Below, piece by piece: positions 1-64,000 of a stretch of DNA of 64,000 nt. The position numbers were made by a program, and so were the translations under genes. The notes beneath the pieces were generated by a model. It saw only the letters and a list, made by a program, of their open reading frames with translations, searched no databases and had not been told where the DNA came from. The DNA lies in the NCBI GenBank assembly GCA_965206595.1, contig OZ242214.1:3648001-3712000 (forward strand). Direction: 5' to 3'. Numbering within the stretch: position 1 is the first letter of the stretch; the number at the start of each line of letters is the position of its first letter. The DNA comes from Candidatus Latescibacterota bacterium (lineage in GTDB: Bacteria > Latescibacterota > UBA2968 > UBA8231).

Positions 1-287
1 AGTGCGGGGTGGTCTTCCTCCTGGGTCCGAAGCCCGAACCCCTGCCGTTCGTCCCGGGTCCTGACACCACCCACGTCGACACCGCGATCACAGCCACGGA
101 TTCCGCAGGTTTGGATTCGGTCTTCACGGACTCGGGCCTGACGAATTCGGCTGCCGCAGATCCGTACGACCTCCAACTGTACCGGCTGCTCCGCACGGGA
201 CCTCCCCTGCCACCGCTTGCCGACACCCTGGGATACCATGACTTCGACGAGCTTTTCCGAGAAGCTGGCCGCAGCGACGACGAGTAA
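1..287 (+). CDS. possible 3' end of a hypothetical protein (partial at window edge)
   Basis: Open frame from the window start with a hydrophobic stretch then a Pro/Thr/Ser-rich segment; overlaps the pyrF start by about 50 nt, so uncertain. Confidence 0.3.
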   Translation, partial: CGVVFLLGPKPEPLPFVPGPDTTHVDTAITATDSAGLDSVFTDSGLTNSAAADPYDLQLYRLLRTGPPLPPLADTLGYHDFDELFREAGRSDDE

Positions 288-1074
288 CGACTCGCTGGTC
301 TGCGTCGGTCTGGACCCCGTTCCTTCGCGGCTCCCTGAGGGCCTTCGCGGCGAGCCGGATCCGGTCCTCGCTTTCAATCGCCGGATCATCGATTACACCA
401 GCGATCTCGTCTGCGCTTACAAGCCGAATCTCGCCTTCTACGGCGCTCTCGGGGGGCCCGGCTGGGAGGCGCTCAAGGCGACAATCGACCATGTCCCCGA
501 TGGCATTCCGGTTGTTGCGGACGCCAAGGCAGGGGACATCGGCTCGAGCGCGGAGAGATATGCCGTCATGCTCTTCGAGGAGCTCGGCGCCGACGCCGTC
601 ACCGCCAACCCCTACATGGGCGGCGACGCGATGGAGCCGTTCCTCGCCTACCGCGACAAGGGGACGTTCCTGCTCTGCCTGACCTCGAACCCCGGGGCCG
701 CGGACATCATGAAGCAGCAGCTGCCTGGGGGCAGGATGGTTTACGAAGAGGTCGCCGCAAAGGCGGCCCGGTGGAACGAGTCCGGGAACTGCGGCCTGGT
801 AGTGGGAGCCACCCAGGCTGGAGCGATGCAGTCGATAAGGGCGCTAGCCCCCGAGCTTCCGATCCTGATACCGGGGGTCGGCGCCCAGGGTGGCGACGTC
901 GAGACGGCCGTTCGTTCCGGGACGCGCCCCGACGGAACCGGCCTCCTCGTCAACGCCTCGCGTTCCATCCTGTACGCATCGGCAGGTGAGGATTTCGCCT
1001 CGGCTGCCCGCAAGGCCGCCCAAGCCCTGAGGGCGGCGATCAACCAGCACCGGCCGCGTCCGGCCGGTGCCTGA
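238..1074 (+). CDS. pyrF: orotidine-5'-phosphate decarboxylase (subfamily 2)
   Basis: CVGLDP, YKPNLAFY, DAKAGDIGSS, PYMG, LTSNPG, GLVVGAT, LIPGVGAQGG, NASRSILYAS motifs. Confidence 0.96.
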   Translation: MTSTSFSEKLAAATTSNDSLVCVGLDPVPSRLPEGLRGEPDPVLAFNRRIIDYTSDLVCAYKPNLAFYGALGGPGWEALKATIDHVPDGIPVVADAKAGDIGSSAERYAVMLFEELGADAVTANPYMGGDAMEPFLAYRDKGTFLLCLTSNPGAADIMKQQLPGGRMVYEEVAAKAARWNESGNCGLVVGATQAGAMQSIRALAPELPILIPGVGAQGGDVETAVRSGTRPDGTGLLVNASRSILYASAGEDFASAARKAAQALRAAINQHRPRPAGA

Positions 1075-1207
1075 TTCGGCGTTGGCCGACATTTTCGGGA
1101 AGCGTTTGCCGGAATTTCCGCGATCCCGAGCACCGGTAATGATGTCGAAGAGCGGACATCGCCGTGATTCCCGGATTCGGTCCCGCGGTTTATCTTCCTT
1201 TTGCCGT

Positions 1208-1285
1208 CGGGGTGTAGCGCAGTCCGGTTAGCGCACCTGCTTTGGGAGCAGGGGGTCGTCGGTTCGAATCCGACCACCCCGACCA
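1208..1285 (+). tRNA. tRNA-Pro(TGG)
   Basis: CGGGGTG/CACCCCG acceptor stem, anticodon stem CCTGC-TTTGGGA-GCAGG, GGTTCGAATCC T-loop, encoded CCA. Confidence 0.97.
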
Positions 1286-2507
1286 TTTCGAACCTCTGCC
1301 TGGGAGCTCACCCACTACCAGGGAATCGGCAGACGGACCGTCTACGTCGCCCACACCGACAGCGGGGAAATCGGCCTCGGCGAGGGCCGCAAGGAGCCTC
1401 CGGAGGTGATCGCCCAGTACATAGGCAGCAACCCGTTCGACTGGCTCGGGGACGAAACCTCCCTGCCGATCGGCACCGCGATGTACGACCTCATGGGGAA
1501 GGCGGCCGGCGTGCCGGTCTACAAGCTGTTCGGGCAGAAACACCGATCCTGGGTACCGGTGGGGAGCTGGACGGTGTCGACGCACCCGGAGCGAATGGCC
1601 GAGGCGGTGCGGCGCTACTCCCGGCAGGGTTACACCTGGCTGAAGTTCCACCTCTCCCCGTTCGAGAACGTATTCGACCAGACCGGGGCGATGATGGAGG
1701 TGGCGCCGAGGGGTTTCCGCATCCATTTCGACTTCACGGGAGGCGGCACCATAGACCACATGCCCGACCTGCTGGAGAGGCTTTCCCGCTACCCGATCGC
1801 CGGCTGCTTCGAGGACTCCATCGACCCGGGGGACACCCTGACCTCGATCGATCTGAGAAAGCGGATCCGACTGCCGATCGTCCGCCACCAGGCACCCCTC
1901 AACTGCACCTACGAAGTGCTCGCCGGCGCCGGGGACCGTCTACATGTGGGGGCACCAGAAGATCGGGGACGTCATCCGCGCCGCGGGACTGTTTGCAGCG
2001 GGCAGCATACCGTTCATGCTGCAGAACGTCGGCGGCACCATCACGCGCGCGATCACCGCCCACATGACCGCGGCGTTTCCCACCGCGACCTTCCACTTCT
2101 TCAACGATACCGAGACTTGGAAGTCCGACGTCGTGCGCGAGCGCCTCGAGCCGGTTAACGGCTTCGTCCGCGTCCCGGAAAAGCCGGGGCTGGGGCTGAG
2201 TCTCGACCGCGGCGAGCTCGCGCGGCTCGCGCTGCTCGAAGCGCCCGACCTTGTGCCCTGGATCGTCAAGTCGAGGTTCGACAACGGTACCCGGATGTAC
2301 AACGTCGCCGATGGCTAAGGGCCTCTCATGGTGCGCCCCGACTGGACGCGCGGCGGCATCCCGATGAGCTACGACGCCCCCTTATCCACCGAGCACTGGG
2401 ACAACGACGGCACCGAGGAATTCAGACGGATGTACGGCCGCGTCGAACGGGAGAGGGTGGTGATCGAGGGCCCCGAGGCAGGCCCGGACACCTTGGATTT
2501 GCCATAG
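1286..2507 (+). pseudogene. mandelate racemase/muconate lactonizing enzyme family pseudogene
   Basis: GLGE, DLMGKAAGVPVYKLFG, PGLGLSLD motifs; no start codon (frame runs into the tRNA 3' end), frameshift near 1937, in-frame TAA at 2316-2318 followed by plausible coding sequence to TAG 2505-2507. Confidence 0.8.
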
Positions 2508-2589
2508 TGGCGGCTCTTCCTTTATTTACTACCGAAGCTCGACCTCGGCGTGTAACTTCATGCCAGGGGGTGCTTTAGGAACTTTTCCG

Positions 2590-2663
2590 GTGCCCATAGC
2601 TCAGCTGGATAGAGCATCTGCCTTCTAAGCAGAATGTCGCAGGTTCGAGTCCTGCTGGGCACG
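2590..2663 (+). tRNA. tRNA-Arg(TCT), CCA not encoded
   Basis: GTGCCCA/TGGGCAC acceptor stem, TCTGC-CTTCTAA-GCAGA anticodon arm, GGTTCGAGTCC. Confidence 0.95.
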
Positions 2664-2721
2664 CCGGCAACCTCCTTCACGGAACGAGCCGCCCGGTGGT
2701 CCGCACCGGCAGCCGCTTCAT

Positions 2722-2799
2722 GGTGGGTGTAGCTCAGACGGTTAGAGCGCCAGGTTGTGGCCCTGGAGGCCGCGGGTTCGATTCCCGTCACTCACCCCA
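2722..2799 (+). tRNA. tRNA-His(GTG)
   Basis: G-1 plus GTGGGTG/CACTCAC stem, CCAGG-TTGTGGC-CCTGG anticodon arm, C discriminator and CCA. Confidence 0.96.
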
Positions 2800-2807
2800 T
2801 ATATGAC

Positions 2808-2846
2808 ATGGCCTTCCATGGTGTTTCCATGGGAGGCCATCTTCTT
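2808..2846 (+). terminator. hairpin/intrinsic terminator after tRNA-His
   Basis: ATGGCCTTCCATGG-tgttt-CCATGGGAGGCCAT followed by CTTCTT. Confidence 0.6.
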
Positions 2847-2876
2847 GTCGTCCCCTCGCCAGCAAATCCGGGAAGC

Positions 2877-3404
2877 ATGTGCGAAGCGCGAAAAAACCCG
2901 CCGCTGAGCGGCGTCGCCGACGGCGGACCCCGGTCTCCGTCGAACCTGGTCTCCCGGCCGCGATTGCTCGAAATCAGGCGCCAACTACGCGCCGCCGGGA
3001 AAAGGGTGGTCTTCACCAACGGCTGCTTCGACCTGCTGCACCGGGGCCACGTCGAGTACCTGCGCGAGGCGCGCGCCCTCGGCGACGTCCTGATGGTCGG
3101 CCTCAACAGCGACAGCAGCGCCTCCACCCTGAAAGGGCCTGGACGCCCCCTCATGACGCAGCAGGACCGCGCCGCCCTGCTGGGCGAGCTGAGATCGGTC
3201 TCCTACGTCTGCATCTTCGACGAGCCGAGCGTCGCCGCGCTCGTCGCCGAACTCCTTCCGGACGTGCTCGTCAAAGGGGGCGACTATTCCCTCGCAGAGG
3301 TCGTAGGCCGCGAGGTCGTCGAGGAAGCGGGCGGCACCGTCCGCACCCTGTCCCTGTGGACCGGCGCCTCCTCGTCGGATCTGGCGCGGCGTCTGAATCT
3401 GTAA
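2877..3404 (+). CDS. rfaE2: D-glycero-beta-D-manno-heptose 1-phosphate adenylyltransferase (RfaE domain II)
   Basis: VVFTNGCFDLLHRGHVEYL, VGLNSD, LKGPGRP, PDVLVKGGDY. Confidence 0.92.
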   Translation: MCEARKNPPLSGVADGGPRSPSNLVSRPRLLEIRRQLRAAGKRVVFTNGCFDLLHRGHVEYLREARALGDVLMVGLNSDSSASTLKGPGRPLMTQQDRAALLGELRSVSYVCIFDEPSVAALVAELLPDVLVKGGDYSLAEVVGREVVEEAGGTVRTLSLWTGASSSDLARRLNL

Positions 3405-3600
3405 GGCTTGACTGCCCGGCCCCGGACATCCGGGCGGACCGGACTCGCTCCAGTTCCTGCGCACAGCCCCCTGCTCCTTCCCCTGCTGACCGCCGGCAGG
3501 CATCCTACCGGCACGGACCCACAAAAATCTGCTGAGCGGAGGTCGGCGGGGGCATGTTATCTTTGGCAGTGGTCTGGAGAGCATCCCGCTTCCGTCCCTG

Positions 3601-6600
3601 ATGAAATCATCCTTCCCTGAAAACAGGCTCGTATTCCTGATGCACCGCGCCGCGGCGCGCGCCTTGCAGGCCGCCCTGTTATGGTCCGCTCTGTCTGTCC
3701 CCCCGGCATGGACGCAGAAGCTGCAGGATTCCCAGCTCGAGCTGCCGGGGGTGTGGGCCGGCCAGGCCGCCTGGGGAGACTACGACGGCGACGGCGACCC
3801 GGATCTTCTCCTCGTCGGCGAAACCGAGTCGGGCGGACAGTGCCTGAGGATCGCCCGGGTACTTCGCAACGACGCCGGGCTCCTCACAGAGGACGTCGCC
3901 CAGTCGCAGCGGCTGGTCGGGGTCTATTTCGGAGACGCCGGGTGGGCGGACTACGATGGGGACGGCGATCTCGATGCCGCCATCGCCGGCTGGGATGCGG
4001 ACGATCTCGGCAGTCTGCGGCTCTACATCAATGGCGCCGGCCCGGAGGAGGGTGAGCGTCTGCTGACCCCGGACATGACCCAGGTGGACGACGCAGGGAA
4101 CTCGAATTTCCGGGCTATCCGATACGCCGATCTCTCCTGGACCGACTTCGATCGCGACGGCGACCTCGACCTCACCGTAACCGGACTGGAAGGCAACGGC
4201 ACATCCCTCACCCACCTGTATCGGAACCGCGGCGGCCTGCTGGTCCTCGACGAGGCCAACAGCGAAGCCCTCGTCAACGTGCACAACGGCGACCTCGCCT
4301 GGGCGGACTACGACAACGACGGCGACCTCGACCTCGCCCTGTCCGGGGAGAACGTCATCTCCGACAACGTCACCCGCATCACCGAGTTCTACAGGAACGA
4401 TCCCATCGGCAACCTCGAGCTCGATGTCAGCGTTGCGGCGGCGCCCCGGGCCAAGGGAGGATCGCTGGCCTGGGCCGACTACGACAACGACGGCAACCTC
4501 GACCTGGCGCTTTCCGGCCGCGGCGATTCGTGGGCAGTGAAGCTGCTGCTGTACCGCAACCGGCCGGCGGGCACCCTCGGGCTCGACGACGGGTTTTCCC
4601 TCAATCCTTTCCAGACCATCGATGGGCAGCTCGCCTGGGTCGACTACGACAACGACGGCGACCAGGACCTCGCCGTGTCCGGCCGCACCCTGCTATCCGA
4701 CCACCGCGCCCAGGTGTTCGACAACGACGGCGGAACGGTCACCTCCGGGGCGGTCGAGAACCTCGAGGGCCTCGCCGGCGGCGCCGCAGTATGGGGCGAT
4801 TACGACGGCGACGGCCGCGTCGACCTGCTGCTGAGCGGGATCGATCAGTCGGGGGCCCGCCGCACCGTTATCTACGGCAACCGCGGCGTTGCCACCCCCA
4901 ACCGCGAGCCTTCCGCTCCGGCAACGCTCCACCTGGTACAGGTTACCAGCACCCGCGCCCTGTTCAGCTGGCCGGCGGGTGAAGACGTCGAGTCGCCGGC
5001 ACTTTCCTACAACCTCCGCATCGGTACCCGGCAGGCTGGCGGCGACGTTCTCTCCGCCAGCCTGCCGCCGGGACCGGGCAACGCCGGCCTCAGGACCAGT
5101 TACGTCCTCGAGCGCTCGCTGCCCCCGAACCGCTATTACTGGTCCGTGCAGGCGGTCGATGGAGGATTCGCGCGCTCGCCGTTCTCCACCGAGGGCAGCT
5201 TTGTCGTCGAGGAGCTCGTCTCGTCGGACCAGAGTCTGCGCAATCTCGAGGAAGCATCGATGTCCTGGGGGGACATCGACGACGACGGGGACGCCGACCT
5301 CGCCGTCATGGGCAGAAACCGCAGCGGCGAAGCCCGCACCTTGATCTACGTCAACGAAGCCGGCGAGCTAGGGCTGAACCTCGGGGCGGGAGTCACTCCG
5401 CTGCGCAACGGCGACCTGGCCTGGGGGGATTACGACAACGACGGCGACCTCGATCTCGCCGTCACGGGCCAGGACGGTTTCGGGACCCCCCACAGCGAGC
5501 TGTTCGCTACCGAGGTGCACGGAGGCGAGGTGAGTTTCGAGCGCGCCGGGGCCTTCCCGGATCTCTCTCTCAGCTCCGTCGAATGGGGAGACGCCGACGC
5601 CGACGGCGACCTCGACCTAGTGTTGATGGGGCTGGGCAGCGACGTCGACGGCGCGACCCGGTCACACACGCAGCTGTGGCTCAACGACGGCGAAGGCGGC
5701 TTCGCCGAGGCGCAGAAAGACCTCGTCGGATTGCACGACGGCGAGGCGGCCTGGGCGGACGCGGACGGCGACGGCGATTCCGACCTCGCCGTGACCGGAA
5801 CCAGCTCCGCCGGTACCCCAGAGCTGCGGCTCTACCTCAACGACGGCTCCGGTCCGGGAACAGGCCTGCTGTCCCTGACCGGCCTCGAGTCGAGCGACCT
5901 TGCCTGGGGGGACTGGGACCGCGACGGCGACCCCGACCTGCTCGCTTCCGGGACCGGGGATGGCGGGATGGCGACGACGCTCTGGGAAAACGACGGCGGC
6001 AGCTTCACCGAGGCCGCGGACGCGGGGCTCCCCGGCATTAGCGACGGCGACCTCGCCTGGGGGGACTACGACAACGACCAGGACCTCGACATCGCCATCA
6101 CCGGCAACGACGGATCGCAGGCGATCCTGCAGATATGGGAGAACACCATCGGCCGCACCGGCGCCGGAGGGCCGTTCGAGCAGGTCGCCCTGGAGGCGCT
6201 CCATGGTGTTCAACTCAGCGCCGCGGCCTTCGCCGATATCGAGGAAGACGGCGACCTCGACCTGGTCTCCGCCGGCCGCGGTGCCACCGGCTCCCCCCTG
6301 AGCGCCATCAACGAGAACCTCACTGCCCGGTTCAACCCCAACTTCCCCCCGCGCAACCCATCCGGGCTCGAGGCGGACGACCTCACCGGCGGGGTCGTCC
6401 TGAGCTGGCAGGTCTCCGGGGATGACGGCGCCCCTCCACCGGAGAGCCTGACCTACAACCTGCGGGTCGGGGTCACCTCGCGGGGTAACGAGGTGATTTC
6501 CGGCCTCGGGGAGGTGGGACCCGGAAACAACGGTCACCTGACCGAGCGCACCCTCGTCGGCCTTGAAAGCGGCACCTACTTCTGGTCGGTACAGGCGGTG

Positions 6601-9600
6601 GACGCCGGATTCGCCCGTTCCGGGTGGAGCCCCGAGCGACGATTCGTAATGGATGCCATGCCCCCCGTTCTCGGCGCTCACAGTACCAGCCGGGAGTTGG
6701 TGGGTCTGGATCAAACCATCACCCTGGCCCTGGAATTCACTGACGAGCACTCCGGTATCGATGCCTCGACGGCGCCCACCGTGCAGGCCGCGGTCGGCTC
6801 GGTCACCCTCGACTTCGAGCAGGTGCAGTTCACCGGGGGCACCTGGAGCGGCGAGTTGACGATCGCCGCGGGCGTGCCCTCCGGCACGGCGACGATCTCC
6901 GTGCGCGGAGTGCTGGACGGCAAGGGGAACGAGTTGATCCCCGTAGACCTCGCCGGTGCGTTCGAGGTAGACGCCGTTGCCCCCGAGGCCGTCGCCTTCG
7001 AACCGGCCTCCGGGGCCGGGGAGGTTCCGGTTTCCACTTCCGTGCTGATGGTCCGGTTCTCCGAGCCGATCGACGAGGCGACCGTAGATGAACGGAGTTT
7101 TTCACTCCGCTCGGGCGAGTCGGCAACGACGCCCCTGGCGGTCACGTACGACCCGGAGACCCACGTCGCCGTGCTGACCCCGGAGGGTGGCCTGCTTCCG
7201 GGTACGCTGTACACGGTCAAGGCCTCCGCTTCCGTTCGGGACCTGGCCGGCAACCGGCTCGCCGACACCATGAGCTGGAGCTTCAGCACGGCGGTGCCTC
7301 AGTTGCTGGAGACCAGCCCTGCCGACGGGGCCGAGGGCGTCGATCCCGCCACGGAAAGCATCGTCGCCGTCTTCGACGGCCCGCTGACGGCCGGCGCCCT
7401 CGACGCGCCCGGAGCGGTGCAGGTCCTGCGCGAGGGGGAGCCCCTCGACCTCGCCGAAGCGCCGATCTTCGACCCCGACAGCAACTCCCTTTCCATTGCA
7501 CTCGCGAGGGGCCTCGAGCCCGGAAGCCGCTACGAGGTCAACCTCGACGGCTCTCTCGCAGGTCCGCTGCGCCTGCTCGGCCAGGGAGACTTCCGCTGGA
7601 GCTTCACCACCGCGGCGCCACAGTTGCTGGAGACCAGCCCTGCCGACGGGGCCGAGGGCGTCGATCCCGCCACGGAGCGGATTACCGCCGTCTTCGACGG
7701 CCCCCTGGCCGCCAGCGCCCTCGATGCACCCGGAACGGTGCAGGTCCTGCGCGGAGAAGACCCGCTCGACCTGGCCGAGACACCGCTTTTCGACGCCGGG
7801 AGCAACTCCCTCTCCTTCGCCGTCGCCGGGGGTCTCCTCCCGGCAAGCCGCTACGAAGTCATCCTCGACGGCTCTCTCGCAGGTCCGCTGCGCCTGCTCG
7901 GCCAAGGAGACTTCCGCTGGAGCTTCACGACCGCGGCGCCACAGCTGCTGGAGACCCGTCCGACCGACGGGGAAACAGGCGTCGGTGTCGACCTCGCCGA
8001 AGCGACCGTGACCTTCAGTGTCTCCCTCGACCCTGACCAGATTACCGGCGACAACTTCCGGCTCCTGCGGGAAGGAGAGCCGGTAGCGCTTCGCTCCGGG
8101 GACCCGGCCGAACGCGATCCCGGCACCTATGCGCTGGCCCCCGAGACAGGGTGGCAGGTCGGCAGCTCCTACAGCGTCGAGATCGCCGCGGACGTCACCG
8201 GACAGCTGTCCAGTAGCGGGCCGATCTCGTGGAATTTCCAGACCGCAGTCCCGGTGGCGACCGAGCTCGCTCCGGCAGCCGGCGACGAAGCCGTTGCCAC
8301 CTCCACCCACGAGATAACGGCGGTGTTCGACTACCCGATCGACGAGACCGCCCTTGGCGCCGAGGGGGGGGGGCGCCTGCTTCTGGAGGGAAGCCCGGAG
8401 GCACTCGAGGAGCCTTCCTGGGACCCCGGCTCGCGAACGGTGACCCTTACCCCTGCGGCGGGGGGCCTCAGGGCGGGCTCGGCCTACACGGTGATCCTGT
8501 CCGCGGCCATCGCCGGACCGCGGGCCGGCGCGGAGACGCGCTGGAGCTTCAGCACGGTCGTCCCGTCTGTGGCCTCGACCGATCCCGCGGACGGCGCTTC
8601 GATCGCCGCGGGGCGCCGCCGCGTCGAGATCCTGTTCACCGCCCCGATCGACGCCGGCCTGGTGATGAATTCGAACAACTTCCGCCTCAGCAGGTCGGGT
8701 CAGCCGCTGCAGCTCGACGACGGGGACTTCCTCTACGACGAGGCGGCCAACAAGGTCAGCCTGCCCGAGGTCGACTTCCTCTCCGGCAGCTCCTACGAGG
8801 CCGCGGTCCTGCCCCGGGTGCGCGGGCCGCGCGGCGCCGACGCCGGGCCGTTCACCTGGAGCTTCAACACCGACCTGCCCGCGGTGGTGGCGACGTCGCC
8901 GCAGGCCGATGCTGAAGGGGTGTCGATAACCACCCAGGAGATCCGCATCGAGTTCTCGCTTCCGGTTGCGGTGCGGGACGGACGCGGGTTCACCCTGCTG
9001 GCGCGACAGCTCGAAGAGGTGCCTGAGGACGAAGAGACGGGGTTCGAGGTGACGGCTATTTCCGGCTTCGCCATCGACTCCGGTTTCAAGGTGGTCAGCT
9101 TCGCGCCTCGGGGAGGGCTGCGGCCGTTCACGGAATACCGGGTCAGCGTCGGCCCCGAAGTGTTCGGCGAGCTCGCCGACCGCGGCTTCGAGTTCGCATT
9201 TCGCACCGCCCCGCGGCTGACCGAGACGGCCAGCGGCGGCCTGCTCGCGACCGCGGACCGCAGGCTCGAGCTCTACCTGCCCCCCAACGCCCTCGCCGGC
9301 GGCAGCGGTGAGATCGCCATCCGGACGCGGCCGGATGACCGCGCCGAGGACGCCCGTTCCCCGGACCTCACCCCTGTCGGGCCGGCCTTCGAAATCGACG
9401 CCGGCGACGGGGTTCTGCGCAAACCCGGGACCCTGACCCTGCGCTACGAAGCCGGCGATGTCGAGGGACGCGACACCTCGCGCCTGGCGATCTTCCGCCT
9501 CGTCGACGGCGAATGGAGGCGAGTCGGCGGCACCTCCGCCCCGGCCGAGCGGGAAGTGCGGACCGCGGTCGAGGATTTCGGGACCTACGGCATCTTCGAA

Positions 9601-9933
9601 GACCTCACCGCGACTGCCGGCGCCGCGGCCATCGACGGCATCGACTGCCAGCCCCGCGCCTTCGCCCCTGCCGGAGGAAGCGGGGCGCTGCGCGACAGGA
9701 CCGACATCTCGTTCGACCTCGCCGCGGCTGCCGACGTGAGCGTCCGCGTCTACAACGCTTCCGGGCGCCTGGAGCGTGTGATCGCCCGCGACCGCCCGCT
9801 GGCTCCCGGGCGCCAGTCGCTGACCTGGAACGGCCGGGACGAGGAGGGAAAGGTGGTCGCCAGCGGCCTCTACATCGTCGTCGTCAGCGGCGGCGACATA
9901 CAGTCGGAAAAAATCGTGGCAGTAGTGCGATGA
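3601..9933 (+). CDS. giant secreted/surface protein: two FG-GAP propeller blocks each followed by an FN3-like domain, multiple SbsA/Big-type Ig domains, ZU5-like region, C-terminal FlgD-like Ig domain
   Basis: Signal-peptide-like N-terminus; many W(G/A)DYDNDGDLDL repeats; two YWSVQAVD FN3-like motifs; repeated P.DGA.GV...WSFxT units; C-terminal VYNASGRLER...WNGRDEEG..VASGLY. Confidence 0.85.
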   Translation: MKSSFPENRLVFLMHRAAARALQAALLWSALSVPPAWTQKLQDSQLELPGVWAGQAAWGDYDGDGDPDLLLVGETESGGQCLRIARVLRNDAGLLTEDVAQSQRLVGVYFGDAGWADYDGDGDLDAAIAGWDADDLGSLRLYINGAGPEEGERLLTPDMTQVDDAGNSNFRAIRYADLSWTDFDRDGDLDLTVTGLEGNGTSLTHLYRNRGGLLVLDEANSEALVNVHNGDLAWADYDNDGDLDLALSGENVISDNVTRITEFYRNDPIGNLELDVSVAAAPRAKGGSLAWADYDNDGNLDLALSGRGDSWAVKLLLYRNRPAGTLGLDDGFSLNPFQTIDGQLAWVDYDNDGDQDLAVSGRTLLSDHRAQVFDNDGGTVTSGAVENLEGLAGGAAVWGDYDGDGRVDLLLSGIDQSGARRTVIYGNRGVATPNREPSAPATLHLVQVTSTRALFSWPAGEDVESPALSYNLRIGTRQAGGDVLSASLPPGPGNAGLRTSYVLERSLPPNRYYWSVQAVDGGFARSPFSTEGSFVVEELVSSDQSLRNLEEASMSWGDIDDDGDADLAVMGRNRSGEARTLIYVNEAGELGLNLGAGVTPLRNGDLAWGDYDNDGDLDLAVTGQDGFGTPHSELFATEVHGGEVSFERAGAFPDLSLSSVEWGDADADGDLDLVLMGLGSDVDGATRSHTQLWLNDGEGGFAEAQKDLVGLHDGEAAWADADGDGDSDLAVTGTSSAGTPELRLYLNDGSGPGTGLLSLTGLESSDLAWGDWDRDGDPDLLASGTGDGGMATTLWENDGGSFTEAADAGLPGISDGDLAWGDYDNDQDLDIAITGNDGSQAILQIWENTIGRTGAGGPFEQVALEALHGVQLSAAAFADIEEDGDLDLVSAGRGATGSPLSAINENLTARFNPNFPPRNPSGLEADDLTGGVVLSWQVSGDDGAPPPESLTYNLRVGVTSRGNEVISGLGEVGPGNNGHLTERTLVGLESGTYFWSVQAVDAGFARSGWSPERRFVMDAMPPVLGAHSTSRELVGLDQTITLALEFTDEHSGIDASTAPTVQAAVGSVTLDFEQVQFTGGTWSGELTIAAGVPSGTATISVRGVLDGKGNELIPVDLAGAFEVDAVAPEAVAFEPASGAGEVPVSTSVLMVRFSEPIDEATVDERSFSLRSGESATTPLAVTYDPETHVAVLTPEGGLLPGTLYTVKASASVRDLAGNRLADTMSWSFSTAVPQLLETSPADGAEGVDPATESIVAVFDGPLTAGALDAPGAVQVLREGEPLDLAEAPIFDPDSNSLSIALARGLEPGSRYEVNLDGSLAGPLRLLGQGDFRWSFTTAAPQLLETSPADGAEGVDPATERITAVFDGPLAASALDAPGTVQVLRGEDPLDLAETPLFDAGSNSLSFAVAGGLLPASRYEVILDGSLAGPLRLLGQGDFRWSFTTAAPQLLETRPTDGETGVGVDLAEATVTFSVSLDPDQITGDNFRLLREGEPVALRSGDPAERDPGTYALAPETGWQVGSSYSVEIAADVTGQLSSSGPISWNFQTAVPVATELAPAAGDEAVATSTHEITAVFDYPIDETALGAEGGGRLLLEGSPEALEEPSWDPGSRTVTLTPAAGGLRAGSAYTVILSAAIAGPRAGAETRWSFSTVVPSVASTDPADGASIAAGRRRVEILFTAPIDAGLVMNSNNFRLSRSGQPLQLDDGDFLYDEAANKVSLPEVDFLSGSSYEAAVLPRVRGPRGADAGPFTWSFNTDLPAVVATSPQADAEGVSITTQEIRIEFSLPVAVRDGRGFTLLARQLEEVPEDEETGFEVTAISGFAIDSGFKVVSFAPRGGLRPFTEYRVSVGPEVFGELADRGFEFAFRTAPRLTETASGGLLATADRRLELYLPPNALAGGSGEIAIRTRPDDRAEDARSPDLTPVGPAFEIDAGDGVLRKPGTLTLRYEAGDVEGRDTSRLAIFRLVDGEWRRVGGTSAPAEREVRTAVEDFGTYGIFEDLTATAGAAAIDGIDCQPRAFAPAGGSGALRDRTDISFDLAAAADVSVRVYNASGRLERVIARDRPLAPGRQSLTWNGRDEEGKVVASGLYIVVVSGGDIQSEKIVAVVR
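7274..7956 (+). repeat. intragenic tandem duplication, 321-bp period (107-aa Ig domain)
   Basis: CAG(T/C)TGCTGGAGACC starts at 7300, 7621 and 7942; long identical stretches such as CTCGACGGCTCTCTCGCAGGTCCGCTGCGCCTGCTCGGCCA. Confidence 0.9.
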
Positions 9934-11366
9934 GGGTGGCCCGGGGGATCCTAGCGGCGCTCTTGATGGCGGCGGCGGCGGCCGCATCGGGGCAGACCTT
10001 CACCAACGTCACCGAAGCGAGCGGCGCCGCAGTCGGCCTCCACGGTACGGCAGGGGCCTGGGGAGATTTCGACGGCGACGGCGATCTCGACCTCTACGTC
10101 GCCAACCGCGGGGCCGCCAACGCCCTGCTGGCGAACAACGGCGACGACACCTTCGCAGACGTCGCCGCGGCTGCCGGGGTCGACGAGGACGGCGACAGCG
10201 TCGCGGCCGCCTGGGGAGATTTTGACAACGACGGCGACCTCGACCTCTACATCGCCGACTTCTTCGCCCAGGACTTCCTCTACGAGAACTCCGGCGGCAG
10301 CTTCTCCGAGGTCGGCAGGGCCCGCGCAATGGTCGACCTCACCAGGCACGGGAGCGTGACCTCGGCGGCCTGGGGGGACTACGACAGCGACGGGTACCTC
10401 GACCTCTACATCGGCAAGTTCTACCACGCCAACGAGCTCTACCGCAACGACGCCGGCAGCCTGGAGCCGACCATCGGCCTGGGGACCGGGGACCAGCGCG
10501 ACACCGGCGGGCTGACCTGGGTCGACTACGACAACGACGGCGACCTCGACCTCTACACCGTCAACCGCGAGCAGGAGAACGGCCTCTTCCGCAACGATCT
10601 CGACGCCGGCGGCGACTTCGAGGCGATCGCCTGCGCGGCGACGGTGGACAACACCGAGATCGGCCAGGCCGGCGCCTGGGGGGATTTCGACAACGACGGC
10701 GACCTCGACTTGCACCTCGCCAACGTCGGCGCCAACAACCTGTACCGAAACGACGGGGAGGACCGATTCAGCGACATCGCCGCCGCCGCCGGGGTGCGCA
10801 GCAGCGGCTCCGGATTCCTCACCGCCATGTCGGCATGGCTCGACTTCAACGGCGACGGCCACCTCGACCTCTTCCTCGCCAACGGCGCCGAGCTGGAGCT
10901 GCCCGATGTGCTCTTCGCCAACAACGGAGACGACACCTTCCGCGACGCCACCGCCGAAGCCGGACTGCCGACCACAGGCTCCTCCCACCTGTCGGCCAGC
11001 CGGGGGGACATCGACGGCGACGGGGCTCCCGATCTCTACCTCACCAACGGCGCCGCCCTGGGGAACCGCCTCTTCCGGAACGCCACCGGAGGCTCTGCCT
11101 TCATCAAGGTGCACGTGCGCGGCAAGGGCCCAGGCGCCGGCGGCAACAACTTCTTCGGACTCGGGGCGCAGGTCCGCCTTTTCGACGCCGTCACCGACAC
11201 GCTGGTCTCCTTCACCCAGATGCTGTCCGGCCCCGGGGCTCCGGAGGTGATCTTCGGAGCCCCTGCAGGGCCCTACAACGTCCAGGTCCGGTTCCCGGGA
11301 AACGAGATCCCGATGATCGTCGGCAACGTGCGCGGCGGCGACAGCATCACCATCGAGGAGCCATAG
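9930..11366 (+). CDS. CRTAC1/FG-GAP (VCBS-like) repeat secreted protein
   Basis: ATGA overlap with the upstream stop; signal peptide; WGDFDNDGDLDLY repeats; ASPIC/UnbV-like tail (GLGAQVR...VRFP). Confidence 0.85.
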   Translation: MRVARGILAALLMAAAAAASGQTFTNVTEASGAAVGLHGTAGAWGDFDGDGDLDLYVANRGAANALLANNGDDTFADVAAAAGVDEDGDSVAAAWGDFDNDGDLDLYIADFFAQDFLYENSGGSFSEVGRARAMVDLTRHGSVTSAAWGDYDSDGYLDLYIGKFYHANELYRNDAGSLEPTIGLGTGDQRDTGGLTWVDYDNDGDLDLYTVNREQENGLFRNDLDAGGDFEAIACAATVDNTEIGQAGAWGDFDNDGDLDLHLANVGANNLYRNDGEDRFSDIAAAAGVRSSGSGFLTAMSAWLDFNGDGHLDLFLANGAELELPDVLFANNGDDTFRDATAEAGLPTTGSSHLSASRGDIDGDGAPDLYLTNGAALGNRLFRNATGGSAFIKVHVRGKGPGAGGNNFFGLGAQVRLFDAVTDTLVSFTQMLSGPGAPEVIFGAPAGPYNVQVRFPGNEIPMIVGNVRGGDSITIEEP

Positions 11367-13750
11367 TGGCCGCGGCAACGACATCGTCAGGGCGGCTGGC
11401 TGCCGCGGCCGCGGCTCTCTGCCTGTTGTGCGCCCCCCTGTACGGGGCGGCATCCAGGCAGCCGGACATCGGGGTGCGCGCCATTTCCATGGGCGGCGCC
11501 TTCGTCGCCGCGGCCAGCGACGCCACCGCGATCCACTGGAACCCCGCGGCCATCGCCACCCTGCAGCGCCAGCAGGTCCGGCTCTCCTATGCCGACCGCT
11601 TCGGTCTGGATCTGCGCGAATCCTACTTGTCGTACGTGCTGCCCCTCACCGAGAGTCACGCCTTCGGGGCCGACTGGTTCCACCGCGGCTTCGACGACGT
11701 CGAGGGCGGTCTCGGACTCGATGCGAGCCATAACCGTTTCGGCTTCGCCTACGGGTACCGCAACGACATCGAACGGCGACGCTACATCGGCGACAGCGCC
11801 GTCGGCGTGACGGCTCGCTACATTGGCCAGAGGGCCAGCCTCGATGGCGCCACGGCGATGGACGCGAGCGGCTTCGGCTTCGACGCTGGACTGCTGGTCC
11901 CCGTGACAACGGGCCTGCGCTTCGGGCTTGCGGTCCAGGATATCGGCGGCACCGCGGTCGAACACGAGAGCGGCTTCAGGGAGGACATCATGTCCACCCA
12001 CCTGCGCCTGGGCATTGCCTACAAACCACCGCTGGGAGGACTGACGCTGGCGGCGGACCTCGACGACCACTTCCGCGCCGGGGCCGAGTACTGGATCAGC
12101 CGGCAGCTGGCGCTGCGCGCCGGCCTGAAGTCCGAGGTAGGAACCCCCGAAAGCCGCGGACAGGCGACCTCCATCAACGCGGGATTCGGCCTCAAGAACC
12201 GCTTCGTGCAGCTCGATTACGCCTACGAGAATCCCCCCGTTCTCGGCGCGACGCACTACGTCTCCGTGGCCCTGGAGTACGACCCGGACGCCGTCAGCAT
12301 CAAGGAGGCGAGCATTCGTCCGAGACCGGTCTTCCGCTCCCTGTACCAGCACTACCGGGAAACCGACTTCTTCGAGGTCGTGCTCTCGAACTCCGCCTCC
12401 GAGCCGATCACCGTCATCGTGGCGTTGGTGCTTCCCAAGGCGATGGCCGCGGCGCACACCGAGAAGATCGAGCTGCCGCCCCAGAGCACGGAGAAATACC
12501 GCTTCGAGGCGGACTTCGACGAGGAACTCTTCAACAGGCCGGAGGCCTATTTCGACAACTACGTCACCCCGGTCGTGCGGGTGCGCTACACCCGCCACGA
12601 ACAGAACTACCTGGTCGAGAAGCGGCTCGAGCGCGTCTACCTCGCCGGCAAGGGGAAGCTGAGCTGGAACGTCGAAGGGATGGCGGCAGCCTTCGTCACC
12701 CCCGCCGACATCGCCGTCGCCGCGGTGGCGCGTGGCCTGGTACAGCGCTACCGCGAACTGCTGGCCGGCAAGTTCAACACCTCAAACATCGGCATGGCCG
12801 CGGTGCTGTTCGACGCCATGGGCGCCTACGGGATCCGCTACGAGGCCGACCCCGAGACGCCGTTCGCCAACGTCTCCGAGGACCGCACCATCTTCGACAC
12901 CGTGCAGTACCCGAGCGAGCTGCTCAGCCTCCCTGAAGGGGGCGGAGACTGCGACGACCTCACCCTGCTCTACGCGTCGCTGCTGGAAAACCTGGGGATC
13001 GACACCGCCTTCCTCGACACCAGGGAACCGGGCAGGGGCCGCATCTACCTGATGTTCGACAGCGGCGTGCTTCCCGAGGAGGCCGGGGATCACTTCGTCA
13101 GCCGCGCCGAATACGTCGAGTGGGAAGGCCGCATCTGGATCCCGGTGGAGACGACTTTGTTCGGATCGACCTTCAGCGAGGCCTGGAAAACGGGGGCTGC
13201 CGAGTACAAGCGGCTCAAGGTGCGCGACCTGATCTCGGAGACCTATGTGGCCAGGTGGATGCAAACCTACAAACCCGCGGTGCTGGCCCCGGTCGCCCCC
13301 GAGCTGCCCGCGCCAGCGGCCGTCTCCCGGCTGCTCTCCGGCGACACGGCCTTTTTCGACAAGCGCGCCGACCGGATCGTTCTCGGGTCGGCCTCCTCTC
13401 TCCGCCATCCAGAGGGGGCGTACGAAGCCGGCGTCGCCTACATGCGCGCCAACCACCTCGAGAAGGCGGTCCAAATGTTCGACCGCGTCCTGAGGATGGA
13501 CCCGGACCACGAGGATGCCCCCAACGCAAAGGGGGTCGCGCTGAGCAAACAGGGCCGCTACGACGAAGCGCTCGCGCTCTACCGCCAGGCACTCGAAATC
13601 GCCGACAGGCCCGCGGTACGCATGAACGTCGCCATCGCCTACTATCTCAAGGGAGAGCGGGAGACCGCCTCCATGATATTCGACGAGGTGGTGCAGCTCG
13701 ACGACTCCTACCGCGAGCTGTTCGAGTTCCTCGGAGGAGCCGGGTTTTGA
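11366..13750 (+). CDS. PorV/UPF0164-like outer-membrane barrel fused to a transglutaminase-like domain and TPRs
   Basis: GVRAISMGGAFVA..DATAIHWNPA (PorV/FadL-like N-terminus), DYAY strand, GDCDD...WIPVETT, C-terminal TPRs; GTG start overlaps the upstream TAG. Confidence 0.8.
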   Translation: MAAATTSSGRLAAAAAALCLLCAPLYGAASRQPDIGVRAISMGGAFVAAASDATAIHWNPAAIATLQRQQVRLSYADRFGLDLRESYLSYVLPLTESHAFGADWFHRGFDDVEGGLGLDASHNRFGFAYGYRNDIERRRYIGDSAVGVTARYIGQRASLDGATAMDASGFGFDAGLLVPVTTGLRFGLAVQDIGGTAVEHESGFREDIMSTHLRLGIAYKPPLGGLTLAADLDDHFRAGAEYWISRQLALRAGLKSEVGTPESRGQATSINAGFGLKNRFVQLDYAYENPPVLGATHYVSVALEYDPDAVSIKEASIRPRPVFRSLYQHYRETDFFEVVLSNSASEPITVIVALVLPKAMAAAHTEKIELPPQSTEKYRFEADFDEELFNRPEAYFDNYVTPVVRVRYTRHEQNYLVEKRLERVYLAGKGKLSWNVEGMAAAFVTPADIAVAAVARGLVQRYRELLAGKFNTSNIGMAAVLFDAMGAYGIRYEADPETPFANVSEDRTIFDTVQYPSELLSLPEGGGDCDDLTLLYASLLENLGIDTAFLDTREPGRGRIYLMFDSGVLPEEAGDHFVSRAEYVEWEGRIWIPVETTLFGSTFSEAWKTGAAEYKRLKVRDLISETYVARWMQTYKPAVLAPVAPELPAPAAVSRLLSGDTAFFDKRADRIVLGSASSLRHPEGAYEAGVAYMRANHLEKAVQMFDRVLRMDPDHEDAPNAKGVALSKQGRYDEALALYRQALEIADRPAVRMNVAIAYYLKGERETASMIFDEVVQLDDSYRELFEFLGGAGF

Positions 13751-13851
13751 CCGGAGGCAGTACGAAATCGCGAACTGGCGCCCCGTCCGGGGGTTGCCCG
13801 CCCCCGCCTGCAGGCCGCTTTCAGCGGCAGCCGAAAGAGAGGAAGCGAATC

Positions 13852-14376
13852 GTGAAATCCCCACCGTGGTTCTTTTGCTTCGGCCTGGCACTTCTGGCCG
13901 GGCCGGCAGCGCTCGCCGGGGAGAAGCTGCCCGCCCAGCCGTTGCCCCCGGCGGTCTCCGGGACGTTGAGTATCGACGAGGAATGGCTCCACGCTGTCTG
14001 GACCCAGGTCGACGAGATGGTGAAGGAGGAACGCAGGCGGAAAAAAACGGTCTCGAGCGCGGGTGTGCCCCCGGCCAGGCAGAAGATCGGTCTTCTCGAC
14101 AGGCTGTATTTCCGGGGAGGGAAGCGCTACCCGGAGCGGGAAAAGATACGCCAGGCGATCGCCGTCCTCGAGGAGGCAGCCGCGGGAAATCCGAAGGGCG
14201 AGGGCGCCCCGAGGCGGATATACCTCATCGCCCAGTGCTACCAGAAACTGGGCGGACTGGTCGAGGCAAACGGCCTCTACACCCGGCTGACCCGGGATCA
14301 CGCCGGAACTCCCTGGGCCGCCAGGGCGTCCAGAGCACTGGCGAAGCTGGCCGAAGCGGGCAGCACGATCAGGTAG
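13852..14376 (+). CDS. exported hypothetical protein with a C-terminal TPR-like pair
   Basis: GTG start after GAGAGGA; signal peptide; YLIAQCY...Y.RL..DHAGTPWA. Confidence 0.65.
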   Translation: MKSPPWFFCFGLALLAGPAALAGEKLPAQPLPPAVSGTLSIDEEWLHAVWTQVDEMVKEERRRKKTVSSAGVPPARQKIGLLDRLYFRGGKRYPEREKIRQAIAVLEEAAAGNPKGEGAPRRIYLIAQCYQKLGGLVEANGLYTRLTRDHAGTPWAARASRALAKLAEAGSTIR

Positions 14377-14503
14377 GCAGCGCAGCCCCGGCCTCACCAT
14401 TGCTTATATTTTTTCGAGGTTTCAACTCCGACTTCACGTAATCAGGGGCGACGATCGGGGAACGCCAGATCGAAGCCCTTCGCGTCGAAAGCACAGATAC
14501 GAG

Positions 14504-15202
14504 ATGATCAGACTCACCTGCCGGTGTCGAGCCCGGTTCTCTCTCTTCCCCTTACTCCTCGCCGTTGCCGCGCTTTGCGCCTGTGCCGCCCCGGGCAGCG
14601 AGCTGTCGCAGCGCATGGAGACTTCCGAGTCCGAAATTCGCGAGGAGATCGAAGCGCTGAAACGGGCCGCCGAGTCTTCCTACGACCGCGAAAGGGCGCT
14701 CGCCGAGCGCGTCCAGAGGCTCGAGGAGGGGTACGCGCGGATGGAGTCGGGGCCCGAGGAGCGTACGGACTACCCGGCTGCCCCCGAGCCACAACCCGCC
14801 CCGATAGTCCGGGGCAGCGAGAGCTTCGACGTCCAGGACGCCTACGACCGGGCCTACCAGCTGTACGGGGACCTCCAGTACGAAGCCGCCCTCGCCGGCT
14901 TTGGCGAAATCGTCTCGCGGGCGGCGAACAGCGAGTGGAGCGACAATGCCCGTTACTGGATGGGGGAATGCCAGTACGGCCTGGGGAAATACCGCCTGGC
15001 CCTGGCCGAATTCACCAAGGTCTTCAGCTACATGGAGACCGAGAAAGCGGACGACGCCCAGCTCAAGATCGCCCGCTGCTACCTTGCCCTCGGGGAGAAG
15101 GAGAACGCCCTGAGCGCCATCCGGAAACTCCTGGACGAATACCCGGACAGTGAGTACATCGGGGCTGCCCGCAAGGAAATGAGGTACCTCGAGGGCCCGT
15201 GA
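14504..15202 (+). CDS. CpoB/YbgF-like TPR lipoprotein
   Basis: Lipobox-like LCAC, coiled coil, then Y..A...NARYWMGE...DAQLKIA...YPDS. Confidence 0.8.
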   Translation: MIRLTCRCRARFSLFPLLLAVAALCACAAPGSELSQRMETSESEIREEIEALKRAAESSYDRERALAERVQRLEEGYARMESGPEERTDYPAAPEPQPAPIVRGSESFDVQDAYDRAYQLYGDLQYEAALAGFGEIVSRAANSEWSDNARYWMGECQYGLGKYRLALAEFTKVFSYMETEKADDAQLKIARCYLALGEKENALSAIRKLLDEYPDSEYIGAARKEMRYLEGP

Positions 15203-15819
15203 ACATCGCATCACTCCTGTTGATGGCGGGAGCCTGGGTAGTCGCTCCGGGCCTCGATTACGCCGAGGCGACTTACATTCCCACCAACATCGATCTGACG
15301 GTCCGGGCGACCGAGGTAGCCGTGGCCGAATGCCTGGCCGGGCTCGACTCGCTTCACTCGGAGACCGACTGGGAACTCCCTGTCCTGGTGACGGCGCAGT
15401 CGGAACACGACGCCAACTGGGTCGTGGAGCACTGCCTGACAGGAGGACTACTGAAGCGGAACTTCACGGTCGCCGTCGACACCTCGGGCGCGGCTCCGGA
15501 ATCCCCCCGTCTGGCCTACCGGATCGTCGACCTCGGCCTATCGGGCTGGTCCGGCCTGCGCGGCGGCGAGGTCAAGCGCCGCTGCCGGATGACCCTCCGC
15601 CTGCGCCTGGTCTCCGCCGGGGAGCTGGTCTGGCAGCACGAAGCGACCTCCCAGATTCGCGACGGCATACCGAAGAACCGGCTGGAAGTGGTGGAAAACG
15701 AAACCTACGATTTCGCCGATCTGGAGCTCGAGGAGCGCAGCTGGGGCCGTTTCGTCGAACCTGCCATCGTCTCCAGCGTGCTCGGCACCCTCGTCTACCT
15801 GTTCTACTCCAACCGCTGA
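15199..15819 (+). CDS. hypothetical exported protein with a C-terminal membrane anchor
   Basis: GTGA overlap; C-terminal EPAIVSSVLGTLVYLFYSNR. Confidence 0.7.
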   Translation: MNIASLLLMAGAWVVAPGLDYAEATYIPTNIDLTVRATEVAVAECLAGLDSLHSETDWELPVLVTAQSEHDANWVVEHCLTGGLLKRNFTVAVDTSGAAPESPRLAYRIVDLGLSGWSGLRGGEVKRRCRMTLRLRLVSAGELVWQHEATSQIRDGIPKNRLEVVENETYDFADLELEERSWGRFVEPAIVSSVLGTLVYLFYSNR

Positions 15820-15863
15820 TGGGGCTCCGACCTTCCCAGCCGCAGAGCCGCCGACGCGGAGTC

Positions 15864-16616
15864 ATGCCGTTCTTCCGTGTTGCCGCCCTTGCGGCCCTTC
15901 TGCTCTCGGGCTGCGCGGGTAAGAAGGAGGAACCGCTGAAGGGAGTCGAATACTACCACCAGGAGGGCATGCAGTCCCTCGAGCGCAAGCGCTACCTGCG
16001 GGCGGTCGAGATGTTCCAGCGGGTGGTCAGCAACTTCCCCGGCTCAGCCCTCATAGCCGAGGCCCAGTTCCACTTGGCCGAGGCCTACTTCGGCATGGAG
16101 GACTTCGTCAACGCCGTCTTCGAGTACCAGCGGCTGGTCGAATCCTACCCGCACAGCAGCTACGTCGACCGCGCCCAGTTCCAGATCGGCGAGTCGCACT
16201 TCATGCAGATGCGCAGCCCGGAGCACGATCAGAAGGAGACCTACGAGGCGCTGACGCATTACCGCCGTTTCATCGAGGACAACCCGCAGAGCCCGCTGCT
16301 GGAAGAGGCCCGTAGTCGCATCGTTTCCTGCCGCTCGCAGCTGGCGAAGAAGCAGTACCTGGCAGGCCGATTTTACCAGAAGCAGGACTATCTCGAGGCC
16401 GCGCGCATCTGCTATGAGGACCTCCTGATCGCCTATCCGGACACGCGCTGGTACTACTGGGGCAAAGCGATGCTCGGCGACATGGACCGCGGCGACGGGG
16501 ATCTCGAGTCGGCGCGCTTGCATTGGAGCGAGGTCGTCGAGCAGTGCCAGGAGGAGGAGCTTCGGCGCAAGGTCGAGAAATGGCTGGAGGAGGTCGGCGA
16601 CGCCGTCGTTGAGTGA
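15864..16616 (+). CDS. bamD: outer membrane protein assembly factor BamD
   Basis: Lipobox LSGC; TPRs with F.RV..NFPGS, AQF.LAEAY, YPHS, DQKETYEA, G.FY, YPDT; alternative ATG at 15819. Confidence 0.85.
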   Translation: MPFFRVAALAALLLSGCAGKKEEPLKGVEYYHQEGMQSLERKRYLRAVEMFQRVVSNFPGSALIAEAQFHLAEAYFGMEDFVNAVFEYQRLVESYPHSSYVDRAQFQIGESHFMQMRSPEHDQKETYEALTHYRRFIEDNPQSPLLEEARSRIVSCRSQLAKKQYLAGRFYQKQDYLEAARICYEDLLIAYPDTRWYYWGKAMLGDMDRGDGDLESARLHWSEVVEQCQEEELRRKVEKWLEEVGDAVVE

Positions 16617-16619
16617 ATC

Positions 16620-17201
16620 GTGCCGCGCCTCGGAATGATGGGCGGGACCTTCGACCCGATTCACACCGGCCACCTGCTGCTGGCGCAGTTCCTGAGAGAA
16701 CATCTCCTTCTCGACCGGGTGCTTTTCGTTCCCTCTGCGGACCCGCCCCACAAGGAGAACCGGGACGGTGGCCTGCTTGCGGTTGAAGACCGGTGGGCGA
16801 TGGTCTCCGCCGCCCTTGCCAGGGCTCCGGGGTTCGAGCCCTGCCGAATCGAGATCGACCGCCCCGGAAAATCCTACACCGTCGAGACACTGAGGCAGCT
16901 TCGGCAGCAATACCCCGGCAGCGAGATGTTCCTGCTGCTCGGCGCCGACAACGTCGCCGAGCTGGACACCTGGTACGATCCGGAGGGCATCTTCGAGCTC
17001 TGCACCGTGGTCGCCGGCTCACGCCCCGGCGCTCCGTCCTCCGGTTCGCCTCTTGTCCGCCGGGTGACCCTTGTCGAAACCCCAGTGATCGACATCTCAT
17101 CCACCGGCATCCGAGAGCGCGTCCGCGGCGGGCTTTCGATCCGCTGGCTGGTTCCCGACCCGGTCGAATCCTACATACGTGCAAAAGGACTCTACCGGTG
17201 A
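16620..17201 (+). CDS. nadD: nicotinate-nucleotide adenylyltransferase
   Basis: GGTFDPIHTGH, PPHK, SYTVETL, LGAD, ISSTGIR. Confidence 0.96.
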   Translation: MPRLGMMGGTFDPIHTGHLLLAQFLREHLLLDRVLFVPSADPPHKENRDGGLLAVEDRWAMVSAALARAPGFEPCRIEIDRPGKSYTVETLRQLRQQYPGSEMFLLLGADNVAELDTWYDPEGIFELCTVVAGSRPGAPSSGSPLVRRVTLVETPVIDISSTGIRERVRGGLSIRWLVPDPVESYIRAKGLYR

Positions 17202-18367
17202 ACGGCCTCACCCACCTCGAATGCTCCCGCACGGGAGAGCGCTACGACGCCGGCGAGCTGCACAACCTCTCCGCGGCGGGAGCCCCGCTGCTGGCGCGCT
17301 ACGACCTCGACGCGGTCGCCGCCTCCTGGAAACGGGACAGCCTCGCCAGCCGACCCGCGGACATGTGGCGCTACCGGGAGGTGATGCCGCTGCGCCCGGG
17401 GGACGACATCGTGACCCTCGGTGAGGGGTTCACACCGCTGTTCCACGCCGGACGGCTCGGGGCGGAGATCGGACTGCGACAGCTCTACATCAAGGACGAA
17501 TCGACGAACCCGACAGGGTCGTTCAAGGCCCGCGGCCTCTCCGCCGCGGTGACCGCCGCGGCCGCCCGCGGGGCCCGCGCCCTCGCCATACCGACGGCCG
17601 GCAACGCCGGCGGGGCCCTTGCGGCGTACGCCGCGGCCGCCGGTCTCGAGGCGCACGTGTTCATGCCGGCCGACACCCCGGCCGCGTTCCAGATCGAGTG
17701 CCGCTCCTGCGGGGCCCGCCTCGAGCTGGTCGATGGGCTGATCACCGACTGCGGCCGCATCGTCGCCGAGCGCAAGGAAGCGGAAGGGTGGTTCGATCTC
17801 TCGACCCTCAGGGAGCCGTACCGGGTCGAGGGGAAGAAGACGATGGGGTACGAGCTCGCCGAGCAGCTCGCCTGGCAGCTGCCGGACGCGATCGTCTACC
17901 CCACCGGAGGCGGCACCGGACTGATCGGCATGTGGAAGGCGTTCGACGAGATGGAACGGCTCGGTTGGATCGGCTCCTCCAGGCCGCGCATGATCTCGGT
18001 GCAGGCCTCCGGATGTGCCCCGATCGTGCGCGCCCTCGAAGAGGGAACCGACGGCGCGCGGCCCTGGGAGGATGCCTCGACGATAGCTTCCGGCCTGCGG
18101 GTGCCGGCCGCGGTCGCCGACTTTCTGATGCTGCGGGCGATCCGCGAGAGCGGCGGGACCGCCATCGCCGTCAGCGACGGCGAGCTGGTGGCGGCGACGC
18201 ACCGGATGGCGCGGCTCACCGGCATCTTCGCCGCCCCGGAAGGAGGCGCGGCACTGGCGGGAATCGTCGCCCTCAAGGAGCAGGGGTTCATCGACCCCGG
18301 AGACCGCGTCGTGCTCTTCAACACGGGAAGCGGATACAAGTACCTCGAGGCGCTCGGCGTCGGTTGA
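17198..18367 (+). CDS. thrC: threonine synthase (PLP-dependent)
   Basis: TLGEGFTPL, KDESTNPTGSFKARG, TAGNAG, EGKKTMG, YPTGGG, NTGSGYKY. Confidence 0.9.
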   Translation: MNGLTHLECSRTGERYDAGELHNLSAAGAPLLARYDLDAVAASWKRDSLASRPADMWRYREVMPLRPGDDIVTLGEGFTPLFHAGRLGAEIGLRQLYIKDESTNPTGSFKARGLSAAVTAAAARGARALAIPTAGNAGGALAAYAAAAGLEAHVFMPADTPAAFQIECRSCGARLELVDGLITDCGRIVAERKEAEGWFDLSTLREPYRVEGKKTMGYELAEQLAWQLPDAIVYPTGGGTGLIGMWKAFDEMERLGWIGSSRPRMISVQASGCAPIVRALEEGTDGARPWEDASTIASGLRVPAAVADFLMLRAIRESGGTAIAVSDGELVAATHRMARLTGIFAAPEGGAALAGIVALKEQGFIDPGDRVVLFNTGSGYKYLEALGVG

Positions 18368-18428
18368 CGATGCCGGGGCCATCGCCTAACTTGAGTGCCC
18401 ACTGTGACTTGCGCGCAAAGCGCGGTGT

Positions 18429-18505
18429 GCACCTATAGCTCAATTGGATAGAGCACCTGACTACGGATCAGGAGGTTGGGGGTTCGAATCCCTCTGGGTG
18501 CACCA
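18429..18505 (+). tRNA. tRNA-Arg(ACG)
   Basis: GCACCTA/TGGGTGC stem, CCTGA-CTACGGA-TCAGG anticodon arm, GGTTCGAATCC, CCA. Confidence 0.97.
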
Positions 18506-18520
18506 TCTGTTTCATTGACG

Positions 18521-18560
18521 AGCAAGCGATCCGGAAAACCGGGTCGCTTGTTTCGTTTTA
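18521..18560 (+). terminator. intrinsic terminator after tRNA-Arg
   Basis: AGCAAGCGATCCGG-aaaa-CCGGGTCGCTTGTT then TCGTTTT. Confidence 0.8.
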
Positions 18561-19149
18561 TGTATCCGCCGGCCCGCAAGGAGGTCACGAAGGTTGACCA
18601 CTGGATGGGAGTCGGCATGGTCGCTTTTCCTCGACAGCTCTGGAATCTCGTCGGTGCTCTGTTGGTTTCTCGCTTCCGCCGCGCTCACCCGGGGTACGAG
18701 GCGATACCGAATGTGATGTACCGCAACCTTGAAGGGACCGTTTTAGCGGACGTGACCATGGCTGGCGGCTTCGGCCACCTGCAGAAGGGCCATGTAGTCT
18801 CCTTCACAGACCATCGACTAAAGGCGGTAACTAGTACATCTGCATTCAGATGGGGCTGCTTCACCGGAGACGCGTTCGGGAACGCGCTGTCGAGAATCCA
18901 TAGTTCGACAACAATCGGATCAAAACGCGGCTTGCGGGTTGTGGAGTCGAACCGGCCGGGGTCGGGGCGCGCATCCGCTGCGAAATCCGGGCGGTAGAAG
19001 CGCCCCTCGGTGTACAATCACGTCAACAGCCGCGGGAGCTTCGGAGCGACCCTATTCATGCAGGTGATCGGGTTCGGAAAGGCACGCATATCGAGGTGCT
19101 GGAGGTCTACTGGCGACGAGCGATCGGCTCCAGACCTGCCGCGAGTCGC

Positions 19150-19571
19150 AGTTGACCCATCAATCCTCATCACCGAGGGGGAGGACAGTTTCGAGCGCCT
19201 GCCGCGCTGAGAAGCTGATGGCCGACCGGCCACTCCGCAGGGAAGGCTGTCTTGCACCGCAATGACGATCCGGCTACCCTCTTCGACACCGGCGCGCTGC
19301 GCTTTTTCGACGCCGTCCACCGGGCGGCAAGGGCAGCAATAGGGCACACAATCATCGCCGACCCAAGGCGGCCCTACACTTCGCCCACACGGTCGTGATG
19401 CACCGCCACATCCTCAAAGACCTGATTGACGCGCACGAAAACGGGCAGAGGACCATCGGCATCGTCGCCGTCACCCAGGCCTGCATCGACATCACCGAAA
19501 GTCACGATCATGGTGGTGCTTGGCTGGACATGCCGCTGGAAAATCGGGGCTTGTACGTCTTTCACGACTAA
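19150..19571 (+). pseudogene. possible degraded acyl-CoA synthetase (AMP-binding) remnant
   Basis: Fragments DDPATLF and RPKAALH resemble the ...TSGTTG.PKG.LH AMP-binding motif; no intact ORF. Confidence 0.3.
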
Positions 19572-19633
19572 GGTATTCGCGGGGATGGTCGCATCAGATA
19601 TCATCGCCAGACAAAACATACGATAGCTTTTCG

Positions 19634-21625
19634 ATGAAAGATCAGTCACAACGCGCCCAAGCCGTCTTGGAGGCATCTGAGCCGAGACAGGGCGACATGT
19701 GGTCGATTACACCCCGCGGCTTCATCGTCGGATGCCTGATGGCAGCTACTATCGCCATCGCCGTCCCCTACGGCGGCATGGTCATCCAGGGTTCCCGCCT
19801 GGGCCTGAGTGCCTGTACCCCCGCCGCCTTCTTCCTCTTCTTCGTTTTTCTGCTTACGGTTCAGGTTGTCCTTGGAGTGCTAAATCGGGCGTGGCTCCTC
19901 AAGCCGGGAGAGCTGATCGTTGTTTTCATAATGATGATGATGGCCACCGCCATCCCAACCCGTGGCGTGGTAGGCATGCTTTTGCCCATGATTACGGGCA
20001 CCTTCTACTTCGCCACGCCGGAAAACAGCTGGGCCGAGCTCATCCATCCCTTCCTGCAGGATTGGATGGTGCTTTTCGACGCGGATGCAGTCAAGGGATT
20101 TTACGAGGGCACGAGCTCCGAAATCCCATGGGGGTTGTGGGCACCACTGCTACTGAGATGGCTGCTTTTCTTCGCCGCGTTCCACCTCACCTTTCTGTGT
20201 TCCCTGGCGATTCTCAGACGCCAGTGGGTCGAGCATCAGCGCCTGGTTTTCCCTTTGGCTCAGGTCCCGCTGGCCATGATTCAGGCTGGCGAAAAAGCCG
20301 ATTCCATCATCAAGCCGTTCTTCAAGAATCCGGTAATGTGGGTCGGCTTCCTGCTCTCCTTCTGCCTGAACAGCACGAATGCATTGCATCACTACTTCGA
20401 GTCCATCCCCGCTCTCATGACCCAGTTCAGCACGGTCATCTTCCGGGACCACGTCCCGCTGAGCTTTCGCATCAACTTTCTGATGTTCGGTTTCGCCTAC
20501 TTCATCGGCTCCAACGTCTCCTTCAGCCTCTGGTTCTTCTACGTCCTCCACTTGATCCAGGTCGGCGTCTTCAACATCGTAGGCATTACCAATCCGGAGA
20601 AACTCGGGCACTGGACCGATTCGGGCCCCGTGGGCGCCATCATTGCCCATCAGATGATGGGCGCCCTCACCGTCCTCGTCCTGTTCGGTCTGTGGACCGG
20701 GCGCTCCCACATCAAAGAAGTGCTGTGGAAAGCATGGGACAAAAACGCCCCCGTCGACGATTCGCGGGAGATCATGTCCTACCGGTTCGCCGTTTTCGGG
20801 TTCCTCGTCGGGATCGGTACGATGTGGGTGTTCCTGTGGAAAACGGGTATTCCCGCCTGGATCGTACCGCTCTTCATCTTCGCAGCTCTCATTATCTGGA
20901 TCGGCTTGGCTCGAGCCGTCGCCGAGGCCGGCATTCCGACCATCACCCCAGCCATCGTGCCCGCCGGTTTTGTCATCTCCACCGTCGGCGTTCCTGCTCT
21001 GGGGATAAAGGGCATTGTCGCCACGGGAATGACACTCACCTGGGGAGGGGATCTTCTCGCCTTCATCACCGCTCCCATGGCAAATGCCATCCGTCTGGGC
21101 AGCGAAGTGACCAGGCACAGACGTGTCGTGTTCAGCGCCATGGCAACTGCCCTGCTCATCAGCTTGGTCCTCTCTGCTTGCTTCCTCGTGTACCTCGCCT
21201 ATCGGGACGGCGCACTGAATCTGCATTCCCAGTACTTCACAGGCTTTGCCCGTGCCCCCTCACAGCTGGCCGTCATGAAGCTCAACTCCCCCACCGGTCC
21301 CAACCTGGTGGGGTTGCTGTGGACAGGCGCCGGCGGCCTGATCATGGCCGCCTTGATGTTTGCCCGCCACTTATTTGTATGGTGGCCCTTCCACCCCATC
21401 GGTTTTGCCGCCAGTGCGAGCTGGGCGCTGGATGCAACTTGGCTTTCTATCTTTTTTGCCTGGCTTATCAAGGTCATCGTTCTGCAGTTCGGTGGCCCAA
21501 CCATATACGAGAAGACCAAGCCGTTTTTCATGGGAATCATCATGGGGCAGTTCGTGGTGGGCGGGTTCTGGGTGATCGTCGACGCCTTCACCGGCATGCG
21601 AGGCAACGTCATCCGGGTGTACTGA
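19634..21625 (+). CDS. polytopic membrane protein, DUF6785/DUF6784-like (putative transporter)
   Basis: Many TM helices; RRQWVEHQRLVFPLAQVP, RAVAEAG, WWPFHPIGF, PFFMGII.G motifs. Confidence 0.8.
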   Translation: MKDQSQRAQAVLEASEPRQGDMWSITPRGFIVGCLMAATIAIAVPYGGMVIQGSRLGLSACTPAAFFLFFVFLLTVQVVLGVLNRAWLLKPGELIVVFIMMMMATAIPTRGVVGMLLPMITGTFYFATPENSWAELIHPFLQDWMVLFDADAVKGFYEGTSSEIPWGLWAPLLLRWLLFFAAFHLTFLCSLAILRRQWVEHQRLVFPLAQVPLAMIQAGEKADSIIKPFFKNPVMWVGFLLSFCLNSTNALHHYFESIPALMTQFSTVIFRDHVPLSFRINFLMFGFAYFIGSNVSFSLWFFYVLHLIQVGVFNIVGITNPEKLGHWTDSGPVGAIIAHQMMGALTVLVLFGLWTGRSHIKEVLWKAWDKNAPVDDSREIMSYRFAVFGFLVGIGTMWVFLWKTGIPAWIVPLFIFAALIIWIGLARAVAEAGIPTITPAIVPAGFVISTVGVPALGIKGIVATGMTLTWGGDLLAFITAPMANAIRLGSEVTRHRRVVFSAMATALLISLVLSACFLVYLAYRDGALNLHSQYFTGFARAPSQLAVMKLNSPTGPNLVGLLWTGAGGLIMAALMFARHLFVWWPFHPIGFAASASWALDATWLSIFFAWLIKVIVLQFGGPTIYEKTKPFFMGIIMGQFVVGGFWVIVDAFTGMRGNVIRVY

Positions 21626-21667
21626 CGCGCTTGCGGGCACTGATCACCTTCTATGACACACCGATCC

Positions 21668-22354
21668 TCAAGGCGTTAAAAAAGCCTCTGGCCCCAGCAC
21701 CGCTGTCGTGAACCGGACTTTTCGGATGGCGCCTTTGTACCAATACACCTTGTTGAGGCGCACGCCCAGCGATGTTCCGCCCTGCGTCTGCGCCTCAAAC
21801 ATGACGTCGCAGGACATTTCAAATCTGCCGTTGACATAATGACGCATTTCTTTGCCGTCTAAAACGATTGCTGCGTGATACCAGCGGCCTATGGGGTGCT
21901 TGAAGTCCTTTGCATAGAGGGTGTAGTTGTTTTCGCCAGATTTCACAAAGGTATCCAGGAACCAATGGTCGTCGTCGGTGAGGCGGGTTTCGAACATCAC
22001 GCGATCTTCGCTGTCGTCTTCTTGCATGTGGAAGAAACGTTGCTCTTTCAAGCCATTCGGGTAGGGCTGGAAGATGACTTCAACGGTAAAGACCTCGGCG
22101 CCGGCCAAGGGATGCGTGGGCAGGAAGATGCCGTCATCATCGCCGTCAAACTCCAGGACCTTTCCGTTTGTTGTTACGATCACCTTCGGATTGCCCACCA
22201 CTTCCACTTTATGCCCGCTGACTGTCTCCAGATTGTCCAGTTCCCAGACCACCTGTTTCACAAGCTTTCCCTCCTGGCCACCTGTGGACGACACGCAGGC
22301 CAAGCACAAAAATAAGCACAACATCTTGCCTTTCACGAATTCGCCTGTTCCCAT
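21668..22354 (-). CDS. LamG/concanavalin A-like domain secreted protein
   Basis: LEFDGDDD, WYHAAIVLDG..YVNG, YKGAIRKVRF..AVL. Confidence 0.8.
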   Translation of the reverse strand: MGTGEFVKGKMLCLFLCLACVSSTGGQEGKLVKQVVWELDNLETVSGHKVEVVGNPKVIVTTNGKVLEFDGDDDGIFLPTHPLAGAEVFTVEVIFQPYPNGLKEQRFFHMQEDDSEDRVMFETRLTDDDHWFLDTFVKSGENNYTLYAKDFKHPIGRWYHAAIVLDGKEMRHYVNGRFEMSCDVMFEAQTQGGTSLGVRLNKVYWYKGAIRKVRFTTAVLGPEAFLTP

Positions 22355-22377
22355 CGGTACTCTTGAATGGCTTGGCT

Positions 22378-24075
22378 TCAGAGGCCCTCTTCGACCACTG
22401 AATAGGCATTTATTGGCAGATCCGTCAAACGCTGCAGGGCCCCTCCCGGCCAATGAACATGAAGCGAATCGACTGCTGTTGCCTGGCCCAAGCCAAAGTG
22501 CAGACGCCGATCGCTGCTGCTCAAAAAACTGTCGCCGCAGAGCACATCCCGCCTTTGCTGCTGTCCCCCACTCCACAAGTACACCTTGGCCCCAACCCCC
22601 TGGCTATTGGCCCCTACCCCCACCAGAGACAGCCCCAGCCAATTGTGCTGCCCAACAGCGACGTTGCGCAACAGCGTCGGCCGCTCGTCGAGATTGGTTA
22701 CAAAGAGGTCCGGGCGACCATCGTTGTCAAAATCTCCTGCTACCACACCCCGACTTACTGCTCCAGTTCGGGCCGCCCCTGCCGCCGGCCACACCAAGGT
22801 AAAATGGCCGCCGTCGTTGTCGTAAAGGTGGTTGGCTTGCCCGTAGGTAGTAGCACTTCCCGTCACCTCCACCTGGGGATAGACATGGCCGTTGGCGACA
22901 AAGAGATCCAAGTCCGCGTCGTTGTCATAGTCGATAAAAACCGTTCCGAACCCCACAAGAGGTAGACTGGTGCGGGCGAGACCCACGGCAAAGCTAATGT
23001 CTTTAAAAGTGCCGTCCCCCCCATTGCGGTAGAGGGTGTTGTAATCGTCCTCAAAATTGCTGACGAAGAGATCGGCCTCCCCATCGTTGTCGTAGTCGCC
23101 TAAAGCCACCCCCATCCCGGCCTGGGGCAGTCCCATTTCGTTAAAAGCCGCATTGGCCTGCAGACCAATCTCGACAAAGGTGCCATCGCCGTTGTTGCGG
23201 TAGAGGAAATTGGGCGTCGAGTCGTTGGCGATGTATAGATCGGCATCGCCGTCGCTGTCGAGGTCGGCGAACAGCACCCCAAACCCGTAACCTGGTTCCT
23301 CTTGCCCGACCCCACTGGACGCGGTGATGTTGGCAAAGGTACCATCACTATTATTGCGAAAGAGCAGGTCGGGCACCGCCGGCAGGCTCAAAGGGCCGAC
23401 AAAGACATCTTTGCCTTTCCACTGCGTTCCCAAGGGCCGAATGGCTTCTAACTCGAAATCGGCATAGTTGGCCACGTATAGATCCAAGTCGCCGTCCAGA
23501 TCGCAATCTCCCATAGCCGCGCCGGTACTCCACTCCGGCGCTTCCACTCCCGCCTGAGTCGTCACATCGGCAAAGTCCCCTTTGCCATCGTTGCGGTAGA
23601 GGATATTCTGCTGCAGGCAGGTGACATACAAATCGACATCGCCGTCGTTGTCGTAGTCGGCACTCAGCGCCCCCATTCCCCAGCCGTAGCCCGGCGCCCC
23701 CTGCGCAGTGGCCACATCGGCAAAGCCCCTTTCGCCGTCGTTGCGGTAGAGGGCATTGCCCCCGCCTTGCCCCAAGTCTTCCAGCTGGGCGCCATTGACC
23801 CAATAAATGTCCAGATCGCCATCGCCCTCGGCATCCAACAATGCTGCACCTCCGCCTTTAGCCTCGACGATATATCGCTTTTCCGAGCCACCGCCCATAT
23901 GGCGACGGGTCACGCCCCACGCCGCCGACATATCGACAAAAGGGCCATGCGCATCTGTTGCGGTTGACGCGGGAAGATTGGCTGGTGGAGTGGATTGAGA
24001 ACAGGTTGCCAAAGCGAACAACGCCAAAGCGAGGGGGGCGGATAATCCGCTCGGACATTTTCCAGCTGTTGACAT
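22378..24075 (-). CDS. CRTAC1 family protein (FG-GAP plus ASPIC/UnbV)
   Basis: KRYIVEAKGGGAA, DYDNDGD.DLYV repeats, QAGMG, FLSSSDRRLHFGLG; start uncertain (up to 24138). Confidence 0.9.
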   Translation of the reverse strand: MSTAGKCPSGLSAPLALALFALATCSQSTPPANLPASTATDAHGPFVDMSAAWGVTRRHMGGGSEKRYIVEAKGGGAALLDAEGDGDLDIYWVNGAQLEDLGQGGGNALYRNDGERGFADVATAQGAPGYGWGMGALSADYDNDGDVDLYVTCLQQNILYRNDGKGDFADVTTQAGVEAPEWSTGAAMGDCDLDGDLDLYVANYADFELEAIRPLGTQWKGKDVFVGPLSLPAVPDLLFRNNSDGTFANITASSGVGQEEPGYGFGVLFADLDSDGDADLYIANDSTPNFLYRNNGDGTFVEIGLQANAAFNEMGLPQAGMGVALGDYDNDGEADLFVSNFEDDYNTLYRNGGDGTFKDISFAVGLARTSLPLVGFGTVFIDYDNDADLDLFVANGHVYPQVEVTGSATTYGQANHLYDNDGGHFTLVWPAAGAARTGAVSRGVVAGDFDNDGRPDLFVTNLDERPTLLRNVAVGQHNWLGLSLVGVGANSQGVGAKVYLWSGGQQQRRDVLCGDSFLSSSDRRLHFGLGQATAVDSLHVHWPGGALQRLTDLPINAYSVVEEGL

Positions 24076-24172
24076 AAAGCTCCTGACGCCCTCTTGACAC
24101 TCCGGCAGAGAGTGCATTACTTGCGCTTTTACAGTCACCCGCCGGAAGGGGCTCCCCGGAGGAATCCATTAA

Positions 24173-26143
24173 GTGCAGTCCCCGAGGCTATTTCTCATTG
24201 CCTTGACGTGCCTGATCGCCGCCTGCGGCGCTGACGATGGCCTTGTTGTCGCCGAGGTCGACAGCTACTCCATTACCGCTCCAGCGCTCCGGACCTATGT
24301 CGAACGACTTCCACCCAACCTTCAAATAGTCGCCGGAGATTCCACCGCAAAGCGCCAATATCTCCAAGCGCTCATCGACCGCCGACTGCTGCTCTTAGAA
24401 GCCCGTGCCCGCGGCTTGGACACCACCGGCGCCGTGAAACAAACCCAAGCGACCGCCGACAGCCCCGAGAGTGAAAATCTACTGCTCGAAGTCCTGAAAA
24501 ACACCGTTGGCGATTCATCCCTTTCCGAAGGTGAAATCCGCCGCTTCTACCGCAACCGTCCCGAACTTTTCTACGACGAATCCACCCAGACACCACAACC
24601 ATACGAAAAAGCCGGGGCTCGTGCCCGCAGCCTTTTGTTGGGCCAGCGCAGCGAAACAGATCTGCAACTGCTTTTGGCTCAGGTACGGCAAAAATACCAC
24701 CCGCAGATCCGCGTCTACCCCGACCGCCTCGAGCGTGCCCTGAGCGATTCCCTGCTCCAAACCAGAGACCAGCGGCGCGCGGTCCAGCTCAGCCGCCGCG
24801 GCGGCGCTTTACTGCAGCAGGGCCGGCCTCGCCGGGCCCTCACCGCGTTGGAGCGGGCAATAGCATTTAACCCTGCTTTGGACAAAGCTCACTTCAATCG
24901 CGGCCTTGCCCACGCCCGCCTCAACCAACACGACCAGGCCCTGTCCGCCTTCGAACGGGCAATCGAACTCAATCACCACACCGGCGACTACTTTTACGCT
25001 CTCGGCGCCGCCCTGCAGGCCCAACACCGCTATGCCGAAGCGGCTATTCACTTGCAAAGAGCAATCGAGCTGGCCCCAGACCAACCCCACTACCACTTCC
25101 GCCTGGGAGAGACTTTTCGCTCCCTTGTCGCCCTCGAAGAGGCTCGAAGGGCCTACGCCGCCGCCCTCCGTCTGCAACCGGACCTAAGCGATGCCCGCTA
25201 CCGGTACAGCGACCTGCTCGGCCGCAGCGGCGATCTGGTGGGGGCGGCCGAGGGCTTTGAACGCATCCTTGTCCAAGAGCCGCGCAATGTCTCAGCCCTT
25301 GTCGGATTGGCCTGGGTCCACACCAAAGCTGAACAGCACCACCGAGCCGTCCTATCCCTGCAACAGGCCACCCGTCTGGCGCCCGATAATGCCAACGCCC
25401 ACTATCTTTTGAGCCAGGCCTACGCCCAAATCGATCAGCAAGCCCAAGCCGATTCCGTACTGGTAATTTTCAAGCGCCTGAGCACCGCCGAGCGCCACTA
25501 CAACGAGGGCGTCAAGAACATCAAACAAAGAAACTGGGGTCGGGCCAGCGCCCTTTTGACCCAGGCTATCCAGATCGATTCCACCTACCTGCAGGCCTAT
25601 GTCGGCCTGGGCAAGGTGCATCTCTACCAAAATGCTCCGGACAAAGGCATCGCTGTTTTTGCGCGAGCCCTCGACCTCGATTCCAGCAACCTCGAAGTCC
25701 GCTGCCTTCTGGGCGAAGCGCATCTTGTAAGAGAAAAACCCGACTCGGCCCAGCATTTCTTTGCCGGCGCTCTTGACCTGGATTCTACCTCGGTGCGGGC
25801 GCACTACGGCCGGGGCCAAGCGGCCTATCAAAGCGGCGACTGGGCCGCCGCGCTAGCCGCCTTCCAAGCAGCGCTAACCATCGATGCCGACCACGGCGAC
25901 ACCTACTACCAGTTGGGCCTGACTTACTTGAAGCTGGGCAAACACCGCAAGGCGGCATACAGCCTGCAGCAATGTCTCGAGATCGACCCTGACGATGTTC
26001 AGGCCAACTACGCACTGGGCACTTTGTATATGCATTACGGCGAACCGCAGCTGGCACGGCGGGCCTTCGACAAAGTGCTCGAGCAAGACCCCAACTACGC
26101 AAAAGCGCGAGAGAAGCGGGCGCAACTCGAGCACGAAAACTGA
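24173..26143 (+). CDS. lipoprotein: SurA/PrsA-like N-terminal core fused to a long TPR array
   Basis: Lipobox IAAC; YLQALIDRRLLLLEA; more than 10 TPR units. Confidence 0.85.
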   Translation: MQSPRLFLIALTCLIAACGADDGLVVAEVDSYSITAPALRTYVERLPPNLQIVAGDSTAKRQYLQALIDRRLLLLEARARGLDTTGAVKQTQATADSPESENLLLEVLKNTVGDSSLSEGEIRRFYRNRPELFYDESTQTPQPYEKAGARARSLLLGQRSETDLQLLLAQVRQKYHPQIRVYPDRLERALSDSLLQTRDQRRAVQLSRRGGALLQQGRPRRALTALERAIAFNPALDKAHFNRGLAHARLNQHDQALSAFERAIELNHHTGDYFYALGAALQAQHRYAEAAIHLQRAIELAPDQPHYHFRLGETFRSLVALEEARRAYAAALRLQPDLSDARYRYSDLLGRSGDLVGAAEGFERILVQEPRNVSALVGLAWVHTKAEQHHRAVLSLQQATRLAPDNANAHYLLSQAYAQIDQQAQADSVLVIFKRLSTAERHYNEGVKNIKQRNWGRASALLTQAIQIDSTYLQAYVGLGKVHLYQNAPDKGIAVFARALDLDSSNLEVRCLLGEAHLVREKPDSAQHFFAGALDLDSTSVRAHYGRGQAAYQSGDWAAALAAFQAALTIDADHGDTYYQLGLTYLKLGKHRKAAYSLQQCLEIDPDDVQANYALGTLYMHYGEPQLARRAFDKVLEQDPNYAKAREKRAQLEHEN

Positions 26144-26215
26144 AATGGCGGGAATGGGGGTCGGGGACGCGATCGGCTTGACCGCTTCGCTCACCGGCAG
26201 CGAAACTGGCGGGTG

Positions 26216-28165
26216 CTAGTGCTCTTCAATCCACAGCACCCGGTTGATTTTAGAGCTGCCGCCGACGGTTTGTTTTTTGCCGTTTGCCCAAGTGACTTTG
26301 ATCGAAGAATACTCGCTGTTTTCACCTAGGCCAAGGTAAAGGGGATACTCACTGTGAGATATAAAGCCAGATTTGCCGTCGTAGACCCGGTGAAGTTTTT
26401 GCCCATCTGGCAAGGCCACCTCAATTCTTGTGCCGATACCGCTGCGATTGTTCTCCACCCCTCTAAACCTCAATTTCAGATAGTTGATGCTTTTCTTGTC
26501 AGCTAGGTTACTTATGAGAATTTGTGGGTGAGAGTAGTTCTCATTAGTAACAATATCGAGATCACCGTCATTATCTAAATCGAAAATCGCTGACGAGCGG
26601 GAGCCCAGCGATCCGAAAACCGTAATAACACCTTCGTGTTTTCCTTCACAGTCGAACTTGACGTACTCGGTTGCACAATCGCGCGTAAAAATTGGGGTCT
26701 TTGTTTTTTCATCCTTACGTGGCTCGATATTCAAGAGGCCAGCTACCTCGACAAAACTCTCGCCTCGCTGATTGAGCCGCAGGGAATTCGGCCAGTACCG
26801 CCAAGGGTAATTCATACTGGCAGTGATAAAAACGTCCTCGAAGCCATCGGCGTTGACATCTTCAACACTCACGCCCCATGGCCAGTAGTTTTCGAGGCCC
26901 AGTTCATCGGATTTTTCTCGATAAAACACCCCGTCCTTGCCCTTGGCACCCTCAAAGAAGGCGTTTCCCCAAATAACCTGCTTGTCCTCTAGCTTCTTCA
27001 AGAAGTGTTGCTTCAGCTTTTCTTTGGGCACTTGCGAGACGGCGATATCAGATTTCAGGTTTCTTTGAGATGGCTTAAAACTGGCCCTCGCGCTCGGTCG
27101 CCGCGGATTTGCCCAGATCATATCAGCGTGCATGTCGGTGACAAAAAGATCGAAAAGGCCGTCATTGTTATAGTCGAAACTGTTGACACCTTGAGACCCG
27201 TGTGGGCTCTTTCGAAAATACTCTTGCGTCATGCGCTGAAAAGATTTTCCATTCTGATTGACGAAAGCTTCGTCGCGGCGATGCATGTCCAACACATAGA
27301 GATCCATCCACCCGTCCTGATTGATATCCAATATAGTGGCATCCCCCGACCACATCTGATCGCTCAATCCGACTTTTTCAGTGACGTCTACAAATGTGCC
27401 ATTGACGTTTCGGTAGAGCTTGTTGCTTTCAAAAGTTCCCTCACGCATATGTAACATCGGCGCCTGGACGACGGGAATGTAATATCCGTCTGCTTCGTCT
27501 TTTTTTCTCCCGGTAAACTTGCCAGTATTCAAAACGTAGAGGTCGAGCCAGCCATCGCCATCATAGTCAAAAAACACTGGCGCCGATGAATGAAAGTGCG
27601 AATCCAGCCCCACCTCTTCAGTCACGTCTCTAAAAGTTCCATCACCTTGATTGGCGAACAGGATATTGCCAATTCGCGTGGTAGTGACATACAGATCAGG
27701 GTCGCCGTCATTGTCGTAGTCAGCAAATCCGGCGCTGGCGGCGATCTTGCCGTCAGTGCCCACGCCAGCTGACTCTGTAACATTCTCAAATTTTCCGCCA
27801 CCAACATTTCGCCACAATTGGCTGCTGCCGATATGACTGACAAAGTAAATGTCAAGCCAGCCATCGTTGTCGTAATCAGCAATGGCGAGGCCATTTTCGT
27901 GGCGATAGTAGAAAATCCTGCCGCCCGTTTTCAGGAGGTCGACCATGGTCTGGTGTTTGAAATCTATGCCTGATTCCGGACGGCGGTCTTCAAACTGGAA
28001 CTGGTTGAATGCCAGCATCTTGTTGCGGTTCTCAACCTGTTCGCTCTTGATTTCCTTGATCCAGTTGTCCTCGCTACCAAAGCCCTTGAATTGTTCTTCT
28101 GGATCGGAGCAGGCGGTGACGGTCAACGTGACTATCGACAGGTGAACGAGAGGTTTTTTGCTCAT
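26216..28165 (-). CDS. CRTAC1 family lipoprotein (FG-GAP plus ASPIC/UnbV), lower GC than its neighbours
   Basis: VTAC lipobox; DYDNDG repeats; GSRSSAIFDLDNDGDLDI; SGFISHS..LYLGLG. Confidence 0.88.
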   Translation of the reverse strand: MSKKPLVHLSIVTLTVTACSDPEEQFKGFGSEDNWIKEIKSEQVENRNKMLAFNQFQFEDRRPESGIDFKHQTMVDLLKTGGRIFYYRHENGLAIADYDNDGWLDIYFVSHIGSSQLWRNVGGGKFENVTESAGVGTDGKIAASAGFADYDNDGDPDLYVTTTRIGNILFANQGDGTFRDVTEEVGLDSHFHSSAPVFFDYDGDGWLDLYVLNTGKFTGRKKDEADGYYIPVVQAPMLHMREGTFESNKLYRNVNGTFVDVTEKVGLSDQMWSGDATILDINQDGWMDLYVLDMHRRDEAFVNQNGKSFQRMTQEYFRKSPHGSQGVNSFDYNNDGLFDLFVTDMHADMIWANPRRPSARASFKPSQRNLKSDIAVSQVPKEKLKQHFLKKLEDKQVIWGNAFFEGAKGKDGVFYREKSDELGLENYWPWGVSVEDVNADGFEDVFITASMNYPWRYWPNSLRLNQRGESFVEVAGLLNIEPRKDEKTKTPIFTRDCATEYVKFDCEGKHEGVITVFGSLGSRSSAIFDLDNDGDLDIVTNENYSHPQILISNLADKKSINYLKLRFRGVENNRSGIGTRIEVALPDGQKLHRVYDGKSGFISHSEYPLYLGLGENSEYSSIKVTWANGKKQTVGGSSKINRVLWIEEH

Positions 28166-28281
28166 TAGAATGACCTCAAGAGAAAGTTGATGCTTCCTAT
28201 CTAGTAGTTATCCGAGCCCACTGTCAAACGGGCGGAGTGGGCCACTAGGCCGCTGTTTCAGGGCTGTGGTGGCAGCGGCTG

Positions 28282-29720
28282 CTACGACCCCCAGGTGCGT
28301 TCCCAGCGCGCGTAGATGCCCCGCGCTTCCCCCTGTCTCGTATCGAGGGCAAGGGCCAGACGATTGTCGCCGTTCCTGGATTCGAGGCGCAACGACGTCG
28401 TGTCTTGAACAGCCGGACTGCTGCCGGGGCCCTCGAAAACCTCCCGTCCGTTCCACCACACCTTTACCGGACCATCGTAGCCGAGGTGGACGTCGACCAG
28501 GTCCCATGGCCCCACTTCGATGTCCACGACAAAGTATACGAATCCGCCGCGGCTTTCGATGACGTTGCCGGCATCGATGAAGTTGTAGCCAGGCGTATGA
28601 GGAGTACCATCCTCGGGCATACGCACCGGACCAAATTTCCGCGAGCCCGCCTCCGGATCAGGCTCAGCTGCCGCCTCGAGGCCGCGATGGGTCTCCACCA
28701 GATCGCTGACCAGCATTTCGTCGATGAAATCGGCTCCGGAGAGGACGTCGGCTACGTAGATGTCCGGCTTCGTCCACTGGTCCAGCTTCGGGTCTTCGTT
28801 GGCGATGGCGTTGCTGTAGAAGCTGAGGGAAAACCGATGGCTGTTATCCGGGCGGCGGGCGACGCCCATGTAGGAGTTGTCCGGGTGAAGCCCGGGCGGT
28901 AGCACGCAATCAGGAAGCATTCACCATCAATGACCCTGAAGATGCCCGTGTGTGCGGCATGGTCTTCTTCCTCGTGTATGCGGATGTCGATCGGGTCCCA
29001 GCCGCCCGAGATGTAGACCCGGCCATCTACGGTCCAGCAGGCGGGACCGGTCACTCCGACCTCCAGTTGCTGCATATCCCACTTCTCGAACGGGTGTTGG
29101 CTGTGGCACAGTTTGGGTTTCTTGAGGCCGCTTTCGCACCGCATGAGCATCGTGGCGGTGCCGTCAGGCAGGATTTCCAGATAGCATTCGTTCGCCATAT
29201 CCTCCGGTGGATCGTTTATTGGTCGGACATCGACCCAGTTGCGGCCATCTTCACTCTCGAACCAGTGCACCCCATACGGTTGCCCGTAACGACATCCCGC
29301 GCAGTAGTGCTTGCCCCGATGCCAGACGGGACGCCACAACGCGAAATTGCAAGTCCCTTCATAGGGCTCAAAGGGCGTCCAGTGATCGCCGTTCTCCGTG
29401 ACGGCACAGCCCGACAGCACCGGATGGCTGTCGGTGGGATCGACATAAAAAGTGCAGTACAACCTGCGTCTGCAGTACAACCTGCGTCCGTCCGGGTAGA
29501 GGTGAGAATCGCGCGTGTCATCGTCGCGGCGCAGCACGGCCACCCTGTCCCATGTGACCCCCGCATCGCGACTGCGCTGAACGATGCGACCGGAATCGTC
29601 CTGATGGTGGACATCGCCCTGGCGATACTCCCCGTAGAGTTCCCCCTTGAACCAGCTCGCTCCGGTGAACGCATTGTGCAGGCGGTCATTCGTTATGCGA
29701 CGGATGCTGAGAACTTTCAT
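28282..29720 (-). pseudogene. BNR/sialidase-like beta-propeller protein split by a frameshift
   Basis: HNAFT, SRDAGVTW, ESEDGRNW Asp-box-like motifs in 28752-29720; continuation (LPPG..DNSYMG..LSFYS) in another frame from about 28915. Confidence 0.7.
29453..29488. repeat. 18-bp perfect tandem duplication
   Basis: TGCAGTACAACCTGCGTC x2 (gives RRLYC-RRRLYC on the minus strand). Confidence 0.9.
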
Positions 29721-29881
29721 CGAGTTGACTCTCTATGACTTTCGTGGTATGCCGAGCTCACCGGAACAGGGCGAGGGACTGCTCGATGTCCGCCTTACCG
29801 CCGTGCTTCTATGCCGAAAACTCGTCGTCGTGGCTTGCGCCGGGCGCTCGGGGCTCCGCCGGAGTGACTTCAGTTTTTTGC

Positions 29882-29910
29882 TTGACATTTGCCTTCATTA
29901 TATATACCTT
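29882..29910 (+). promoter_or_regulatory. sigma70-type promoter
   Basis: TTGACA-17 nt-TACCTT, upstream of GGGAGG RBS and ATG 29963. Confidence 0.65.
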
Positions 29911-29962
29911 CACCCCGCATTGCCAGAAAGAGCAATGGATTTTCCTTTTAGGGAGGGATGAA

Positions 29963-30808
29963 ATGAAAAAAGTAGCTGTTTTAACTGCAGTTTTCGGATT
30001 GGTCGGCACGAGTATTGCTCATCAGCCGGAGGGAGAGCTCGAGTTTATCGTGCAGTTTCCCGACGAGGGGGTCCCAAGTGTAGACGGGAATGGTGGCGAT
30101 TGGGATGGAGTCCCGTCGAGATACCTTATGGGCTCTGACCAACTCTACAACTCGTATTCTGAGGAAGGTCGCGGCCAGGACGACCGTAGCGACATGAACA
30201 TCACTCACATGGTCGGGTGGAACGACAACCTCAACAAGCTGTACTTCCTCACCACGGTGTTCGACAACGTGCACAATACCGATCGGGCCGATCCTGGCCC
30301 ATTCTACAAAGATGACGCCCTGGAGATCGAAGTGGACACCCAGCACAAACCCCAGTCGGAGCAAAATGTGGACGTTGCCGACAGGATCGCTTACAAATTC
30401 GCTGTGCCCCCCGTTTCGGACGCGTTCTATTTCACGCGCCCCGTTGCCGGGGTAGCTGCATGGCTCGCTCCTGGCACTGAGTGGGTGGACTTTGGGTGGA
30501 GCTTCGACGGGGATCAGTTCGGCGAGAGCACCTACACTTACGAGTTGGCCATCACACCCATCGAGTCCTTTCCGAAGGACGAAGCCACCGCTCAGGACGG
30601 AGTAACAGTCTGGGACTTGGAGGAAGGTGATGTCATTCATCTCTCCATCAACGTTGGCGATATTGACGCGGGTGACGACTACCACGGCTTCCATAGCCTT
30701 TCGCCGACGAGCTGGAATACCGACTTCGCCCTGGACGAGATAGCCTCCGATTTCGCGACTGCCGTCGAGACAGATACTTGGGCCCGCATCAAGGCCCAGT
30801 TCAAGTAG
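29963..30808 (+). CDS. secreted CBM9/DOMON-like sugar-binding protein with C-terminal TAVETDTWARIKAQFK tail
   Basis: Signal peptide; PSVDGNGGDW, VGWND, DDALEIEVD, YELAI motifs. Confidence 0.7.
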   Translation: MKKVAVLTAVFGLVGTSIAHQPEGELEFIVQFPDEGVPSVDGNGGDWDGVPSRYLMGSDQLYNSYSEEGRGQDDRSDMNITHMVGWNDNLNKLYFLTTVFDNVHNTDRADPGPFYKDDALEIEVDTQHKPQSEQNVDVADRIAYKFAVPPVSDAFYFTRPVAGVAAWLAPGTEWVDFGWSFDGDQFGESTYTYELAITPIESFPKDEATAQDGVTVWDLEEGDVIHLSINVGDIDAGDDYHGFHSLSPTSWNTDFALDEIASDFATAVETDTWARIKAQFK

Positions 30809-30846
30809 CGCCTGACGAGTAGCTGTCAGGTGCAGTGAGGAGTGGC

Positions 30847-30890
30847 AAGACCCGTGTCCCGCTTTGTGGGACGCGGGTCTTTTGTTTTCT
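30847..30890 (+). terminator. intrinsic terminator or intercistronic stem-loop
   Basis: AAGACCCGTGTCCCGC-ttt-GTGGGACGCGGGTCTT followed by TTGTTTTCT. Confidence 0.8.
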
Positions 30891-30904
30891 GGCGGGAGAC
30901 GACG

Positions 30905-33031
30905 ATGTCTCACTCGGTTTTCTGGGTCGGTCTGGTTAGCCTGGTTTTGACCGGGCAGGCCATGGCCGCAAGGTCGGAATATATCCTGGCCGGGGACAGT
31001 GGGATCCCTGGCCGCCAGACCTGGCCGACAGCCCTGGCGGCAGACCCCGGCTTCTACGTCGTTTTCGACAACGACGGCAAGCCCATCGAATCCGTTCCCG
31101 TCGCCCAGGCTCCCCAGGGGGCAGGCGCCGATACCCTCATCGACTACAGCAACGGCGCCATTGAATGCGTCGACATAGACCCCACCTGGAACTTGGCCCG
31201 GCATCTAGAGCTGGCGGATGGTCGAATTACCTCGAGCATGCAATATGGCTATCTGTACGCCGAGCTGGAATCCATCGTCAAGTCGTTTGACGGCAACCCG
31301 ACGACCGCTGCCTACCGCCCCTTTAAACAGGATCCCGACGGGCTTCCAGGCATAGGCGAGGGGTTTCGGGATAACTTCATCGTCGACCTGGGAGCGGACT
31401 TCCCGATCAACCGGGTCCGGTTTTACCCCCGCTTGGGCCGCGATGAGGATGCCCGGATCATCGAGCGGATGGAAAAGCCCAAACCGGACAAATCAGCATT
31501 CGACACCGTGAGCTTCTCTGAAAATTACCTCGAATGGTACGAGCTCAGCGTGGCCGACAATAGCAAGCCGTTCTCCAAAGATCCCACCCCCACCAGCTGG
31601 GTGCCGGGCACGCGCTGGTTCCACAGCACCGAGCGCTTTGGGGCAACGCTCGACCCGTGGTTCACGAGCCTCAAACTGACCACCGAAAATCTGGACGTGG
31701 TCGTGGATCACCGCTTCCCGCTGCGCCACGAGCGTTATGTGGCCGTCAGGCCCATCAAACCGCTGCGCGGTTGGGAAATCGCCGAGATGGAAGTCTACGG
31801 AGAGGGCTACACCAGGAAAGGGGTGTTCCTCACCAATATCCTGGACTTCGGGCAGGCAGTCAGTTGGGGCAAGATCCGCTGGGCTGGCGAGGTCCCCCCG
31901 GGCACCAAGGTGGATATCAGGACCCGCACGGGCAATGATCCGCACCCCAGCCTCTACTGGAAGCCGGACGAGATCTCCCGCGAACTGGAGCCGATTACCC
32001 TCGAGGAGTGGGGAAAGATCGTAGGCAACAATCGTCTGGACCCCACCTACGACTGGGAAAACTGGAGCTTCTGGTCACCCCCTTACGATTTCGAATCCGG
32101 TCTCCGCGATCCGTCTACAGAGGCCGGTTTGTGGGAAGATGGCATGTCGCTGCAGTCGCCCGGCCCCAGCCGCTACCTCCAGCTCCACATTGTGCTCAAG
32201 TCGACCTTCAATGCTACGCCTCGCCTGGACGCGCTATGGATCCAGTTCTCCCAGTTTCCAGCCGCCTCCGAGCTGGTGGGGGAAATCTGGCCGATCGAAG
32301 TGGATTCTTTCGAGTCGCGCAACTTCACCTATATCGTCCGTCCGGATTTTTTCGAGGGCGATACCGGCTTCGACCGCCTCGAGATTCTCACCTATACCAC
32401 GGTAGAAGAGGTCCACTCCGTCAAAATAGACTCCCGGAAGATTGATCTGTCGGATCCGAATTATACCCCCAAGATCCTGCCCGACCGAATCATCGTGAAG
32501 CTGGACAGAAAACTGCAAGACCCGGCCACCGACCGCCTCAAGCAGGTGGAGGTAAATTTCGACGTCGCCGTGCTGCGCTTTGGCACCGAATTCAAGGGAT
32601 GGGTATTCAACAGCGACGACCCGGATCGCCTGAAGCAGCAGATCAAGCCGGGCAACGCCACTTTCCGCTTTGCCGGAGACGTACTGTCGGTGCGCACTAC
32701 GGTGGGGGGAGATCTGCTCGTGTTCATAGAGACTGCTCCCAGTCCCTTTACCCCCAATGGAGACGGGATCAACGACGATCTGTCCCTGTCCTTCAAGGTG
32801 CGAGAGGTGGCCGTGCGTCGATCCATTCAGGTGGAGATTTACGATCTGGCCGGCAACAGGGTCCGGACTTTGACGAACAAAGACGCCACAACGGGTTCGT
32901 ACTCTTTTGCCTGGGATGGAACCAACGGCGGTGGCGATAGAGTTTCCCCCGGCCTCTACCTCTACCGCATCACCCTGGAATCTGATGGGAAGAAACACGA
33001 GAAACTGGGCAGCATAGCCGTGGCCTATTGA
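30905..33031 (+). CDS. secreted protein with a discoidin-like domain and C-terminal FlgD/T9SS-CTD-like domain (paralogue 1)
   Basis: Signal peptide; VDLG..FPINRVRFYPR; RTRTG; PFTPNGDGIND; IYDLAG; WDG; PGLY. Confidence 0.85.
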   Translation: MSHSVFWVGLVSLVLTGQAMAARSEYILAGDSGIPGRQTWPTALAADPGFYVVFDNDGKPIESVPVAQAPQGAGADTLIDYSNGAIECVDIDPTWNLARHLELADGRITSSMQYGYLYAELESIVKSFDGNPTTAAYRPFKQDPDGLPGIGEGFRDNFIVDLGADFPINRVRFYPRLGRDEDARIIERMEKPKPDKSAFDTVSFSENYLEWYELSVADNSKPFSKDPTPTSWVPGTRWFHSTERFGATLDPWFTSLKLTTENLDVVVDHRFPLRHERYVAVRPIKPLRGWEIAEMEVYGEGYTRKGVFLTNILDFGQAVSWGKIRWAGEVPPGTKVDIRTRTGNDPHPSLYWKPDEISRELEPITLEEWGKIVGNNRLDPTYDWENWSFWSPPYDFESGLRDPSTEAGLWEDGMSLQSPGPSRYLQLHIVLKSTFNATPRLDALWIQFSQFPAASELVGEIWPIEVDSFESRNFTYIVRPDFFEGDTGFDRLEILTYTTVEEVHSVKIDSRKIDLSDPNYTPKILPDRIIVKLDRKLQDPATDRLKQVEVNFDVAVLRFGTEFKGWVFNSDDPDRLKQQIKPGNATFRFAGDVLSVRTTVGGDLLVFIETAPSPFTPNGDGINDDLSLSFKVREVAVRRSIQVEIYDLAGNRVRTLTNKDATTGSYSFAWDGTNGGGDRVSPGLYLYRITLESDGKKHEKLGSIAVAY

Positions 33032-33040
33032 GGTGGGTAA

Positions 33041-35107
33041 ATGCAAAGGAGCCATCGCCGCAAGGCCGGAAGGAACTTCTCGCTTGTGTGCGGCTGGATC
33101 GCGACCGTATGCATGGCGCATGCGGCCGTCGCGCTGGAAACGATCACCATCGGCAAGAATGCCCGAGTCGATTGGGATGGGTCGGGGTCGAGCTTTAGGA
33201 CCATCGATCCGGAATACCGCGCCTTACTAAATCCCAACGAAATCCTCACCGGCAACGTACCGGGCGCTTTGATCTACTTCGACCATCCGGATTCTCCGGG
33301 CAGTCTCATTCCCAGACAGCTCGAGGAGGGCGAGAATGTAGCCCTTGAGGCCGTAGCGCGAGGCGGCAAGATCGAGGCTCCAAACGACAACGCTGCCGTC
33401 AAGAAAACCCTGGAGGAGTTGCTTACCAACGAGGCTGGAGGAGAGCTCTTGGCCTATGAGATAAGGAACGCTAACGCAAACGGGGCGCTGATCGATGGCG
33501 ATCTGGGAGGCCGCTTTGGGGTCAGCCTGATCCGTTTCTACCCCCGCAACACCCTACAGCGTTCTCCATCAACGCCTTTTCATCAGGACTTTATGAGAGC
33601 GTACGAAGTCTACGTCAACGACGGGCTCAATCTCACCAAAGACGGCAATCCCGACTGGGGGGAACCTCTGTCGGAGAACAATGAAAACATCAACCCAGTG
33701 GTCGAGGTGAATCTCGACCCGCCCCAGTATATCCAGTCCTTCCGGCTCAAATCCAAATCGTCAGTCGATTTCGAGATCGACGAGATCGAGGTTTTCGGCA
33801 CCGGTTTTGTGCCCACCGCTCGGTACCTTTCCGATGTGTTCGACCTGGGCCTGGCCGCATGGGGCAACATTCGCTGGACCGAACGTGTCATAGGCGATTC
33901 GTCCCGGGCTCGTCTGCTGATCTCTACCCGCACCGGCAGGGACTCAACGGCGTTCGTGTACACGCGCACGCTGGCCGAGAAAGATGATGCCCCGGAAATC
34001 TCGACGTCGCTGCGCAACCGCGGCCAACCGATGACCCGGAAGGAATATCAAGCACTCCCCGAGAGCGACGCTACGGGCGTGGATTGGAAGGCTGGTTCGG
34101 TCAAGGACGATCTTGAAAGCTGGAGCCCCTGGAGCACGGCCTATCCGCCCGAGGGCAACACCACCGAGGGCACCCCGATACTGTCGCCGGGGCCCCGGCG
34201 CTACATACAGTTTCAGGTACTGGCTCTGAGCGAGAATCTGGCCTCAGCTCGTCGCCTGGACAACGTCTCCTTAGAGTATCTGGTGCCGCCTCTGGCCGAT
34301 CAGCTCGTGGTCGAAATATTCCCGCGCGAAGTAGAGGCCTCTACCATCACGACATTCACCTATGCGGTGCGCCCCACCATAGAGACCGACGGGCTGCTCG
34401 GTTTCGATGCCTTTGAGATCTCCACGCCCCTACGCGTCGAGAGTGTGGACCGCATCGAAATCCTGAATTCCGATGGATCGCTGGCGGCCAAACATGACTT
34501 CATTGCACAAGATCCCGACGCAGGCAGCCCCTTCGAGATCACGGCCATTGAGGACAATAGATTCGCCGTCCGCTTCCCGCTCGTCCTGGATAATAAGAGC
34601 CTCCTTAAGATCACCTTCCGAGCTGCAGTACTGGTTTACAGTACGAGTTTCAGCGGCAGTGCGTCCCTTTCCGCCGAGCCGGACGCCATCCAGACCGCCG
34701 TCCCGGGAGACGCCGCCAACCTGGGGGAAACCGACGACCCTACGCTGTCGGGAAATACAGTTTTCAGTCCCTCCATCCTCGAAGGTCGGCTGATCGATGC
34801 GTTCGAGACCGTCCCCAATATCATTACCCCGAACGGGGACGACATTAATGATGAAGTTGCCGTAGTCTACAATATTCTCAGCCTGACCAAAGCGGGCAGA
34901 GTGACGGTGCAGATCTACGATCTGGCCGGCAGACTGGTCCACACCCTGCTCGACGACGACGAGCGCAGTGGCCGCTACTTCCTTGAGTGGGACGGACTCG
35001 ACGCCGAGGGGAACCGTGCTCTTCCGGGCATCTATCTGCTCTCGGTCTCTGTAGACGGAGACAGTCGCAACGATGCGCAAATAAAACCCATATCCGTAGT
35101 CTACTGA
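33041..35107 (+). CDS. secreted protein with C-terminal FlgD/T9SS-CTD-like domain (paralogue 2)
   Basis: Same motif series: DLG..IRFYPR, STRTG, SPGPRRYIQ, ITPNGDDIND, IYDLAG, WDG, PGIY. Confidence 0.85.
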   Translation: MQRSHRRKAGRNFSLVCGWIATVCMAHAAVALETITIGKNARVDWDGSGSSFRTIDPEYRALLNPNEILTGNVPGALIYFDHPDSPGSLIPRQLEEGENVALEAVARGGKIEAPNDNAAVKKTLEELLTNEAGGELLAYEIRNANANGALIDGDLGGRFGVSLIRFYPRNTLQRSPSTPFHQDFMRAYEVYVNDGLNLTKDGNPDWGEPLSENNENINPVVEVNLDPPQYIQSFRLKSKSSVDFEIDEIEVFGTGFVPTARYLSDVFDLGLAAWGNIRWTERVIGDSSRARLLISTRTGRDSTAFVYTRTLAEKDDAPEISTSLRNRGQPMTRKEYQALPESDATGVDWKAGSVKDDLESWSPWSTAYPPEGNTTEGTPILSPGPRRYIQFQVLALSENLASARRLDNVSLEYLVPPLADQLVVEIFPREVEASTITTFTYAVRPTIETDGLLGFDAFEISTPLRVESVDRIEILNSDGSLAAKHDFIAQDPDAGSPFEITAIEDNRFAVRFPLVLDNKSLLKITFRAAVLVYSTSFSGSASLSAEPDAIQTAVPGDAANLGETDDPTLSGNTVFSPSILEGRLIDAFETVPNIITPNGDDINDEVAVVYNILSLTKAGRVTVQIYDLAGRLVHTLLDDDERSGRYFLEWDGLDAEGNRALPGIYLLSVSVDGDSRNDAQIKPISVVY

Positions 35108-37461
35108 TCAATGGGGGAACGCGGTCTGGAATCGCGTTCCCCCAGGATCTCTTCCACCACCTTGCCCGTCTTCTCCTCTGCAATCTGCCGCATCCGGTGC
35201 CGGCGAGCCCCGCGCTCGAAGTGTTCGAACGCCGCCCTGGCCCGATCCTGTTGTCCGGTCCTCATATATAGTCTTCCCAGTTCCTGGTAGACCATGTAAT
35301 CCTCCGGGGCCAGGCTCGCAACCGTCGAAAGGTGCTGGATAGCGGCCTCATGGCGCCCCCTGCCGCTCTCGAACCTGGCCATGCTCCGCAACGCAGGCAC
35401 AGATTGAGGATCTACTGCCAGCGCCGTATTCAGGTAGCGCTCGGCCTCGGCTTCATGACCTCGCTTCAAGAGCAAGCCAGCCAGCTGGCACAGGCCCTCG
35501 ACATGATCGGGCTGCTGTTCGACCAGTATTCTGTACTCCGCCAGGGCCTGGTCATCCTTCCCCTGGACCTGGTAGAGCTGGGCAAGCTGATATCGCACCA
35601 GCAGGGAATCGGGCTTGAGTTCCAGGACCCTGGAATAGGCTGCCTCGGCTTTGGCCGGAGCGTCGCTCATCAGATACGCATAGGCGAGACGCCCGTGCAG
35701 TGCCGCCCATTCGGAGCGCCGCGGCATGAGATCCTGATAGAAGTCAATGGCCTGCTGGTATTCGGCTTTCTTCAGGAACACATCCGCCAGACGCAAGCGG
35801 ACATCATCTCGATCCGGATAGTAAGCCAGGAGCTGCCGATAGGCCTCTATGGCGTCGTCATAGCGCCGCCGCACCGCGTACATGGTGCCCAGCCCCAGGA
35901 GCGCATCCTCGTGGGCAGGGTCGAGTTTGACAGCGTGTCGGTACTGGCGCTGGGCATTGGCCTGCATCCCCTTTTCCTGGAAAGCCAGGCCCGTCAAGTA
36001 GTGCTGGTAGACGTCGCCTTCTGTGTTCATTGCTCCTACCCCGCGATTCGTCCCGAACAACAGCAACAGGAGGAGTACCCCGGCAAGTGCCAGCCGGGTA
36101 CCGCGCTGATTGAAAAGGGTCAGGAGCCCGTGCGCCGCGAAGAGCAGGAGGAACGGCACCACCGGCATTCGATAGCGGCCGGTTACGAAAAACAGGATGA
36201 CCGAGAAGGCATAGGTCGCGGTGAACAGCAGCACCAGCGCCCCGGCCGGACTCCGTCGTAAGGGTCCCATCAGACAGACGCCCAGACCGAGCAGGGCCAG
36301 CGGGGCAATCACGCCAAAGGGGAAGGCGAGGCCGTACTTCCACAGCAATCCCCGCAGCAGAGAGGAGTGCGTACGGGCGTAGTAGGGATCCAGGTTCCTG
36401 AGTATCTCGTCGCCGCGCCAGAACAGACGAGCTTTATGCAGCAGCAGGCCGAAATACGCCACAGGATCGGATGAGACAAATGACCAGGACTGGGAAAAGA
36501 AATAGCGCGATCCAGCCGACTTGCCGGTGATGCCCGCCTCGCGTTCGGGACGATTGACCAGATCGACCCATTCCCGACCCGGTCTGATGGTCACGGTATG
36601 TTCGTAGTCGGGATTGTTGCCAATAAAGAAATTGACCCCGGCATTATAGGAGACCAGCACCCATTCACTGCCCACAATGCGGTTGCGCAGGGTCACCGGC
36701 GCCAGCACGAGGGCGATGCCAAGGCAAAAGGCGGCCAGTTGCAATAGAAGGCCGCGTCTCGACCTCGGCAGCAATTGGTCGGCCTCTCCATCAAAAGGAC
36801 TTTCACCGCGGCCTCCTCGGCGTGGGCGGCTCCGCGCATCCGGTGGAGAAGCCGGCAGAAAACGGAGAGCCCACAGGAAGACGACGGGGGCGAACAGAAA
36901 TACGTTTGCAACCAGCAGTCCCGAGCATGCCAGCAGCAGACCGGCCAGCAACCAGCGGACCGCACCGGTGCCTCGGGCAGCCCACAGCAAGGTGAGCAGC
37001 AGGACTACGTGGAGGCACGTTGCCAGTCCGACCGGCAGCAGCTCTCCCTCGAAATAGATGAAAGGGCCGTAGAGCGCGGCCATACCGGCCGCCAGCCAGC
37101 CTACAGTCGGGGAGGAGAATGTCCTGCGCCCCAACCAGTAGAGCGAAACGCAGGTGATCGCGCCCGCCACGGCCTGCACAAAGCGGGGCAGGTAGTAATT
37201 TTCGCCGAACAGGGCGAAGAGCAGGCCGAGAAAGTAGGGATACAGCGGCGGCTGCCAGAAAGGCTCAGAGCTACCTGCCCAGGCTCCGCTCGCAAATTGC
37301 AGCGCCTCTTCCACATAGGTCCCGGCATCGACCACGGGGGTGTCGAACAGAGGACTTTCAGACGCATGATACAGGTAGAAAAGCCGCAGGGCCAAGGCCA
37401 GCCCCGCCAGCAGGGCCAGCCTGGCCCCTGTGCTCCGCCATCCTATGCTGCCGTGGCTCAA
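35101..37461 (-). CDS. ArnT/PMT-like (GT-C) glycosyltransferase fused to TPRs
   Basis: DAGTY, QPPLYPYFL, multiple TMs, GVNFFIGNNP, RYRMP, C-terminal TPRs; TTG start overlapping the upstream TGA is inferred. Confidence 0.8.
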   Translation of the reverse strand: MSHGSIGWRSTGARLALLAGLALALRLFYLYHASESPLFDTPVVDAGTYVEEALQFASGAWAGSSEPFWQPPLYPYFLGLLFALFGENYYLPRFVQAVAGAITCVSLYWLGRRTFSSPTVGWLAAGMAALYGPFIYFEGELLPVGLATCLHVVLLLTLLWAARGTGAVRWLLAGLLLACSGLLVANVFLFAPVVFLWALRFLPASPPDARSRPRRGGRGESPFDGEADQLLPRSRRGLLLQLAAFCLGIALVLAPVTLRNRIVGSEWVLVSYNAGVNFFIGNNPDYEHTVTIRPGREWVDLVNRPEREAGITGKSAGSRYFFSQSWSFVSSDPVAYFGLLLHKARLFWRGDEILRNLDPYYARTHSSLLRGLLWKYGLAFPFGVIAPLALLGLGVCLMGPLRRSPAGALVLLFTATYAFSVILFFVTGRYRMPVVPFLLLFAAHGLLTLFNQRGTRLALAGVLLLLLLFGTNRGVGAMNTEGDVYQHYLTGLAFQEKGMQANAQRQYRHAVKLDPAHEDALLGLGTMYAVRRRYDDAIEAYRQLLAYYPDRDDVRLRLADVFLKKAEYQQAIDFYQDLMPRRSEWAALHGRLAYAYLMSDAPAKAEAAYSRVLELKPDSLLVRYQLAQLYQVQGKDDQALAEYRILVEQQPDHVEGLCQLAGLLLKRGHEAEAERYLNTALAVDPQSVPALRSMARFESGRGRHEAAIQHLSTVASLAPEDYMVYQELGRLYMRTGQQDRARAAFEHFERGARRHRMRQIAEEKTGKVVEEILGERDSRPRSPIDQ

Positions 37462-40136
37462 TTCCCCAGGCCGGCGTACATGGTGATGAAACCCTCGGTG
37501 GTGGTATCGGCCTCTTGGTCCTTGAAGTCTCTCCTGTCCACCTTCATTCCTATCTGGGTCGTCAGTACATAGCCCAGATATTCGCTGGCATTGGCCAATT
37601 GCACAGCCACAGCCAGGCCGCGGAAGTCCTTTGCGTCCTCCCGGAAATCGTTGGCAAAGGTGTACTCGATCCCGGATTGCACCGTGGTGCGCTTGAGCAC
37701 TGGAAATCCCAGTAGAAGTCCGAGAATCTCCGTCAACACGCGCTCTTTGTCGGTGGAGAGCAATCCTCGGGATTGCCAGCGCCACTCGCTCTTCCATCTC
37801 GGTTCCAGGGTGAAATTCCCGATTGAGTAGCGGTAGCTGACCTTGTTGATAAGGCCGAAGAAAAAGTCGTTTGCCCGCGCCAGGCCGAGAGTCTCCCTTG
37901 TTTCCCTATCCTTGCGCTGATGGTAGAAGTCGTACTTCAGATAGTCGGCAATATCCAGGCCCCCGCGGTCGTAATCATGGCCGACCCAGAACGAATTGAT
38001 CCAGGCATCGCGGGCGAGCAGGGGATCCTCCACCCTCCTCGGCAGTCCGTCCTTCACTGTGACATCCGGAAACCACTGGAGCAGATCGTCGGGAATATCG
38101 TCTTCCGCCCGCTTGACCATCTCCATCAGGCGCAACCGGCCCAACGTCGGGGTTCTTTGATCCAAAGCGAATAGAGCATAAGAGGTGTGGTTCTTTTGAT
38201 CGGACGAGATCAGATCTTCGCGCAGGTGTCCAAAAGTAACCCGGACATCGGGGGTCAGGTGGAAGCCAAAGTAGGCATTGAATCCGCGGTGATCATTCGC
38301 ATAAGGGTAGTCTGGCTCTTCGTCGTTCTCGAACCGGTCGACCCATTGGTTGTTGTTCATATCGACGCCGAACAGTTGTTCGGGACGATCCACTTTGTGC
38401 CTCAGGAAGGCCTCTTCGTAATCCGGAATATCGTTGGTGCGACGGAAGTTGTCGTTCTGGTTGAAGTCGGGGACGAAGTCATTGTTCTCGTCCCACCCGG
38501 GAAATACCCTGCGGTCACCCTGGCGCCAGTCTGCCCGGATTGCATCGGGAAAGCGGTCCTGGTCGTCGTTGTCGTCGACCAGCTCTACAACGTGCTGGCG
38601 AGTGTCTTCATAATCGATGGATCCATCTGGGCGCGTGACAAAGGTCCGCGTACTGTAAAGCGGATCCATGCTGTAGGCTTCGCCGAAGAAGAACCAGGGG
38701 TGGGCGACCTTGGAGAGATTCATCATCCAGGCCGGTGCCGTCCGGCGCCCCGAGATGCCCGAGGAGGTCGAGTGCGACTTGCGGGTGATATTGGGATACT
38801 GGCGGTAGGTCAGACTCAGATCGTACTCGCCGTAGAAATTGAAGCCGCGCACATTGTTCATCTCCACAGTACCGCCCACGATCTGAGTGGCGGTAGGCAG
38901 ACCGTATTCAAACTCGAGCACCCTCAGATTGGTGTTGTCCTGCACATTGCCCTCGGCTTGCGCGACCAGCAGCAGCACCGGTCCCCCCGATTCGTTGGTC
39001 TGGCGGTCGGAGCTCATCCAAACCTGGTAATCGTTGCCAATCGTCATGCTGAATTCCACTCTCTTGATCTCCTCCTTGGCCCCGCTGGAACGATTTACAA
39101 ACGCAGGACTGTCGAAATCGAAGAGGATCTGGATCTCTTCTACGCCATCGGCTGAAAGGAATCCCTCCTGCACGAAGCCCCCCTGGATGACCGGCTCGAG
39201 GCCGATGTCTCTTCCCTTGTCGGTCTTGCCATTTGTGTATGTGATGAAGACGTCCAAGGCGTCCCGGAATAAGGCCGCCCCGCCCTCCCCATCCTCCGGG
39301 GAATCGTCTCTGAGCACGATTTGGATAGAGGAGATCGTGGAGTTCTGGTCGATAGTCAGAGCTCCCGCTACGGGGTTGCCCTTGAACCCGCTGACCAGGG
39401 TGTTCGACTGGTGGGTGTTTACGAACTGCAATCCGACACTGGTGAAATCGCCAATCTGAGCCTTGACGCGGCCTCCGGACAGGGTGGTGAGATTGGTCCT
39501 GACCAATTCCTGGTCGAGTGTGTGGACACCTCCGGGACTGCTGACGCGCGAATAGACCAGAGTCCCTTCGTACTTGTCCATGGCAAAATCGAACTGGGTT
39601 CCATCCCAGAGCGGCTTCGCAAAGGTCATAGGCGTCAGGGTTGTGCGGAGTTGATTCGATACGGTCAGGGCGTAGTGGTACTGACCTATCTGATCCGAAG
39701 CAATCGCCACTCCCGAGAACCAACTGTCAAATTGCTTTGCCTTGGTCAGCGAACTGCCAAACTGGCGCGGCTGCGTCTGGGAGTTGTCAAAAATCAGCCA
39801 ACCTCGGGTGACGAAATTTCCAAAAAGGTCGTAGAAATAGTCCCCTTCCAAGGAGGTAGTGACGTAGCGCTGGAAGTGGTCTCTGGCATAATTGGTATAA
39901 TCCCATTGCCTCCACCTGTACTCGTTGTAGAGTTCCTGCGGAACGTACCACTTCTTCACCGCCGGATCCAAAGCACCGAACAAAACGCCGGGGCCGTACG
40001 GAGCGAAACTAACTTCCCCGCCCCGCTGCGTGCCGAGGCGGGTCCCGTAATCCTGGGCGGTGACCCGATCGACCACCCCGGCAACCAAGCACGCGATAGA
40101 AACGACATGCAGGATATACCTGTTTCTTGGTTTCAT
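37458..40136 (-). CDS. large exported protein, probable outer-membrane beta-barrel with Asp-rich Ca-binding-like loops
   Basis: Signal peptide; alternating aromatic beta-strands; DDNDDQDRFPD, DENNDFVPDFNQNDN, DMNNNQWVD; ends FITMYAGLGN. Confidence 0.7.
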   Translation of the reverse strand: MKPRNRYILHVVSIACLVAGVVDRVTAQDYGTRLGTQRGGEVSFAPYGPGVLFGALDPAVKKWYVPQELYNEYRWRQWDYTNYARDHFQRYVTTSLEGDYFYDLFGNFVTRGWLIFDNSQTQPRQFGSSLTKAKQFDSWFSGVAIASDQIGQYHYALTVSNQLRTTLTPMTFAKPLWDGTQFDFAMDKYEGTLVYSRVSSPGGVHTLDQELVRTNLTTLSGGRVKAQIGDFTSVGLQFVNTHQSNTLVSGFKGNPVAGALTIDQNSTISSIQIVLRDDSPEDGEGGAALFRDALDVFITYTNGKTDKGRDIGLEPVIQGGFVQEGFLSADGVEEIQILFDFDSPAFVNRSSGAKEEIKRVEFSMTIGNDYQVWMSSDRQTNESGGPVLLLVAQAEGNVQDNTNLRVLEFEYGLPTATQIVGGTVEMNNVRGFNFYGEYDLSLTYRQYPNITRKSHSTSSGISGRRTAPAWMMNLSKVAHPWFFFGEAYSMDPLYSTRTFVTRPDGSIDYEDTRQHVVELVDDNDDQDRFPDAIRADWRQGDRRVFPGWDENNDFVPDFNQNDNFRRTNDIPDYEEAFLRHKVDRPEQLFGVDMNNNQWVDRFENDEEPDYPYANDHRGFNAYFGFHLTPDVRVTFGHLREDLISSDQKNHTSYALFALDQRTPTLGRLRLMEMVKRAEDDIPDDLLQWFPDVTVKDGLPRRVEDPLLARDAWINSFWVGHDYDRGGLDIADYLKYDFYHQRKDRETRETLGLARANDFFFGLINKVSYRYSIGNFTLEPRWKSEWRWQSRGLLSTDKERVLTEILGLLLGFPVLKRTTVQSGIEYTFANDFREDAKDFRGLAVAVQLANASEYLGYVLTTQIGMKVDRRDFKDQEADTTTEGFITMYAGLGN

Positions 40137-40206
40137 GATCCCTCCCTATTGCACGAAGGTCCTTCCGCCCTTTTGACTAGAGCGGCTGAAATGCCGCGGT
40201 CTATAC

Positions 40207-43200
40207 TTAATAGGCGACGGCCACGATTCGGGACAAGGTCATATTGGCTGAATCATCTGCATCTACATCCAGGTGGAGCTGGCAGATATAGAGTCCGGGC
40301 GGGACCTTGAGCCCGGCATGGTCGACCCCCGACCAGCGCAACGCGTGCGCCCCCCCCCGCGCCAGCTCAGATCCTTCCCACACCCGTCGACCGTCCAGCC
40401 TGTAGATCCGCAAGCGCACCTGCCGGTCCGCTGTCACCTGAAACACGGAGAACGACACGGTCAGTTCATCGTTGATGCCGTCGCCATTGGGGGTGAAGGG
40501 ATTGGGCGTCAGCACCACGTCGTCGAGCACCTTGCCGCCCACGGGCACGCTGAGGGACAGGCCCCGGCCCTCGGTCAAGGCGGTGGCATCGCCGCCGTCT
40601 ACCTGCTGCCACACAGGTTCGCCCGCCGGCGAGAGCTGGTCGGACTTGCGCACCAGCGCCTGCAGGGTCGTATTGAGAAAGACCGTCGCTGCCACCCGCA
40701 CCTGCAGCAGGCGACCCCCGCCCCGGGTCGTGCCCCGCTCCGAGCGCGGCAGCCGGTCGTAGGCCTCCTTAGTAAGGGTGTCGCCGGGCACCGTGTTAGT
40801 CGGGGAGTCGGCCTGCATCGCGAAGGGGAACTCGGCTCCCGCGCCCGACAGCTTGCGAAAATAGCGGATGGGTCCTTGCTCCCCGGCAGGCAGTTCGTCG
40901 TAGGCAAAGTCGGCAACCTTCTCCAGTCGCACCTGGCCAGAATCGTCGGTGATCCGTTGGAAAAAGAGGATCTGGCCCCGCTCGTCCTCGGGCAAGAGCC
41001 CATAGGCCGCTTCGGACAGCACCTCGCCGTCGTGGCCGACCACGACCTGGTCGCCCTCATCGGTGATGCGGTGGTAGCGTTTGGGCACCAGTTCGGCGGG
41101 GGCGCTCTGCATCAGAGCCGGCATGCGAAACCCCACTGCGCCACCGCCGCGTTCCAGCAACTCCAGGGTGTCGCCGGCCGCGCTGGCAAAGACCTCGCCC
41201 GTGGGTTCAAAGACCTGAAAGGGCTGCTGCTGCAAGAACTCGGCTTCAGTGCCGGAGCGCACCCCTACCAGGCGCAGATCCAACTCGGCCGGTCCCTGCA
41301 GGCGAACCTCGTCGAAGCCGGGCGTCCGAAGGGCGGAGGGGGCGTCGACAAAAGTCGAATTAAGGTAGATATCAAAGGTATCCCGCAGCCCGGCAGTGGC
41401 ATGCTGCGGCCATATCTCGCCAGTGAGGCTGCGGGCGACAGGATCGAACATTTCCACCTCGATCGAGCTCAACGTTGCCGCTTTCTGGCGGTCGTGAGAA
41501 ATCAATCTGGCCTCGATCTGCATGAACTGCCGCAGGCTGGGCGAGGTTACAGGATCGCCCGGCTGCAGGTTTGGGCGACTCCACGCGCTCCAGCCACTAC
41601 CCACGGCAAAGGAGGTATCGATGGGGCCGCGAAACTTGGGAGGCAGCTCATCCCACTCTTCAAAGGTCTTAAGATCGATGCCCGTCGAGCTGAGGTAACG
41701 GATGTTTTCCACCAGCAGATCGCCGGTGCGGGTGCGGATTTCCACTTCGGTGCCGGGGGAGTGCTGCTCGGGACCTGGGCTCCAGCGTATGGCGCCCAGG
41801 TTGCGCTGCCCGGGCAGGCGGATGAATCCCGAGGTTATGCTCGCCTCGGCCACATAACCCGCCGAATACATCAGGAGCTCCCCCAGCTCAAATGAGTAGC
41901 CGCCTGCCCGGTAGTTGGTCGTTGTATTTCTCATCTCCAGGTAGCGCAGCTTGACCGGCGGGTCGTAGATGTCCGAGATGAAGACGAACTGGTTGATCAA
42001 ATTGTCCTCCCGCTCTCGGGGGCTGACCCTGCGCCACTTGAGCGCTCCCGTGGCATCCCGGGACCCGTCCGAGCCCCGCACGATATACCCTTCTATGAAC
42101 GTACCGTCTTTTCTTGAGATACCCATGGCAGATGCGACGCGGATGTTGTCCAGCCACATCAGCGCCCCCAGATCAACGGTCATCACCGCCCGATCACTGA
42201 CGTAGGGAGACCAGACCAGGAACCTGAAGGAGCTGCCAAAGTCGGCGTCGAAGCCGGACCCGGCCTTGTAGGGACCGGTCATGTCCACCGCCCCCCCCGG
42301 GCCCAGCACCCCCGGCGAAAGATTGTCGCCCCAACCCCACACTTCCACCTCGCTAAGCCGGGGCCGCTCGCGAACATAATACTCCTGCCTGCCCTGACGC
42401 TGTGGACCCAGACTCTCGTATATCTCCTGTGCCACCGGCTCCTCGAACCCGGCCTCGTCCCGGATGTAGTAGACGATCTCGCCCCGCTCCCCCGCGGGCA
42501 GCGCCTCCCACGCCGCCGGCGTCACCTGACGCCCCCGAAATCGCTTGCTGTCCGTCACCAACACCCGAATCGTCTCCACCATCCGCCCCGTCCAGGAGGG
42601 GTCCGTTCCCGGCTGGACAAACCGGGGCTCGCCCTGTGCCGTCAACTCGAAAACCCGCTGCTCGGTGTTCGGCGCAATCGTCCCGCCCACCACACTGAAA
42701 TTCCCCCACTGGTATTCGTTGGTCGAGCCAAACTCGCTCTCCTCCGTCAGCAGCACCCGCTGCTCCGGCGAAGCCAGCACCCGAAACTGGCGAAAGGGAT
42801 CCCCCTCGGCCTCGTCGACAAAGTGCAGCACCACCTTTTCGACCACTACCACCCGACCCAGGTCGATCTCCACCCACCAGTTGTCAGAAGTGTCCGCCAG
42901 GTCCGGTTCCCAATACGTCGACGGATCCCCATCGAGAACGTAGGCCGCAGAATCCACATTCGAACCCGCCCGGCTGATCCCCGGACGAACGAAATAGGCG
43001 TACTCGGGAAACTGCTCCTTGGATTTGGTCTCAAACGTCTGCCGCGAGCGAGCACCGGTGCGCTCGTTGCGCAAAGCAAGTGCTACCTCGTCGCCATTCA
43101 TCGTCGTGTCGGTGATGGTGAACACATCCCCGGCCAGGACGATGCGGGTGACATCGCTCGGAATGCGGCCGAAATCCTGGTCCAGGTACTTGCCGATCTT

Positions 43201-43566
43201 CTCCTCCGCCAGCTTGAGTTTCCCCTCCCGGTCAAAAACCGGCGTGCGATCCACCGTCCGGATGGTCCGGTCTGCCCCGCGGATCCTGGGCGCGTCGATG
43301 GGGCGCCGGAAGCTGGCCTGGTCCTCGGCCAGGATGTTGTAGACGTGCCGAAAAAAGTGGGGCCGGACCTGCCCATCGACGAGGTCCAGGACGTGTTCGG
43401 GCCGGCTCCACTGGGCCCAGTGCTCCTGGGTCTCGACGATAATCTGGGTGTCGGTGACGTCGGCCGACTGGGCTCGCGAGTGGAAAATGCCGAACCCCGC
43501 GATTGCCGCCCACGCCAGTCCGATCCGAAGCCATCTCATCGAGGAATTGACCTCTGTCCGCTGCAT
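40207..43566 (-). CDS. secreted protein with discoidin-like domains and C-terminal FlgD/T9SS-CTD-like domain (paralogue 3)
   Basis: DGDPSTYW..WVEIDLG; RTRTG; GEIWP; PNPFTPNGDGIND; PGLY; ends AVAY. Confidence 0.85.
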   Translation of the reverse strand: MQRTEVNSSMRWLRIGLAWAAIAGFGIFHSRAQSADVTDTQIIVETQEHWAQWSRPEHVLDLVDGQVRPHFFRHVYNILAEDQASFRRPIDAPRIRGADRTIRTVDRTPVFDREGKLKLAEEKIGKYLDQDFGRIPSDVTRIVLAGDVFTITDTTMNGDEVALALRNERTGARSRQTFETKSKEQFPEYAYFVRPGISRAGSNVDSAAYVLDGDPSTYWEPDLADTSDNWWVEIDLGRVVVVEKVVLHFVDEAEGDPFRQFRVLASPEQRVLLTEESEFGSTNEYQWGNFSVVGGTIAPNTEQRVFELTAQGEPRFVQPGTDPSWTGRMVETIRVLVTDSKRFRGRQVTPAAWEALPAGERGEIVYYIRDEAGFEEPVAQEIYESLGPQRQGRQEYYVRERPRLSEVEVWGWGDNLSPGVLGPGGAVDMTGPYKAGSGFDADFGSSFRFLVWSPYVSDRAVMTVDLGALMWLDNIRVASAMGISRKDGTFIEGYIVRGSDGSRDATGALKWRRVSPREREDNLINQFVFISDIYDPPVKLRYLEMRNTTTNYRAGGYSFELGELLMYSAGYVAEASITSGFIRLPGQRNLGAIRWSPGPEQHSPGTEVEIRTRTGDLLVENIRYLSSTGIDLKTFEEWDELPPKFRGPIDTSFAVGSGWSAWSRPNLQPGDPVTSPSLRQFMQIEARLISHDRQKAATLSSIEVEMFDPVARSLTGEIWPQHATAGLRDTFDIYLNSTFVDAPSALRTPGFDEVRLQGPAELDLRLVGVRSGTEAEFLQQQPFQVFEPTGEVFASAAGDTLELLERGGGAVGFRMPALMQSAPAELVPKRYHRITDEGDQVVVGHDGEVLSEAAYGLLPEDERGQILFFQRITDDSGQVRLEKVADFAYDELPAGEQGPIRYFRKLSGAGAEFPFAMQADSPTNTVPGDTLTKEAYDRLPRSERGTTRGGGRLLQVRVAATVFLNTTLQALVRKSDQLSPAGEPVWQQVDGGDATALTEGRGLSLSVPVGGKVLDDVVLTPNPFTPNGDGINDELTVSFSVFQVTADRQVRLRIYRLDGRRVWEGSELARGGAHALRWSGVDHAGLKVPPGLYICQLHLDVDADDSANMTLSRIVAVAY

Positions 43567-43742
43567 GTGAGACCTCCTGAAGTCCTCGCAATTTCAGCCG
43601 GAGACTCTCGATCGGTAGGGCATTGGTTATTCGAGCCGCAAATATAACCCATTGACCGCCTTTCCCGACACGCAGCGCAGCGCGCAGACGAGTGCGCGCC
43701 GTATCGCCGGCCGCATGGCTCCGGGCGTCTCACAAGCGCCTG

Positions 43743-43774
43743 ACGGACAATAGATACGGACAATAGATACGGAC
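43743..43774. repeat. 13-bp tandem repeat in a divergent intergenic region
   Basis: ACGGACAATAGAT x2 plus ACGGAC. Confidence 0.85.
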
Positions 43775-43815
43775 CCTTATGATACCCATCTTTCGCCATT
43801 CAGCGAGTGTAGGGA

Positions 43816-44807
43816 ATGACCGGAGACAACGAGGTGGGAACCTGGCGGTTCCTGCATGTCAACGACAGCCGCATGGGCACGCCGCGCTCGTACCGATTTC
43901 GTGCGGCAACCAACCAGCGCTGGGCGGCCATCAAGCGCCAGGTGGCGCAAATCGATGCCGAGTTCCTCCTGCACGGCGGCGATCTGACCCGCGACGGCGA
44001 AACGCATGAGTTCGAGTACGCACGGGCGCGCGATGATCTCGACACCTTGCCTTTTCCGGTGTTCGTCATTCCCGGCAATATGGACGTCGGCAACAAGCAC
44101 GCAGCCCGGAGTGGAACCAAACGAAAATGGGAAGAGCTGGGCCTCGGCTGGAATGATCCCGACTTGAATATGACCGAACACCGGCTGCACCTGTTCGCTT
44201 CGTATTTCGGCCCTATCCACTGGGCGTTTCTCCATCGCGGTGTCCGCTTCACGGGCTTCTTCGCCGCAGTCGCCTGTTCGGGCTTGCCGCATGAAGACCG
44301 GCTGTGGCCGCTCTCGAGCGCCTGCCCGACCTGCCGCCTGCCCGCCATCGCGTGGCTGTGATGCATTACTGGCCATTCATGGAGGAGTTGGACGAACCCG
44401 CCTGGGACCTCACGAGCGCGGACCAATACGACAACTGGTATTTCTTCATCGACCCGCCCCATCGCCAGCGACTCTGGCAGCTGCTTCAAGCCGCCGGCGT
44501 CGACATCCTGTTCTGCGGCCACGTGCACACCGGACGCCCCGTTCAGGTTGTCGACGCATCCGCGTATGTCGCACCCAACCCGCCGGCACACGGCTCAACT
44601 CGCCGAGCGCTGGCCCGAAGCGGACACGCGCTTCGGCTTCCACGTTGCGAAGTGACCGATGCCGGCATCGGAATCACCTTCATCCCGGACGACGATCAGT
44701 GCGCCGAGTTCGACAGCTACGGTCCGATGGGACATCCACCTGTCGGCGTGCGCGACTACTCGGCAGCCAGAGAAAGTCCGGCGCTCATCCCGGACGCACA
44801 CGATTGA
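43816..44807 (+). pseudogene. metallophosphoesterase (calcineurin-like), frameshifted
   Basis: LHVNDS, GGDLT, PGNMD, MHY, CGHVH motifs spread across frames; shift near 44312 and three 1-bp losses at about 44555-44645. Confidence 0.8.
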
Positions 44808-44852
44808 TGCCGAAACTCCTGACCGTGAACCAGCAAGAAGAGAGGCTCCGAG

Positions 44853-45452
44853 ATGAACTCCTCCAACGGACGACCGACAATCCGTCTCACCACAGCACAG
44901 GCCCTGGTCAAGTATCTGCAAGTTCAGTACAGCGAGCGTGATGGCAAGAGACATCGACTGATAAAAGGGGCATTTGGCATCTTCGGGCACGGCAACGTGG
45001 CCGGCCTGGGTCGGGCGCTGGCAAAGTTTGGTGCAGACCTTCCCTATTTCCAACCCTGCAATGAGCAATCGATGGTGCACACGGCGAGCGGCCATGCCAA
45101 GGCGACCCTGCGGATGTCCACCTTTGCCTGCCTGTCATCGATCGGGCCCGGCTCCACCAATATGTCAAAGGCGGATACAGTCAGGATCAATCGACTGCCG
45201 GTGTTGCTGATACCGGCCGATACTTACGCCACGCGTCACCGGGGGCCGGTGTTGCAGCAGTTTGAACATCCGATTTCCGCCGACGTGAGCGTCAACGACT
45301 GCTTCCGGCCGGTCAGCCGATTCTTCGACCGCATTTCCCGGCCTGAACAACTCCTTACCGCGCTTCCCGAAGGGAGGATGTGGAACGATTCTCGAACGAC
45401 TCCGACCCGAACCCGGTATCGATGTCCTGAATCCGTGAAGTCGAGAGCCTGA
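44853..45452 (+). pseudogene. iolD: truncated 3D-(3,5/4)-trihydroxycyclohexane-1,2-dione hydrolase (N-terminal fragment)
   Basis: TIRLTTAQALVKYL, GIFGHGNVAG, NEQSMVH, SIGPGSTN, NRLPVLL, NDCFRPVSRFFDRISRPEQL; similarity ends near 45372. Confidence 0.85.
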
Positions 45453-45519
45453 TTTTTGGTTGCTTACGATTAAATATCAAATTTTATCACTCGCTATAGA
45501 AGCGATCACGGATTCAGGG

Positions 45520-45868
45520 ATGTGTCTCGACACCGGCCATCACGCCTACCGCTACGGAGACTCCGTCGAACTGATGAGGAAGCATCACACGCGGATACGC
45601 TACTTGCACTTGAAGAGTGTGGATGCCGATAAGCGGGACGAGGTGAACGAGGGGCGCCGTTTCGTTTGCAGAGGCGATGGGGAACGACCTGTTCGTAGAA
45701 CTTCAGGACGGGGTGGTCGACTTCGAGGCCTTCGGCGATGTGCTGGCGGAGGTCGACTATGAGAGCTTCGGCATCGTCGAACAGGACATTTACCCGGCTC
45801 CGTTCGACAAGCCAATGCCGGTCGCCAAGCGCGCACGCGAATATCTTCGGGAGATCGGCATTGGCTGA
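45520..45868 (+). pseudogene. C-terminal remnant of an IolE/sugar phosphate isomerase-epimerase family gene
   Basis: CLDTGHHAY, YLHLKSVD, then after a frameshift F.EL..GVVDF, IVEQD. Confidence 0.75.
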
Positions 45869-45890
45869 GTCGGGCCGGGGCTGAACATTC

Positions 45891-45919
45891 TTGACGGTCT
45901 CGCAGCACGGGGATAGCTT
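45891..45919 (+). promoter_or_regulatory. sigma70-type promoter for the MFS gene
   Basis: TTGACG-17 nt-TAGCTT. Confidence 0.6.
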
Positions 45920-45934
45920 AGCGCCAATTGCGCC

Positions 45935-46029
45935 ACAGTAGTTCCCCGAATGAATTACAGTAGTTCCCCGAATGAATTACAGTAGTTCCCCGAATGAATT
46001 ACAGTAGTTCCCCGAATGAAGTGGGGAAC
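45935..46029 (+). repeat. 22-bp tandem repeat (3 full copies plus 20 bp) ending in an inverted half-site
   Basis: ACAGTAGTTCCCCGAATGAATT at 45935, 45957, 45979 and partial at 46001, then GTGGGGAAC. Confidence 0.95.
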
Positions 46030-46053
46030 GTGAGTTCCGAGGAGTGATTGCAG

Positions 46054-47229
46054 ATGAACGAGAGCGGGCGTGGCCTTTTCATCCTGATCGGCGGGTTCGC
46101 GCTGTTCGTGACCGCTCACACCATGCAGCTGAGTGTCGCCAGCCTGATCGGCGCTCAGTACGCCCCCGACAAATCGATGGCCACGCTGCCGCTGTTCACG
46201 GTGATGCTGGGTACGGCTCTGGCTACCGTACCGGCCTCCATGTTGATGAAGTACGTCACCCGTCGGACAGGTTTCACCTGCGGGTCCGTGCTGGCTATCC
46301 TGGGTGCAGGCACAGCCGTCTACGCGGTGCGAGCGGAGAACTTCTGGCTCTTCATCGTGGGGACGGGACTCATCGGCATGTTCAACGCCTTCTGCCAGCT
46401 CTACCGTTTCGCGGGCGCCGAACTGGTTCCACCCGAGCGCAAGGGCAAGGCCATCTCCTTCGTGCTCGCAGGCGGCATCCTCGGAGGACTGCTGGGCCCC
46501 AATCTGGAGGCGTTCTCCAGAGACTGGTTCGAGATCTCCTTTATGGGCCCGTACGTCGTCATCGTCTGTATCGGATTTCTCAACATCATACTCATGAGCT
46601 TTCTCGACATGGGCAAGCCGCCCGGCCAGCTGGACGATCTCTCCCAGCGGCCGCTGGGAGAGATCGTCCGGCAGCCCGTCTTCATCGTGGCGGCGATGAG
46701 CGCGATGGTGGCCTTCGGGGTCATGGCCAGCTTCATGGCAGGATCACCGCTGATCATCCAGAAATTCCACCACAGCCACCACCAGGCTACCTCCGCCATA
46801 TCCATCCACACAATGTTGATGTATACGCCCGCACTCTTCGTCGCAGCCCTCATTGCCCGTTTCGGCATCCTCAATATCATCGGAACCGGAATCGTCTTCC
46901 AAGCGACGGGTTTTATCGTCCTCTATGCGGGCAAGAGTTACACACACTTCATGGCGTTCATGATCCTGCTGGCACTCGGCTGGTCCTTCATGTTCATCGG
47001 CGGCACCGCCCTTGCGACCCGGGCCTACACACCGGTGGAGCGCCCCAAGACGCAGGCCCTCCACGATTGCATGCTCTTCACCTGGGTCGCTGTGTGCGCC
47101 TTGTCCAGCGGCTGGCTGGATCACGCCTTCGGCACCAACGCCCTGCCGGTAGCGGCCATCAGCCTCCTGCTACTGACCACCTTGGTCATCTTGCTGTTGA
47201 GGAAACGGGCGGCGGCTACGCCGGCATGA
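46054..47229 (+). CDS. MFS transporter
   Basis: About 12 TM helices; ATLP, YRFAGAE, KAISFVLAGG..G..GP, LIARFG, LGWSF.FIGGT. Confidence 0.9.
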   Translation: MNESGRGLFILIGGFALFVTAHTMQLSVASLIGAQYAPDKSMATLPLFTVMLGTALATVPASMLMKYVTRRTGFTCGSVLAILGAGTAVYAVRAENFWLFIVGTGLIGMFNAFCQLYRFAGAELVPPERKGKAISFVLAGGILGGLLGPNLEAFSRDWFEISFMGPYVVIVCIGFLNIILMSFLDMGKPPGQLDDLSQRPLGEIVRQPVFIVAAMSAMVAFGVMASFMAGSPLIIQKFHHSHHQATSAISIHTMLMYTPALFVAALIARFGILNIIGTGIVFQATGFIVLYAGKSYTHFMAFMILLALGWSFMFIGGTALATRAYTPVERPKTQALHDCMLFTWVAVCALSSGWLDHAFGTNALPVAAISLLLLTTLVILLLRKRAAATPA

Positions 47230-47301
47230 GTGGATCTGCTCGACTCGCCGATCAAGAGCGCGGCCATCGGCTTGTGACCGCGGACACACAGGGTTTTTGA
47301 G

Positions 47302-48591
47302 TCAGCCTATTGTCCCCGGCGTCGACGGCCTGTCCCACAGAGGCTGGTTATGTTGCGCGTCGCCGCCAATGTCGATGGCTTCTTCCACCTGCTGCTCGCT
47401 GAAACGAGACAGGAGGAAGGGTTCGATCGGCACCGGTGGCTCTTTGCCAACAATCAAGGCGGTGAGAATCTCGGCTGTAATCGGGGCATTGAGGATACCT
47501 GTTCTGAAGTGCCCGGTGGCGTTGAGGTAGCCCCCGCAGCCGTCAACCGGTCCCAGGATGGGCAATTCGTCCGGGCTGCCGGGCCGGAATCCCGCCCACG
47601 CACGCTTGACCCCCACATCAATCAGGAAAGGCAGGCATCGCACCGCGCCGCGCACGAGGTCGATCATGGCGGAATGTGTAACGCCGTATTCGAATCCCAC
47701 CTTTTCAGTGGTGCTGCCGACGAGAATCTCGCCGTTACCCTTCTGTACAAGATAGCAGTCGCTGGTGGAAACGCTAGCTTCCAACACATCGGTAGGCAGG
47801 GTCTCCGTGCAGACGATCTGGCCGCGCACGGGGTACACGGGAATCCTTATGCCTGCCGACTCCGAGATCTGATCCGCCCAGGCACCGGCCGCATTTACCA
47901 CCCAGTCAGCGTGCAGGCGCCCGGCGGACGTTTCGGCTCCTACCACTCTTTCTCCATGCCGGATCAGACCGGTCACCTCGGTGTGCGTCAGGATCCTGGC
48001 CCCACGTTTGCCAGCTCCGACACGCAGGGCATCGGCGAACTTGTAGGGGTTGATCTGATTGTCACCTATCATGCGCAAAGCACCGCGGCTGTCTCGATTT
48101 ATCGCCGGTTCTAGTGCCGCGAGGTCGCTGGCTGAGAGTAATTGCATGGACTCTGCGGCGGCGTCATTGCCTGACATCAGCGTCTGGGCAAACATCTCGT
48201 CCGTCTCGTCGAACATGACGAACAGCAGGGAGTTTTCCTCATACTCCACATCGATTCCCGTCACTTGCTCGAGCTCTTCTGCCAGGGGCTTCAACCGGGT
48301 GTTGCTCTCGAGAGAAAAATTCAGGAAGCATTGCGGCAGCGGATCGAGGCCGTGCATGCCATCGCGCTCCATCTTTCCCTCGGCGACGAGGGCTTTGAAG
48401 AAGATCACTCCGCAGCCTAGGCCCATCGACTCGCCCACGGGCCACAGACCGCCGGCAGAGGCCGAGGTGGCGCGGCCTCGCCTGGGTTGGTCCACGAGCG
48501 TAACGGCCAGTCCCCGACGGGAGGCGTAGTAGGCCACGGCGCTGCCGATGACGCCTCCCCCCACGACGAGGACGCTCTGTGAGTCACTCAT
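47302..48591 (-). CDS. hcnC: hydrogen cyanide synthase HcnC-like FAD-dependent oxidoreductase
   Basis: GGGVIG FAD motif; GRATSASAGGLWPVGESMGLGCGVIFF (HcnC-type insert); PVRGQ; RPGSPDELPILG; GHFRTGIL. Confidence 0.82.
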   Translation of the reverse strand: MSDSQSVLVVGGGVIGSAVAYYASRRGLAVTLVDQPRRGRATSASAGGLWPVGESMGLGCGVIFFKALVAEGKMERDGMHGLDPLPQCFLNFSLESNTRLKPLAEELEQVTGIDVEYEENSLLFVMFDETDEMFAQTLMSGNDAAAESMQLLSASDLAALEPAINRDSRGALRMIGDNQINPYKFADALRVGAGKRGARILTHTEVTGLIRHGERVVGAETSAGRLHADWVVNAAGAWADQISESAGIRIPVYPVRGQIVCTETLPTDVLEASVSTSDCYLVQKGNGEILVGSTTEKVGFEYGVTHSAMIDLVRGAVRCLPFLIDVGVKRAWAGFRPGSPDELPILGPVDGCGGYLNATGHFRTGILNAPITAEILTALIVGKEPPVPIEPFLLSRFSEQQVEEAIDIGGDAQHNQPLWDRPSTPGTIG

Positions 48592-48614
48592 GACCACCCC
48601 CGTATCTCGTCTCG

Positions 48615-50123
48615 TCAACCAGCGGGGGAGGGCGGGGGGTCAGGGTCGCCGAGTTCGATCGGCGGCAGTCGACATCGGGCCAGTTCCCCCATGGTCACCG
48701 GCTTGACCGGGGGTTGCGGGTTGGCGCGCCCGCAAGTTTCAGGGGGACTGGATAGCTTGCCACTCATGTAGAGGGCGCAGGCAGGCCCGCAGTAGCGTCC
48801 CTGGCAGGGCCCCATGCCAAGACGGGTCGCCAGTTTGACCGATTGCAAATCGCGCGCGCCCCTGCCATCCACGGCCACATCCACATCGCTGCGACGTACC
48901 TCCTCGCAGCGGCACATGACGGTCCCCTCGTCTGCCAGCTTGGCCAGTCCGAAACGCAACCGGGACAGCTCGTCCAGGTAGCGCCTGGGCCGAGCGAGCG
49001 AGCGAAGCTTCTTCATTGGCTTCGCAAGGCGAGCGGCGGCCTCCGCATGTTCGAGCGCGCCCAGTTGTTCAGCTGCGATGATGCCGGCCACGCGTCCCTC
49101 CTGCTCAGCTACCAGCGACCCGGCAACGCCGCTGCTGTCGCCAGCCGCAAGAACACCAGGCACCGTCGTACACATGAGCTCATCTCTGACCGGAACCCAC
49201 CCGCCCAGCGCTTCGTCGTAGCGGTGCTGGCAGCCCGCGAGAGTGGTCAGCTCGGTGTTGGGTACGAAGCCATAGCCGACGACGAGCAAGTCCACATCAA
49301 CACGGTTGGATTTCTCGAAGTCAGGCGTCCAATCGGGCAAGTTGACCGGGCCGTAAGCGACGCTTTCGACCGCCCCGGCCCCATCGGCTTTGAAGACGAC
49401 GTGGTTGTACAACAATGGGATACCGTGGCGGCGCAGACCACTGAAGTAACCCCAGGCGTCTCTCATTAGATTGCCGTGGCCGAGCAAGGCACCCGCAGCC
49501 CTCACCTTGCCAGGCCGTCGACCAGCTTCCAGGACCGCCACGACTTCCACACCGGAATCCGCGAGCTGGTTGGCGACCACCAGAAGCAATGGACCGGTCC
49601 CGGCAACAAGGGCGCGCTTGCCCGGACGGATCCCCATGGTCTTGACGAGGCTCTGCACACCGCCTGCCGCCATCACCCCCGGTAGTGTCCAGCCTGGAAA
49701 GGCCACCGGTCGGTCATACGCTCCCGTGGCGATGATCAACTTGCTCGTGGCGAGAATCTCGCAGCCGTCGTCGCCACCACACAGAATCCTCGGGGTTGGA
49801 TCGATCCACACCCCGAGCACCGCTGTGTTCGACATGCGTTCCACCCCGTCGGCACTGGCCTCGAATTCATCGCGCAGGGCCTCGCCTCTGACGAAGTCCT
49901 TGCTTTCTCGGTGTTTTTCCCCAGGGCTGAATTCGCCGGGCATGCAGCGATAGATCTGTCCTCCAAGCGCCGGGGCCTCGTCGACGAGTGTGCATTCCCG
50001 CACGCCGGACTTCGCTGCTTCAACTGCCGCGCACATTCCCGCAGGACCGCCGCCGATGATGACGAGCTGTCTCTCGCGGGACGCGGGACCCATCCCGGAC
50101 GGCTCCTCTTGGTCGCCGCTCAT
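48615..50123 (-). CDS. hcnB: HcnB-like FAD/NAD(P) oxidoreductase with a BFD-like [2Fe-2S] tail (in frame with the upstream HcnA part)
   Basis: IIGGGPAG, GGQIYR, ATGAYDRPVAFPGWTLPGVM, GTGPLL, AAGD, CRCEEV, TRLGMGPCQGRYC. Confidence 0.8.
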   Translation of the reverse strand: MSGDQEEPSGMGPASRERQLVIIGGGPAGMCAAVEAAKSGVRECTLVDEAPALGGQIYRCMPGEFSPGEKHRESKDFVRGEALRDEFEASADGVERMSNTAVLGVWIDPTPRILCGGDDGCEILATSKLIIATGAYDRPVAFPGWTLPGVMAAGGVQSLVKTMGIRPGKRALVAGTGPLLLVVANQLADSGVEVVAVLEAGRRPGKVRAAGALLGHGNLMRDAWGYFSGLRRHGIPLLYNHVVFKADGAGAVESVAYGPVNLPDWTPDFEKSNRVDVDLLVVGYGFVPNTELTTLAGCQHRYDEALGGWVPVRDELMCTTVPGVLAAGDSSGVAGSLVAEQEGRVAGIIAAEQLGALEHAEAAARLAKPMKKLRSLARPRRYLDELSRLRFGLAKLADEGTVMCRCEEVRRSDVDVAVDGRGARDLQSVKLATRLGMGPCQGRYCGPACALYMSGKLSSPPETCGRANPQPPVKPVTMGELARCRLPPIELGDPDPPPSPAG

Positions 50124-50444
50124 GCGGCTGCCGGTGCCGAGCCCAAATACTTCGTTGTTGTCGTTACGGAGTGCCATGCCGTCTCGCACCGGAAGATTGC
50201 ATGTACGCACGTTGGGCCGACCGTCCACCGTGAGGACGCAATCGAAACAGTTGCCGATTCCGCAGTACGGACCGCGGGCTTCACCCAGCCGGCTCTTCCT
50301 GAAAGCTCTGACCCCGGCTGCCATGAGCGCCGCGGCGACGCTCTCGCCGCTGAAAGCGCGTATCGGCCTGTCGTCGAGATAGATCGTCATCTCAACGCCG
50401 CGAGTTGCGGACCCGTGGATTCGGCTGTTGCGATCCTCATTCAC
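50120..50444 (-). CDS. hcnA: HcnA-like [2Fe-2S] subunit (read through into hcnB in this sequence)
   Basis: GESVAAAL, YCGIGNCFDC..VDG...RTC..PVRDGM. Confidence 0.78.
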
Positions 50445-50780
50445 CGCTCGGTGCGACTCCCGCCTGCCTGCCGGCTTTGGAAGGGGGATGTAACAGAACT
50501 CGGTCGATTTCCGAGTGCCGGCAACATCCCGTTACTGTGGTGGCGATCGGGAACGCATACGCGCCATGGCATCGCCTCATTGTCCTTCTACAGGATAATT
50601 CATGGCACCGTGGGAAGTCCAGAAATTGGACCGCGCACCGCCGGCAATTCGGAGTCGGAAACGCGGGGCAACTGCCGGGGCTCTAATTGAGACCGGCTGC
50701 CAACCTTGGTATTATGGTTGTATGCTCTGAGCTTTTCCTCAAATCCATCAGGGTCGTTGTCGATCGCGAGGGATGAGCCT

Positions 50781-52460
50781 GTGAAATTATTAAGCGGCTG
50801 TTTTACCCTGTCAGTATTCGCGTTTAGCGGATGCGGCGAACCGCCGGATGCCATCGTTGCCGATGTGGGTGAGGAAGCCATCAGGGCGTCCTCTCTTCTC
50901 GACTTGGTGGCCGCTCTGCTGCCCGGACAGCGGACGGATAAAACCGGGGACGAGGCCCGGCGGCACTATCTGCAGATTCTGGTAGACGGTCGCCTGCTCA
51001 TTCTGGAGGCAAGCAATCGCGGGATCGACACGACACAGCCCGTGGAGAAGGCGGTGAGAGAAGCGGTCGACGAAAAGGTTCGCGCCCTGTACCGTTCGAA
51101 AATGCCGGCCGGAGCCCCGGTAACCGAGGCAGAGATGCGCCAATTTTTCGAGCGCGAGGAATTCGACAGGGAGCGGAACCTGAGCAGGATCGTGGCGCGG
51201 GACCGCGCAAGCATGGACAGGTTGGTCGAGAAGCTCAAGTCCGGAGAGCCTTTCGAGGAGGTCGCCCGGTTCCATTCCATCGACCGACAGGCGGCGCAGC
51301 AGGGGGGGGAGCTGGGATACGTCACGCGCCCCGCGCTTGACATGCACCCCGTCCTGGCCAGGCTGCAAATTCCACCCGACCTGTTCCAGTCGCTGGCCGA
51401 AGGCGAGGTGTCCGTGCCGGTACCGACTACCGGGGGAGCCTGGCAGGTGGTTCGCTTCACGGATAGCAGGCCCGCCGAGTTCGAGAAATACGCAGGGTTG
51501 ATCAAAAAGCAAATGAGTAAACAGCGGCGATTTTGGGCCTACGAGGAACACCTGGAGGTGCTCGAAAACACTTACCGTGTGCGCCTGGACTGGACCGGTC
51601 TGACGGAACTGACAAAGGCCTTCCCTGCGCGAAATTCCGGCGCCCTGGCGGCCAGTTCCACTCCCTTGTACCACTACGATCGAGGCAGGGTCACCGTGGC
51701 CGAGGCCAATGAGGCTCTGCGGGCTTCCAACCTCAGGCGGGCCTTCGCTGACACCGCAGAAGCCGGGCAGGTGATTCGAACCTATGTAATGGGTCCGCGC
51801 CTCATCGAGCTTGCGGCGAGGGATGAGGGGCTGTATGAAACCACGGACATCCGCAAGTTCCGAAAGCAGAAGCGGGAAGCGCTACTGGCCGAACATATAA
51901 GGAGCCATGCCATAGCGGACATCGAGGTAACCGAGGAGGAAGTCCGGCAGTACTACAACGCCAACCCCGAACTGTTCCTCGACGAGGGATATGCTCATGT
52001 AGAGGAATTGCTGCTGTCGTCCAAAGCCGCAGCCGCGAAAATTCGAGCCCGGATCGCGTCAGGAGAAACATTCACCGATCTTGCAGCCCACAGCCTGCGC
52101 CCCGACCCGCATGGCGACGCCAAGTTTCACCTCCACCCGAAACACAGGCGGGTCTATCCCAAGTTATGGACCGCCATCGAGGCAGCGACCGACGGCGAGT
52201 TGACGGGGCCTGTCGAGGTAAGTGGCGGATACACCCTTTTCCGTGTGCTGGAGCGAGTGCCCGAAAGCAAGCAGCCGTATGCCCAGGCGCACCCCAGAGC
52301 GCGCGCCCTGCAGCTGCGGCTGCGGCAGGGCGAAGAGTTTGAGGGGCTGATCTCCCGGCTGCGGGAGAAGTACAGGGCCCAGGTGGTGGTGCATGAGGAA
52401 AAGTTGACCGAGGCGCTGCCGGACAGCTTGCTTCAGGTTTGGTCGGGGAATGGGCAGTAG
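50781..52460 (+). CDS. SurA/PrsA-like lipoprotein with two parvulin (PpiC) domains
   Basis: FSGC lipobox; GEPFEEVARFHSID...GGELGY; second GETFTDLA...GPVEVSGGY. Confidence 0.85.
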   Translation: MKLLSGCFTLSVFAFSGCGEPPDAIVADVGEEAIRASSLLDLVAALLPGQRTDKTGDEARRHYLQILVDGRLLILEASNRGIDTTQPVEKAVREAVDEKVRALYRSKMPAGAPVTEAEMRQFFEREEFDRERNLSRIVARDRASMDRLVEKLKSGEPFEEVARFHSIDRQAAQQGGELGYVTRPALDMHPVLARLQIPPDLFQSLAEGEVSVPVPTTGGAWQVVRFTDSRPAEFEKYAGLIKKQMSKQRRFWAYEEHLEVLENTYRVRLDWTGLTELTKAFPARNSGALAASSTPLYHYDRGRVTVAEANEALRASNLRRAFADTAEAGQVIRTYVMGPRLIELAARDEGLYETTDIRKFRKQKREALLAEHIRSHAIADIEVTEEEVRQYYNANPELFLDEGYAHVEELLLSSKAAAAKIRARIASGETFTDLAAHSLRPDPHGDAKFHLHPKHRRVYPKLWTAIEAATDGELTGPVEVSGGYTLFRVLERVPESKQPYAQAHPRARALQLRLRQGEEFEGLISRLREKYRAQVVVHEEKLTEALPDSLLQVWSGNGQ

Positions 52461-52626
52461 TGCCGTGTACATTGGACCAATCCTCCGCAAGGGTTCTCAG
52501 CCGAGCGCACCCGAACCGGCCGCCGCACCTGTGGCCAAGACCATTTCGGCGCCTACGGCGGGGGGCTATTTCAATTAGATTGGCGGCGGGAGGGTTCAGG
52601 ACAATCAGCGGCAAACAGCCAAACAG

Positions 52627-53305
52627 GTGGCCGCCGGCCAATTCAACCGAGTTGGGGCGGCGGCGCCCTGGCGAACCCCGAGGAAGGCCGAACGAGAACG
52701 CACCCGCAGGATTTGTTTTTCGCGAGATTGTGGCCAATCCCGTGGTGATTCAGGTCACCACCGCACTCTTGGACGAGGGAATCTTCAACAGCTTTTACAA
52801 CGGAAACACCAATTGTCCCGGCAGCGGCACCCAGCCGTTGCACCGGGACGGACCCCATCTACGGCCGGGTCACGAGCCCCACCCGACCGCGTGCGTGGAG
52901 GTGAGTATCTCTCCGCTCGATGTGACGGAAGAGAACGGGGCAGTGGAGCTGTGGCCGGGCACGCATCTGCACAGCTTCCCGGAAACCGTGATCGACAAGG
53001 AAACCGAAAAGGCGCAAAGAGAGGTTTCTCCCCCGGTAAGCGGGTGCGCGAAAAAGGGAAGCGTGCTCATCCGGGAGGTGCGGCTCTGGCATAGAGGGGC
53101 TCCGAATCGCTCGGGTCGGCCCGCGGCATACGATTGCCTGGTCCACTGCATCTCCTGGTACCGGAATCGCGGACCGCTGATGTTCAATACCGGTTGTGAA
53201 GATGCCTTTCCCGATGATTGCGGTTTGAATCACACAGCGGAATTCACCGAGGATTCGATCGACTTTCTGTTTCGGAATCGGGCTGAAAGTGGAAAGAAAA
53301 GATGA
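52627..53305 (+). pseudogene. phytanoyl-CoA dioxygenase (PhyH) family, N-terminally degraded
   Basis: IVANP, GNTNCPGSGTQPLHRD (HxD), NGAVELWPGTH, GSVLIR..RLWHRG..NRS; no credible N-terminus. Confidence 0.7.
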
Positions 53306-53352
53306 AGGGTTGAGGGAGGAAGGCGATGGACTCACAGGATGGGAACTGAACG

Positions 53353-54183
53353 ATGACGGCTCCAAATGGGTGGATTCCCGCCGAGGGCAGTCTGACTGGG
53401 ATTTCGGAAAAATTCCCGCGGCCTCTCGAGGCGCTGGTGGCGGGCGAAACACCTGGAATCGTACTGCGCGAGGCCTTCGATCCCGATCACTGCGCCGGCC
53501 TCGTGAAGCGGCTCTACCAACGCGGCCTGGCATACGACCCCCGTCCTGCCGGGGACGGAGGGCGCCCCGTTTACGTCGGTCCCCATCTGGCCGGGCTGAA
53601 TGCCGACCCGGAGGAGTTCTTCGCCCGCGCCGCCGACACTCACCGGCTGTTCAAGAGCCTGTTCAACGGGTACGACGATCCGGTGAAGACCTTTTACGAT
53701 GCCCTGTCAGGCCTGGCGCCCGACAAGCGGGTGATGACCGCCCGCGAGCCGGATGGACGCCTCTACGGACCGGCGGTCTTCCGCATTTACTATTCCGGCG
53801 CCGGACACGGACCGCACTTCGACTCCGTGGCAAAGCGGCAGAAGTTGTACGACTACCAGGTGTCGAGGTTCCGGAACCAGTTGGCCGGGGTGATGTGCTT
53901 TCAGAACTCCGGGCAGGAAGGGGAGTGCGGAGAGCCTTTCCTCTACAACTGCCCCTGGACTCCCGCGGTGCAGAGATACATAACTGATGGCACGTTCGGG
54001 AAGTACGCCGCGGAGCGGGAAATCCCCCGGGTTCAGATCCAGCTCGAGCCGGGCGACCTGTACTTCTTCTTCTCCGAAAACATCCACGAAGTACCTCCGG
54101 TCACGGGGGAGAGGCCGCGTATCGTGCTTGCGGCTTTCTTCGGCATGTCCCCCGACGACGAGGAGATTTTCGTCTGGTCGTAA
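53353..54183 (+). CDS. Fe(II)/2-oxoglutarate-dependent oxygenase-like protein
   Basis: FRIY..G.GHGPHFD (HxD), PGDLYFF..ENIHEV...G.RPR. Confidence 0.75.
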   Translation: MTAPNGWIPAEGSLTGISEKFPRPLEALVAGETPGIVLREAFDPDHCAGLVKRLYQRGLAYDPRPAGDGGRPVYVGPHLAGLNADPEEFFARAADTHRLFKSLFNGYDDPVKTFYDALSGLAPDKRVMTAREPDGRLYGPAVFRIYYSGAGHGPHFDSVAKRQKLYDYQVSRFRNQLAGVMCFQNSGQEGECGEPFLYNCPWTPAVQRYITDGTFGKYAAEREIPRVQIQLEPGDLYFFFSENIHEVPPVTGERPRIVLAAFFGMSPDDEEIFVWS

Positions 54184-54237
54184 TGATGCAGTTGCCGCGT
54201 GCCCAAGGCGGAACGCGCGCACCGAAAGGAACGACAA

Positions 54238-55335
54238 ATGAAAATTGCGAAAGTCGAAACGTTCCAGATCGAAACCCCGCGCCATTACCAGGAACACCCG
54301 GTCAAAACTGGGGAATCGACCGGCCACGTCATTGTCAAGCTCCACGTCGACGACGGGCTCGTAGGACTGGGGGAGGCGCCGGACAGCCGGGCCGACGACC
54401 TGGGCGCCATTGCAGTGCGTTACAACGACCTGCTGGTCGGACGCGACGCCACCCGTATTACCGAAATCAACGAATTCCTGAGGACGCAGGACTTTGCCAG
54501 CACGGTGAGCAACCCGCACCTGACCGCGGCCATCGACCTGGCGCTCTACGACCTCAACGGCAAACTGCAGGGGGTGCCGGCCTATCATTTACTGGGCGGA
54601 AAAATGCGGGAGAATGTGTACTTCTGTTATCCGATCATCGGGGAACACCTGCAGGGAGGTTTCGAGCGGAACGCCAGCTACCTGCAGCGGCTGGTCGATC
54701 TGGGGCACCACCTGTTTCGCTACTACATCTCGGGCGACAGCGATCTGGACGACCGTTTTTTAAGCGAGATGAAAGCACGCTTCGGTGAGAAAATCCGCCT
54801 CAAAGCCATCGATTTCAGCGGGAGTTTCCCGGATTGGGAGACCGCCCTGCGCTACGCCGATGCCCTGCGTCATCACGATCCGTACAACTTCGAGCAGCCG
54901 TCGAACGACCTGCGGGTGTGCGCCGATTTCGTCAAGCGGGTGGACGTGCCGGTGAGTCAGCATATCCGCAGCCTGGAAGAAGGCTACGAGGCGATCCAGC
55001 GGGGAGCCTGCACCGTCCTCAACCTGGCGTGGATCTGGTGGGGGCCGACCTACGTCCGCCGCATGTTCGCGCTGGCGGAAGCCGCTGGTTTCAAGACCTT
55101 CCTTTCCACCGATCAGGATTCGACCGTCGGGACGGCTGGGGCCGTTCACCTCGGGGTTTCGGTTCCCAACCTCGACCTTCCCTCGGATCCGGCCGGCCCC
55201 CTGCTGTATACGGTTTCGCCTGCCAGGGAGCGGATCCGCACCGAGAACAGCCACCTGTATCCGCCGCAAGGCCCCGGGCTGGGGGTCGAGCTGGACGAGG
55301 ACAGGATGAGAGAGCTGACGGTGGCCTCAGCGTGA
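54238..55335 (+). CDS. enolase superfamily acid-sugar dehydratase, galactarate dehydratase (D-threo-forming, GalrD-II)-like
   Basis: HVIVKLH.D.G..G.GE, CYPI, FRYY (R-x-Y dyad), DFS, FEQP, VSQH, SDPAGPLLY, GLGVELDE. Confidence 0.8.
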   Translation: MKIAKVETFQIETPRHYQEHPVKTGESTGHVIVKLHVDDGLVGLGEAPDSRADDLGAIAVRYNDLLVGRDATRITEINEFLRTQDFASTVSNPHLTAAIDLALYDLNGKLQGVPAYHLLGGKMRENVYFCYPIIGEHLQGGFERNASYLQRLVDLGHHLFRYYISGDSDLDDRFLSEMKARFGEKIRLKAIDFSGSFPDWETALRYADALRHHDPYNFEQPSNDLRVCADFVKRVDVPVSQHIRSLEEGYEAIQRGACTVLNLAWIWWGPTYVRRMFALAEAAGFKTFLSTDQDSTVGTAGAVHLGVSVPNLDLPSDPAGPLLYTVSPARERIRTENSHLYPPQGPGLGVELDEDRMRELTVASA

Positions 55336-55432
55336 CCAGGCGTACGTTTTGGTCACTGCCATGCCGCCGGGTACGGAAAGATTCCGGAAGTGAGAGTCGG
55401 CCGGTAGTTATTTACCAGGAAGGTTCGGGACG

Positions 55433-56329
55433 ATGGTAAAGCTGGCTCGAGGTATCTGGCCGGCGCTCTGCACGGCGTTCGACGACCGTGGAGAGCGCGT
55501 CGACGGCGATCGTCAAAGGGCCCTGGTCAGGGCGCTGATCGACACCGGGATCCAGGGATTCTTCGTCTGCGGTGGAACCGGCGAGGGCAGGGCGATGTCC
55601 TTGCCGGAGCGCCAGGAGGTGGCCGAGGTCGTCGCCCGTGAAGTGGCCGGCGAGGTGAGAATCATCCTGCAGGCAGGCGGCACGTCCACGGATAACGCCG
55701 TCGAGCTGGCGCGGCACGCCGCGCGCCTTAAGGGAGTCGATGCGGTCGCCTCGGTGGCGCCTGTGGATGCTCCAAACGACCTCGGCGCCGCGGTCTCCCA
55801 CTACGCCGCCGTCGGGGCCGCGACCGACCTGCCGTTCTACGTGTATTGGCTGAAGCACGAGGCCGATACCAGGGCCACGGCCGATAACTTTCTCGAAGCA
55901 ATGCAGGAAGTCCCGAACTTCGCGGGGGTGAAGTTCACCGACCACAACCTCTATCTCTTCGGACAGCTCATCGACCGCTCAGGCGGCGGTATAAACGCCG
56001 TTTCCGGGCCGGATGAAATGGCCTTGCCGGCGATGGTAATGGGCGCGGACGCCGCCATCGGAACCACCTACAACGTCATGCCGGAGATTTTTCTGCAAAT
56101 GCGCCGCGCTTTCGATTCAGGCGATCTGGCCGCCGCCCGGTGCTGCCAGGTGCAGGCTAATCGCGTTATCCGACTGCTGCTCGAAGTCGGTGCGCTGCCG
56201 GGAGTAAAGCAGATGCTCGCGGACCGCGGCACCCCGGTGGGACCGACGCGGATCGTCCCGCCGCTCGACGGCGCCGCGAAGATCGCGCTGCGTGCCGGTC
56301 TCGAGCAGCTGGACATCGACATTCGCTGA
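55433..56329 (+). CDS. DapA/NanA family aldolase
   Basis: CGGTGE, PFYVY, GVKFT, SGPDE, AIGTTYN. Confidence 0.88.
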   Translation: MVKLARGIWPALCTAFDDRGERVDGDRQRALVRALIDTGIQGFFVCGGTGEGRAMSLPERQEVAEVVAREVAGEVRIILQAGGTSTDNAVELARHAARLKGVDAVASVAPVDAPNDLGAAVSHYAAVGAATDLPFYVYWLKHEADTRATADNFLEAMQEVPNFAGVKFTDHNLYLFGQLIDRSGGGINAVSGPDEMALPAMVMGADAAIGTTYNVMPEIFLQMRRAFDSGDLAAARCCQVQANRVIRLLLEVGALPGVKQMLADRGTPVGPTRIVPPLDGAAKIALRAGLEQLDIDIR

Positions 56330-56482
56330 ACCACGCAGGGGCCGCTGACGGTGGCGACTCGAGGTTCTGCCTGTCGACGGAACACCCCTGACAACCCGAT
56401 CTTCAGAAATGCTCGAACTGTCGGACGCAACCGAGATCGAGGGAGAAACGAGAGCAGTGGAACTTCGAACTGGAGGGAAAAA

Positions 56483-58423
56483 ATGGCGGATGCAGGCTCT
56501 TCAAGGCAGGTGACTGTCCCCGGGGTGGTCGAGGTCGTAGCGACGCAGGTTTCCCCTCCTCCGGGATGGGCGCTCCTGGAACGCCGGTTGATGGCACTCA
56601 TGGAGAAAGCCGTTCGGCCCATGGTCGACAAGTACGCGGAAAAGGGCGGTGCCTTCTACTTCGCCGACGATGTGGACGACCTCTACGAACGGGTATACAA
56701 CTGGGGCCTGTTCTACGCCATGGGGGCAGATAGACAGGTGCTCGACCTGGCGCTCCAGCAGTGGAATGCAACCACCCGTTTCTTCGCCGACGATATCGTC
56801 AGCAGGGTGCACCCCCGCTTCAGTCCCCAGATTCACAACGAGTACTACAACCAGGGTTCTCCCGGCGCCAACGAGTGGCACCACCAGGGCGAGGGCAACA
56901 TGGCCTTCTACTATTTCGGCCTGGCCGACCCCACCATCTCGGAGAACGTGCGCCGCTCCAGGCGGTTTGCCGCGATGTTCCTCAACGAAGATCCGGAGGC
57001 CCCCAACTACGATCCCCGGCACAAGATCTTCCGCAGCCCCATGCAGACCAGCGTCGGCCCCATGCGCCACGCCAGTGTCGATAATGCGATCATGTGGCTT
57101 CAGGGGGGAATAGCGAGCATCGGGGAGATATCCCGCTATTACGGCGTGCGGGCCACCCTGTATCCGGCGGTGGAAAACCTGGAACCGGACTGGTTCGAAA
57201 CCCCCGAACGCAGGGACGAGATTCTGAAGCTGTTCGACGATATCGTCCTCAACGGCGACGTGGCCAACAGCCTGGGTGCCACCGCCCTCGTCACCAACGC
57301 CTACCTGTACACCGGCGAGGACAAGTACAGGCAGTGGGTGCTGGAGTATACGGAAGCCTGGATGGAACGGATGCGGCGCAACGGCGGCATCATGCCCGAC
57401 AACGTCGGACCGACGGGCAGGATCGGCGAAAACCGCCGGGGCCAGTGGTGGGGCGGGCTCTACGGCTGGAACAGCTTCGTCGGCTACAACATCATGTTCA
57501 ACTCGCTGACCATCGCGGCCGAATGCGCCGTCCTGTTAACCGGCGACTTCGGCTACCTGGAGCTGCTGCGCTCGCAGATCAGGATCCTCATGGAGAATGC
57601 CGTCACGCGGGAGGACGGCCAGCTCCTGCTTCCGGCCCGCTACGGTCCCGGCGGCTGGGAGTACGCCCTGGGAGACCCCGGCAAGCGGCCGCCGGCTCCG
57701 TTCCGCATGCAGGAACTCGCCCACCTGTACCACATATCCATGGCGGCCGAGGACTACGACCTCATCGCCAGAATCCGGGAGACCGACAAAGAGCGCGATT
57801 GGAATCACGTGCCTGTCGTCGGAGAAAAGAACTACGGCGACACCGAACTTGCCCGCTTCCAGTACTACGACGGCAAGAACCCCGACTGGCCCACCAGGAT
57901 CCTGCAGGCCGAGTACGAGAACGCCCAGACCGCTTTCGAGTCGATCCGGAACGAAACCCGCGATGCCCGGGCCCTGATCGCCGACAACTACTGTCCTCCC
58001 AATCCGGTCTACACCAAGGGGTTGACGCAGGTGACCATGGGGGCGCCGCACTCCGTGTACACCGGCGGCCTCTTGCGCGCGACCCTGCGCTACTTCGATT
58101 CGGACCGCGCCCGTCCCGGACTGCCGCCCGACGTCGCCGCCCTGGTCGACAAGCTGGGGGCTGGGAATGCAGGGGTTCATCTGGTCAACTTGAACACCAG
58201 CGAGACGCGAAACCTCATCGTGCAGGCCGGGGCCTTCGCCGAGCACCGGTTCGTCGAACTGACCTGTGGGGATCGGACCATCCCGGTGGAGTCGAAATAC
58301 TTCGCGGTCCGGCTTCCGCCTGCTGCATCCATCCGCCTGGACATGGTCATGCGCCGCTTTGTACACCGACCCACCTACGCCTTTCCCTGGCACGGGGAGG
58401 AGATCCCGGTGCCCTACCACTGA
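56483..58423 (+). CDS. conserved hypothetical protein (about 646 aa)
   Basis: GGAGG RBS; strong coding bias; DDVDDLYE..NW, EWHHQGEG, WWGGLYGW, RPGLPPDVAALV, QAGAFAEH. Confidence 0.8.
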   Translation: MADAGSSRQVTVPGVVEVVATQVSPPPGWALLERRLMALMEKAVRPMVDKYAEKGGAFYFADDVDDLYERVYNWGLFYAMGADRQVLDLALQQWNATTRFFADDIVSRVHPRFSPQIHNEYYNQGSPGANEWHHQGEGNMAFYYFGLADPTISENVRRSRRFAAMFLNEDPEAPNYDPRHKIFRSPMQTSVGPMRHASVDNAIMWLQGGIASIGEISRYYGVRATLYPAVENLEPDWFETPERRDEILKLFDDIVLNGDVANSLGATALVTNAYLYTGEDKYRQWVLEYTEAWMERMRRNGGIMPDNVGPTGRIGENRRGQWWGGLYGWNSFVGYNIMFNSLTIAAECAVLLTGDFGYLELLRSQIRILMENAVTREDGQLLLPARYGPGGWEYALGDPGKRPPAPFRMQELAHLYHISMAAEDYDLIARIRETDKERDWNHVPVVGEKNYGDTELARFQYYDGKNPDWPTRILQAEYENAQTAFESIRNETRDARALIADNYCPPNPVYTKGLTQVTMGAPHSVYTGGLLRATLRYFDSDRARPGLPPDVAALVDKLGAGNAGVHLVNLNTSETRNLIVQAGAFAEHRFVELTCGDRTIPVESKYFAVRLPPAASIRLDMVMRRFVHRPTYAFPWHGEEIPVPYH

Positions 58424-58588
58424 CCGAAAGACAATGATGACGCCGGCGCGAAAGCTGGCGTCGGGTTTGTGCCAGGCGAGTCCATTCCCAACAGAAGTGA
58501 TCCGAGGCTATATGCAAACATCCTGGAAGGCCATCATGTCACGACGAGGCCGGGAAATCCCGGGGCGCGGCTTGGACGGTGAAAATCC

Positions 58589-60186
58589 GTGAGCCCCTCA
58601 GGAGAGCTCGAGCACTATACCTCCTCCGTCGACGGCGAGCCGATTCCGTATGCCGTCTGCGCTACCAGCGCATCCGACGAACCCAAACCACTCATCCTCG
58701 AGGTCAGCCCCGGCGCCATCAGAGATCTCGACGGTAGCCTCCGTCTGACCGAAGAGATCGCCGGGATTGCCGCGAGGAACGGGCGCGACTGCGTCGTCCT
58801 GCGTCCCACCGGACGCGGACCGGGTTCCCTCTACCAGAACTACGGCGAAGTCGACGTGCTCGAAGCGATCGAAGCGGTGGCGAGGCGCTACGCCATCGAT
58901 CGCGATCGCATCACCATCACCGGCGCCTCGATGGGTGGCGCCGCCACGTGGTACCTGATTTCCCACTACCCCGATCTCTTCGCCGCCGCCGCCCCTTTCT
59001 GCGGCTACTGCGACTACCGCCTATGGGAAAAACCGGGGGGGCTCACCTTTCCCATGCACGACTGGGAGGAGCCTTCCTGGCGGGCCCGGTCGGCGGCCTT
59101 CCTGGTCGAGAACCTGCGCCATACGCCGGTCTGGATCGTGCACGGCGAGTGGGACCGCGGCGTGGGTGGCGGGGTACCGGTAGCGCATTCCCGGCAGATG
59201 GCGGAACGACTCGACGCGCTGGGCTTCGAGTTCATATACACCGAGGTGCCGGCGACCGGCCACGGCTGCCGTCTCGATGATATCTGGGAGCAAGTGATCC
59301 TGTGGTTGCTCGCCCGGCGCAAGAAGCGCCATCCCGGCATCGTTTCCCTCGTCACCTGCGATCTGCGGCACAACCGCTCGCACTGGGTGGCCATCGAGCA
59401 GCTGGATCGATACGGGGGCGGTGCGGCTCCGTCGACGCCAGACTGGGCGAAGGGGAGATCGCGGTGAAGGCAGAAGGTGTGCGCACCTTGACGCTGGGTC
59501 CCCTGCCGGGGGACGGCTTTGTGCTGTTTTCGGGCAAGCCCGCGGGAAACCTGCCGGCGGGGGAAACGAGGACCTTTCGACGGGACCCGGACGGCAACTG
59601 GAACCCGATTCTTCCCGACGCTCTCGCGAGGGAAAAACGGCACGGCTGTTCCGGGCCGGTAGGCGACCTGTTCCATGATCCGCTGCTGCTCGTGCCCGGC
59701 ACCGCCGGCACCCAGGAGGAAACCTTCTTCAACAGCTGGGTCGCCTCGGATGCACGCGGCTACTATCGAAGCCGCAACGGCGGCGTCCATCGCGGCGGTA
59801 TAATGGGGGAAAACAGCGTCGACCTGCGCCTAGTCAACGATGTCGATGTCGGCGAGGAATCGATGCGAGCGAACAATCTCCTCCTGTACGGAACGCCCTC
59901 TACCAACCGTCTGCTGGCGCGTTATCGCGACTGCGTGCCGGTGGCTTTTGACCGCAATGAAATCCGCCTGGCCGGCGAATCGTTCAGCGCCAACGGAGTG
60001 GCCGTGTTCGCAATCTTTCCCCACCCGGAGAACTCGAACAGGTGCCTTGCCGTTCATGGCGGCTCGACGCCCGATGCCATCTGCTGGGGCAGCCATCTCG
60101 ACATGCACCTCCTTCCGGATTACCTGGTCTACGCCAGAGGAGAGGTGTTGGAGTGGGGATTCTGGAATAACGAGTGGAAGCGCTGA
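58589..60186 (+). pseudogene. alpha/beta hydrolase (esterase/peptidase S9-like) split by a frameshift
   Basis: GASMGG nucleophile, HGEWD, GH; C-terminal half in another frame from the G5 run at 59414-59418. Confidence 0.75.
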
Positions 60187-60331
60187 GTCGCCAGGGAATC
60201 TGCGCACAGTGCAAGCGGAATGGATCGGGTCCAGGCCTGGGCCTGGAATTCGACCGAGTCGAAGGCGAGCGCTCGGCTGGCGGGCAAGGCCGCGCGACGC
60301 AGATGGATTACCCGGACAGGCTCCTGGTTGG

Positions 60332-60466
60332 TCAGTGCTCGTTGCGGGCATTCCAGCCCGGGTAGAGCTCCTCCAGTGCGGCCAGGGTCCGGTCCGTGCA
60401 ATTGGGATTGCCCGGCGGCGGGAACCAGAAGATCTCTCGCTCTTCTCTGGTGCAGCGCAATCGCAT
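60332..60466 (-). pseudogene. short remnant resembling the C-terminus of PhyH-like dioxygenases
   Basis: REEREIFWFPPPGNPNCTDRTLAALEELYPG. Confidence 0.35.
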
Positions 60467-60501
60467 CGGTTCTCTTGCCGGGCCGGACTTCCCCTGTTGC
60501 G

Positions 60502-61599
60502 CTATCCCTTGAACTTGGGGAACAGGGGATGCTCCAGGGCCTCCGTGTAGGTCTGGAATCGTCCCGACCAGTCGCCGCCGAGCCATCGGTATGGGGTCGG
60601 GTAGAGCGTCAGAGAGCGGTCCTCGAGCGGCAGCTTCAGCGGCACGCTGCCCCGGAGGGCCGAGTACTTGGCGGCAATCGCCACTTCGAGTGACTGCCGC
60701 AGGTCGTGTCCGGATACTGCCAGCTCGCCGCCATTGGTCACCACGTCGAGAAACGACAGGATCGAGGTGCCCAGGTAAGAGAACCGGGGATACTGTTCCG
60801 GTGTGTATGCCCGGTCCACCTGGATGCGGGCGCCGCTGCGGTCGAAGCCCCGGTAGATTTCCGGAGTCGCCCAGTTCCAGCGGATCAGCGCGTCGTCGGT
60901 CCATACTTCGACGCCGCGAAAAGGGGTTTCCCATCCGAACACCGGGCACACGAGGCCGTTGCTCAAGCGGAACTGTCCGTTGATGATCAGGCCCTCGTCG
61001 CTGTCGCTTCGCAGAGCTTCTTCCGGAGTGCCCCAGGCGATGACCTCGGTCACCTCGGCCTTGGCGAGGAGCCGCAGCACGGCGATATGCTGGCAGCCCC
61101 CGCCGGAGATCTCGCCGCCCCCCCACCGGTGCACGCTGGCGCCGCGCAGCTCCCCGTAGTCGCCGGCGCGCAGCCATCCGGCGACGTCCTGGAGGTCCGA
61201 TAGCGCCCGCTTGAGGTTGCCTCCGGCAAAGACGACGCCGCGCTCGGCGCACACGTCGACCATCTCGTCGGCATCGGCGAGGCAGGCCTCGATCGGTTTG
61301 TCGGTTGAGACCCCCTTGACCCCCGCCTGGGCGCTGGCGATCACGGCATCCTTTATGTACTTGCCGGGCAGCACGACGGCGGCGATGTCGGGCACGATTT
61401 CCCGGTACATGGCCTCGGCGTCCGGGTAGAGGGCCGCGATGCCGAAGCGTTCCCCGACCGCCCGGCGCCGCTCCGAGTTGCGTTCGGCGATGGCGACCAG
61501 CTCGGTCCCGGGAAGCGTCTGGTAAACCTCGGCGTAGTGCTGGCCGAGACGTCCGCACCCGATGATCGCAACGGTGTACCTGGGTTCAGTCTCGCTCAT
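60502..61599 (-). CDS. Gfo/Idh/MocA family oxidoreductase
   Basis: IIGCGRLG, PDIAAV, DKPI...LADADEMV; GGAGGAGG RBS. Confidence 0.9.
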   Translation of the reverse strand: MSETEPRYTVAIIGCGRLGQHYAEVYQTLPGTELVAIAERNSERRRAVGERFGIAALYPDAEAMYREIVPDIAAVVLPGKYIKDAVIASAQAGVKGVSTDKPIEACLADADEMVDVCAERGVVFAGGNLKRALSDLQDVAGWLRAGDYGELRGASVHRWGGGEISGGGCQHIAVLRLLAKAEVTEVIAWGTPEEALRSDSDEGLIINGQFRLSNGLVCPVFGWETPFRGVEVWTDDALIRWNWATPEIYRGFDRSGARIQVDRAYTPEQYPRFSYLGTSILSFLDVVTNGGELAVSGHDLRQSLEVAIAAKYSALRGSVPLKLPLEDRSLTLYPTPYRWLGGDWSGRFQTYTEALEHPLFPKFKG

Positions 61600-61719
61600 G
61601 TGTGACTCCTCCTCCTTTGCAAAGAACCGCCTGCCGTACACCGGCTGTGTCCACAGGCTGGTCCCTGTTTCGCTGTGTGCCCGAACCCCCATATCCACCG
61701 AATTGCTCCTCGTCCCCGC

Positions 61720-61856
61720 ATCCCCGGCGCCGCGAAGTGGTCGCCGGTCTCCTTGCGCCATTCCCGAAGACGGGAACGCATGCTCGCCAGCGCCTCGACC
61801 GCCTCAGGGGCGATCGGGAGCCGGTTCGTCACCAATTCGATGTTCGACATCATGTG
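61720..61856 (-). pseudogene. remnant resembling a sulfatase C-terminus
   Basis: EL.TN...PEAVEALASMRSRLREWRKETGD. Confidence 0.4.
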
Positions 61857-61966
61857 GGCGTGCCGATGATCGCCACCCACCATTCGATCCAGCCAAAAAA
61901 AGTTTGTTGGAGGACGATCCTGGTGTGTTACTGACCGGATCTGACTCTCATGGCTCGTGCTGCAAA

Positions 61967-64000
61967 CTATTCACCTTCTTCCGTGTTTCCCATCTCGCGC
62001 CGGAGTTCAGCCAGGCTTTTCAAGGTTTCGGCGACCCCGGGGTGCCCGGGCCCGAAGGACTTCTCCAACAAATCCAGCACCTGCCTGTAAAGGGTCTCTG
62101 CCTCGGCATACCTTCCTTGCCCGCTGAGACGCTGCGCCTGCTGGTTCAGGCTCCTCACGGTGCAGAAGGTCTCGTGATCCGGCAGCCTGCCATCCGGGAA
62201 TCCCCGAGACAGGAAATACCGGACATTGCCGTTCCAGGGCATCAGGCAATACGCGTTGAACAGGTCCTGCTGCGTCCGGTAGAAACCGTACCTGGCCAGC
62301 AGTTGCGCCACCACCTGTTCCTTGCGGATGTCTTCGCGCAGCCTGTCGTCTGCCCGCTCGATATGAGGAAGGGCAGCAGCCTGGAATCGCGGCAGGCGCA
62401 ATTGCGCCGGTGCCGGCTCCAGGGCTGACTGCTTGTCGAAGTAGTGGAGATCGTCGGTATTGACCCGCGTCTCATCGCCGATCATCCTGGCCATGGCCGC
62501 GCCGTCCAGCCAGAAAAACCCGGCGATACGTGCGACCGTGTCGATCTGGTACTCGCGCGCGCGAAACCATCCGGGCAAGCGGTCCAGCTGTTCCTGCAGG
62601 TATTCGGCATCGAGCCTGAAGGGTTCGGGAGTTGCCACCAGAAACGCCTGGTCGGAGCCGTAGACATACCAGAAGGTGGAGTTGGGAAACACGCTCCGGA
62701 ACGTTTTAAGGTGTATCCTGAACAGATCGCCCTGCATATTGCCGAGAACCGGTACCCACTGCGCGAAGATGCCCCCGGGAAGCAGACGCTCGGCGACCGC
62801 CCGGTAAAACTCTTCCGTGTACAGGACCCAGCTGTCGTAGGCGCGCGGATGAGTCGAATCGCTGATGATCACGTCGTAGCGCTTGCTGCTGGTCACCAGG
62901 TAATTGCGGCCGTCATCATGGTGAAAATGGAATCTCGGCCTGTGAAACACATCCCCGTTCACATCCGCAAACAGGTCGTTGATACCTTCCACATCGGGAT
63001 TCAGGTCGACGACATCGAGGGAGGAGACCCGGTCCGAAGCCAGTACCGAGCCCGCCGTGATACCGGCCCCGAAGGCGATCACCAACGCCTGTTTGGGTTC
63101 CTCCGCCTCATGGATCAGCACTGGAAAACTTCCCAGCAGCTTGAACAACTGGGTGTGCCAGTAGCGGGTTGACGCTTCCTCGACCCCGTTCAGGTACATA
63201 TCGCGGTACGTGCCTCTTCTGGGATCCACCTGGTCGAGGACGGTAACGGTGGCGACCCGTCCCTCCTGAATAAGTCGAACTTCGGTCGACCGCGCCTCGG
63301 TAAACTCCCCGATCTTCCCGGCGTACAGGTCCATCATCTTCGGGAGCGCCGCGGCAAGAACACCCGCCAGGGCGGCAACGCCGAGCACGGTGGCTGACCA
63401 ACGCCGGAAACCCCGGTCCGGAGGAAGCAGATTGAAGACGCCCACAGCCGCGCAGGCGGATGCCAGGCCGATGAGAACGCCCTGCACTCCGATCAGGGGG
63501 ACGAGATAGTGGTTCGCGAGGCCGGCGCCGAGCAGACCCCCAGCCGTATTGAGCGCATACAGGGTGGCGGCTTCCCGCGTCGCCGCGTCGCGTTCCTGCG
63601 GCTGGAGCATCCTGATCGCCAGCGGCAACAGCGCCCCGATCAGAATCGTCGGAGCGATTATGATCGCGATGACAGGGATCAGAATCCCGAAACTGGCGGG
63701 GCCGAACTGCGCCGACTGGTCCGTGCCGAGCACCCAATCGGTCAGCAGGAGATAAGGAGTCAGCAGCACGAAGGCCCCCGCGGCGAGCGCGGTGAAACCG
63801 AAGAGGCGGTCGCTTCTGCGCCTGTTGCGTCGCAATACCCCGTAGAGCCATGTCCCCGAAACGGCGCTGATTCCGGTTCCCAGGAGAAAACCTGTGAGCA
63901 CGACCGGGAATACTGGCGCGCTGTTCCCCAGGTAGAGAATACCCAGCCTGGTCAACAGAACCTGGTAAGCCAGGGCGACGAAACCCACCGCGAAGGTTGC
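61967..64000 (-). CDS. fused membrane domain/spermidine synthase-like protein with C-terminal TPR (5' end outside window)
   Basis: TM helices with LYALNTAGG, LVIAFGAGITAG, DDGRNYL, YDVIISD, LYTEEFY, GGIFAQW; AETLY..L..LEKSFGPGHP.VA TPR. Confidence 0.88.
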   Translation of the reverse strand, partial: ATFAVGFVALAYQVLLTRLGILYLGNSAPVFPVVLTGFLLGTGISAVSGTWLYGVLRRNRRRSDRLFGFTALAAGAFVLLTPYLLLTDWVLGTDQSAQFGPASFGILIPVIAIIIAPTILIGALLPLAIRMLQPQERDAATREAATLYALNTAGGLLGAGLANHYLVPLIGVQGVLIGLASACAAVGVFNLLPPDRGFRRWSATVLGVAALAGVLAAALPKMMDLYAGKIGEFTEARSTEVRLIQEGRVATVTVLDQVDPRRGTYRDMYLNGVEEASTRYWHTQLFKLLGSFPVLIHEAEEPKQALVIAFGAGITAGSVLASDRVSSLDVVDLNPDVEGINDLFADVNGDVFHRPRFHFHHDDGRNYLVTSSKRYDVIISDSTHPRAYDSWVLYTEEFYRAVAERLLPGGIFAQWVPVLGNMQGDLFRIHLKTFRSVFPNSTFWYVYGSDQAFLVATPEPFRLDAEYLQEQLDRLPGWFRAREYQIDTVARIAGFFWLDGAAMARMIGDETRVNTDDLHYFDKQSALEPAPAQLRLPRFQAAALPHIERADDRLREDIRKEQVVAQLLARYGFYRTQQDLFNAYCLMPWNGNVRYFLSRGFPDGRLPDHETFCTVRSLNQQAQRLSGQGRYAEAETLYRQVLDLLEKSFGPGHPGVAETLKSLAELRREMGNTEEGE

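Follow-up and report, generated by a model that had tools for sequence, protein, structure and literature searches.

Domain layout and gene order at the locus

Within the window, a 64,000-nucleotide stretch of DNA from Candidatus Latescibacterota, the gene at 11366-13750 encodes a 794-amino-acid fusion protein that joins a PorV/PorQ-family barrel to a transglutaminase-like tail. The features of this gene and its neighbors are listed below.

3601..9933, + strand: giant secreted protein, 2110 aa, with FG-GAP repeats, fn3, seven Big_5 Ig-like domains, and a C-terminal T9SS-type CTD (Pfam)
9631..9930, + strand: CTD of the giant, predicted ligand of the barrel (conserved in the 28 aligned loci of alignment A5; co-fold)
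9930..11366, + strand: FG-GAP repeat protein, 478 aa, signal peptide, CRTAC1/ASPIC-like (FG-GAP_3, E 1.2e-49)
11366..13750, + strand: fusion protein, 794 aa, with signal peptide, PorV/PorQ-family barrel, Ig-like sandwich, transglutaminase-like domain, and three TPR pairs
11366..11452, + strand: predicted signal peptide, approximately residues 1-29, with Arg10, a hydrophobic run, and GAAS/RQ (by eye from the translation)
11468..12280, + strand: N-terminal plug region and 14-strand FadL/PorV-like barrel, residues 35-305 (NF033709, DSSP strands, fold matches)
12344..12655, + strand: Ig-like beta-sandwich, residues 327-430 (domain model with pLDDT 95, Foldseek)
12656..13300, + strand: transglutaminase/papain-like alpha/beta domain, residues 431-645 (Pfam matches of relatives, Foldseek, Atlas cluster)
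12950..12952, + strand: codon of Cys529 in GDCDD, which opens a helix (translation, model, family alignment)
13040..13042, + strand: codon of Arg559, at the family His position (conserved-column comparison)
13148..13150, + strand: codon of Glu595 in WIPVETT, at a strand end, likely the third triad residue (alignment, model)
13313..13747, + strand: long helix (residues 650-675) and three TPR pairs (residues 680-790) (Pfam, AlphaFold model)
13852..14376, + strand: small secreted protein, 174 aa, GTG start, signal peptide, YbgF/PorW-like TPR end; cassette member
14377..14503, no strand: short spacer; in relatives this place is taken by a CHASE2-adenylate/guanylate cyclase gene of ~2.8 kb

The open frame of the fusion gene spans 10835-13750. 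Translation actually starts at GTG 11366, which shares one base with the TAG stop of the upstream FG-GAP gene (11364-11366) and is preceded by GAGGAG at a distance of 5 nt; relatives start at this site too. One junction upstream, the ATG of the FG-GAP gene at 9930 overlaps the TGA of the giant as ATGA. No lipobox was seen when the translation of the signal peptide region was inspected by eye.

A preliminary description of this DNA had proposed a PorV/FadL-type N-terminus, a GDCDD motif, a WIPVETT motif, and TPRs in a gene lying behind a CTD-tailed giant and a CRTAC1 protein. All of these elements are borne out, with overlaps at both gene junctions. GDCDD occupies residues 527-531, its Cys codon falling exactly where it had been placed, and WIPVETT occupies residues 591-597 (13136-13156). 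Pfam TPR_2 (50.1 bits, cutoff 27, E 1.6e-13) and TPR_1 (48.9 bits, cutoff 27.8) cover residues 683-786, with a weak match to TPR_Slam (21.6 bits, cutoff 35.2).

The giant is recognized by Big_5 (E 3.7e-73), FG-GAP_3 (E 4.5e-43), and, over residues 2035-2097, FlgD_ig (33.3 bits, cutoff 27); the type A sorting domain model TIGR04183 matches its CTD below threshold (17.9 bits, cutoff 23). The small secreted protein gave weak TIGR02795 and PorW/SprE matches. At least four CTD-tailed proteins are encoded in the window, and no Peptidase_C25/PorU match was obtained among the window ORFs scanned.

The barrel and its predicted ligand

Residues 37-303 match the PorV/PorQ family model NF033709 (NCBIfam; 105.7 bits, cutoff 90, E 3.4e-30), as do 31 of the 31 members of alignment A1 at E<=1e-5. 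Its scores fall below the equivalog cutoffs of PorV proper (NF033710, 47.9 bits against 250), PorQ (NF033711, 32.9 against 220), and PorV2 (NF052325, 57 against 325). Structure prediction, proposed as a check in the preliminary description, gave an AlphaFold model with barrel strands over residues 70-305, which we read as 14 from DSSP. Foldseek matched this barrel to FadL (3pgr, E 4.4e-9) and to chain F of 6h3i (E 1.5e-8, TM by target 0.61) and of 8gl6 (E 5.7e-8, TM by target 0.56), both of them entries for the type 9 translocon; we take this chain to be PorV in each. TodX and CymD were also among the best matches, and Pfam returned a weak hit to Toluene_X (22.4 bits, cutoff 29.7). Neither Pfam nor NCBIfam revealed Peptidase C25 homology in the fusion protein.

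The suggested link to the CTD-tailed neighbor, with co-folding as its check, also found support. Barrel residues 31-312 co-folded with the CTD of the giant at ipSAE 0.85, compared with 0.00 for the best of three controls, a result that could reflect similarity to 8gl6, a PorV-CTD complex of solved structure. As a benchmark, 58 of 80 solved complexes attained the 0.85 mark, as did 2 of 110 mismatched pairs; this calibration is only rough here, given that our own alignments were used. The co-fold runs share at least 97% of contacts, with a partner pLDDT of at least 83. Contacts fall on the connections between odd and even strands, from S1-S2 and S3-S4 through S13-S14 (approximately residues 78-83, 107-122, 155-167, 198-209, 234, 257-267, and 290-293). 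Taken as a sign of resemblance rather than binding, the co-fold suggests that the CTD probably docks on the loop face of the barrel.

The chain end past strand 14 lies outside this interface, and the tail departs from the opposite face. Given that the CTD is predicted to occupy the loop face, the sandwich, transglutaminase-like domain, and TPRs are probably on the periplasmic side of the outer membrane, placing the enzyme-like tail and the docked cargo on opposite sides; the sidedness was read from DSSP strand parity and the general rule for outer-membrane barrels.

The transglutaminase-like tail and its relatives

The tail domains were modeled with high confidence (pLDDT 95, pTM 0.93). Foldseek related the sandwich to complement C3 chains, ASF1, and, over ~138 columns, factor XIII, where the choice of aligned target domains is our own reading. 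The following domain matched TG2 and TG3 at E ~2e-4 and probability 0.92, but with a TM of only ~0.2. Its Atlas neighbor cluster is named "Transglutaminase-like superfamily" (score 0.95), and PF01841 is annotated on 58% of the members. The middle of the protein had been called transglutaminase-like in the preliminary description; the fold is supported by relatives and the model, but the window protein itself gave no Pfam transglutaminase match at E<=0.05, so the assignment rests on those two sources. Among 48 relatives, 33 match PF01841 at E<=0.05 (best 8.8e-5) and 19 match PF04473; the PF01841 scores inspected were 20.5-22.9 bits, under the cutoff of 23.

By DSSP, Cys529 starts a helix and both the His position and Glu595 lie at strand ends, a layout that fits a papain-like core. 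The Cys is conserved in 232 of 236 domain matches and the near-invariant WIPVETT Glu in 228 of 236, both motifs far beyond chance. His occupies its position in 226 of 231 other family sequences, and Arg559 replaces it in the window protein, which thus lacks a complete Cys-His-Asp/Glu set (Cys529, Arg559, Glu595). This replacement is the sole change among 31 columns conserved at >=90%. Of 78 readable loci, 77 keep the His; only L001, the closest relative of the window, does not. A quick tree groups the His-less sequences into a single clade (SH-aLRT 100) embedded among His-bearing forms; one clade member, P0006, carries Gln for the Glu and Gly at the His position. Relative to L001, dN/dS is 0.23 for the transglutaminase-like core (14 non-synonymous and 18 synonymous changes) and 0.17 overall.

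Conserved copies of the cassette occur in both Latescibacterota and KSB1. An FG-GAP gene immediately precedes the barrel gene in 49 of the 57 loci having at least 1.5 kb of upstream DNA, homologues of the giant are also found upstream, and a homologue of the small secreted protein is encoded beside the barrel gene in most loci. At the paralogous loci L071-L074, Reg_prop proteins with FlgD_ig CTDs adjoin the barrel gene instead. A CHASE2 cyclase follows the cassette in 38 of 40 loci and is absent from the window and L001. At L019, where the His is kept, no cyclase is nearby; the MAG in question carries two copies, and the cyclase is present at the other one, L023. The fusion protein is mostly 1000-1040 aa in relatives (extremes 918-1274) versus 794-800 aa in the window's clade, and the window and L001 lack ~220 aa of TPR present in most relatives. 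The co-loss is a single evolutionary event, with gene context from two genomes only (the window and L001).

Beyond the cassette, the tail family comprises 2009 cluster representatives at E<=0.001. The sandwich-transglutaminase-TPR module is also found in barrel-less forms, where it follows signal peptides and beta-propellers; these forms end in TPRs. At L078, from a MAG of Ignavibacteriota, a module-bearing protein is encoded beside a CHASE2 partner whose output is a sigma-54 activator.

Since the His is Arg, the cyclase gene and ~220 aa of TPR are gone, and the other conserved residues are under purifying selection, the tail at this locus is probably a catalytically dead binding module. Full retention of Cys529 and the acidic GDCDD would alternatively allow for altered rather than lost chemistry.

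Competing readings and known systems

Our preferred reading, which we hold with about even confidence, is a dedicated PorV-style dock for the neighboring giant joined to a conserved, probably non-catalytic periplasmic scaffold. PorV is known to hold PorU, PorQ to hold PorZ, and PorP/SprF proteins to hold neighboring cargo. By analogy, the 14-strand barrel would serve as the dedicated dock for the T9SS-type CTD of the giant FG-GAP/Ig protein two genes upstream, and the tail, exiting on the opposite and presumably periplasmic face, would most likely act there as a protein-binding scaffold.

The preliminary description had instead envisaged a Cys transpeptidase fused to the shuttle, cleaving the CTD and attaching cargo to the surface in place of PorU. 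The predicted CTD binding by a PorV-family barrel, the conserved Cys-His-Glu set of the tail family, and the lack of a PorU match among the scanned window ORFs are in keeping with this proposal. Arg559, the exit of the tail opposite the predicted CTD site, and the module's occurrence in barrel-less form, following Sec signal peptides, and beside CHASE2 sensors rather than cargo-attachment genes argue against it, as do the TPRs and the small TPR neighbor, since TPRs are typical of periplasmic proteins. We consider it highly improbable. In the best reading, the fusion protein is not a PorU substitute, and a new cargo-attaching role for the tail is unlikely because it probably lies on the inner side of the outer membrane and no longer has a residue central to catalysis. 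For the window gene, Arg559 takes away what was most attractive in the original idea, namely a new attachment enzyme. A tail that remains an active periplasmic Cys enzyme despite the His559Arg change, relying on Cys-Glu or another base to process or cross-link the giant or FG-GAP protein in transit, is less remote but still unlikely. Retention of Cys529, GDCDD, Glu595, and 30 of the 31 conserved columns, together with the dN/dS of the core, would suit such an enzyme, and module-propeller fusions elsewhere argue for propeller proteins as its partners. Conversely, His serves as the general base in the transglutaminase-like fold and is near-invariant elsewhere in the family, P0006 in the same clade has also lost the Glu, and the sequence link to LapG is noise, as 4u65_E appeared at E 0.39 with profile A3 and was absent with profile A4.

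The barrel could also have nothing to do with type IX secretion and instead import a small molecule, hydrophobic or of another kind, in the manner of FadL; the tail would receive or modify this substrate in the periplasm, and the CTD-tailed neighbors would be coincidental. The FadL, TodX, and CymD fold matches, the weak Toluene_X hit, and scores below the PorV and PorQ equivalog cutoffs lean this way. The uniform NF033709 matches in alignment A1, an adjacency to CTD-bearing proteins that is conserved between phyla and extends to paralogues with another type of cargo, and the strong CTD co-fold with null controls weigh against it, making an importer very unlikely.

We found no published description of the cassette or of the barrel plus periplasmic tail architecture, although individual parts recall known systems. 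Like PorV (LptO) of the Bacteroidota type IX system, the window protein has a FadL-like barrel of NF033709 with predicted CTD binding on the loop face, as in 8gl6. Unlike PorV, it misses the PorV equivalog cutoff and has a C-terminal tail of ~490 aa; we know of no PorV with such a tail. PorV serves all type A cargo, whereas the window barrel is encoded with one particular cargo.

In two reports, cargo genes cluster with their own barrel gene, the proposed anchor, for PorQ-PorZ and for PorP/SprF with neighboring type B CTD cargo (PMC10202324, PMC12618676). The window cargo gene is likewise clustered with a cognate outer-membrane barrel gene. The window barrel differs from PorP/SprF in belonging to the PorV/PorQ family, and the CTD of the giant is matched not by CHU_C but by FlgD_ig and, under the cutoff, by the type A model. 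We know of no PorQ or PorP/SprF barrel described with a periplasmic enzyme-like tail. Slam, PgaA, and BcsC join an outer-membrane barrel to periplasmic TPRs, and Slam genes adjoin cargo genes. TPRs reaching into the periplasm are likewise predicted for the window protein, but it is barrel-first, uses another barrel family, and adds the sandwich and transglutaminase-like domain.

With PF01841/PF04473 enzymes such as TG2, TG3, and factor XIII, the tail, as modeled, appears to share the Cys at a helix start followed by the His position and an acidic residue on strands; as in animal transglutaminases, a beta-sandwich precedes the core, and the profile and Foldseek matches are weak but recurrent. 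The tail family differs from transglutaminase-like and papain-like enzymes in its sub-cutoff Pfam scores where scored, its Glu as the acidic residue, and, in the window, Arg for His.

For the His-bearing relatives, we offer a more speculative proposal that we regard as unlikely, namely that their five-gene cassette is a trans-envelope device coupling the state of a surface adhesin to cAMP/cGMP. The integrin-like FG-GAP giant would sit on the surface with its CTD held by the PorV-like barrel, and the periplasmic Cys-His-Glu enzyme with its TPR arm would target the CHASE2 domain that the inner-membrane cyclase places in the periplasm, or would signal to it. The recurrence of CHASE2 with a sigma-54 activator at L078 fits such a device. 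In LapD-LapG-LapA, a giant adhesin at the outer membrane, the periplasmic transglutaminase-like Cys protease LapG that acts on LapA, and an inner-membrane nucleotide-signaling protein are encoded together. The likeness is in logic only, with unrelated parts: neither LapG profile search gave significant similarity, in the relatives a CHASE2 class III cyclase stands in place of a c-di-GMP receptor, anchoring would be by a PorV-type barrel predicted to bind a C-terminal domain, and the window's lineage lacks the cyclase. If the proposal is true, that lineage would be a natural signaling-dead derivative, with His changed to Arg, the cyclase deleted, the TPR arm halved, and the dock kept.

To our knowledge, nearly all known cases of type IX-style cargo handling come from Bacteroidota; here, a PorV-family barrel with a large, predicted periplasmic tail is tied to one giant cargo in Latescibacterota and KSB1. 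The tail family combines a near-invariant Cys-His-Glu set with a recurrent link to CHASE2 sensors, few of whose ligands are known to us, and is without a Pfam model of its own. As a natural active-site variant, the window copy is a useful control for assays of this family.

Gene boundaries and the conserved cassette

The gene for the window protein lies in an open frame (10835-13750) and starts at GTG 11366, with GAGGAG 5 nt upstream and the same start point in relatives. This start overlaps the TAG stop of the FG-GAP gene by one base. We discarded ATG 10835 as the start, since it would give a 530-nt overlap with the FG-GAP gene and since relatives begin at the GTG. The N-terminus of the 794-aa product looks like a Sec signal peptide, with Arg10, a hydrophobic stretch and no lipobox. 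Further upstream, the FG-GAP gene begins at ATG 9930 in an ATGA overlap with the TGA of the giant gene; with both junctions overlapping, the three genes are joined end to end. The coordinates of the preliminary description, including the Cys codon at 12950-12952, were borne out. A scan of 3300-16700 gave no promoter-like sites and terminator-like sites not above those of shuffled sequences. An ORF at 13794-14441 was rejected as the downstream gene, being in the wrong frame with an Arg/Gly/Pro-rich translation; the real gene is 13852-14376.

Genes and sites of the cassette in the window
3601-9933: giant protein with a C-terminal T9SS-type CTD
9930-11366: FG-GAP protein
11366-13750 (+): barrel, beta-sandwich, transglutaminase-like domain and TPRs
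13852-14376: small secreted TPR-like protein
14377-14503: only 127 bp, at the expected place of a cyclase gene

A genome scan returned 79 loci, mostly from Latescibacterota MAGs, with some labelled Gemmatimonadota and others from KSB1 and unclassified bacteria; 63 of the 79 carry a match running from barrel to TPRs. Among these barrel-to-TPR loci, the FG-GAP gene lies directly upstream in 49 of 57 with at least 1.5 kb of upstream DNA, and a gene encoding CHASE2 plus a class III cyclase lies within 6 kb in 43 of the 51 that have 4 kb or more of downstream DNA. In one relative, L003, the cyclase gene (13842-16631) encodes 929 aa with CHASE2 at E 6.9e-32 and Guanylate_cyc at E 3e-13. L003, L049, L060 and L072 represent complete Latescibacterota chromosomes bearing the cassette. 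Of the 40 loci with an FG-GAP gene and sufficient DNA downstream, 38 carry the cyclase; the exceptions are L001, the closest relative of the window, and L019, the second of two copies in one MAG, of which the other (L023) does carry it. The CHASE2 and adenylate/guanylate cyclase gene forms the end of the cassette in nearly all relatives. The small TPR-like protein is a conserved neighbour, placed after the barrel gene and before the cyclase, and the YbgF-like, BamD, NadD and ThrC genes downstream are syntenic in closer relatives. On one Latescibacterota chromosome, parts of the cassette occupy two separate places ~38 kb apart (L065 and L067), one with the barrel-plus-sandwich part and the giant and FG-GAP genes, the other with the transglutaminase-TPR part, the small protein and the cyclase; this separation would be either a split form or a rearrangement.

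Other features of the window
1406-2158 and 1944-2318: enolase-superfamily dehydratase split over two frames; looks broken or partial
18429-18505: tRNA-Arg(acg)
19520-21625: 701-aa protein with DUF6785 (E 7e-117) and DUF6784
21668-26143: second FG-GAP protein with an UnbV_ASPIC end (22378-24138, minus strand), flanked by a Laminin_G_3 protein and a 656-aa TPR protein
30842-33031, 33041-35107 and 40207-43566: large proteins with CHU_C and/or FlgD_ig C-terminal sorting-type domains
44853-45452: IolD-like ORF covering only profile positions 1-164 of 616; looks broken or partial

Given the three further sorting-type proteins, the organism encodes many CTD-tailed proteins. G+C content drops from 0.65-0.71 (1-18 kb) to 0.50-0.61 (18-40 kb) just after the tRNA gene, which may mark an island boundary. 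The 26-28 kb bin stands at 0.50, and a G+C-filtered ORF screen gave no ORF at ~26.2-28.3 kb.

The barrel and its predicted docking with the giant's CTD

Residues 37-303 match the NCBIfam PorV/PorQ family (NF033709) at 105.7 bits against a cutoff of 90, as do all 31 aligned family members, while the equivalog cutoffs are far from reached (PorV, 47.9 of 250; PorQ, 32.9 of 220; PorV2, 57 of 325). In the full-length AlphaFold model (mean pLDDT 76, pTM 0.46), the predicted strands at residues 70-305 were read as 14. Foldseek matched this model to FadL (3pgr, E 4.4e-9) and to two type 9 translocon entries, 6h3i (E 1.5e-8, TM by target 0.61) and 8gl6, in each case through chain F, which we take to be PorV. 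A search for stand-alone barrels found no close relatives; its 18 shorter matches were mostly short and often partial barrel pieces, and P0258-P0262 are barrels of ~300 aa with 24-30% identity. Among known systems, PorV and the barrels paired with cognate cargo in Bacteroidota come closest. PMC10202324 and PMC12618676 describe type B cargo genes clustering with PorP/SprF genes in Bacteroidota, and an anchoring role. We found no described counterpart of the tail in the literature searched.

We co-folded barrel residues 31-312 with the giant's CTD, using a barrel-family alignment and a CTD alignment from 28 loci. The pairing proposed in the preliminary description is supported by this prediction: the three runs gave ipSAE values of 0.85, 0.85 and 0.83, against 0.00 for the best of three controls. 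The runs agreed in at least 97% of contacts, with partner pLDDT of at least 83. Of 80 solved complexes, 58 reach the mark applied, against 2 of 110 mismatched pairs; this is a rough guide only, as our own alignments were used. Such a pass indicates likeness to PorV-CTD binding, of which 8gl6 is a solved complex, and not binding itself. Predicted contacts involve the connections S1-S2, S3-S4 and so on to S13-S14, together with the outermost N-terminal residues of the mature protein; the end of the chain that follows strand 14 falls outside the predicted interface. Outer-membrane barrels have an even number of strands and periplasmic termini. By this rule and the contact positions, the CTD would sit outside and the tail inside.

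A transglutaminase-like domain that lacks its histidine

Residues 304-680 gave nothing above threshold in Pfam or NCBIfam. A search of residues 305-675 against 1.84 billion cluster representatives retrieved 2009 proteins at E<=0.001, 1680 at <=1e-10 and 277 at <=1e-30. A model of the domain, based on 48 diverse members (pLDDT 95, pTM 0.93), has an Ig-like sandwich at 327-430 and an alpha/beta domain at 431-645, followed by a long helix; Cys529 begins a helix, and position 559 and Glu595 lie at strand ends. Foldseek aligned it with transglutaminases 2 and 3 over ~415 columns (E ~2e-4, probability 0.92, TM ~0.2), and shorter matches of ~120-150 columns (complement C3 chains, ASF1, factor XIII) were read as matches to the predicted sandwich. 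Pfam Transglut_core was matched by 33 of the 48 members at E<=0.05 (best 8.8e-5) and PF04473 by 19; the member transglutaminase scores seen, 20.5-22.9 bits, fall just below the cutoff of 23, and the window's own domain matches neither family. In the Atlas, the second-ranked neighbour is a cluster called 'Transglutaminase-like superfamily' (score 0.95). On the basis of the model, Foldseek, the Pfam matches of relatives and the Atlas, we accepted a distant transglutaminase/papain-like domain. The TPRs that follow are plain. The anatomy set out in the preliminary description, namely a barrel, a transglutaminase-like middle and TPRs, is right.

Sequence searches of solved structures gave TPR matches only with the full-family profile and, for the window's transglutaminase-like domain alone, no match at E<=10. 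A domain profile returned 13 matches: eight artefacts from designed pentatricopeptide/alpha-solenoid repeats, the LapG-like 4u65_E at E 0.39 and four LpxC at E 1.5-1.9. A trimmed profile gave six matches, all at E ~1 and without 4u65_E. On these search results, homology to LapG was dropped. The LapD-LapG-LapA system offers an analogy of logic only, with no sequence link found here.

The domain HMM gave 236 matches among 244 collected proteins, with the window gene counted twice (P0001, P0002). Cys is present in 232 of these matches, His in 226 and Glu in 228. Among full-length sequences, only four lack the His: Arg replaces it in the window protein, P0005 and P0007, and Gly in P0006, which also has Gln in place of Glu. 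Of 31 columns conserved at >=90% among the 231 other sequences, the window retains 30, the sole change being His559 to Arg. His is likewise present in 77 of 78 readable genomic copies, the exception being L001, 94% identical to the window protein; because the protein set shares members with the loci, the two counts are not independent. A quick tree, rooted at the midpoint and built without P0097, groups the four His-less sequences in a single clade (SH-aLRT 100) with a long stem; this clade is nested among His-bearing forms and has a His-bearing 1006-aa protein as its sister. The clean absence of the cyclase in the window and L001 coincides with the loss of the catalytic-position His and of ~220 aa of TPR. 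Between the window and L001, dN/dS is 0.17 overall, 0.09 in the barrel and 0.23 in the transglutaminase-like core (14 non-synonymous and 18 synonymous changes), which argues that the domain is maintained and not decaying.

The module beyond the barrel and the attachment hypothesis

Among 35 representatives scanned, the sandwich-transglutaminase-TPR module also occurs C-terminally in proteins with Reg_prop/Y_Y_Y propellers, NHL repeats or TPR arrays. The barrel-less proteins inspected have a signal peptide at the start and TPRs at the end, and no CTD; such forms occur in Thermodesulfobacteriota (L075-L077). At the paralogous loci L071-L074, between one and three Reg_prop proteins that carry FlgD_ig CTDs come after the barrel fusion. 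A second CHASE2 pairing, with another output domain, was seen at L078 in an Ignavibacteriota MAG, where a module-bearing protein of 696 aa (8552-10642) is encoded two genes downstream of a CHASE2 and sigma-54 activator protein (3387-6254). From these contexts, the steady companions of the module are beta-propeller proteins, fused or adjacent, and CHASE2 sensors.

The module also matches positions 11-327 of the 1903-position NCBIfam model NF058533, 'anti-phage protein ProA', at E 5.7e-13 in L077 (8915-11404) and, over residues 434-549, at only E 0.0047 in the window. Matching loci also include L075 (8894-11407), L064, L072 and L073. For six family proteins, PADLOC gave nothing beyond weak TPR-type matches, and nothing was found in print under the model's name. 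Among the papers listed by literature searches, we found none of relevance linking PorV with transglutaminase, none naming Latescibacter and no published description of the barrel-fusion cassette; for CHASE2 with transglutaminase-like and TPR domains, the passages of PMC8195603 concern other systems.

The preliminary description had proposed that a cysteine transpeptidase fused to the barrel provides an alternative attachment route in place of PorU. For this gene, that mechanism is unlikely: the protein lacks the base of the triad, its enzyme-like domain is predicted to lie across the membrane from the docked CTD, and the module elsewhere does without a barrel and has a sensor as its conserved partner. 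The barrel fusion itself is real and conserved; the specific claim of attachment is weakened.

Follow-up and report, generated by a model that had tools for sequence, protein, structure and literature searches.

Six intact genes, here called A to F, form two convergent operons in the window (the whole stretch of 64,000 nucleotides that was analysed), with A-B-C on the forward strand and F-E-D on the reverse strand (ORF coordinates as first read):

29963-30808, + strand: A, 281 aa, secreted, partly CBM9_1-like
30847-30881, + strand: 16-bp hairpin, GC-rich, with a U-run after it, lying between A and B
30905-33031, + strand: B, 708 aa, secreted, of beta-sandwich type; its C-terminal domain is type-B-like (B-type tail)
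33041-35107, + strand: C, 688 aa, paralogue of B with a C-type tail
35101-37461, - strand: D, about 786 aa, predicted inner-membrane GT-C (PMT_2) protein with a C-terminal TPR array
37458-40136, - strand: E, 892 aa, signal peptide, beta-rich, putative large outer-membrane barrel
40207-43566, - strand: F, 1119 aa, paralogue of B and C with an N-terminal F5/8 type C extension and an F-type tail

The 3' ends of C and D overlap by 7 nt, and the TTG start codon of D shares bases with the E stop codon; through this stop/start overlap, D is predicted to be translationally coupled to E. A GGAGG Shine-Dalgarno sequence lies upstream of the ATG of A, and the hairpin that follows is probably a terminator or attenuator; hairpins of like shape and different sequence were found after gene A in three other loci (L002, L004 and L006; z-scores -4.4 to -5.4). 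All six genes showed purifying selection, with dN/dS values of 0.13-0.36 in comparison to locus L001 and 0.20-0.52 in comparison to locus L002. Since L001 was 96% identical to the window cluster in E and 97% identical in cluster DNA, we assigned the source organism to the Latescibacterota.

At least 590 relatives of E were found in GTDB genomes. For the neighbourhood counts 79 loci were kept, 59 of them fully flanked (+-10 kb) and six of the 79 supplied by a single assembly. The proposal of the sequence-only reading that the genes represent one conserved, lineage-specific functional module was borne out by strong co-occurrence in other genomes: D, E and F were found together in 56/59 fully flanked loci, B to F in 51/59 and all six genes in 45/59, with a fixed core order (F>E>D) across loci. 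This synteny is shared by many genomes and by some 8-10 ancient clades of paralogues, and conservation was even across paralogue subtypes (about 0.45-0.5), among which no hypervariable or variable binding domain was seen.

Protein B was 28% identical to C over 593 columns (BLASTP, E 3e-55) and matched F in the tail (E 6e-23) and the middle (1e-9), as C did (9e-16 and 3e-10), while a profile comparison of B and F gave a probability of 100 (E 9e-57). By alignment, the three proteins are true paralogues. The ordered motif series ascribed to them earlier was recovered in all three (IRW, TRTG, WS.WS, EI[WF]P, GFD, TPNGD.IND, IY.L.G, PG.Y and a terminal V[AV]Y, in the same order), with small deviations, namely a variant in B that is offset by one residue (SP...RY.Q) and the lack in F of the RFYPR and E.E.Y..GY forms. 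The tails had been read as CHU_C/FlgD_ig-type domains, and we confirmed this at the Pfam level, as CHU_C scored above its cut-off (27 bits) in B (45.0), C (32.2) and F (30.8) as well as in 26/26 B/C and 15/15 F orthologues, and FlgD_ig was found in B (45.1 bits) and C (40.9 bits). The NCBIfam type B sorting domain model (TIGR04131) scored below its cut-off in all three. Profile matches in the PDB were to FlgD Ig domains and the C-terminus of PorU, with weak C5a peptidase matches to the tail region of C; further matches were marginal (E 0.04-0.95), to unrelated proteins and outside the tail. The discoidin domains claimed for all three proteins were retained for F, the only window paralogue matched by Pfam F5_F8_type_C (36.2 bits; 15/15 F orthologues), and are less well supported for B and C, which show this likeness only where they align with F's second jelly-roll region, Pfam matching just 2/26 of their orthologues (E 0.022). 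F is built of an F5/8 type C extension, a B-like body, an insertion of ~190 aa and the F-type tail.

ORFs of the sampled loci scored ~550-780 bits against their own type (B, C or F) and ~55-165 bits against the other two, and the last 110 aa alone separated into B, C and F groups in a tail tree (supports 96, 84 and 98). On these comparisons B, C and F fall into three distinct groups of orthologues, which differ in tail type and represent non-interchangeable types of paralogue. A tail HMM run across all ORFs of the 79 loci recovered F (73), C (69) and B (65) proteins and two truncated fragments, the remaining matches being nine small proteins that have a generic Por_Secre_tail-type end and no TPNGD motif. 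Strong matches in the window were limited to B, C and F (~130), the FlgD_ig tail of the protein encoded at 3601-9933 scoring 41.5. Judged by this HMM, the tail type is confined to B, C and F within the sampled loci.

Protein E, the most conserved member of the module, carries a signal peptide and 27 amphipathic beta-like segments. Asp makes up 9.1% of the protein, and residues 515-615 form an acidic stretch; no conserved Cys lipobox was found. Homologues numbered 1077, and representatives at 50% identity 955. The window protein had no match in Pfam, NCBIfam or PDB sequences. SlpA_C was the sole Pfam family matched in the superfamily (9/52 representatives, best E 2e-7), the similarity being local, extending over some 70-100 residues and in most cases falling short of the cut-off, and some members of a family homologous to E carry a precomputed SlpA_C assignment. 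These matches suggest a remote link to the SlpA_C outer-membrane barrel, and we infer that E is a large outer-membrane barrel.

Protein D matched Pfam PMT_2 (29.2 bits; cut-off 26.1) in addition to TPR families, has at least eight hydrophobic segments within aa 12-477 and carries a PVVDAGTY acidic loop. The GT-C half was degenerate or missing in 25/74 loci, in which E, the TPRs and B/C/F were retained. In class II loci it is degenerate or swapped for a TPR-only lipoprotein-like protein, while the window cluster is a class I module. Across loci, the TPR array is the conserved half of D. Glycosylation cannot be essential to the core mechanism, since an entire clade has lost the GT-C half or carries it in degenerate form. 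Protein A, of which a homologue was present in 53/79 loci, matched CBM9_1 with 27.2 bits (cut-off 23.4) over model positions 27-83 of 185 only; CBM9_1 also matched 8/15 of its orthologues. His20, which follows the signal-peptide cleavage site, was conserved in 115/115 family members, and the C-terminus has a conserved TAVE..SW(G/A).IK tail.

Further genes of the window belong to families that recur beside the module or bear on export:

3601-9933: 2110-aa FG-GAP/Big_5 protein with a FlgD_ig tail, upstream of the PorV/PorQ-family gene
11369-13750, + strand: PorV/PorQ-family outer-membrane protein fused to TPRs (NCBIfam NF033709, PorV_fam)
19520-21625, + strand: I, DUF6785+DUF6784 membrane protein (Pfam; family HMM)
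22378-24138, - strand: H-type FG-GAP/UnbV_ASPIC lipoprotein (Pfam; family HMM)
24173-26143, + strand: SurA_N-like+TPR lipoprotein (Pfam; family HMM)
26216-28165, - strand: H-type FG-GAP/UnbV_ASPIC lipoprotein (Pfam; family HMM)
50706-52460, + strand: G-like SurA/PpiD-like PPIase lipoprotein (family HMM 571 bits; rotamase domains)

The G family was present in 65/79 loci, in most of them directly upstream of F. The G-like gene of the window is not adjacent, lying 7 kb from the cluster on the strand opposite to F, and its product was at best 48% identical to a cluster-linked G. This SurA-like PPIase, as a seventh component, had been missed in the sequence-only reading, as had the multi-copy nature of the module and the invariant N-terminal His of A. 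The extended neighbourhood (19520-28165) is likewise found next to other copies of the module, with H in 43/79 and I in 28/79 loci; its lipoproteins were recognised by visual inspection of the N-termini. The PorV/PorQ-family gene, a T9SS-type shuttle-family gene, matched NF033709 with 104.8 bits (cut-off 90) over model positions 13-324 of 326 and Pfam PorV with only 16.9 bits. Its presence in the window fits a T9SS-like route.

The six-gene cluster most likely builds a previously undescribed outer-membrane-anchored surface protein complex, and we found no published description of the module in the literature. More specifically, and tentatively, the cluster may represent a single copy of a cell-envelope module that is ancient and conserved in the uncultured phylum Latescibacterota, occurs there in multiple copies and has products that act together. 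A, B, C, E and F would be exported via the Sec pathway and chaperoned by the dedicated SurA-like PPIase G and by the membrane-anchored periplasmic TPR array of D, the latter made in step with E through the stop/start overlap. E would form a large SlpA_C-like barrel inserted in the outer membrane and probably bind Ca2+ by its acidic insertion, and it is plausible, though short of probable, that it acts as the outer-membrane partner or anchor of the three tailed proteins. B, C and F would cross the outer membrane via a T9SS-like translocon encoded elsewhere and each dock on E by a distinct CHU_C/FlgD-Ig-type C-terminal domain with an invariant terminal Tyr, paralleling type B T9SS cargo of Bacteroidota that is bound to cognate PorP/SprF-like barrels. 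On the surface they would then make up a fixed heteromeric complex, composed of beta-sandwich and discoidin-like domains; both their surface exposure, as opposed to a periplasmic location, and the binding of their tails to E are predictions. The GT-C half of D may, in class I modules, glycosylate the cargo or E using a polyprenyl-phosphate sugar donor, and the glycosyltransferase would be optional in this anchor model. A would be a more strongly expressed small accessory protein, the N-terminal His of which may bind metal.

An alternative explanation is a self-contained pathway of export and anchoring, in which E itself is an usher-like outer-membrane translocon for B, C and F, with G and the TPR array of D as chaperone and scaffold, independently of a T9SS. 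E is large and highly conserved, only B, C and F carry this tail type in the sample and they are always linked to E, the module has its own PPIase and TPR components, and TIGR04131 remained below cut-off; moreover, the T9SS core (SprA, PorK/L/M/N, PorU) is only putative in Latescibacterota. The T9SS is stated to be specific to Bacteroidetes in one review (PMC7463736), while a 2025 BAM paper calls SprA 'FCB-specific' and absent only in Chlorobiota, its text and searchable supplements not naming Latescibacterota (PMC12611786). We nevertheless consider a translocon role of E unlikely, as the tails exceed the Pfam CHU_C threshold, the PorV/PorQ-family gene adjoins the gene of another FlgD_ig-tailed protein, the module has no energy source or motor, and a channel in E is purely putative, its acidic insertion possibly plugging the pore as in SlpA. 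That the genes are adjacent by chance or through shared regulation only, with unrelated functions, is strongly disfavoured and would be very surprising: each protein does have generic, widely used domains (TPR, Ig-like tails), but the synteny of the gene set across clades, the stop/start coupling of E and D and the exclusive tail type of B, C and F all speak against it.

Two further readings give the module a role in glycan handling. In non-Sus glycan capture or import, also raised by the sequence-only reading, B, C, F and A would bind polysaccharide on the cell surface, E would be the uptake channel and the DUF6785/6784 protein the inner-membrane permease. The F5/8 type C domain of F, the partial CBM9 likeness of A, the many paralogous copies per genome, which recall PULs, and the DUF6785/6784 gene near 28/79 loci and in the window agree with this. 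However, no glycoside hydrolase, lyase or esterase family recurred beside the module in the 79 loci, the flanks beyond A-J (the module and its recurrent neighbours) holding unrelated housekeeping genes, and because no CAZymes are linked, a PUL-like capture role is not supported. E has no TonB-dependent features (Pfam, NCBIfam), B and C have no Pfam discoidin domain, and the GT-C, TPR array and PPIase would have no role in uptake. The even subtype conservation and the 53-96% identity of E among its 120 best matches also argue against it; SusC/D paralogues are expected to be far more divergent than those of the module. Capture or import is therefore unlikely as well. Alternatively, the GT-C half of D could build or transfer a lipid-linked glycan in the periplasm, with the TPRs bridging to E as a porin for glycoconjugate or exopolysaccharide export and B, C, F and A retaining or organising the polymer. 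TPR-plus-barrel exporters are known (BcsC, PgaA, AlgK/AlgE), D combines GT-C and TPR and is coupled to E, its TPRs weakly match BcsC, PgaA and PrsT models, and its partners have lectin-like domains. Yet these TPR matches are generic and far below the cut-offs, the loci have no recurrent genes for a GT-2 synthase, Wzx/Wzy or sugar nucleotides, and E, TPR and B/C/F persist where the GT-C half is degenerate or absent, which makes such an exporter quite improbable.

Compared to known systems, the anchored surface complex proposed here resembles Sus-like PULs (SusC/SusD) in being multi-copy and in joining binding proteins at the cell surface to a large protein of the outer membrane, but has no TonB-dependent transporter, SusD or linked CAZymes. 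The BAM of Flavobacterium johnsoniae includes BamD (TPR), the PPIase-fold, calcium-structured BamM and the surface lipoprotein BamH with a carbohydrate-binding fold (PMC12611786), and the proposed complex has the same kinds of part: a barrel in the outer membrane, a TPR protein and a PPIase, along with a Ca-type acidic element and a lectin-like part at the surface; this likeness is one of parts lists, as no sequence relationship was found. D resembles the eukaryotic O-mannosyltransferases TMTC1-4, GT-C/PMT-clan enzymes that modify cadherin domains, in joining an N-terminal multi-pass PMT_2-type domain to C-terminal TPRs, the proposed clients being beta-sandwich adhesion-type domains (PMC7001481, PMC7801869). 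Unlike TMTC1-4, D is bacterial, has a putative activity, donor and acceptor, and has a GT-C half that is dispensable in class II modules. Deinococcus radiodurans SlpA has a C-terminal 30-stranded outer-membrane barrel (Pfam SlpA_C, PF21620) of ~914 aa, in which insertions into the pore hold metal sites coordinated by Asp, and it was proposed as a scaffold or S-layer anchor (PMC9388160). E is comparable in the size of its putative barrel (~900 aa) and in having acidic segments within insertions, the metal-binding elements of SlpA, but lacks an SLH domain or coiled-coil stalk, has no direct SlpA_C match and is similar only locally. In the type B T9SS (SprB-SprF, PG1035-PorP-PorE), genes for type B CTD proteins are often linked to genes for the cognate PorP/SprF-like barrels that bind them (PMC9143113, PMC12618676). 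The module differs in its three fixed paralogous cargo types with TIGR04131 scores below cut-off, in the added GT-C, PPIase and protein A, in its many copies and in a phylum outside Bacteroidota, and E, which has no Pfam or NCBIfam match, does not belong to the PorP/SprF family and is some three times as large. Common to both are modular proteins that would leave via Sec and carry a CHU_C-type tail (~100 aa), cargo genes adjacent to one that encodes an outer-membrane protein with a proposed role in binding or anchoring the cargo, a TPR-containing periplasmic partner (PorE and the TPR array of D, respectively) and, in the window of the module, a PorV/PorQ-family gene.

The six genes of the cluster are long intact ORFs arranged, as the sequence-only reading had described, in two convergent operons, with A-B-C facing F-E-D, an overlap of 7 nt between C and D, and the stop codon of E overlapped by the TTG start of D. 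A, E and F each have a strong Shine-Dalgarno sequence ahead of them, and the regions upstream of A and F had no match in Rfam. Signal-peptide-like N-termini with no hydrophobic helix further on were found in A, B, C, E and F; those of B, C and F, read from the sequences by eye, combine a hydrophobic N-terminus with an A-x-A-type cleavage site, as in Sec signal peptides. Since all six genes are intact and under purifying selection (dN/dS <1), they were ruled out as pseudogenes.

Features of the cluster and the G-like gene of the window
29963-30808, + strand: A, small secreted protein, long intact ORF
30905-33031, + strand: B, tailed paralogue, long intact ORF
33041-35107, + strand: C, tailed paralogue, long intact ORF
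35101-37461, - strand: D, predicted GT-C/TPR protein, long intact ORF
37458-40136, - strand: E, 892-aa putative outer membrane (OM) barrel, long intact ORF
40207-43566, - strand: F, tailed paralogue, long intact ORF
50706-52460, strand opposite to F: best match in the window to G, a SurA-like PPIase family (571 bits; at most 48% identity to cluster-linked G; 7 kb off)

The distribution of the module was followed through E. A word-indexed search returned 1077 homologues at E <= 1e-3, of which the best 120 are 53-96% identical to E, 750-934 aa long and free of Pfam domains, with the named entries among them called 'hypothetical' and mostly from Latescibacteria. The exhaustive profile search gave 955 representatives at 50% identity, of which 313 reached E <= 1e-30, and in GTDB species genomes at least 626 stretches match E and at least 590 encode an E relative. 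The best 80 of these at least 590 relatives provided a sample of 79 loci (L001-L079), labelled by their submitters as Latescibacterota (62), Gemmatimonadota (14) and Acidobacteriota (1) or unlabelled (2), six of which come from a single assembly (complete module-bearing chromosome OZ244561.1). On contigs labelled Gemmatimonadetes, Gemmatimonas or Bryobacterales (L014, L017, L025, L027, L034, L054, L059, L061 and others), E is near-identical to E of Latescibacterota assemblies, and mislabelling or mis-binning of these contigs is probable. Few gene sets of Latescibacterota are as often repeated and as well conserved as this module, which has several copies per chromosome and at least 590 E genes in GTDB species genomes, yet all its members carry the annotation 'hypothetical'.

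The six window proteins were then searched against all ORFs of the 79 loci, and although contig ends truncate many of these loci, E was present in 78, F and D in 74 each, C in 69, B in 61 and A in 53. The conserved synteny that had been named as a check was confirmed: among the 59 fully flanked loci, D, E and F occur together in 56, B to F in 51 and all six genes in 45. The core order F>E>D is constant and is followed by C, B and A in variable orientation. The most frequent arrangements were F>E>D>C<B>A> in 18 loci, F>E>D>C>B>E'>A>, with a second E paralogue (E'), in 13, A>B>C>F>E>D> in 6 and F>E>D>C>B>B>A> in 5. The gene order of the window was found in just two of the 79 loci, L002 and the relative L001, whose E is 96% identical and whose DNA is 97% identical and collinear with 29233-43669. 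In the E tree, about 8-10 well-supported paralogue clades each contain orthologues from several assemblies, and the multiplication of the module is therefore ancient. E had no match among plasmid records, and on this ground and for the lack of flanking repeats a mobile element was rejected.

We confirmed that B, C and F are paralogues. B and C align with an E value of 3e-55 and 28% identity across 593 columns (BLASTP), B and F in the tail (6e-23) and the middle (1e-9), and C and F at 9e-16 and 3e-10; a profile comparison of B with F reached 9e-57 with a probability of 100 and gives for F an N-terminal extension, a B-like body, an insertion of ~190 aa and the tail. The ordered motif series that had been read from the sequence is found in each of B, C and F in the same order, apart from small deviations. 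The discoidin assignment made in the same reading is solid for F only (F5_F8_type_C, 36.2 bits); among B/C orthologues, 2 of 26 match, with an E value of 0.022. The three types are separate orthologous groups, scoring ~550-780 bits against their own type and ~55-165 bits against the others.

The tails had been assigned to type-B T9SS C-terminal sorting domains (CTDs) with a FlgD-like fold, an assignment that stands for the Pfam families but not for TIGR04131. The CHU_C (PF13585) gathering score of 27 is exceeded by the tails of B (45.0 bits), C (32.2 bits) and F (30.8 bits), and FlgD_ig is matched by B (45.1 bits) and C (40.9 bits), whereas the NCBIfam model TIGR04131 (cut-off 35) remained below threshold in B, C and F (27.4, 20.6 and 13.6 bits). 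By an E-value criterion rather than the gathering score, CHU_C was also matched in 26/26 B/C orthologues (limit 0.05) and 15/15 F orthologues (limit 0.01). A tail HMM covering the C-terminal 110 aa of the three types gave strong matches in the window for B, C and F alone (127-131 bits); the FlgD_ig tail of a 2110-aa protein (3601-9933), which lacks TPNGDGIND and ends differently, scored 41.5 bits. Applied to all ORFs of the 79 loci, the same HMM recovered 73 F, 69 C and 65 B proteins and two truncated fragments of these, and its remaining matches were nine small proteins with a generic Por_Secre_tail-type end. Every B, C and F tail ends with an invariant Tyr, and the tails alone separate by type, supported at 96 (B), 84 (C) and 98 (F). 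Profile matches of the tails in the PDB were to FlgD Ig domains, the PorU C-terminus and, weakly and in the C tail region, C5a peptidase; further PDB matches of B, C and F were marginal and to unrelated proteins, and by sequence the bodies had no convincing solved relative in the PDB.

E, the putative barrel, contains 9.1% Asp and a single Cys (0.1%) located in the signal peptide, and 27 amphipathic beta-like segments were counted. Residues 515-615 are very acidic and highly conserved, with DxDxDG-like and DxNNNxxD-like loops that we take to be reminiscent of Ca-binding motifs; the mature N-terminus (residues 41-120) is conserved to the same degree, is Trp/Tyr-rich and is not coiled-coil-like. 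No Pfam or NCBIfam family matched E at E <= 0.1, and E profiles found nothing among PDB sequences. SlpA_C (PF21620) had no match in the window E; it was matched in 4/12 distant representatives of the E superfamily (best 30.2 bits vs the cut-off of 35) and in 9/52 diverse representatives at E <= 0.01, where no other family matched at all. Homology to E was also found for a second family of ~980 aa (alignment A7; proteins P0173 and P0271-P0389), at probability 100 and an E value of 9e-81. For some of its members a PF21620 assignment is precomputed, and the family is multi-copy, with one 5.87-Mb contig appearing more than 12 times among the matches. In a mean-field coevolution analysis, with 400 homologues of E and an effective number of 208, local and gap signals prevailed, so that antiparallel and parallel ladders were not separable.

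The proposal that D is a GT-C/TPR enzyme gained support from its sequence features, and D is predicted to be such an enzyme: it passes the PMT_2 (PF13231) cut-off (29.2 vs 26.1 bits), has at least eight hydrophobic segments in residues 12-477, carries an acidic PVVDAGTY loop and ends in TPRs (TPR families up to 91.9 bits in Pfam; generic TPR matches only in NCBIfam). Its N-terminal 480 aa had no PDB sequence match. In the 74 loci surveyed for D, two classes were distinguished. Class I, which includes the window, comprises the 49 loci that keep the acidic residue in a P(V/I)(V/I)DA..Y loop, all with a single E. In class II, the GT-C half either lacks the acidic residue and has the periplasmic loop deleted (19 loci) or is missing, leaving a TPR-only protein with a lipoprotein-like start (6 loci). 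Because the GT-C half is lost or degenerate in class II, the constant half of D is therefore a membrane-anchored periplasmic TPR array. The acidic loop is absent from 16/16 loci that have two E genes; these belong to one large E-tree clade and are thus not independent events. Class II modules are among loci L057-L079, including a whole clade with two E paralogues, and within one locus, E and E' share 60% identity along their entire length.

For A, the only Pfam match was CBM9_1 (PF06452; 27.2 vs 23.4 bits), covering model positions 27-83 of 185; the same family was matched in 8/15 A orthologues at E <= 1, and an A profile had no match in the PDB. In the A family (alignment A8; P0390-P0509), the first residue past the predicted signal-peptidase site is His in 115/115 members, following A or G at position -1 in 113/115, and H104 is kept in 113/115 and Y191 and Y193 in 114/115. 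An N-terminal His is the hallmark of copper histidine-brace proteins such as LPMOs; A would share it in its predicted mature form but has no LPMO family match in Pfam. The C-terminus of A (window 30760-30808) is a conserved TAVE..SW(G/A).IK tail, which is also carried by five unrelated secreted-looking ORFs in the loci, one with an FGE-sulfatase domain, and may serve as a sorting or docking tag that has not been described.

ORFs with the TAVE..SW(G/A).IK tail
L001, 1028-1789: secreted-looking ORF
L001, 4025-4942: secreted-looking ORF
L061, L065 and L069, about 4320-4888: secreted-looking ORFs

A perfect 16-bp hairpin followed by a U-run lies between A and B (window 30847-30881). Its structure, not its sequence, is kept after A in L002, L004 and L006 (z-scores -4.4 to -5.4); the folded segments of L007 and L010 stop short of the hairpin site. 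This hairpin is probably an attenuator, which suggests that A is expressed above B and C.

Clustering of the remaining ORFs in the 79 loci yielded four recurrent neighbour families: G (~550 aa, 65/79 loci, usually directly upstream of F), a SurA/PpiD-like PPIase lipoprotein; H (43/79), FG-GAP/UnbV_ASPIC/TPR proteins; I (28/79), a DUF6785+DUF6784 membrane protein; and J (10/79), a Phosphodiest-family protein. In the window, H and I occur at 19.5-28.2 kb together with a SurA_N-like+TPR lipoprotein (24173-26143), whose N-terminus resembles the G family (128 bits with the G HMM; weak with Pfam SurA_N_3). The flanks of the 79 loci beyond A-J consist of unrelated housekeeping genes, with no glycoside hydrolases or lyases.

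Several features of the surrounding DNA were recorded. Collinearity with L001 ends at 43669, ~100 bp upstream of F, beyond which lie a 13-nt tandem repeat of 2.5 copies (43743-43774) and a frameshift-split calcineurin-like phosphoesterase gene (frameshift at ~44300; region to 44810). A perfect 22-nt tandem repeat of 3.9 copies occupies the intergenic stretch 45935-46020 upstream of the ORF at 46044-47300. On the - strand, 28282-29720 holds two overlapping ORFs without a family match, which may be a single frameshifted gene; the longer one contains an Asp-box-like SxDxGxTW motif (seen by eye) and an in-frame 18-nt tandem duplication (29453-29488). A 321-nt tandem repeat of 2.2 copies (7274-7972) corresponds to Big_5 domain repeats in the gene of the giant 2110-aa protein, and four tRNA genes (Pro, Arg, His, Arg) lie at 1208-2799 and 18429-18505.

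With regard to the export route, the window encodes at about 11369-13750 a PorV/PorQ-family protein fused to C-terminal TPRs (NCBIfam 104.8 bits vs a cut-off of 90; 16.9 bits only with Pfam PorV). It is preceded by the 2110-aa FG-GAP/Big_5/fn3 protein with the FlgD_ig tail and then an FG-GAP protein, and followed by BamD (15330-16616). SprA, PorK/L/M/N and PorU were not found within the 64-kb window. In two reports, cargo with type B CTDs binds to cognate PorP/SprF-like barrels whose genes are its neighbours (PMC9143113; PMC12618676); E had no match to the PorP/SprF family, and no PorP-like ORF recurs in the 79 loci. Starting from the established gene set, three cargo types, exclusive tail and constant TPR half, we propose that E would be an OM barrel and the docking partner for the B, C and F tails, that the three proteins would pass the OM by a T9SS-like route and be displayed at the surface, and that D may glycosylate them.

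Other readings were weighed against this one. The cluster had been suggested to be a non-Sus glycan-capture system, and a partial CBM9_1 match in A and the F5_F8_type_C domain of F are present; a PUL-like version of this suggestion was rejected, as no CAZymes are linked in the 79 loci. SusC-type TonB-dependent transporters, SusD and CAZymes were absent from the cluster, the window and the recurrent neighbours. Another reading takes the module as an unknown, T9SS-independent OM export or anchoring route for tail-tagged proteins, made up of the E barrel, the TPRs of D and the G PPIase, with A founding a secreted N-terminal-His (copper histidine-brace-like) family of CBM9-like fold. We consider this combined proposal improbable. 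The sub-threshold TIGR04131 scores speak for a T9SS-independent route, the CHU_C matches and the PorV/PorQ-family protein in the window against it.

Latescibacterota occur widely in sediments, soils and sponges; to our knowledge, they have no cultured members and their cell envelope is essentially unknown. If T9SS-like passage with E as docking partner is correct, the module would show a non-Bacteroidota FCB phylum pairing CTD-type tails with a new class of OM partner, would give a first role to a large OM protein family without a Pfam entry, and would tie a bacterial GT-C/TPR enzyme to defined protein clients. Leads that can be tested without culture are the invariant His at the N-terminus of A, its short SWGxIK tail and the three types of tail on B, C and F. 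In the literature searched, nothing was found on this module or on Latescibacterota together with type IX secretion; expansions of Por tails have been reported for SAR406, not Latescibacteria (PMC5596340).

Among known systems, E can be compared with SlpA. The SlpA report describes a barrel of residues 254-1167 in which Asp-coordinated metal sites hold the pore insertions, and proposes that the protein is a scaffold and may serve to anchor the S-layer (PMC9388160). SlpA has an SLH domain and a coiled-coil stalk, whereas E is without both (no SLH match in Pfam). The parts of the module are partly of known kinds, namely CTD tails, TPR, GT-C and PPIase. New, and unpublished as far as the literature searched shows, are the family-less E, the B, C and F bodies, the constant set of three tail types, the seven-gene architecture in multiple copies and the N-terminal His of A.

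Follow-up and report, generated by a model that had tools for sequence, protein, structure and literature searches.

A fused hcnAB gene and an adjoining hcnC gene predicted to encode an HcnABC-family glycine dehydrogenase in a probably non-proteobacterial genome

Biological cyanide is usually attributed to a few proteobacteria. A minus-strand locus in a 64-kb stretch of bacterial DNA (the window, meaning the whole stretch analysed) raises the question of whether a bacterium outside that group also encodes a hydrogen cyanide synthase. The original prediction placed an hcnABC-like operon at positions 47302-50444, which prove to be the exact bounds of two adjoining minus-strand open reading frames (ORFs), and took the host to be non-proteobacterial. 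The host assignment is supported by matches to ThrC, where all four organism-named proteins among the 120 listed come from Candidatus Latescibacteria (three) or Gemmatimonadetes (one), and by type IX secretion-type C-terminal domains; the genome is probably Latescibacteria- or Gemmatimonadetes-like. The locus, its domains and its immediate flanks are as follows.

46048..47229, plus strand: MFS transporter gene (Pfam MFS_1, E 2.5e-26), convergent with hcnC across a 72-base gap
47302..48618, minus strand: hcnC, FAD-dependent glycine-oxidase-fold subunit, 438-aa ORF (Pfam DAO, tree, AlphaFold2 model)
48334..48459, minus strand: HcnC-specific insert, residues 54-95, with the core GGLW..GES.GLGCGVI in alignments, following the FAD-binding beta-alpha-beta unit
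48615..50444, minus strand: hcnAB, fused HcnA-HcnB, 609 aa, GTG start (Pfam, and alignment with Pseudomonas chlororaphis locus L046 and Chromobacterium locus L067)
48774..48920, minus strand: BFD-like [2Fe-2S] domain of the B part, residues 509-557, C-x-C ... C-x3-C (Pfam Fer2_BFD, E 1.6e-07)
49122..50069, minus strand: HcnB-like FAD/NAD(P)-binding domain, residues 126-441, with a GGGPAG motif (Pfam Pyr_redox_2, E 9.6e-23)
50070..50156, minus strand: A-B linker of about 30 residues (approximately 97-125), from alignment
50157..50390, minus strand: HcnA-like [2Fe-2S] domain, residues 19-96 (Pfam Fer2_4, E 2.4e-25)
50445..50705, no strand: intergenic region between hcnAB and a divergent PPIase gene, presumed to hold the promoter, with no recognised element

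The three modules are contiguous on one strand and their A-B-C domain order is as originally described, but they are carried by two genes and not three, because A and B lie in a single continuous reading frame. We treat this fusion as a variant of gene structure that leaves the module order unchanged, separate genes being no defining feature. For hcnAB, translation could alternatively begin at an internal ATG, residue 19. The 438-aa hcnC ORF opens with a TTG (48618) that overlaps the hcnAB TGA by 4 bases; translation probably starts instead at the ATG at 48591, 23 bases beyond the hcnAB stop, to give 429 aa, since this codon is preceded by GGGGG and a 5-nt spacer and the resulting length is that of the relatives P0002 and P0004.

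The fusion is not an assembly slip, as nine of the 120 AB homologues among the matches listed (P0121-P0129, 591-617 aa, 52-98% identical) have the same Fer2_4 plus Pyr_redox_2 architecture. The idea that it is a rarity was rejected: 34 of the best 150 cluster representatives are 520-700 aa long, and 33 of these have the 4-Cys motif near the N-terminus. Another 20 of the best 150 are at least 700 aa long; an added DAO domain was present in all six scanned with Pfam, and the HcnC motif in none of the 20. Fused hcnAB genes in Marinomonas (L074, L076), an impression gained from tblastn, were also rejected, there being an in-frame stop between hcnA and hcnB.

HcnAB is collinear with HcnA followed by HcnB of P. 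chlororaphis and Chromobacterium, with identities to the Pseudomonas and Chromobacterium proteins of 33-35% over the B part and about 31-34% over the A part. The cysteine motif of the HcnA module (C-x4-C-x2-C ... C, residues ~60-84) has all four cysteines aligned in every HcnA row, and the GGGPAG dinucleotide-binding motif aligns with HcnB of the same reference loci (L046, L067, L001, L006 and L018). The BFD cysteines are aligned in all HcnB rows, and the Fer2_BFD match overlaps one to Pfam SO_alpha_A3. The linker has no counterpart where HcnA and HcnB are separate and is variable in the fused relatives P0123 and P0127. One article (PMC2504479) names as important for HCN synthase the 4-Cys motif of HcnA and the ADP-binding motif that HcnB and HcnC each carry.

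HcnC is a DAO-family protein (residues 16-388, E 1.2e-69) with a GGGVIG ADP-binding motif in which G20-G22 and G25 are invariant or nearly so. R345, the arginine of an RPG motif, is invariant in all alignment rows, including those of ThiO, and is presumably the anchor for the substrate carboxylate. An AlphaFold2 model of the subunit (pLDDT 84.2) is matched best in the PDB by glycine oxidases (TM 0.88-0.91) and next by the beta subunit of Pyrococcus horikoshii proline dehydrogenase (1y56_B).

The insert is a genuine signature of the HcnC family. The peptide on which the original prediction relied, SAGGLWPVGESMGLGCGVIFF, occupies residues 54-74 of the hcnC product, with the core at residues 56-72 and a single invariant cysteine, C69; model confidence is lower here (pLDDT 57-76). 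The same insert is found in Pseudomonas and Chromobacterium, where it reads ASAGGLW.IGES.GLGCGVIFF (L046, L071, L067). As a criterion derived from the present alignments and not from the literature, the motif GG[LT]W..GE[SA].GLGCG[VI]I is carried by 80 of 81 HcnC-like locus rows – those of P. chlororaphis, P. brassicacearum and Chromobacterium among them – and by 0 of 7 outgroup rows of ThiO, OoxB or NoxB type, which upholds the claim that the insert recalls HcnC and is missing from ThiO and opine oxidases. It is also present in 117 of 120 HcnC-like proteins among the matches listed. Over the full length, insert included, HcnC shares 44-48% identity with its counterparts in Pseudomonas (P. fluorescens, P. 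chlororaphis, P. brassicacearum) and in Chromobacterium. Identity rises to 53-60% with HcnC-like genes from other phyla, and the corresponding values are 32-34% for ThiO and 23-30% for OoxB-type rows.

Phylogeny places the subunit in the same family. In a careful maximum-likelihood (ML) tree of 42 C-subunit rows, in which SoxB has no row and was judged instead by model scores and PDB E-values, an HcnC family of 36 rows (support 97/89) holds both the present protein and the HcnC proteins of Pseudomonas and Chromobacterium. The three ThiO rows form a group of their own (97/90), as do the OoxB, NoxB and Cupriavidus rows (100/100), and two quick trees give the same picture. The C subunit thus lies inside the HcnC family and not with the opine or proline dehydrogenases, the clustering that had been named in advance as evidence against the prediction. 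Within the family it belongs to a group of five rows (100/100) that branches apart from the experimentally known gamma/beta-proteobacterial clade, a point against the reading as a cyanide synthase; the tree does not fix its position relative to that clade (96/59 for a set of 32 rows).

Conserved gene order points the same way. Among 80 genome loci of relatives obtained from a genome scan, a set that does not include the closest relatives (80-93% identical), 79 have an HcnB-like gene immediately upstream of the C gene on the same strand, and in 77 this gene is itself preceded by an HcnA-like one. The counts take in ORFs with family matches only, because simple greedy gene calling gave spurious antisense ORFs in the high-GC loci.

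Taken with the domains and motifs, these results suggest that hcnAB-hcnC probably encodes an HcnABC-family flavin/iron-sulfur glycine dehydrogenase, that is, a hydrogen cyanide synthase. By analogy with the family, AB and C would form a complex acting on glycine. HcnC, with its glycine-oxidase fold and bound FAD, would take two electrons from glycine to give iminoacetate, and a further oxidation, again by two electrons and with release of CO2, would yield HCN; the electrons would pass by way of the [2Fe-2S] centres and the second flavin, both in the fused HcnAB, to the respiratory chain as the likely acceptor. This chemistry is reportedly that of HCN synthase as worked out through the biochemistry of the Pseudomonas enzyme. 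The Pseudomonas (P. fluorescens/protegens, P. aeruginosa) and Chromobacterium systems share with the present one the same three modules in the same order, together with the 4-Cys and ADP-binding motifs, and differ from it in that here A and B are fused, the C subunit sits on a separate branch of the family, and no ANR/FNR-type box is seen upstream.

The same fold could serve an enzyme that makes no cyanide, for example a respiratory-chain-linked dehydrogenase of glycine or another small amino acid that stops at the imine, releasing glyoxylate and ammonia or, as ThiO does, supplying dehydroglycine for thiazole synthesis. ThiO (TIGR02352; PDB 4ysh, 1ng3, 1ryi) is the best relative of C with a solved structure, in sequence as well (E 1e-41 to 1e-38), and the C subunit formally passes the TIGR02352 model, if narrowly (254.5 bits against a cut-off of 250.8), which counts against a cyanide synthase. 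However, the match consists of two split stretches covering model positions 54-350 only. Pseudomonas and Chromobacterium HcnC score 228-235 bits with matches from about position 50, and true ThiO rows score 337-363 bits across positions 1-350; the C subunit thus behaves towards this model as genuine HcnC proteins do and not as ThiO does, and since HcnC proteins known to be cyanogenic are equally ThiO-like, a match to this model does not discriminate. ThiO lacks both the insert of ~30-40 residues, which is retained here nearly letter for letter, and an AB partner, to which hcnC is tightly linked. In two of the three ThiO loci examined (L086 and L087, not L088) thiO is followed by thiS and the thiazole synthase gene thiG; the ORFs scanned in the window include no thi gene. 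Also in keeping with an imine-releasing enzyme, the window shows no sign of cyanide handling or tolerance: of the 46 ORFs predicted there, 38 were scanned, and none was recognised as encoding a rhodanese, a nitrilase, cytochrome bd or a beta-cyanoalanine synthase, and tblastn of the window with rhodanese and CN-hydrolase queries gave nothing under E 0.1. Elsewhere, rhodanese and nitrilase genes each adjoin hcn genes in one locus only (L001, L008). The literature searched, as far as its text was available, yielded no cyanide assay for the clade of the C subunit and no measured activity for HcnABC-family members outside Pseudomonadota. On balance we regard an enzyme that stops at the imine as unlikely.

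Heteromeric opine, D-hydroxyproline, proline and sarcosine dehydrogenases (OoxAB/NoxAB, LhpBEF, PDH1 and SoxAB types) belong to the same superfamily and have the same cofactor domains, and one of these might serve catabolic genes nearby, since MR_MLE and DHDPS-family genes lie 4-6 kb from the hcn genes and a hydroxyproline-type cluster in Paenibacillus (L083) also has a DHDPS-family gene. The alpha subunits of P. horikoshii L-proline dehydrogenase (1y56) and heterotetrameric sarcosine oxidase (1vrq, 2gag) have the same fusion of a Fer2_4-like domain followed by Pyr_redox_2, and HcnAB matches 1y56_A and SoxA from query residue 14; similarity is low (85 bits for the alpha subunit), SoxA has an extra C-terminal half, and the beta subunits share the DAO fold and lack the HcnC insert. 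The OoxAB and NoxAB systems of Agrobacterium plasmids likewise have three modules, including a small (2Fe-2S) protein, but are ordered B-(2Fe-2S)-A and not A-B-C; OoxB is 23% identical to C, has no insert, and falls with NoxB and the B-type row from Cupriavidus far from the C subunit in the tree. Models for soxA (125.6 against a cut-off of 1164), soxB (79.9 against 529.45) and D-proline dehydrogenase (47.3 against 600) all failed by a wide margin. A link to hydroxyproline or sugar-acid catabolism was rejected as well: the MR_MLE, DHDPS, PhyH and WelO5-like genes are on the opposite strand beyond the PPIase gene, none is above the cut-off of a model, and the cis-3-hydroxy-L-proline dehydratase model scores 53 against 500. 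As far as sequence comparison can decide, this reading is largely refuted by the tree, and we consider it extremely improbable.

A different question is what a cyanide-forming enzyme would be for. Its product, cyanide or another compound, could act as a ligand for metals of the Cu/Ag/Au/Hg type in a metal-handling response and not in chemical warfare. Of 21 non-classical loci, 8 have a heavy-metal P1B-type ATPase gene next to the hcnABC-like genes, compared with 0 of 59 classical proteobacterial loci; the ATPase gene is accompanied by MerR-family regulators (a MerR-like gene in five of the eight), DsbD_TM proteins and HMA domains, and nine of 120 HcnC-like proteins among the matches listed have a C-terminal HMA domain with CxxC. 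This setting points to a possible role, and perhaps even a chemistry, beyond what Pseudomonas has shown. For the present locus, tblastn of the window with ATPase, MerR, DsbD_TM, permease and HMA queries gave no match, and the group containing the C subunit is a separate branch in the ML tree, so that a metal response here seems distinctly unlikely. A broader version – in which the multi-phylum, largely non-proteobacterial branch of HcnABC is metal-linked, with cyanide as a soft-metal ligand (Cu, Ag, Au, Hg) alongside P1B-type ATPases and MerR-type control, and hcnAB-hcnC beside an MFS gene is a derived, uncoupled form – is speculative and in our judgement rather unlikely.

The immediate surroundings of hcnAB-hcnC add few functional clues. 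The MFS transporter was considered as a conserved partner, and this is unsupported, a homologue (30% identity, E 6e-53) lying beside hcnABC in only one of 88 loci (L055, Pseudoalteromonas). Upstream of hcnAB neither a glycine riboswitch, whose absence is a point against the cyanide synthase reading, nor any other Rfam family was recognised, no minus-strand sigma-70-like site was found in 50445..50705, and no FNR/ANR-type TTGAT-N4-ATCAA was seen when the sequence was read by eye. A scan for consensus promoters and terminators gave sites no more numerous than in shuffled sequences.

The family to which hcnAB-hcnC is assigned is also widespread. Close homologues are spread across Planctomycetota, Actinomycetota, Acidobacteriota, Chloroflexota, Gemmatimonadota and Myxococcota, and at least 17 of the 80 genome loci examined are from non-proteobacterial phyla. 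Existing annotation already recognises them: one source gives the name 'hydrogen cyanide synthase HcnC' to 25 of the 31 proteins that bear a name in the list of 120 C matches, and eight B matches are called HcnB in one source's annotation. Two articles (PMC13635244, Nat Commun 2026; PMC13642348) report antiSMASH 'hydrogen-cyanide' clusters in metagenome-assembled genomes and a predicted fused hcnAB plus hcnC in Asgard archaea (Heimdallarchaeia). This archaeal pair has the same two-gene layout as the present one and is likened to it by layout only, both being predictions. The rarity implied by the original prediction therefore does not hold, and hcnAB-hcnC appears to be one more predicted member of a family widely reported by annotation and by antiSMASH-based surveys.

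If such enzymes are active, cyanide production would be common in soil, sediment and water bacteria of many phyla, with a bearing on the respiration, metal mobility and nitrogen cycling of those communities. Being a compact two-gene version, the present locus lends itself to cloning and testing. Of greater interest is that sister genes are repeatedly linked to heavy-metal efflux operons, a linkage that lies outside the window; if the metal-linked reading were true, cyanogenesis would extend to organisms of the Latescibacteria/Gemmatimonadetes group.

Two neighbouring ORFs, both on the minus strand, occupy positions 47302-50444 of the window. Judged by its sequence, the pair is a genuine HcnABC-family system, and a predicted cyanide synthase, in a non-proteobacterial genome. 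Its features, and the genes that bound it, are as follows.

50444..48615, minus strand: hcnAB ORF, 609 aa
hcnAB residues 19-96: Fer2_4 [2Fe-2S] domain (Pfam, E 2.4e-25)
hcnAB residues 126-441: Pyr_redox_2 flavoprotein domain (Pfam, E 9.6e-23)
hcnAB residues 509-557: BFD-like [2Fe-2S] domain (Pfam, E 1.6e-07), overlapping a sarcosine-oxidase A3 match
48618..47302, minus strand: hcnC ORF, 438 aa; DAO-family flavoprotein, residues 16-388 (Pfam, E 1.2e-69)
46048-47229, convergent with hcnC: MFS transporter gene
50706-52460, divergent from hcnAB: PPIase gene

The modules follow the A-B-C order of the original prediction, which had read them as three separate genes; A and B are instead a single 609-aa protein. 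The peptide it quoted from the C subunit lies at residues 54-74 of the C ORF. The TTG start of hcnC as listed overlaps the TGA of hcnAB; the ATG at 48591 is the likelier start, with GGGGG ahead of it at a spacing of 5 bases and a product of 429 aa, as in the homologues P0002 and P0004.

The fusion of hcnA and hcnB is real. In alignment with the subunits of P. chlororaphis, Chromobacterium, Salinivibrio, Gemmataceae and Gemmatimonadaceae, the AB protein follows first the separate HcnA and then HcnB, and it retains the HcnA set of four cysteines, GGGPAG, and the BFD-domain pattern C-x-C...C-x3-C; a passage in PMC2504479, citing Laville 1998, names these HcnA/HcnB motifs as important for HCN synthase. 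The same layout is common to nine of the 120 listed AB homologues (P0121-P0129, 591-617 aa, 52-98% identity), the remaining 111 being HcnB-like only (454-507 aa). Contigs of two relatives each encode a ThrC homologue (75% identity) together with hcn homologues, so the fused system is also present in relatives of the window organism.

Relative's contig of 3,178,793 bases: P0280 (ThrC), P0002 (HcnC), P0123 (HcnAB)
Relative's contig of 4,134,791 bases: P0295 (ThrC), P0124 (HcnAB)

In the PDB, PH1363 (1y56_A) and sarcosine oxidase alpha (1vrq_A) are matched by the AB protein starting at its residue 14, so these alpha subunits already have the fused layout. When 1.84 billion cluster representatives were searched with the AB protein, 1489 proteins matched at E 1e-30 or better. 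The best 150 include 34 proteins of 520-700 aa, 33 of them with the four-Cys motif near the N-terminus, and 20 of at least 700 aa, none with the HcnC motif; an added DAO domain was found in all six of these 20 that were scanned with Pfam. Module fusion is thus common in the wider superfamily and unremarkable in itself. Single-chain fusions of Fer2_4, Pyr_redox_2 and DAO, or of Pyr_redox_2 and DAO, were also seen (P0370, P0378 and P0391, ~985-1001 aa; P0375, P0410 and P0490, 731-898 aa), and where they match the window's AB they are 36-45% identical to it; their DAO portion has no HcnC insert motif, so they represent another branch of the superfamily, as yet unnamed. In two Marinomonas loci (L074:6256-7992 and L076:6238-7974) hcnA and hcnB lie in-frame with only the hcnA stop codon between them, for which reason tblastn reports one fused match.

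The C subunit carries an insert of ~30-40 residues behind the first FAD-binding unit. In three alignments (A1, A3 and A4) the window's C shares this insert with the Pseudomonas, Chromobacterium and Gemmataceae rows; the ThiO, OoxB, NoxB, Cupriavidus and Paenibacillus rows lack it. Its core, GG[LT]W..GE[SA].GLGCG[VI]I, occurs in 80 of 81 HcnC-like locus rows (the single miss, L045, has a disturbed gene call), in 117 of 120 listed protein matches and in none of seven outgroup rows. The original prediction, that the insert recalls HcnC and is atypical of ThiO and opine oxidases, is borne out by these alignments of real sequences and by the core counts.

A genome scan gave at least 381 confirmed relatives among the 601 pattern matches listed, and the best 80 loci were kept. 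Classical gamma- and beta-proteobacteria account for 59 of these (many Pseudomonas, including fluorescens, chlororaphis and brassicacearum, as well as Chromobacterium, Janthinobacterium, Pseudoalteromonas, Marinomonas, Photobacterium and Shewanella), with 44-48% full-length identity to the window's C. The other 21, here termed non-classical, are mostly nearer to it, the closest at 53-60% with six outliers at 41-52%; 17 of them belong to Planctomycetota, Actinomycetota, Acidobacteriota, Chloroflexota, Gemmatimonadota and Myxococcota. Immediately upstream of C, 79 of the best 80 loci have a co-directional HcnB-like gene, and in 77 an HcnA-like gene precedes it, the exceptions to A-B-C synteny being L017 (a contig end), L021 and L045.

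The seven outgroups comprised three ThiO genes (two with thiS and then thiazole synthase behind them), ooxB and noxB of Agrobacterium-type plasmids, a Cupriavidus B-(2Fe-2S)-A arrangement, and a Paenibacillus gene from a hydroxyproline-type cluster. A quick tree held 53 rows: the window, eight protein matches, 36 of the 80 genome loci, the locus L001 and the outgroups. A careful tree of 42 rows was made by leaving out L083 (the Paenibacillus gene), L017, L021, L009, L055, L076, L066, L081, P0092, L002 and L011.

Groups in the careful tree, with support as bootstrap/SH-aLRT
HcnC family, 36 rows: 97/89
ThiO, 3 rows: 97/90
OoxB/NoxB/Cupriavidus, 3 rows: 100/100
Window's own group (window, P0001, P0002, P0004, P0010), 5 rows: 100/100
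Classical proteobacterial clade, 14 rows: 100/100

The phylogeny of the C subunit, which the original prediction had proposed as a check, places the window's C within the HcnC family and apart from both ThiO and OoxB/NoxB/Cupriavidus. The outgroup branches are long, so this placement rests also on the insert, the model scores and the other evidence. The branching order of the window's group, the classical clade and the multi-phylum rows is not settled by the tree (a 32-row set has 96/59).

The window's C narrowly passes the ThiO equivalog model (254.5 bits against a cut-off of 250.8), matching only from model position 54. Pseudomonas and Chromobacterium HcnC reach 228-235 bits on this model with matches from ~position 50, true ThiO proteins 337-363 bits over the full length, and OoxB 120 bits. 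Since known HcnC proteins score similarly, the ThiO match reflects a family resemblance common to known cyanide synthases. The multi-phylum HcnC-like rows (L006, L003 and L018, with the window's C) score 249-257 bits, so that some risk being auto-named glycine oxidase ThiO, although they have no ThiO N-terminal match and do have HcnAB partners. An AlphaFold2 model of C built on 29 aligned sequences (mean pLDDT 84.2, pTM 0.85; confidence lower over the insert, at pLDDT 57-76) is closest in the PDB to the glycine oxidases 4ysh, 3if9, 1ng3 and 1ryi (TM 0.88-0.91) and next to the beta subunit of P. horikoshii proline dehydrogenase. No HCN synthase structure was found among the sequence or fold matches of AB and C in the PDB.

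In Pseudomonas, HcnABC makes HCN from glycine, and from its family membership the window pair probably does the same. The FAD of HcnC would oxidize glycine to an imine, a second two-electron oxidation with decarboxylation would turn the imine into HCN, and HcnAB would relay the electrons, by its Fe-S centres and flavin, to the respiratory chain. The main rival reading has the enzyme stop at the imine; the glycine-oxidase folds nearest to C sit comfortably with it, the insert and the HcnAB partner are those of the cyanide synthases, and we regard it as rather unlikely. An opine, hydroxyproline or sarcosine function is nearly excluded: the sox and D-proline dehydrogenase models fall far under their cut-offs, and C groups apart from OoxB and NoxB.

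Upstream of hcnAB there is no riboswitch or other Rfam family, and no FNR/ANR-type box was seen when the sequence was read by eye; consensus promoter and terminator sites are no more numerous than in shuffled versions. Rhodanese, nitrilase, cytochrome bd and cysteine-synthase-type cyanide handling are absent from the 38 of 46 predicted window ORFs scanned, the sole PALP enzyme among these being a threonine synthase (597.7 bits) and not a cyanide-handling enzyme, and tblastn of the window with rhodanese and CN-hydrolase from related loci gave nothing below E 0.1. A neighbouring cluster was considered as a partner:

52439-56329, plus strand: PhyH-like, WelO5-like (2OG/Fe halogenase/hydroxylase family), MR_MLE enolase-superfamily and DHDPS-family genes

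No specific NCBIfam model scored above cut-off for it, and no tie to the hcn pair is drawn. Apparent gene remnants lie at 44853-45762, just upstream of the MFS gene: one matches the N-terminal 164 residues of the 616-residue IolD model (248.6 bits), and the second, a C-terminal piece of a xylose-isomerase-like TIM barrel, matches weakly and below the gathering score. Together they suggest that the flank of the MFS-hcn block once underwent a deletion or rearrangement.

All four organism-named sequences among the 120 listed matches of the threonine synthase are from Candidatus Latescibacteria (three, 71-74%) or Gemmatimonadetes (one, 73%), and several large window proteins combine FG-GAP/ASPIC repeats with type IX secretion-like C-terminal domains (CHU_C or FlgD_ig). 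These observations, which are not phylogenomic, agree with the non-proteobacterial host originally proposed and fit an FCB-group organism. Very large secreted-type proteins are encoded at 3601-9933, 22378-24138, 26216-28165, 30842-35107 and 40207-43566, with FG-GAP/ASPIC, Big_5 and F5/8 type C domains besides the CHU_C/FlgD_ig ends. G+C falls to 0.50 at 26001-28000 (0.57-0.71 elsewhere in the window), and in the first 18 kb (0.65-0.71) it is markedly above that of the middle.

Among the best 80 loci, hcn-like genes of non-classical loci are often embedded in heavy-metal operons. Eight of the 21 non-classical loci (L002:1-1209, L005:4988-7189, L006:2260-5655, L007:2893-5418, L011:1144-3213, L016:1541-5838, L018:433-4845 and L019:2036-5929) have a P1B-type ATPase gene (TIGR01525, 509-574 bits) next to the hcn-like genes, against none of the 59 classical loci. 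L016, from the isolate Tautonia sociabilis GM2012, has merR, a dsbD-like gene, the P1B ATPase gene, hcnA, hcnB and hcnC. In the arrangements examined the genes share a strand with small gaps, often alongside MerR-family regulators (153 bits in L016, cut-off 150.85) and DsbD_TM membrane proteins, and with HMA domains also. A permease gene (373-374 aa) stands between hcnB and hcnC at L005:2644-3765 and L011:6829-7953; the copies are 81% identical and match the SO_0444 Cu/Zn efflux and SaoE models weakly, well under cut-offs. Nine of the 120 listed HcnC-like proteins, of ~486 aa, end in an HMA domain with CxxC (P0042, P0049, P0056, P0071, P0077, P0084, P0089, P0101 and P0112; compare L018:6586-8046). 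These associations suggest that at least part of the HcnC-family branch of the non-classical loci may serve metal handling; the window has none of these genes (ATPase, MerR, DsbD_TM, permease or HMA). Mobile-element genes lie near two metal-linked operons (Prim-Pol and AAA_25 at L018:11229-13240; KfrA_N and a phage-type integrase at L019:12281-14834), suggesting that these two travel on islands or plasmids. In one of the best 80 loci only, from an Actinomycetes MAG, a carbon-nitrogen hydrolase (nitrilase superfamily) gene directly follows hcnC (L008:9553-10554).

A literature search, with most subscription journals outside it, turned up no cyanide assay of any HcnABC from outside the proteobacteria and no paper linking hcn genes to metal operons. 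In one source's annotation, 25 of 31 named C matches are 'hydrogen cyanide synthase HcnC' and eight B matches 'HcnB'. A 2026 paper lists 60 HCN clusters from vent MAGs, among them a two-gene hcnAB + hcnC from Heimdallarchaeia; a second paper reports hydrogen-cyanide clusters in archaeal peat MAGs, and a third surveyed hcnABC in cold-seep MAGs. HcnABC outside the proteobacteria is of a kind already known and widely predicted, to which the window pair adds one member.
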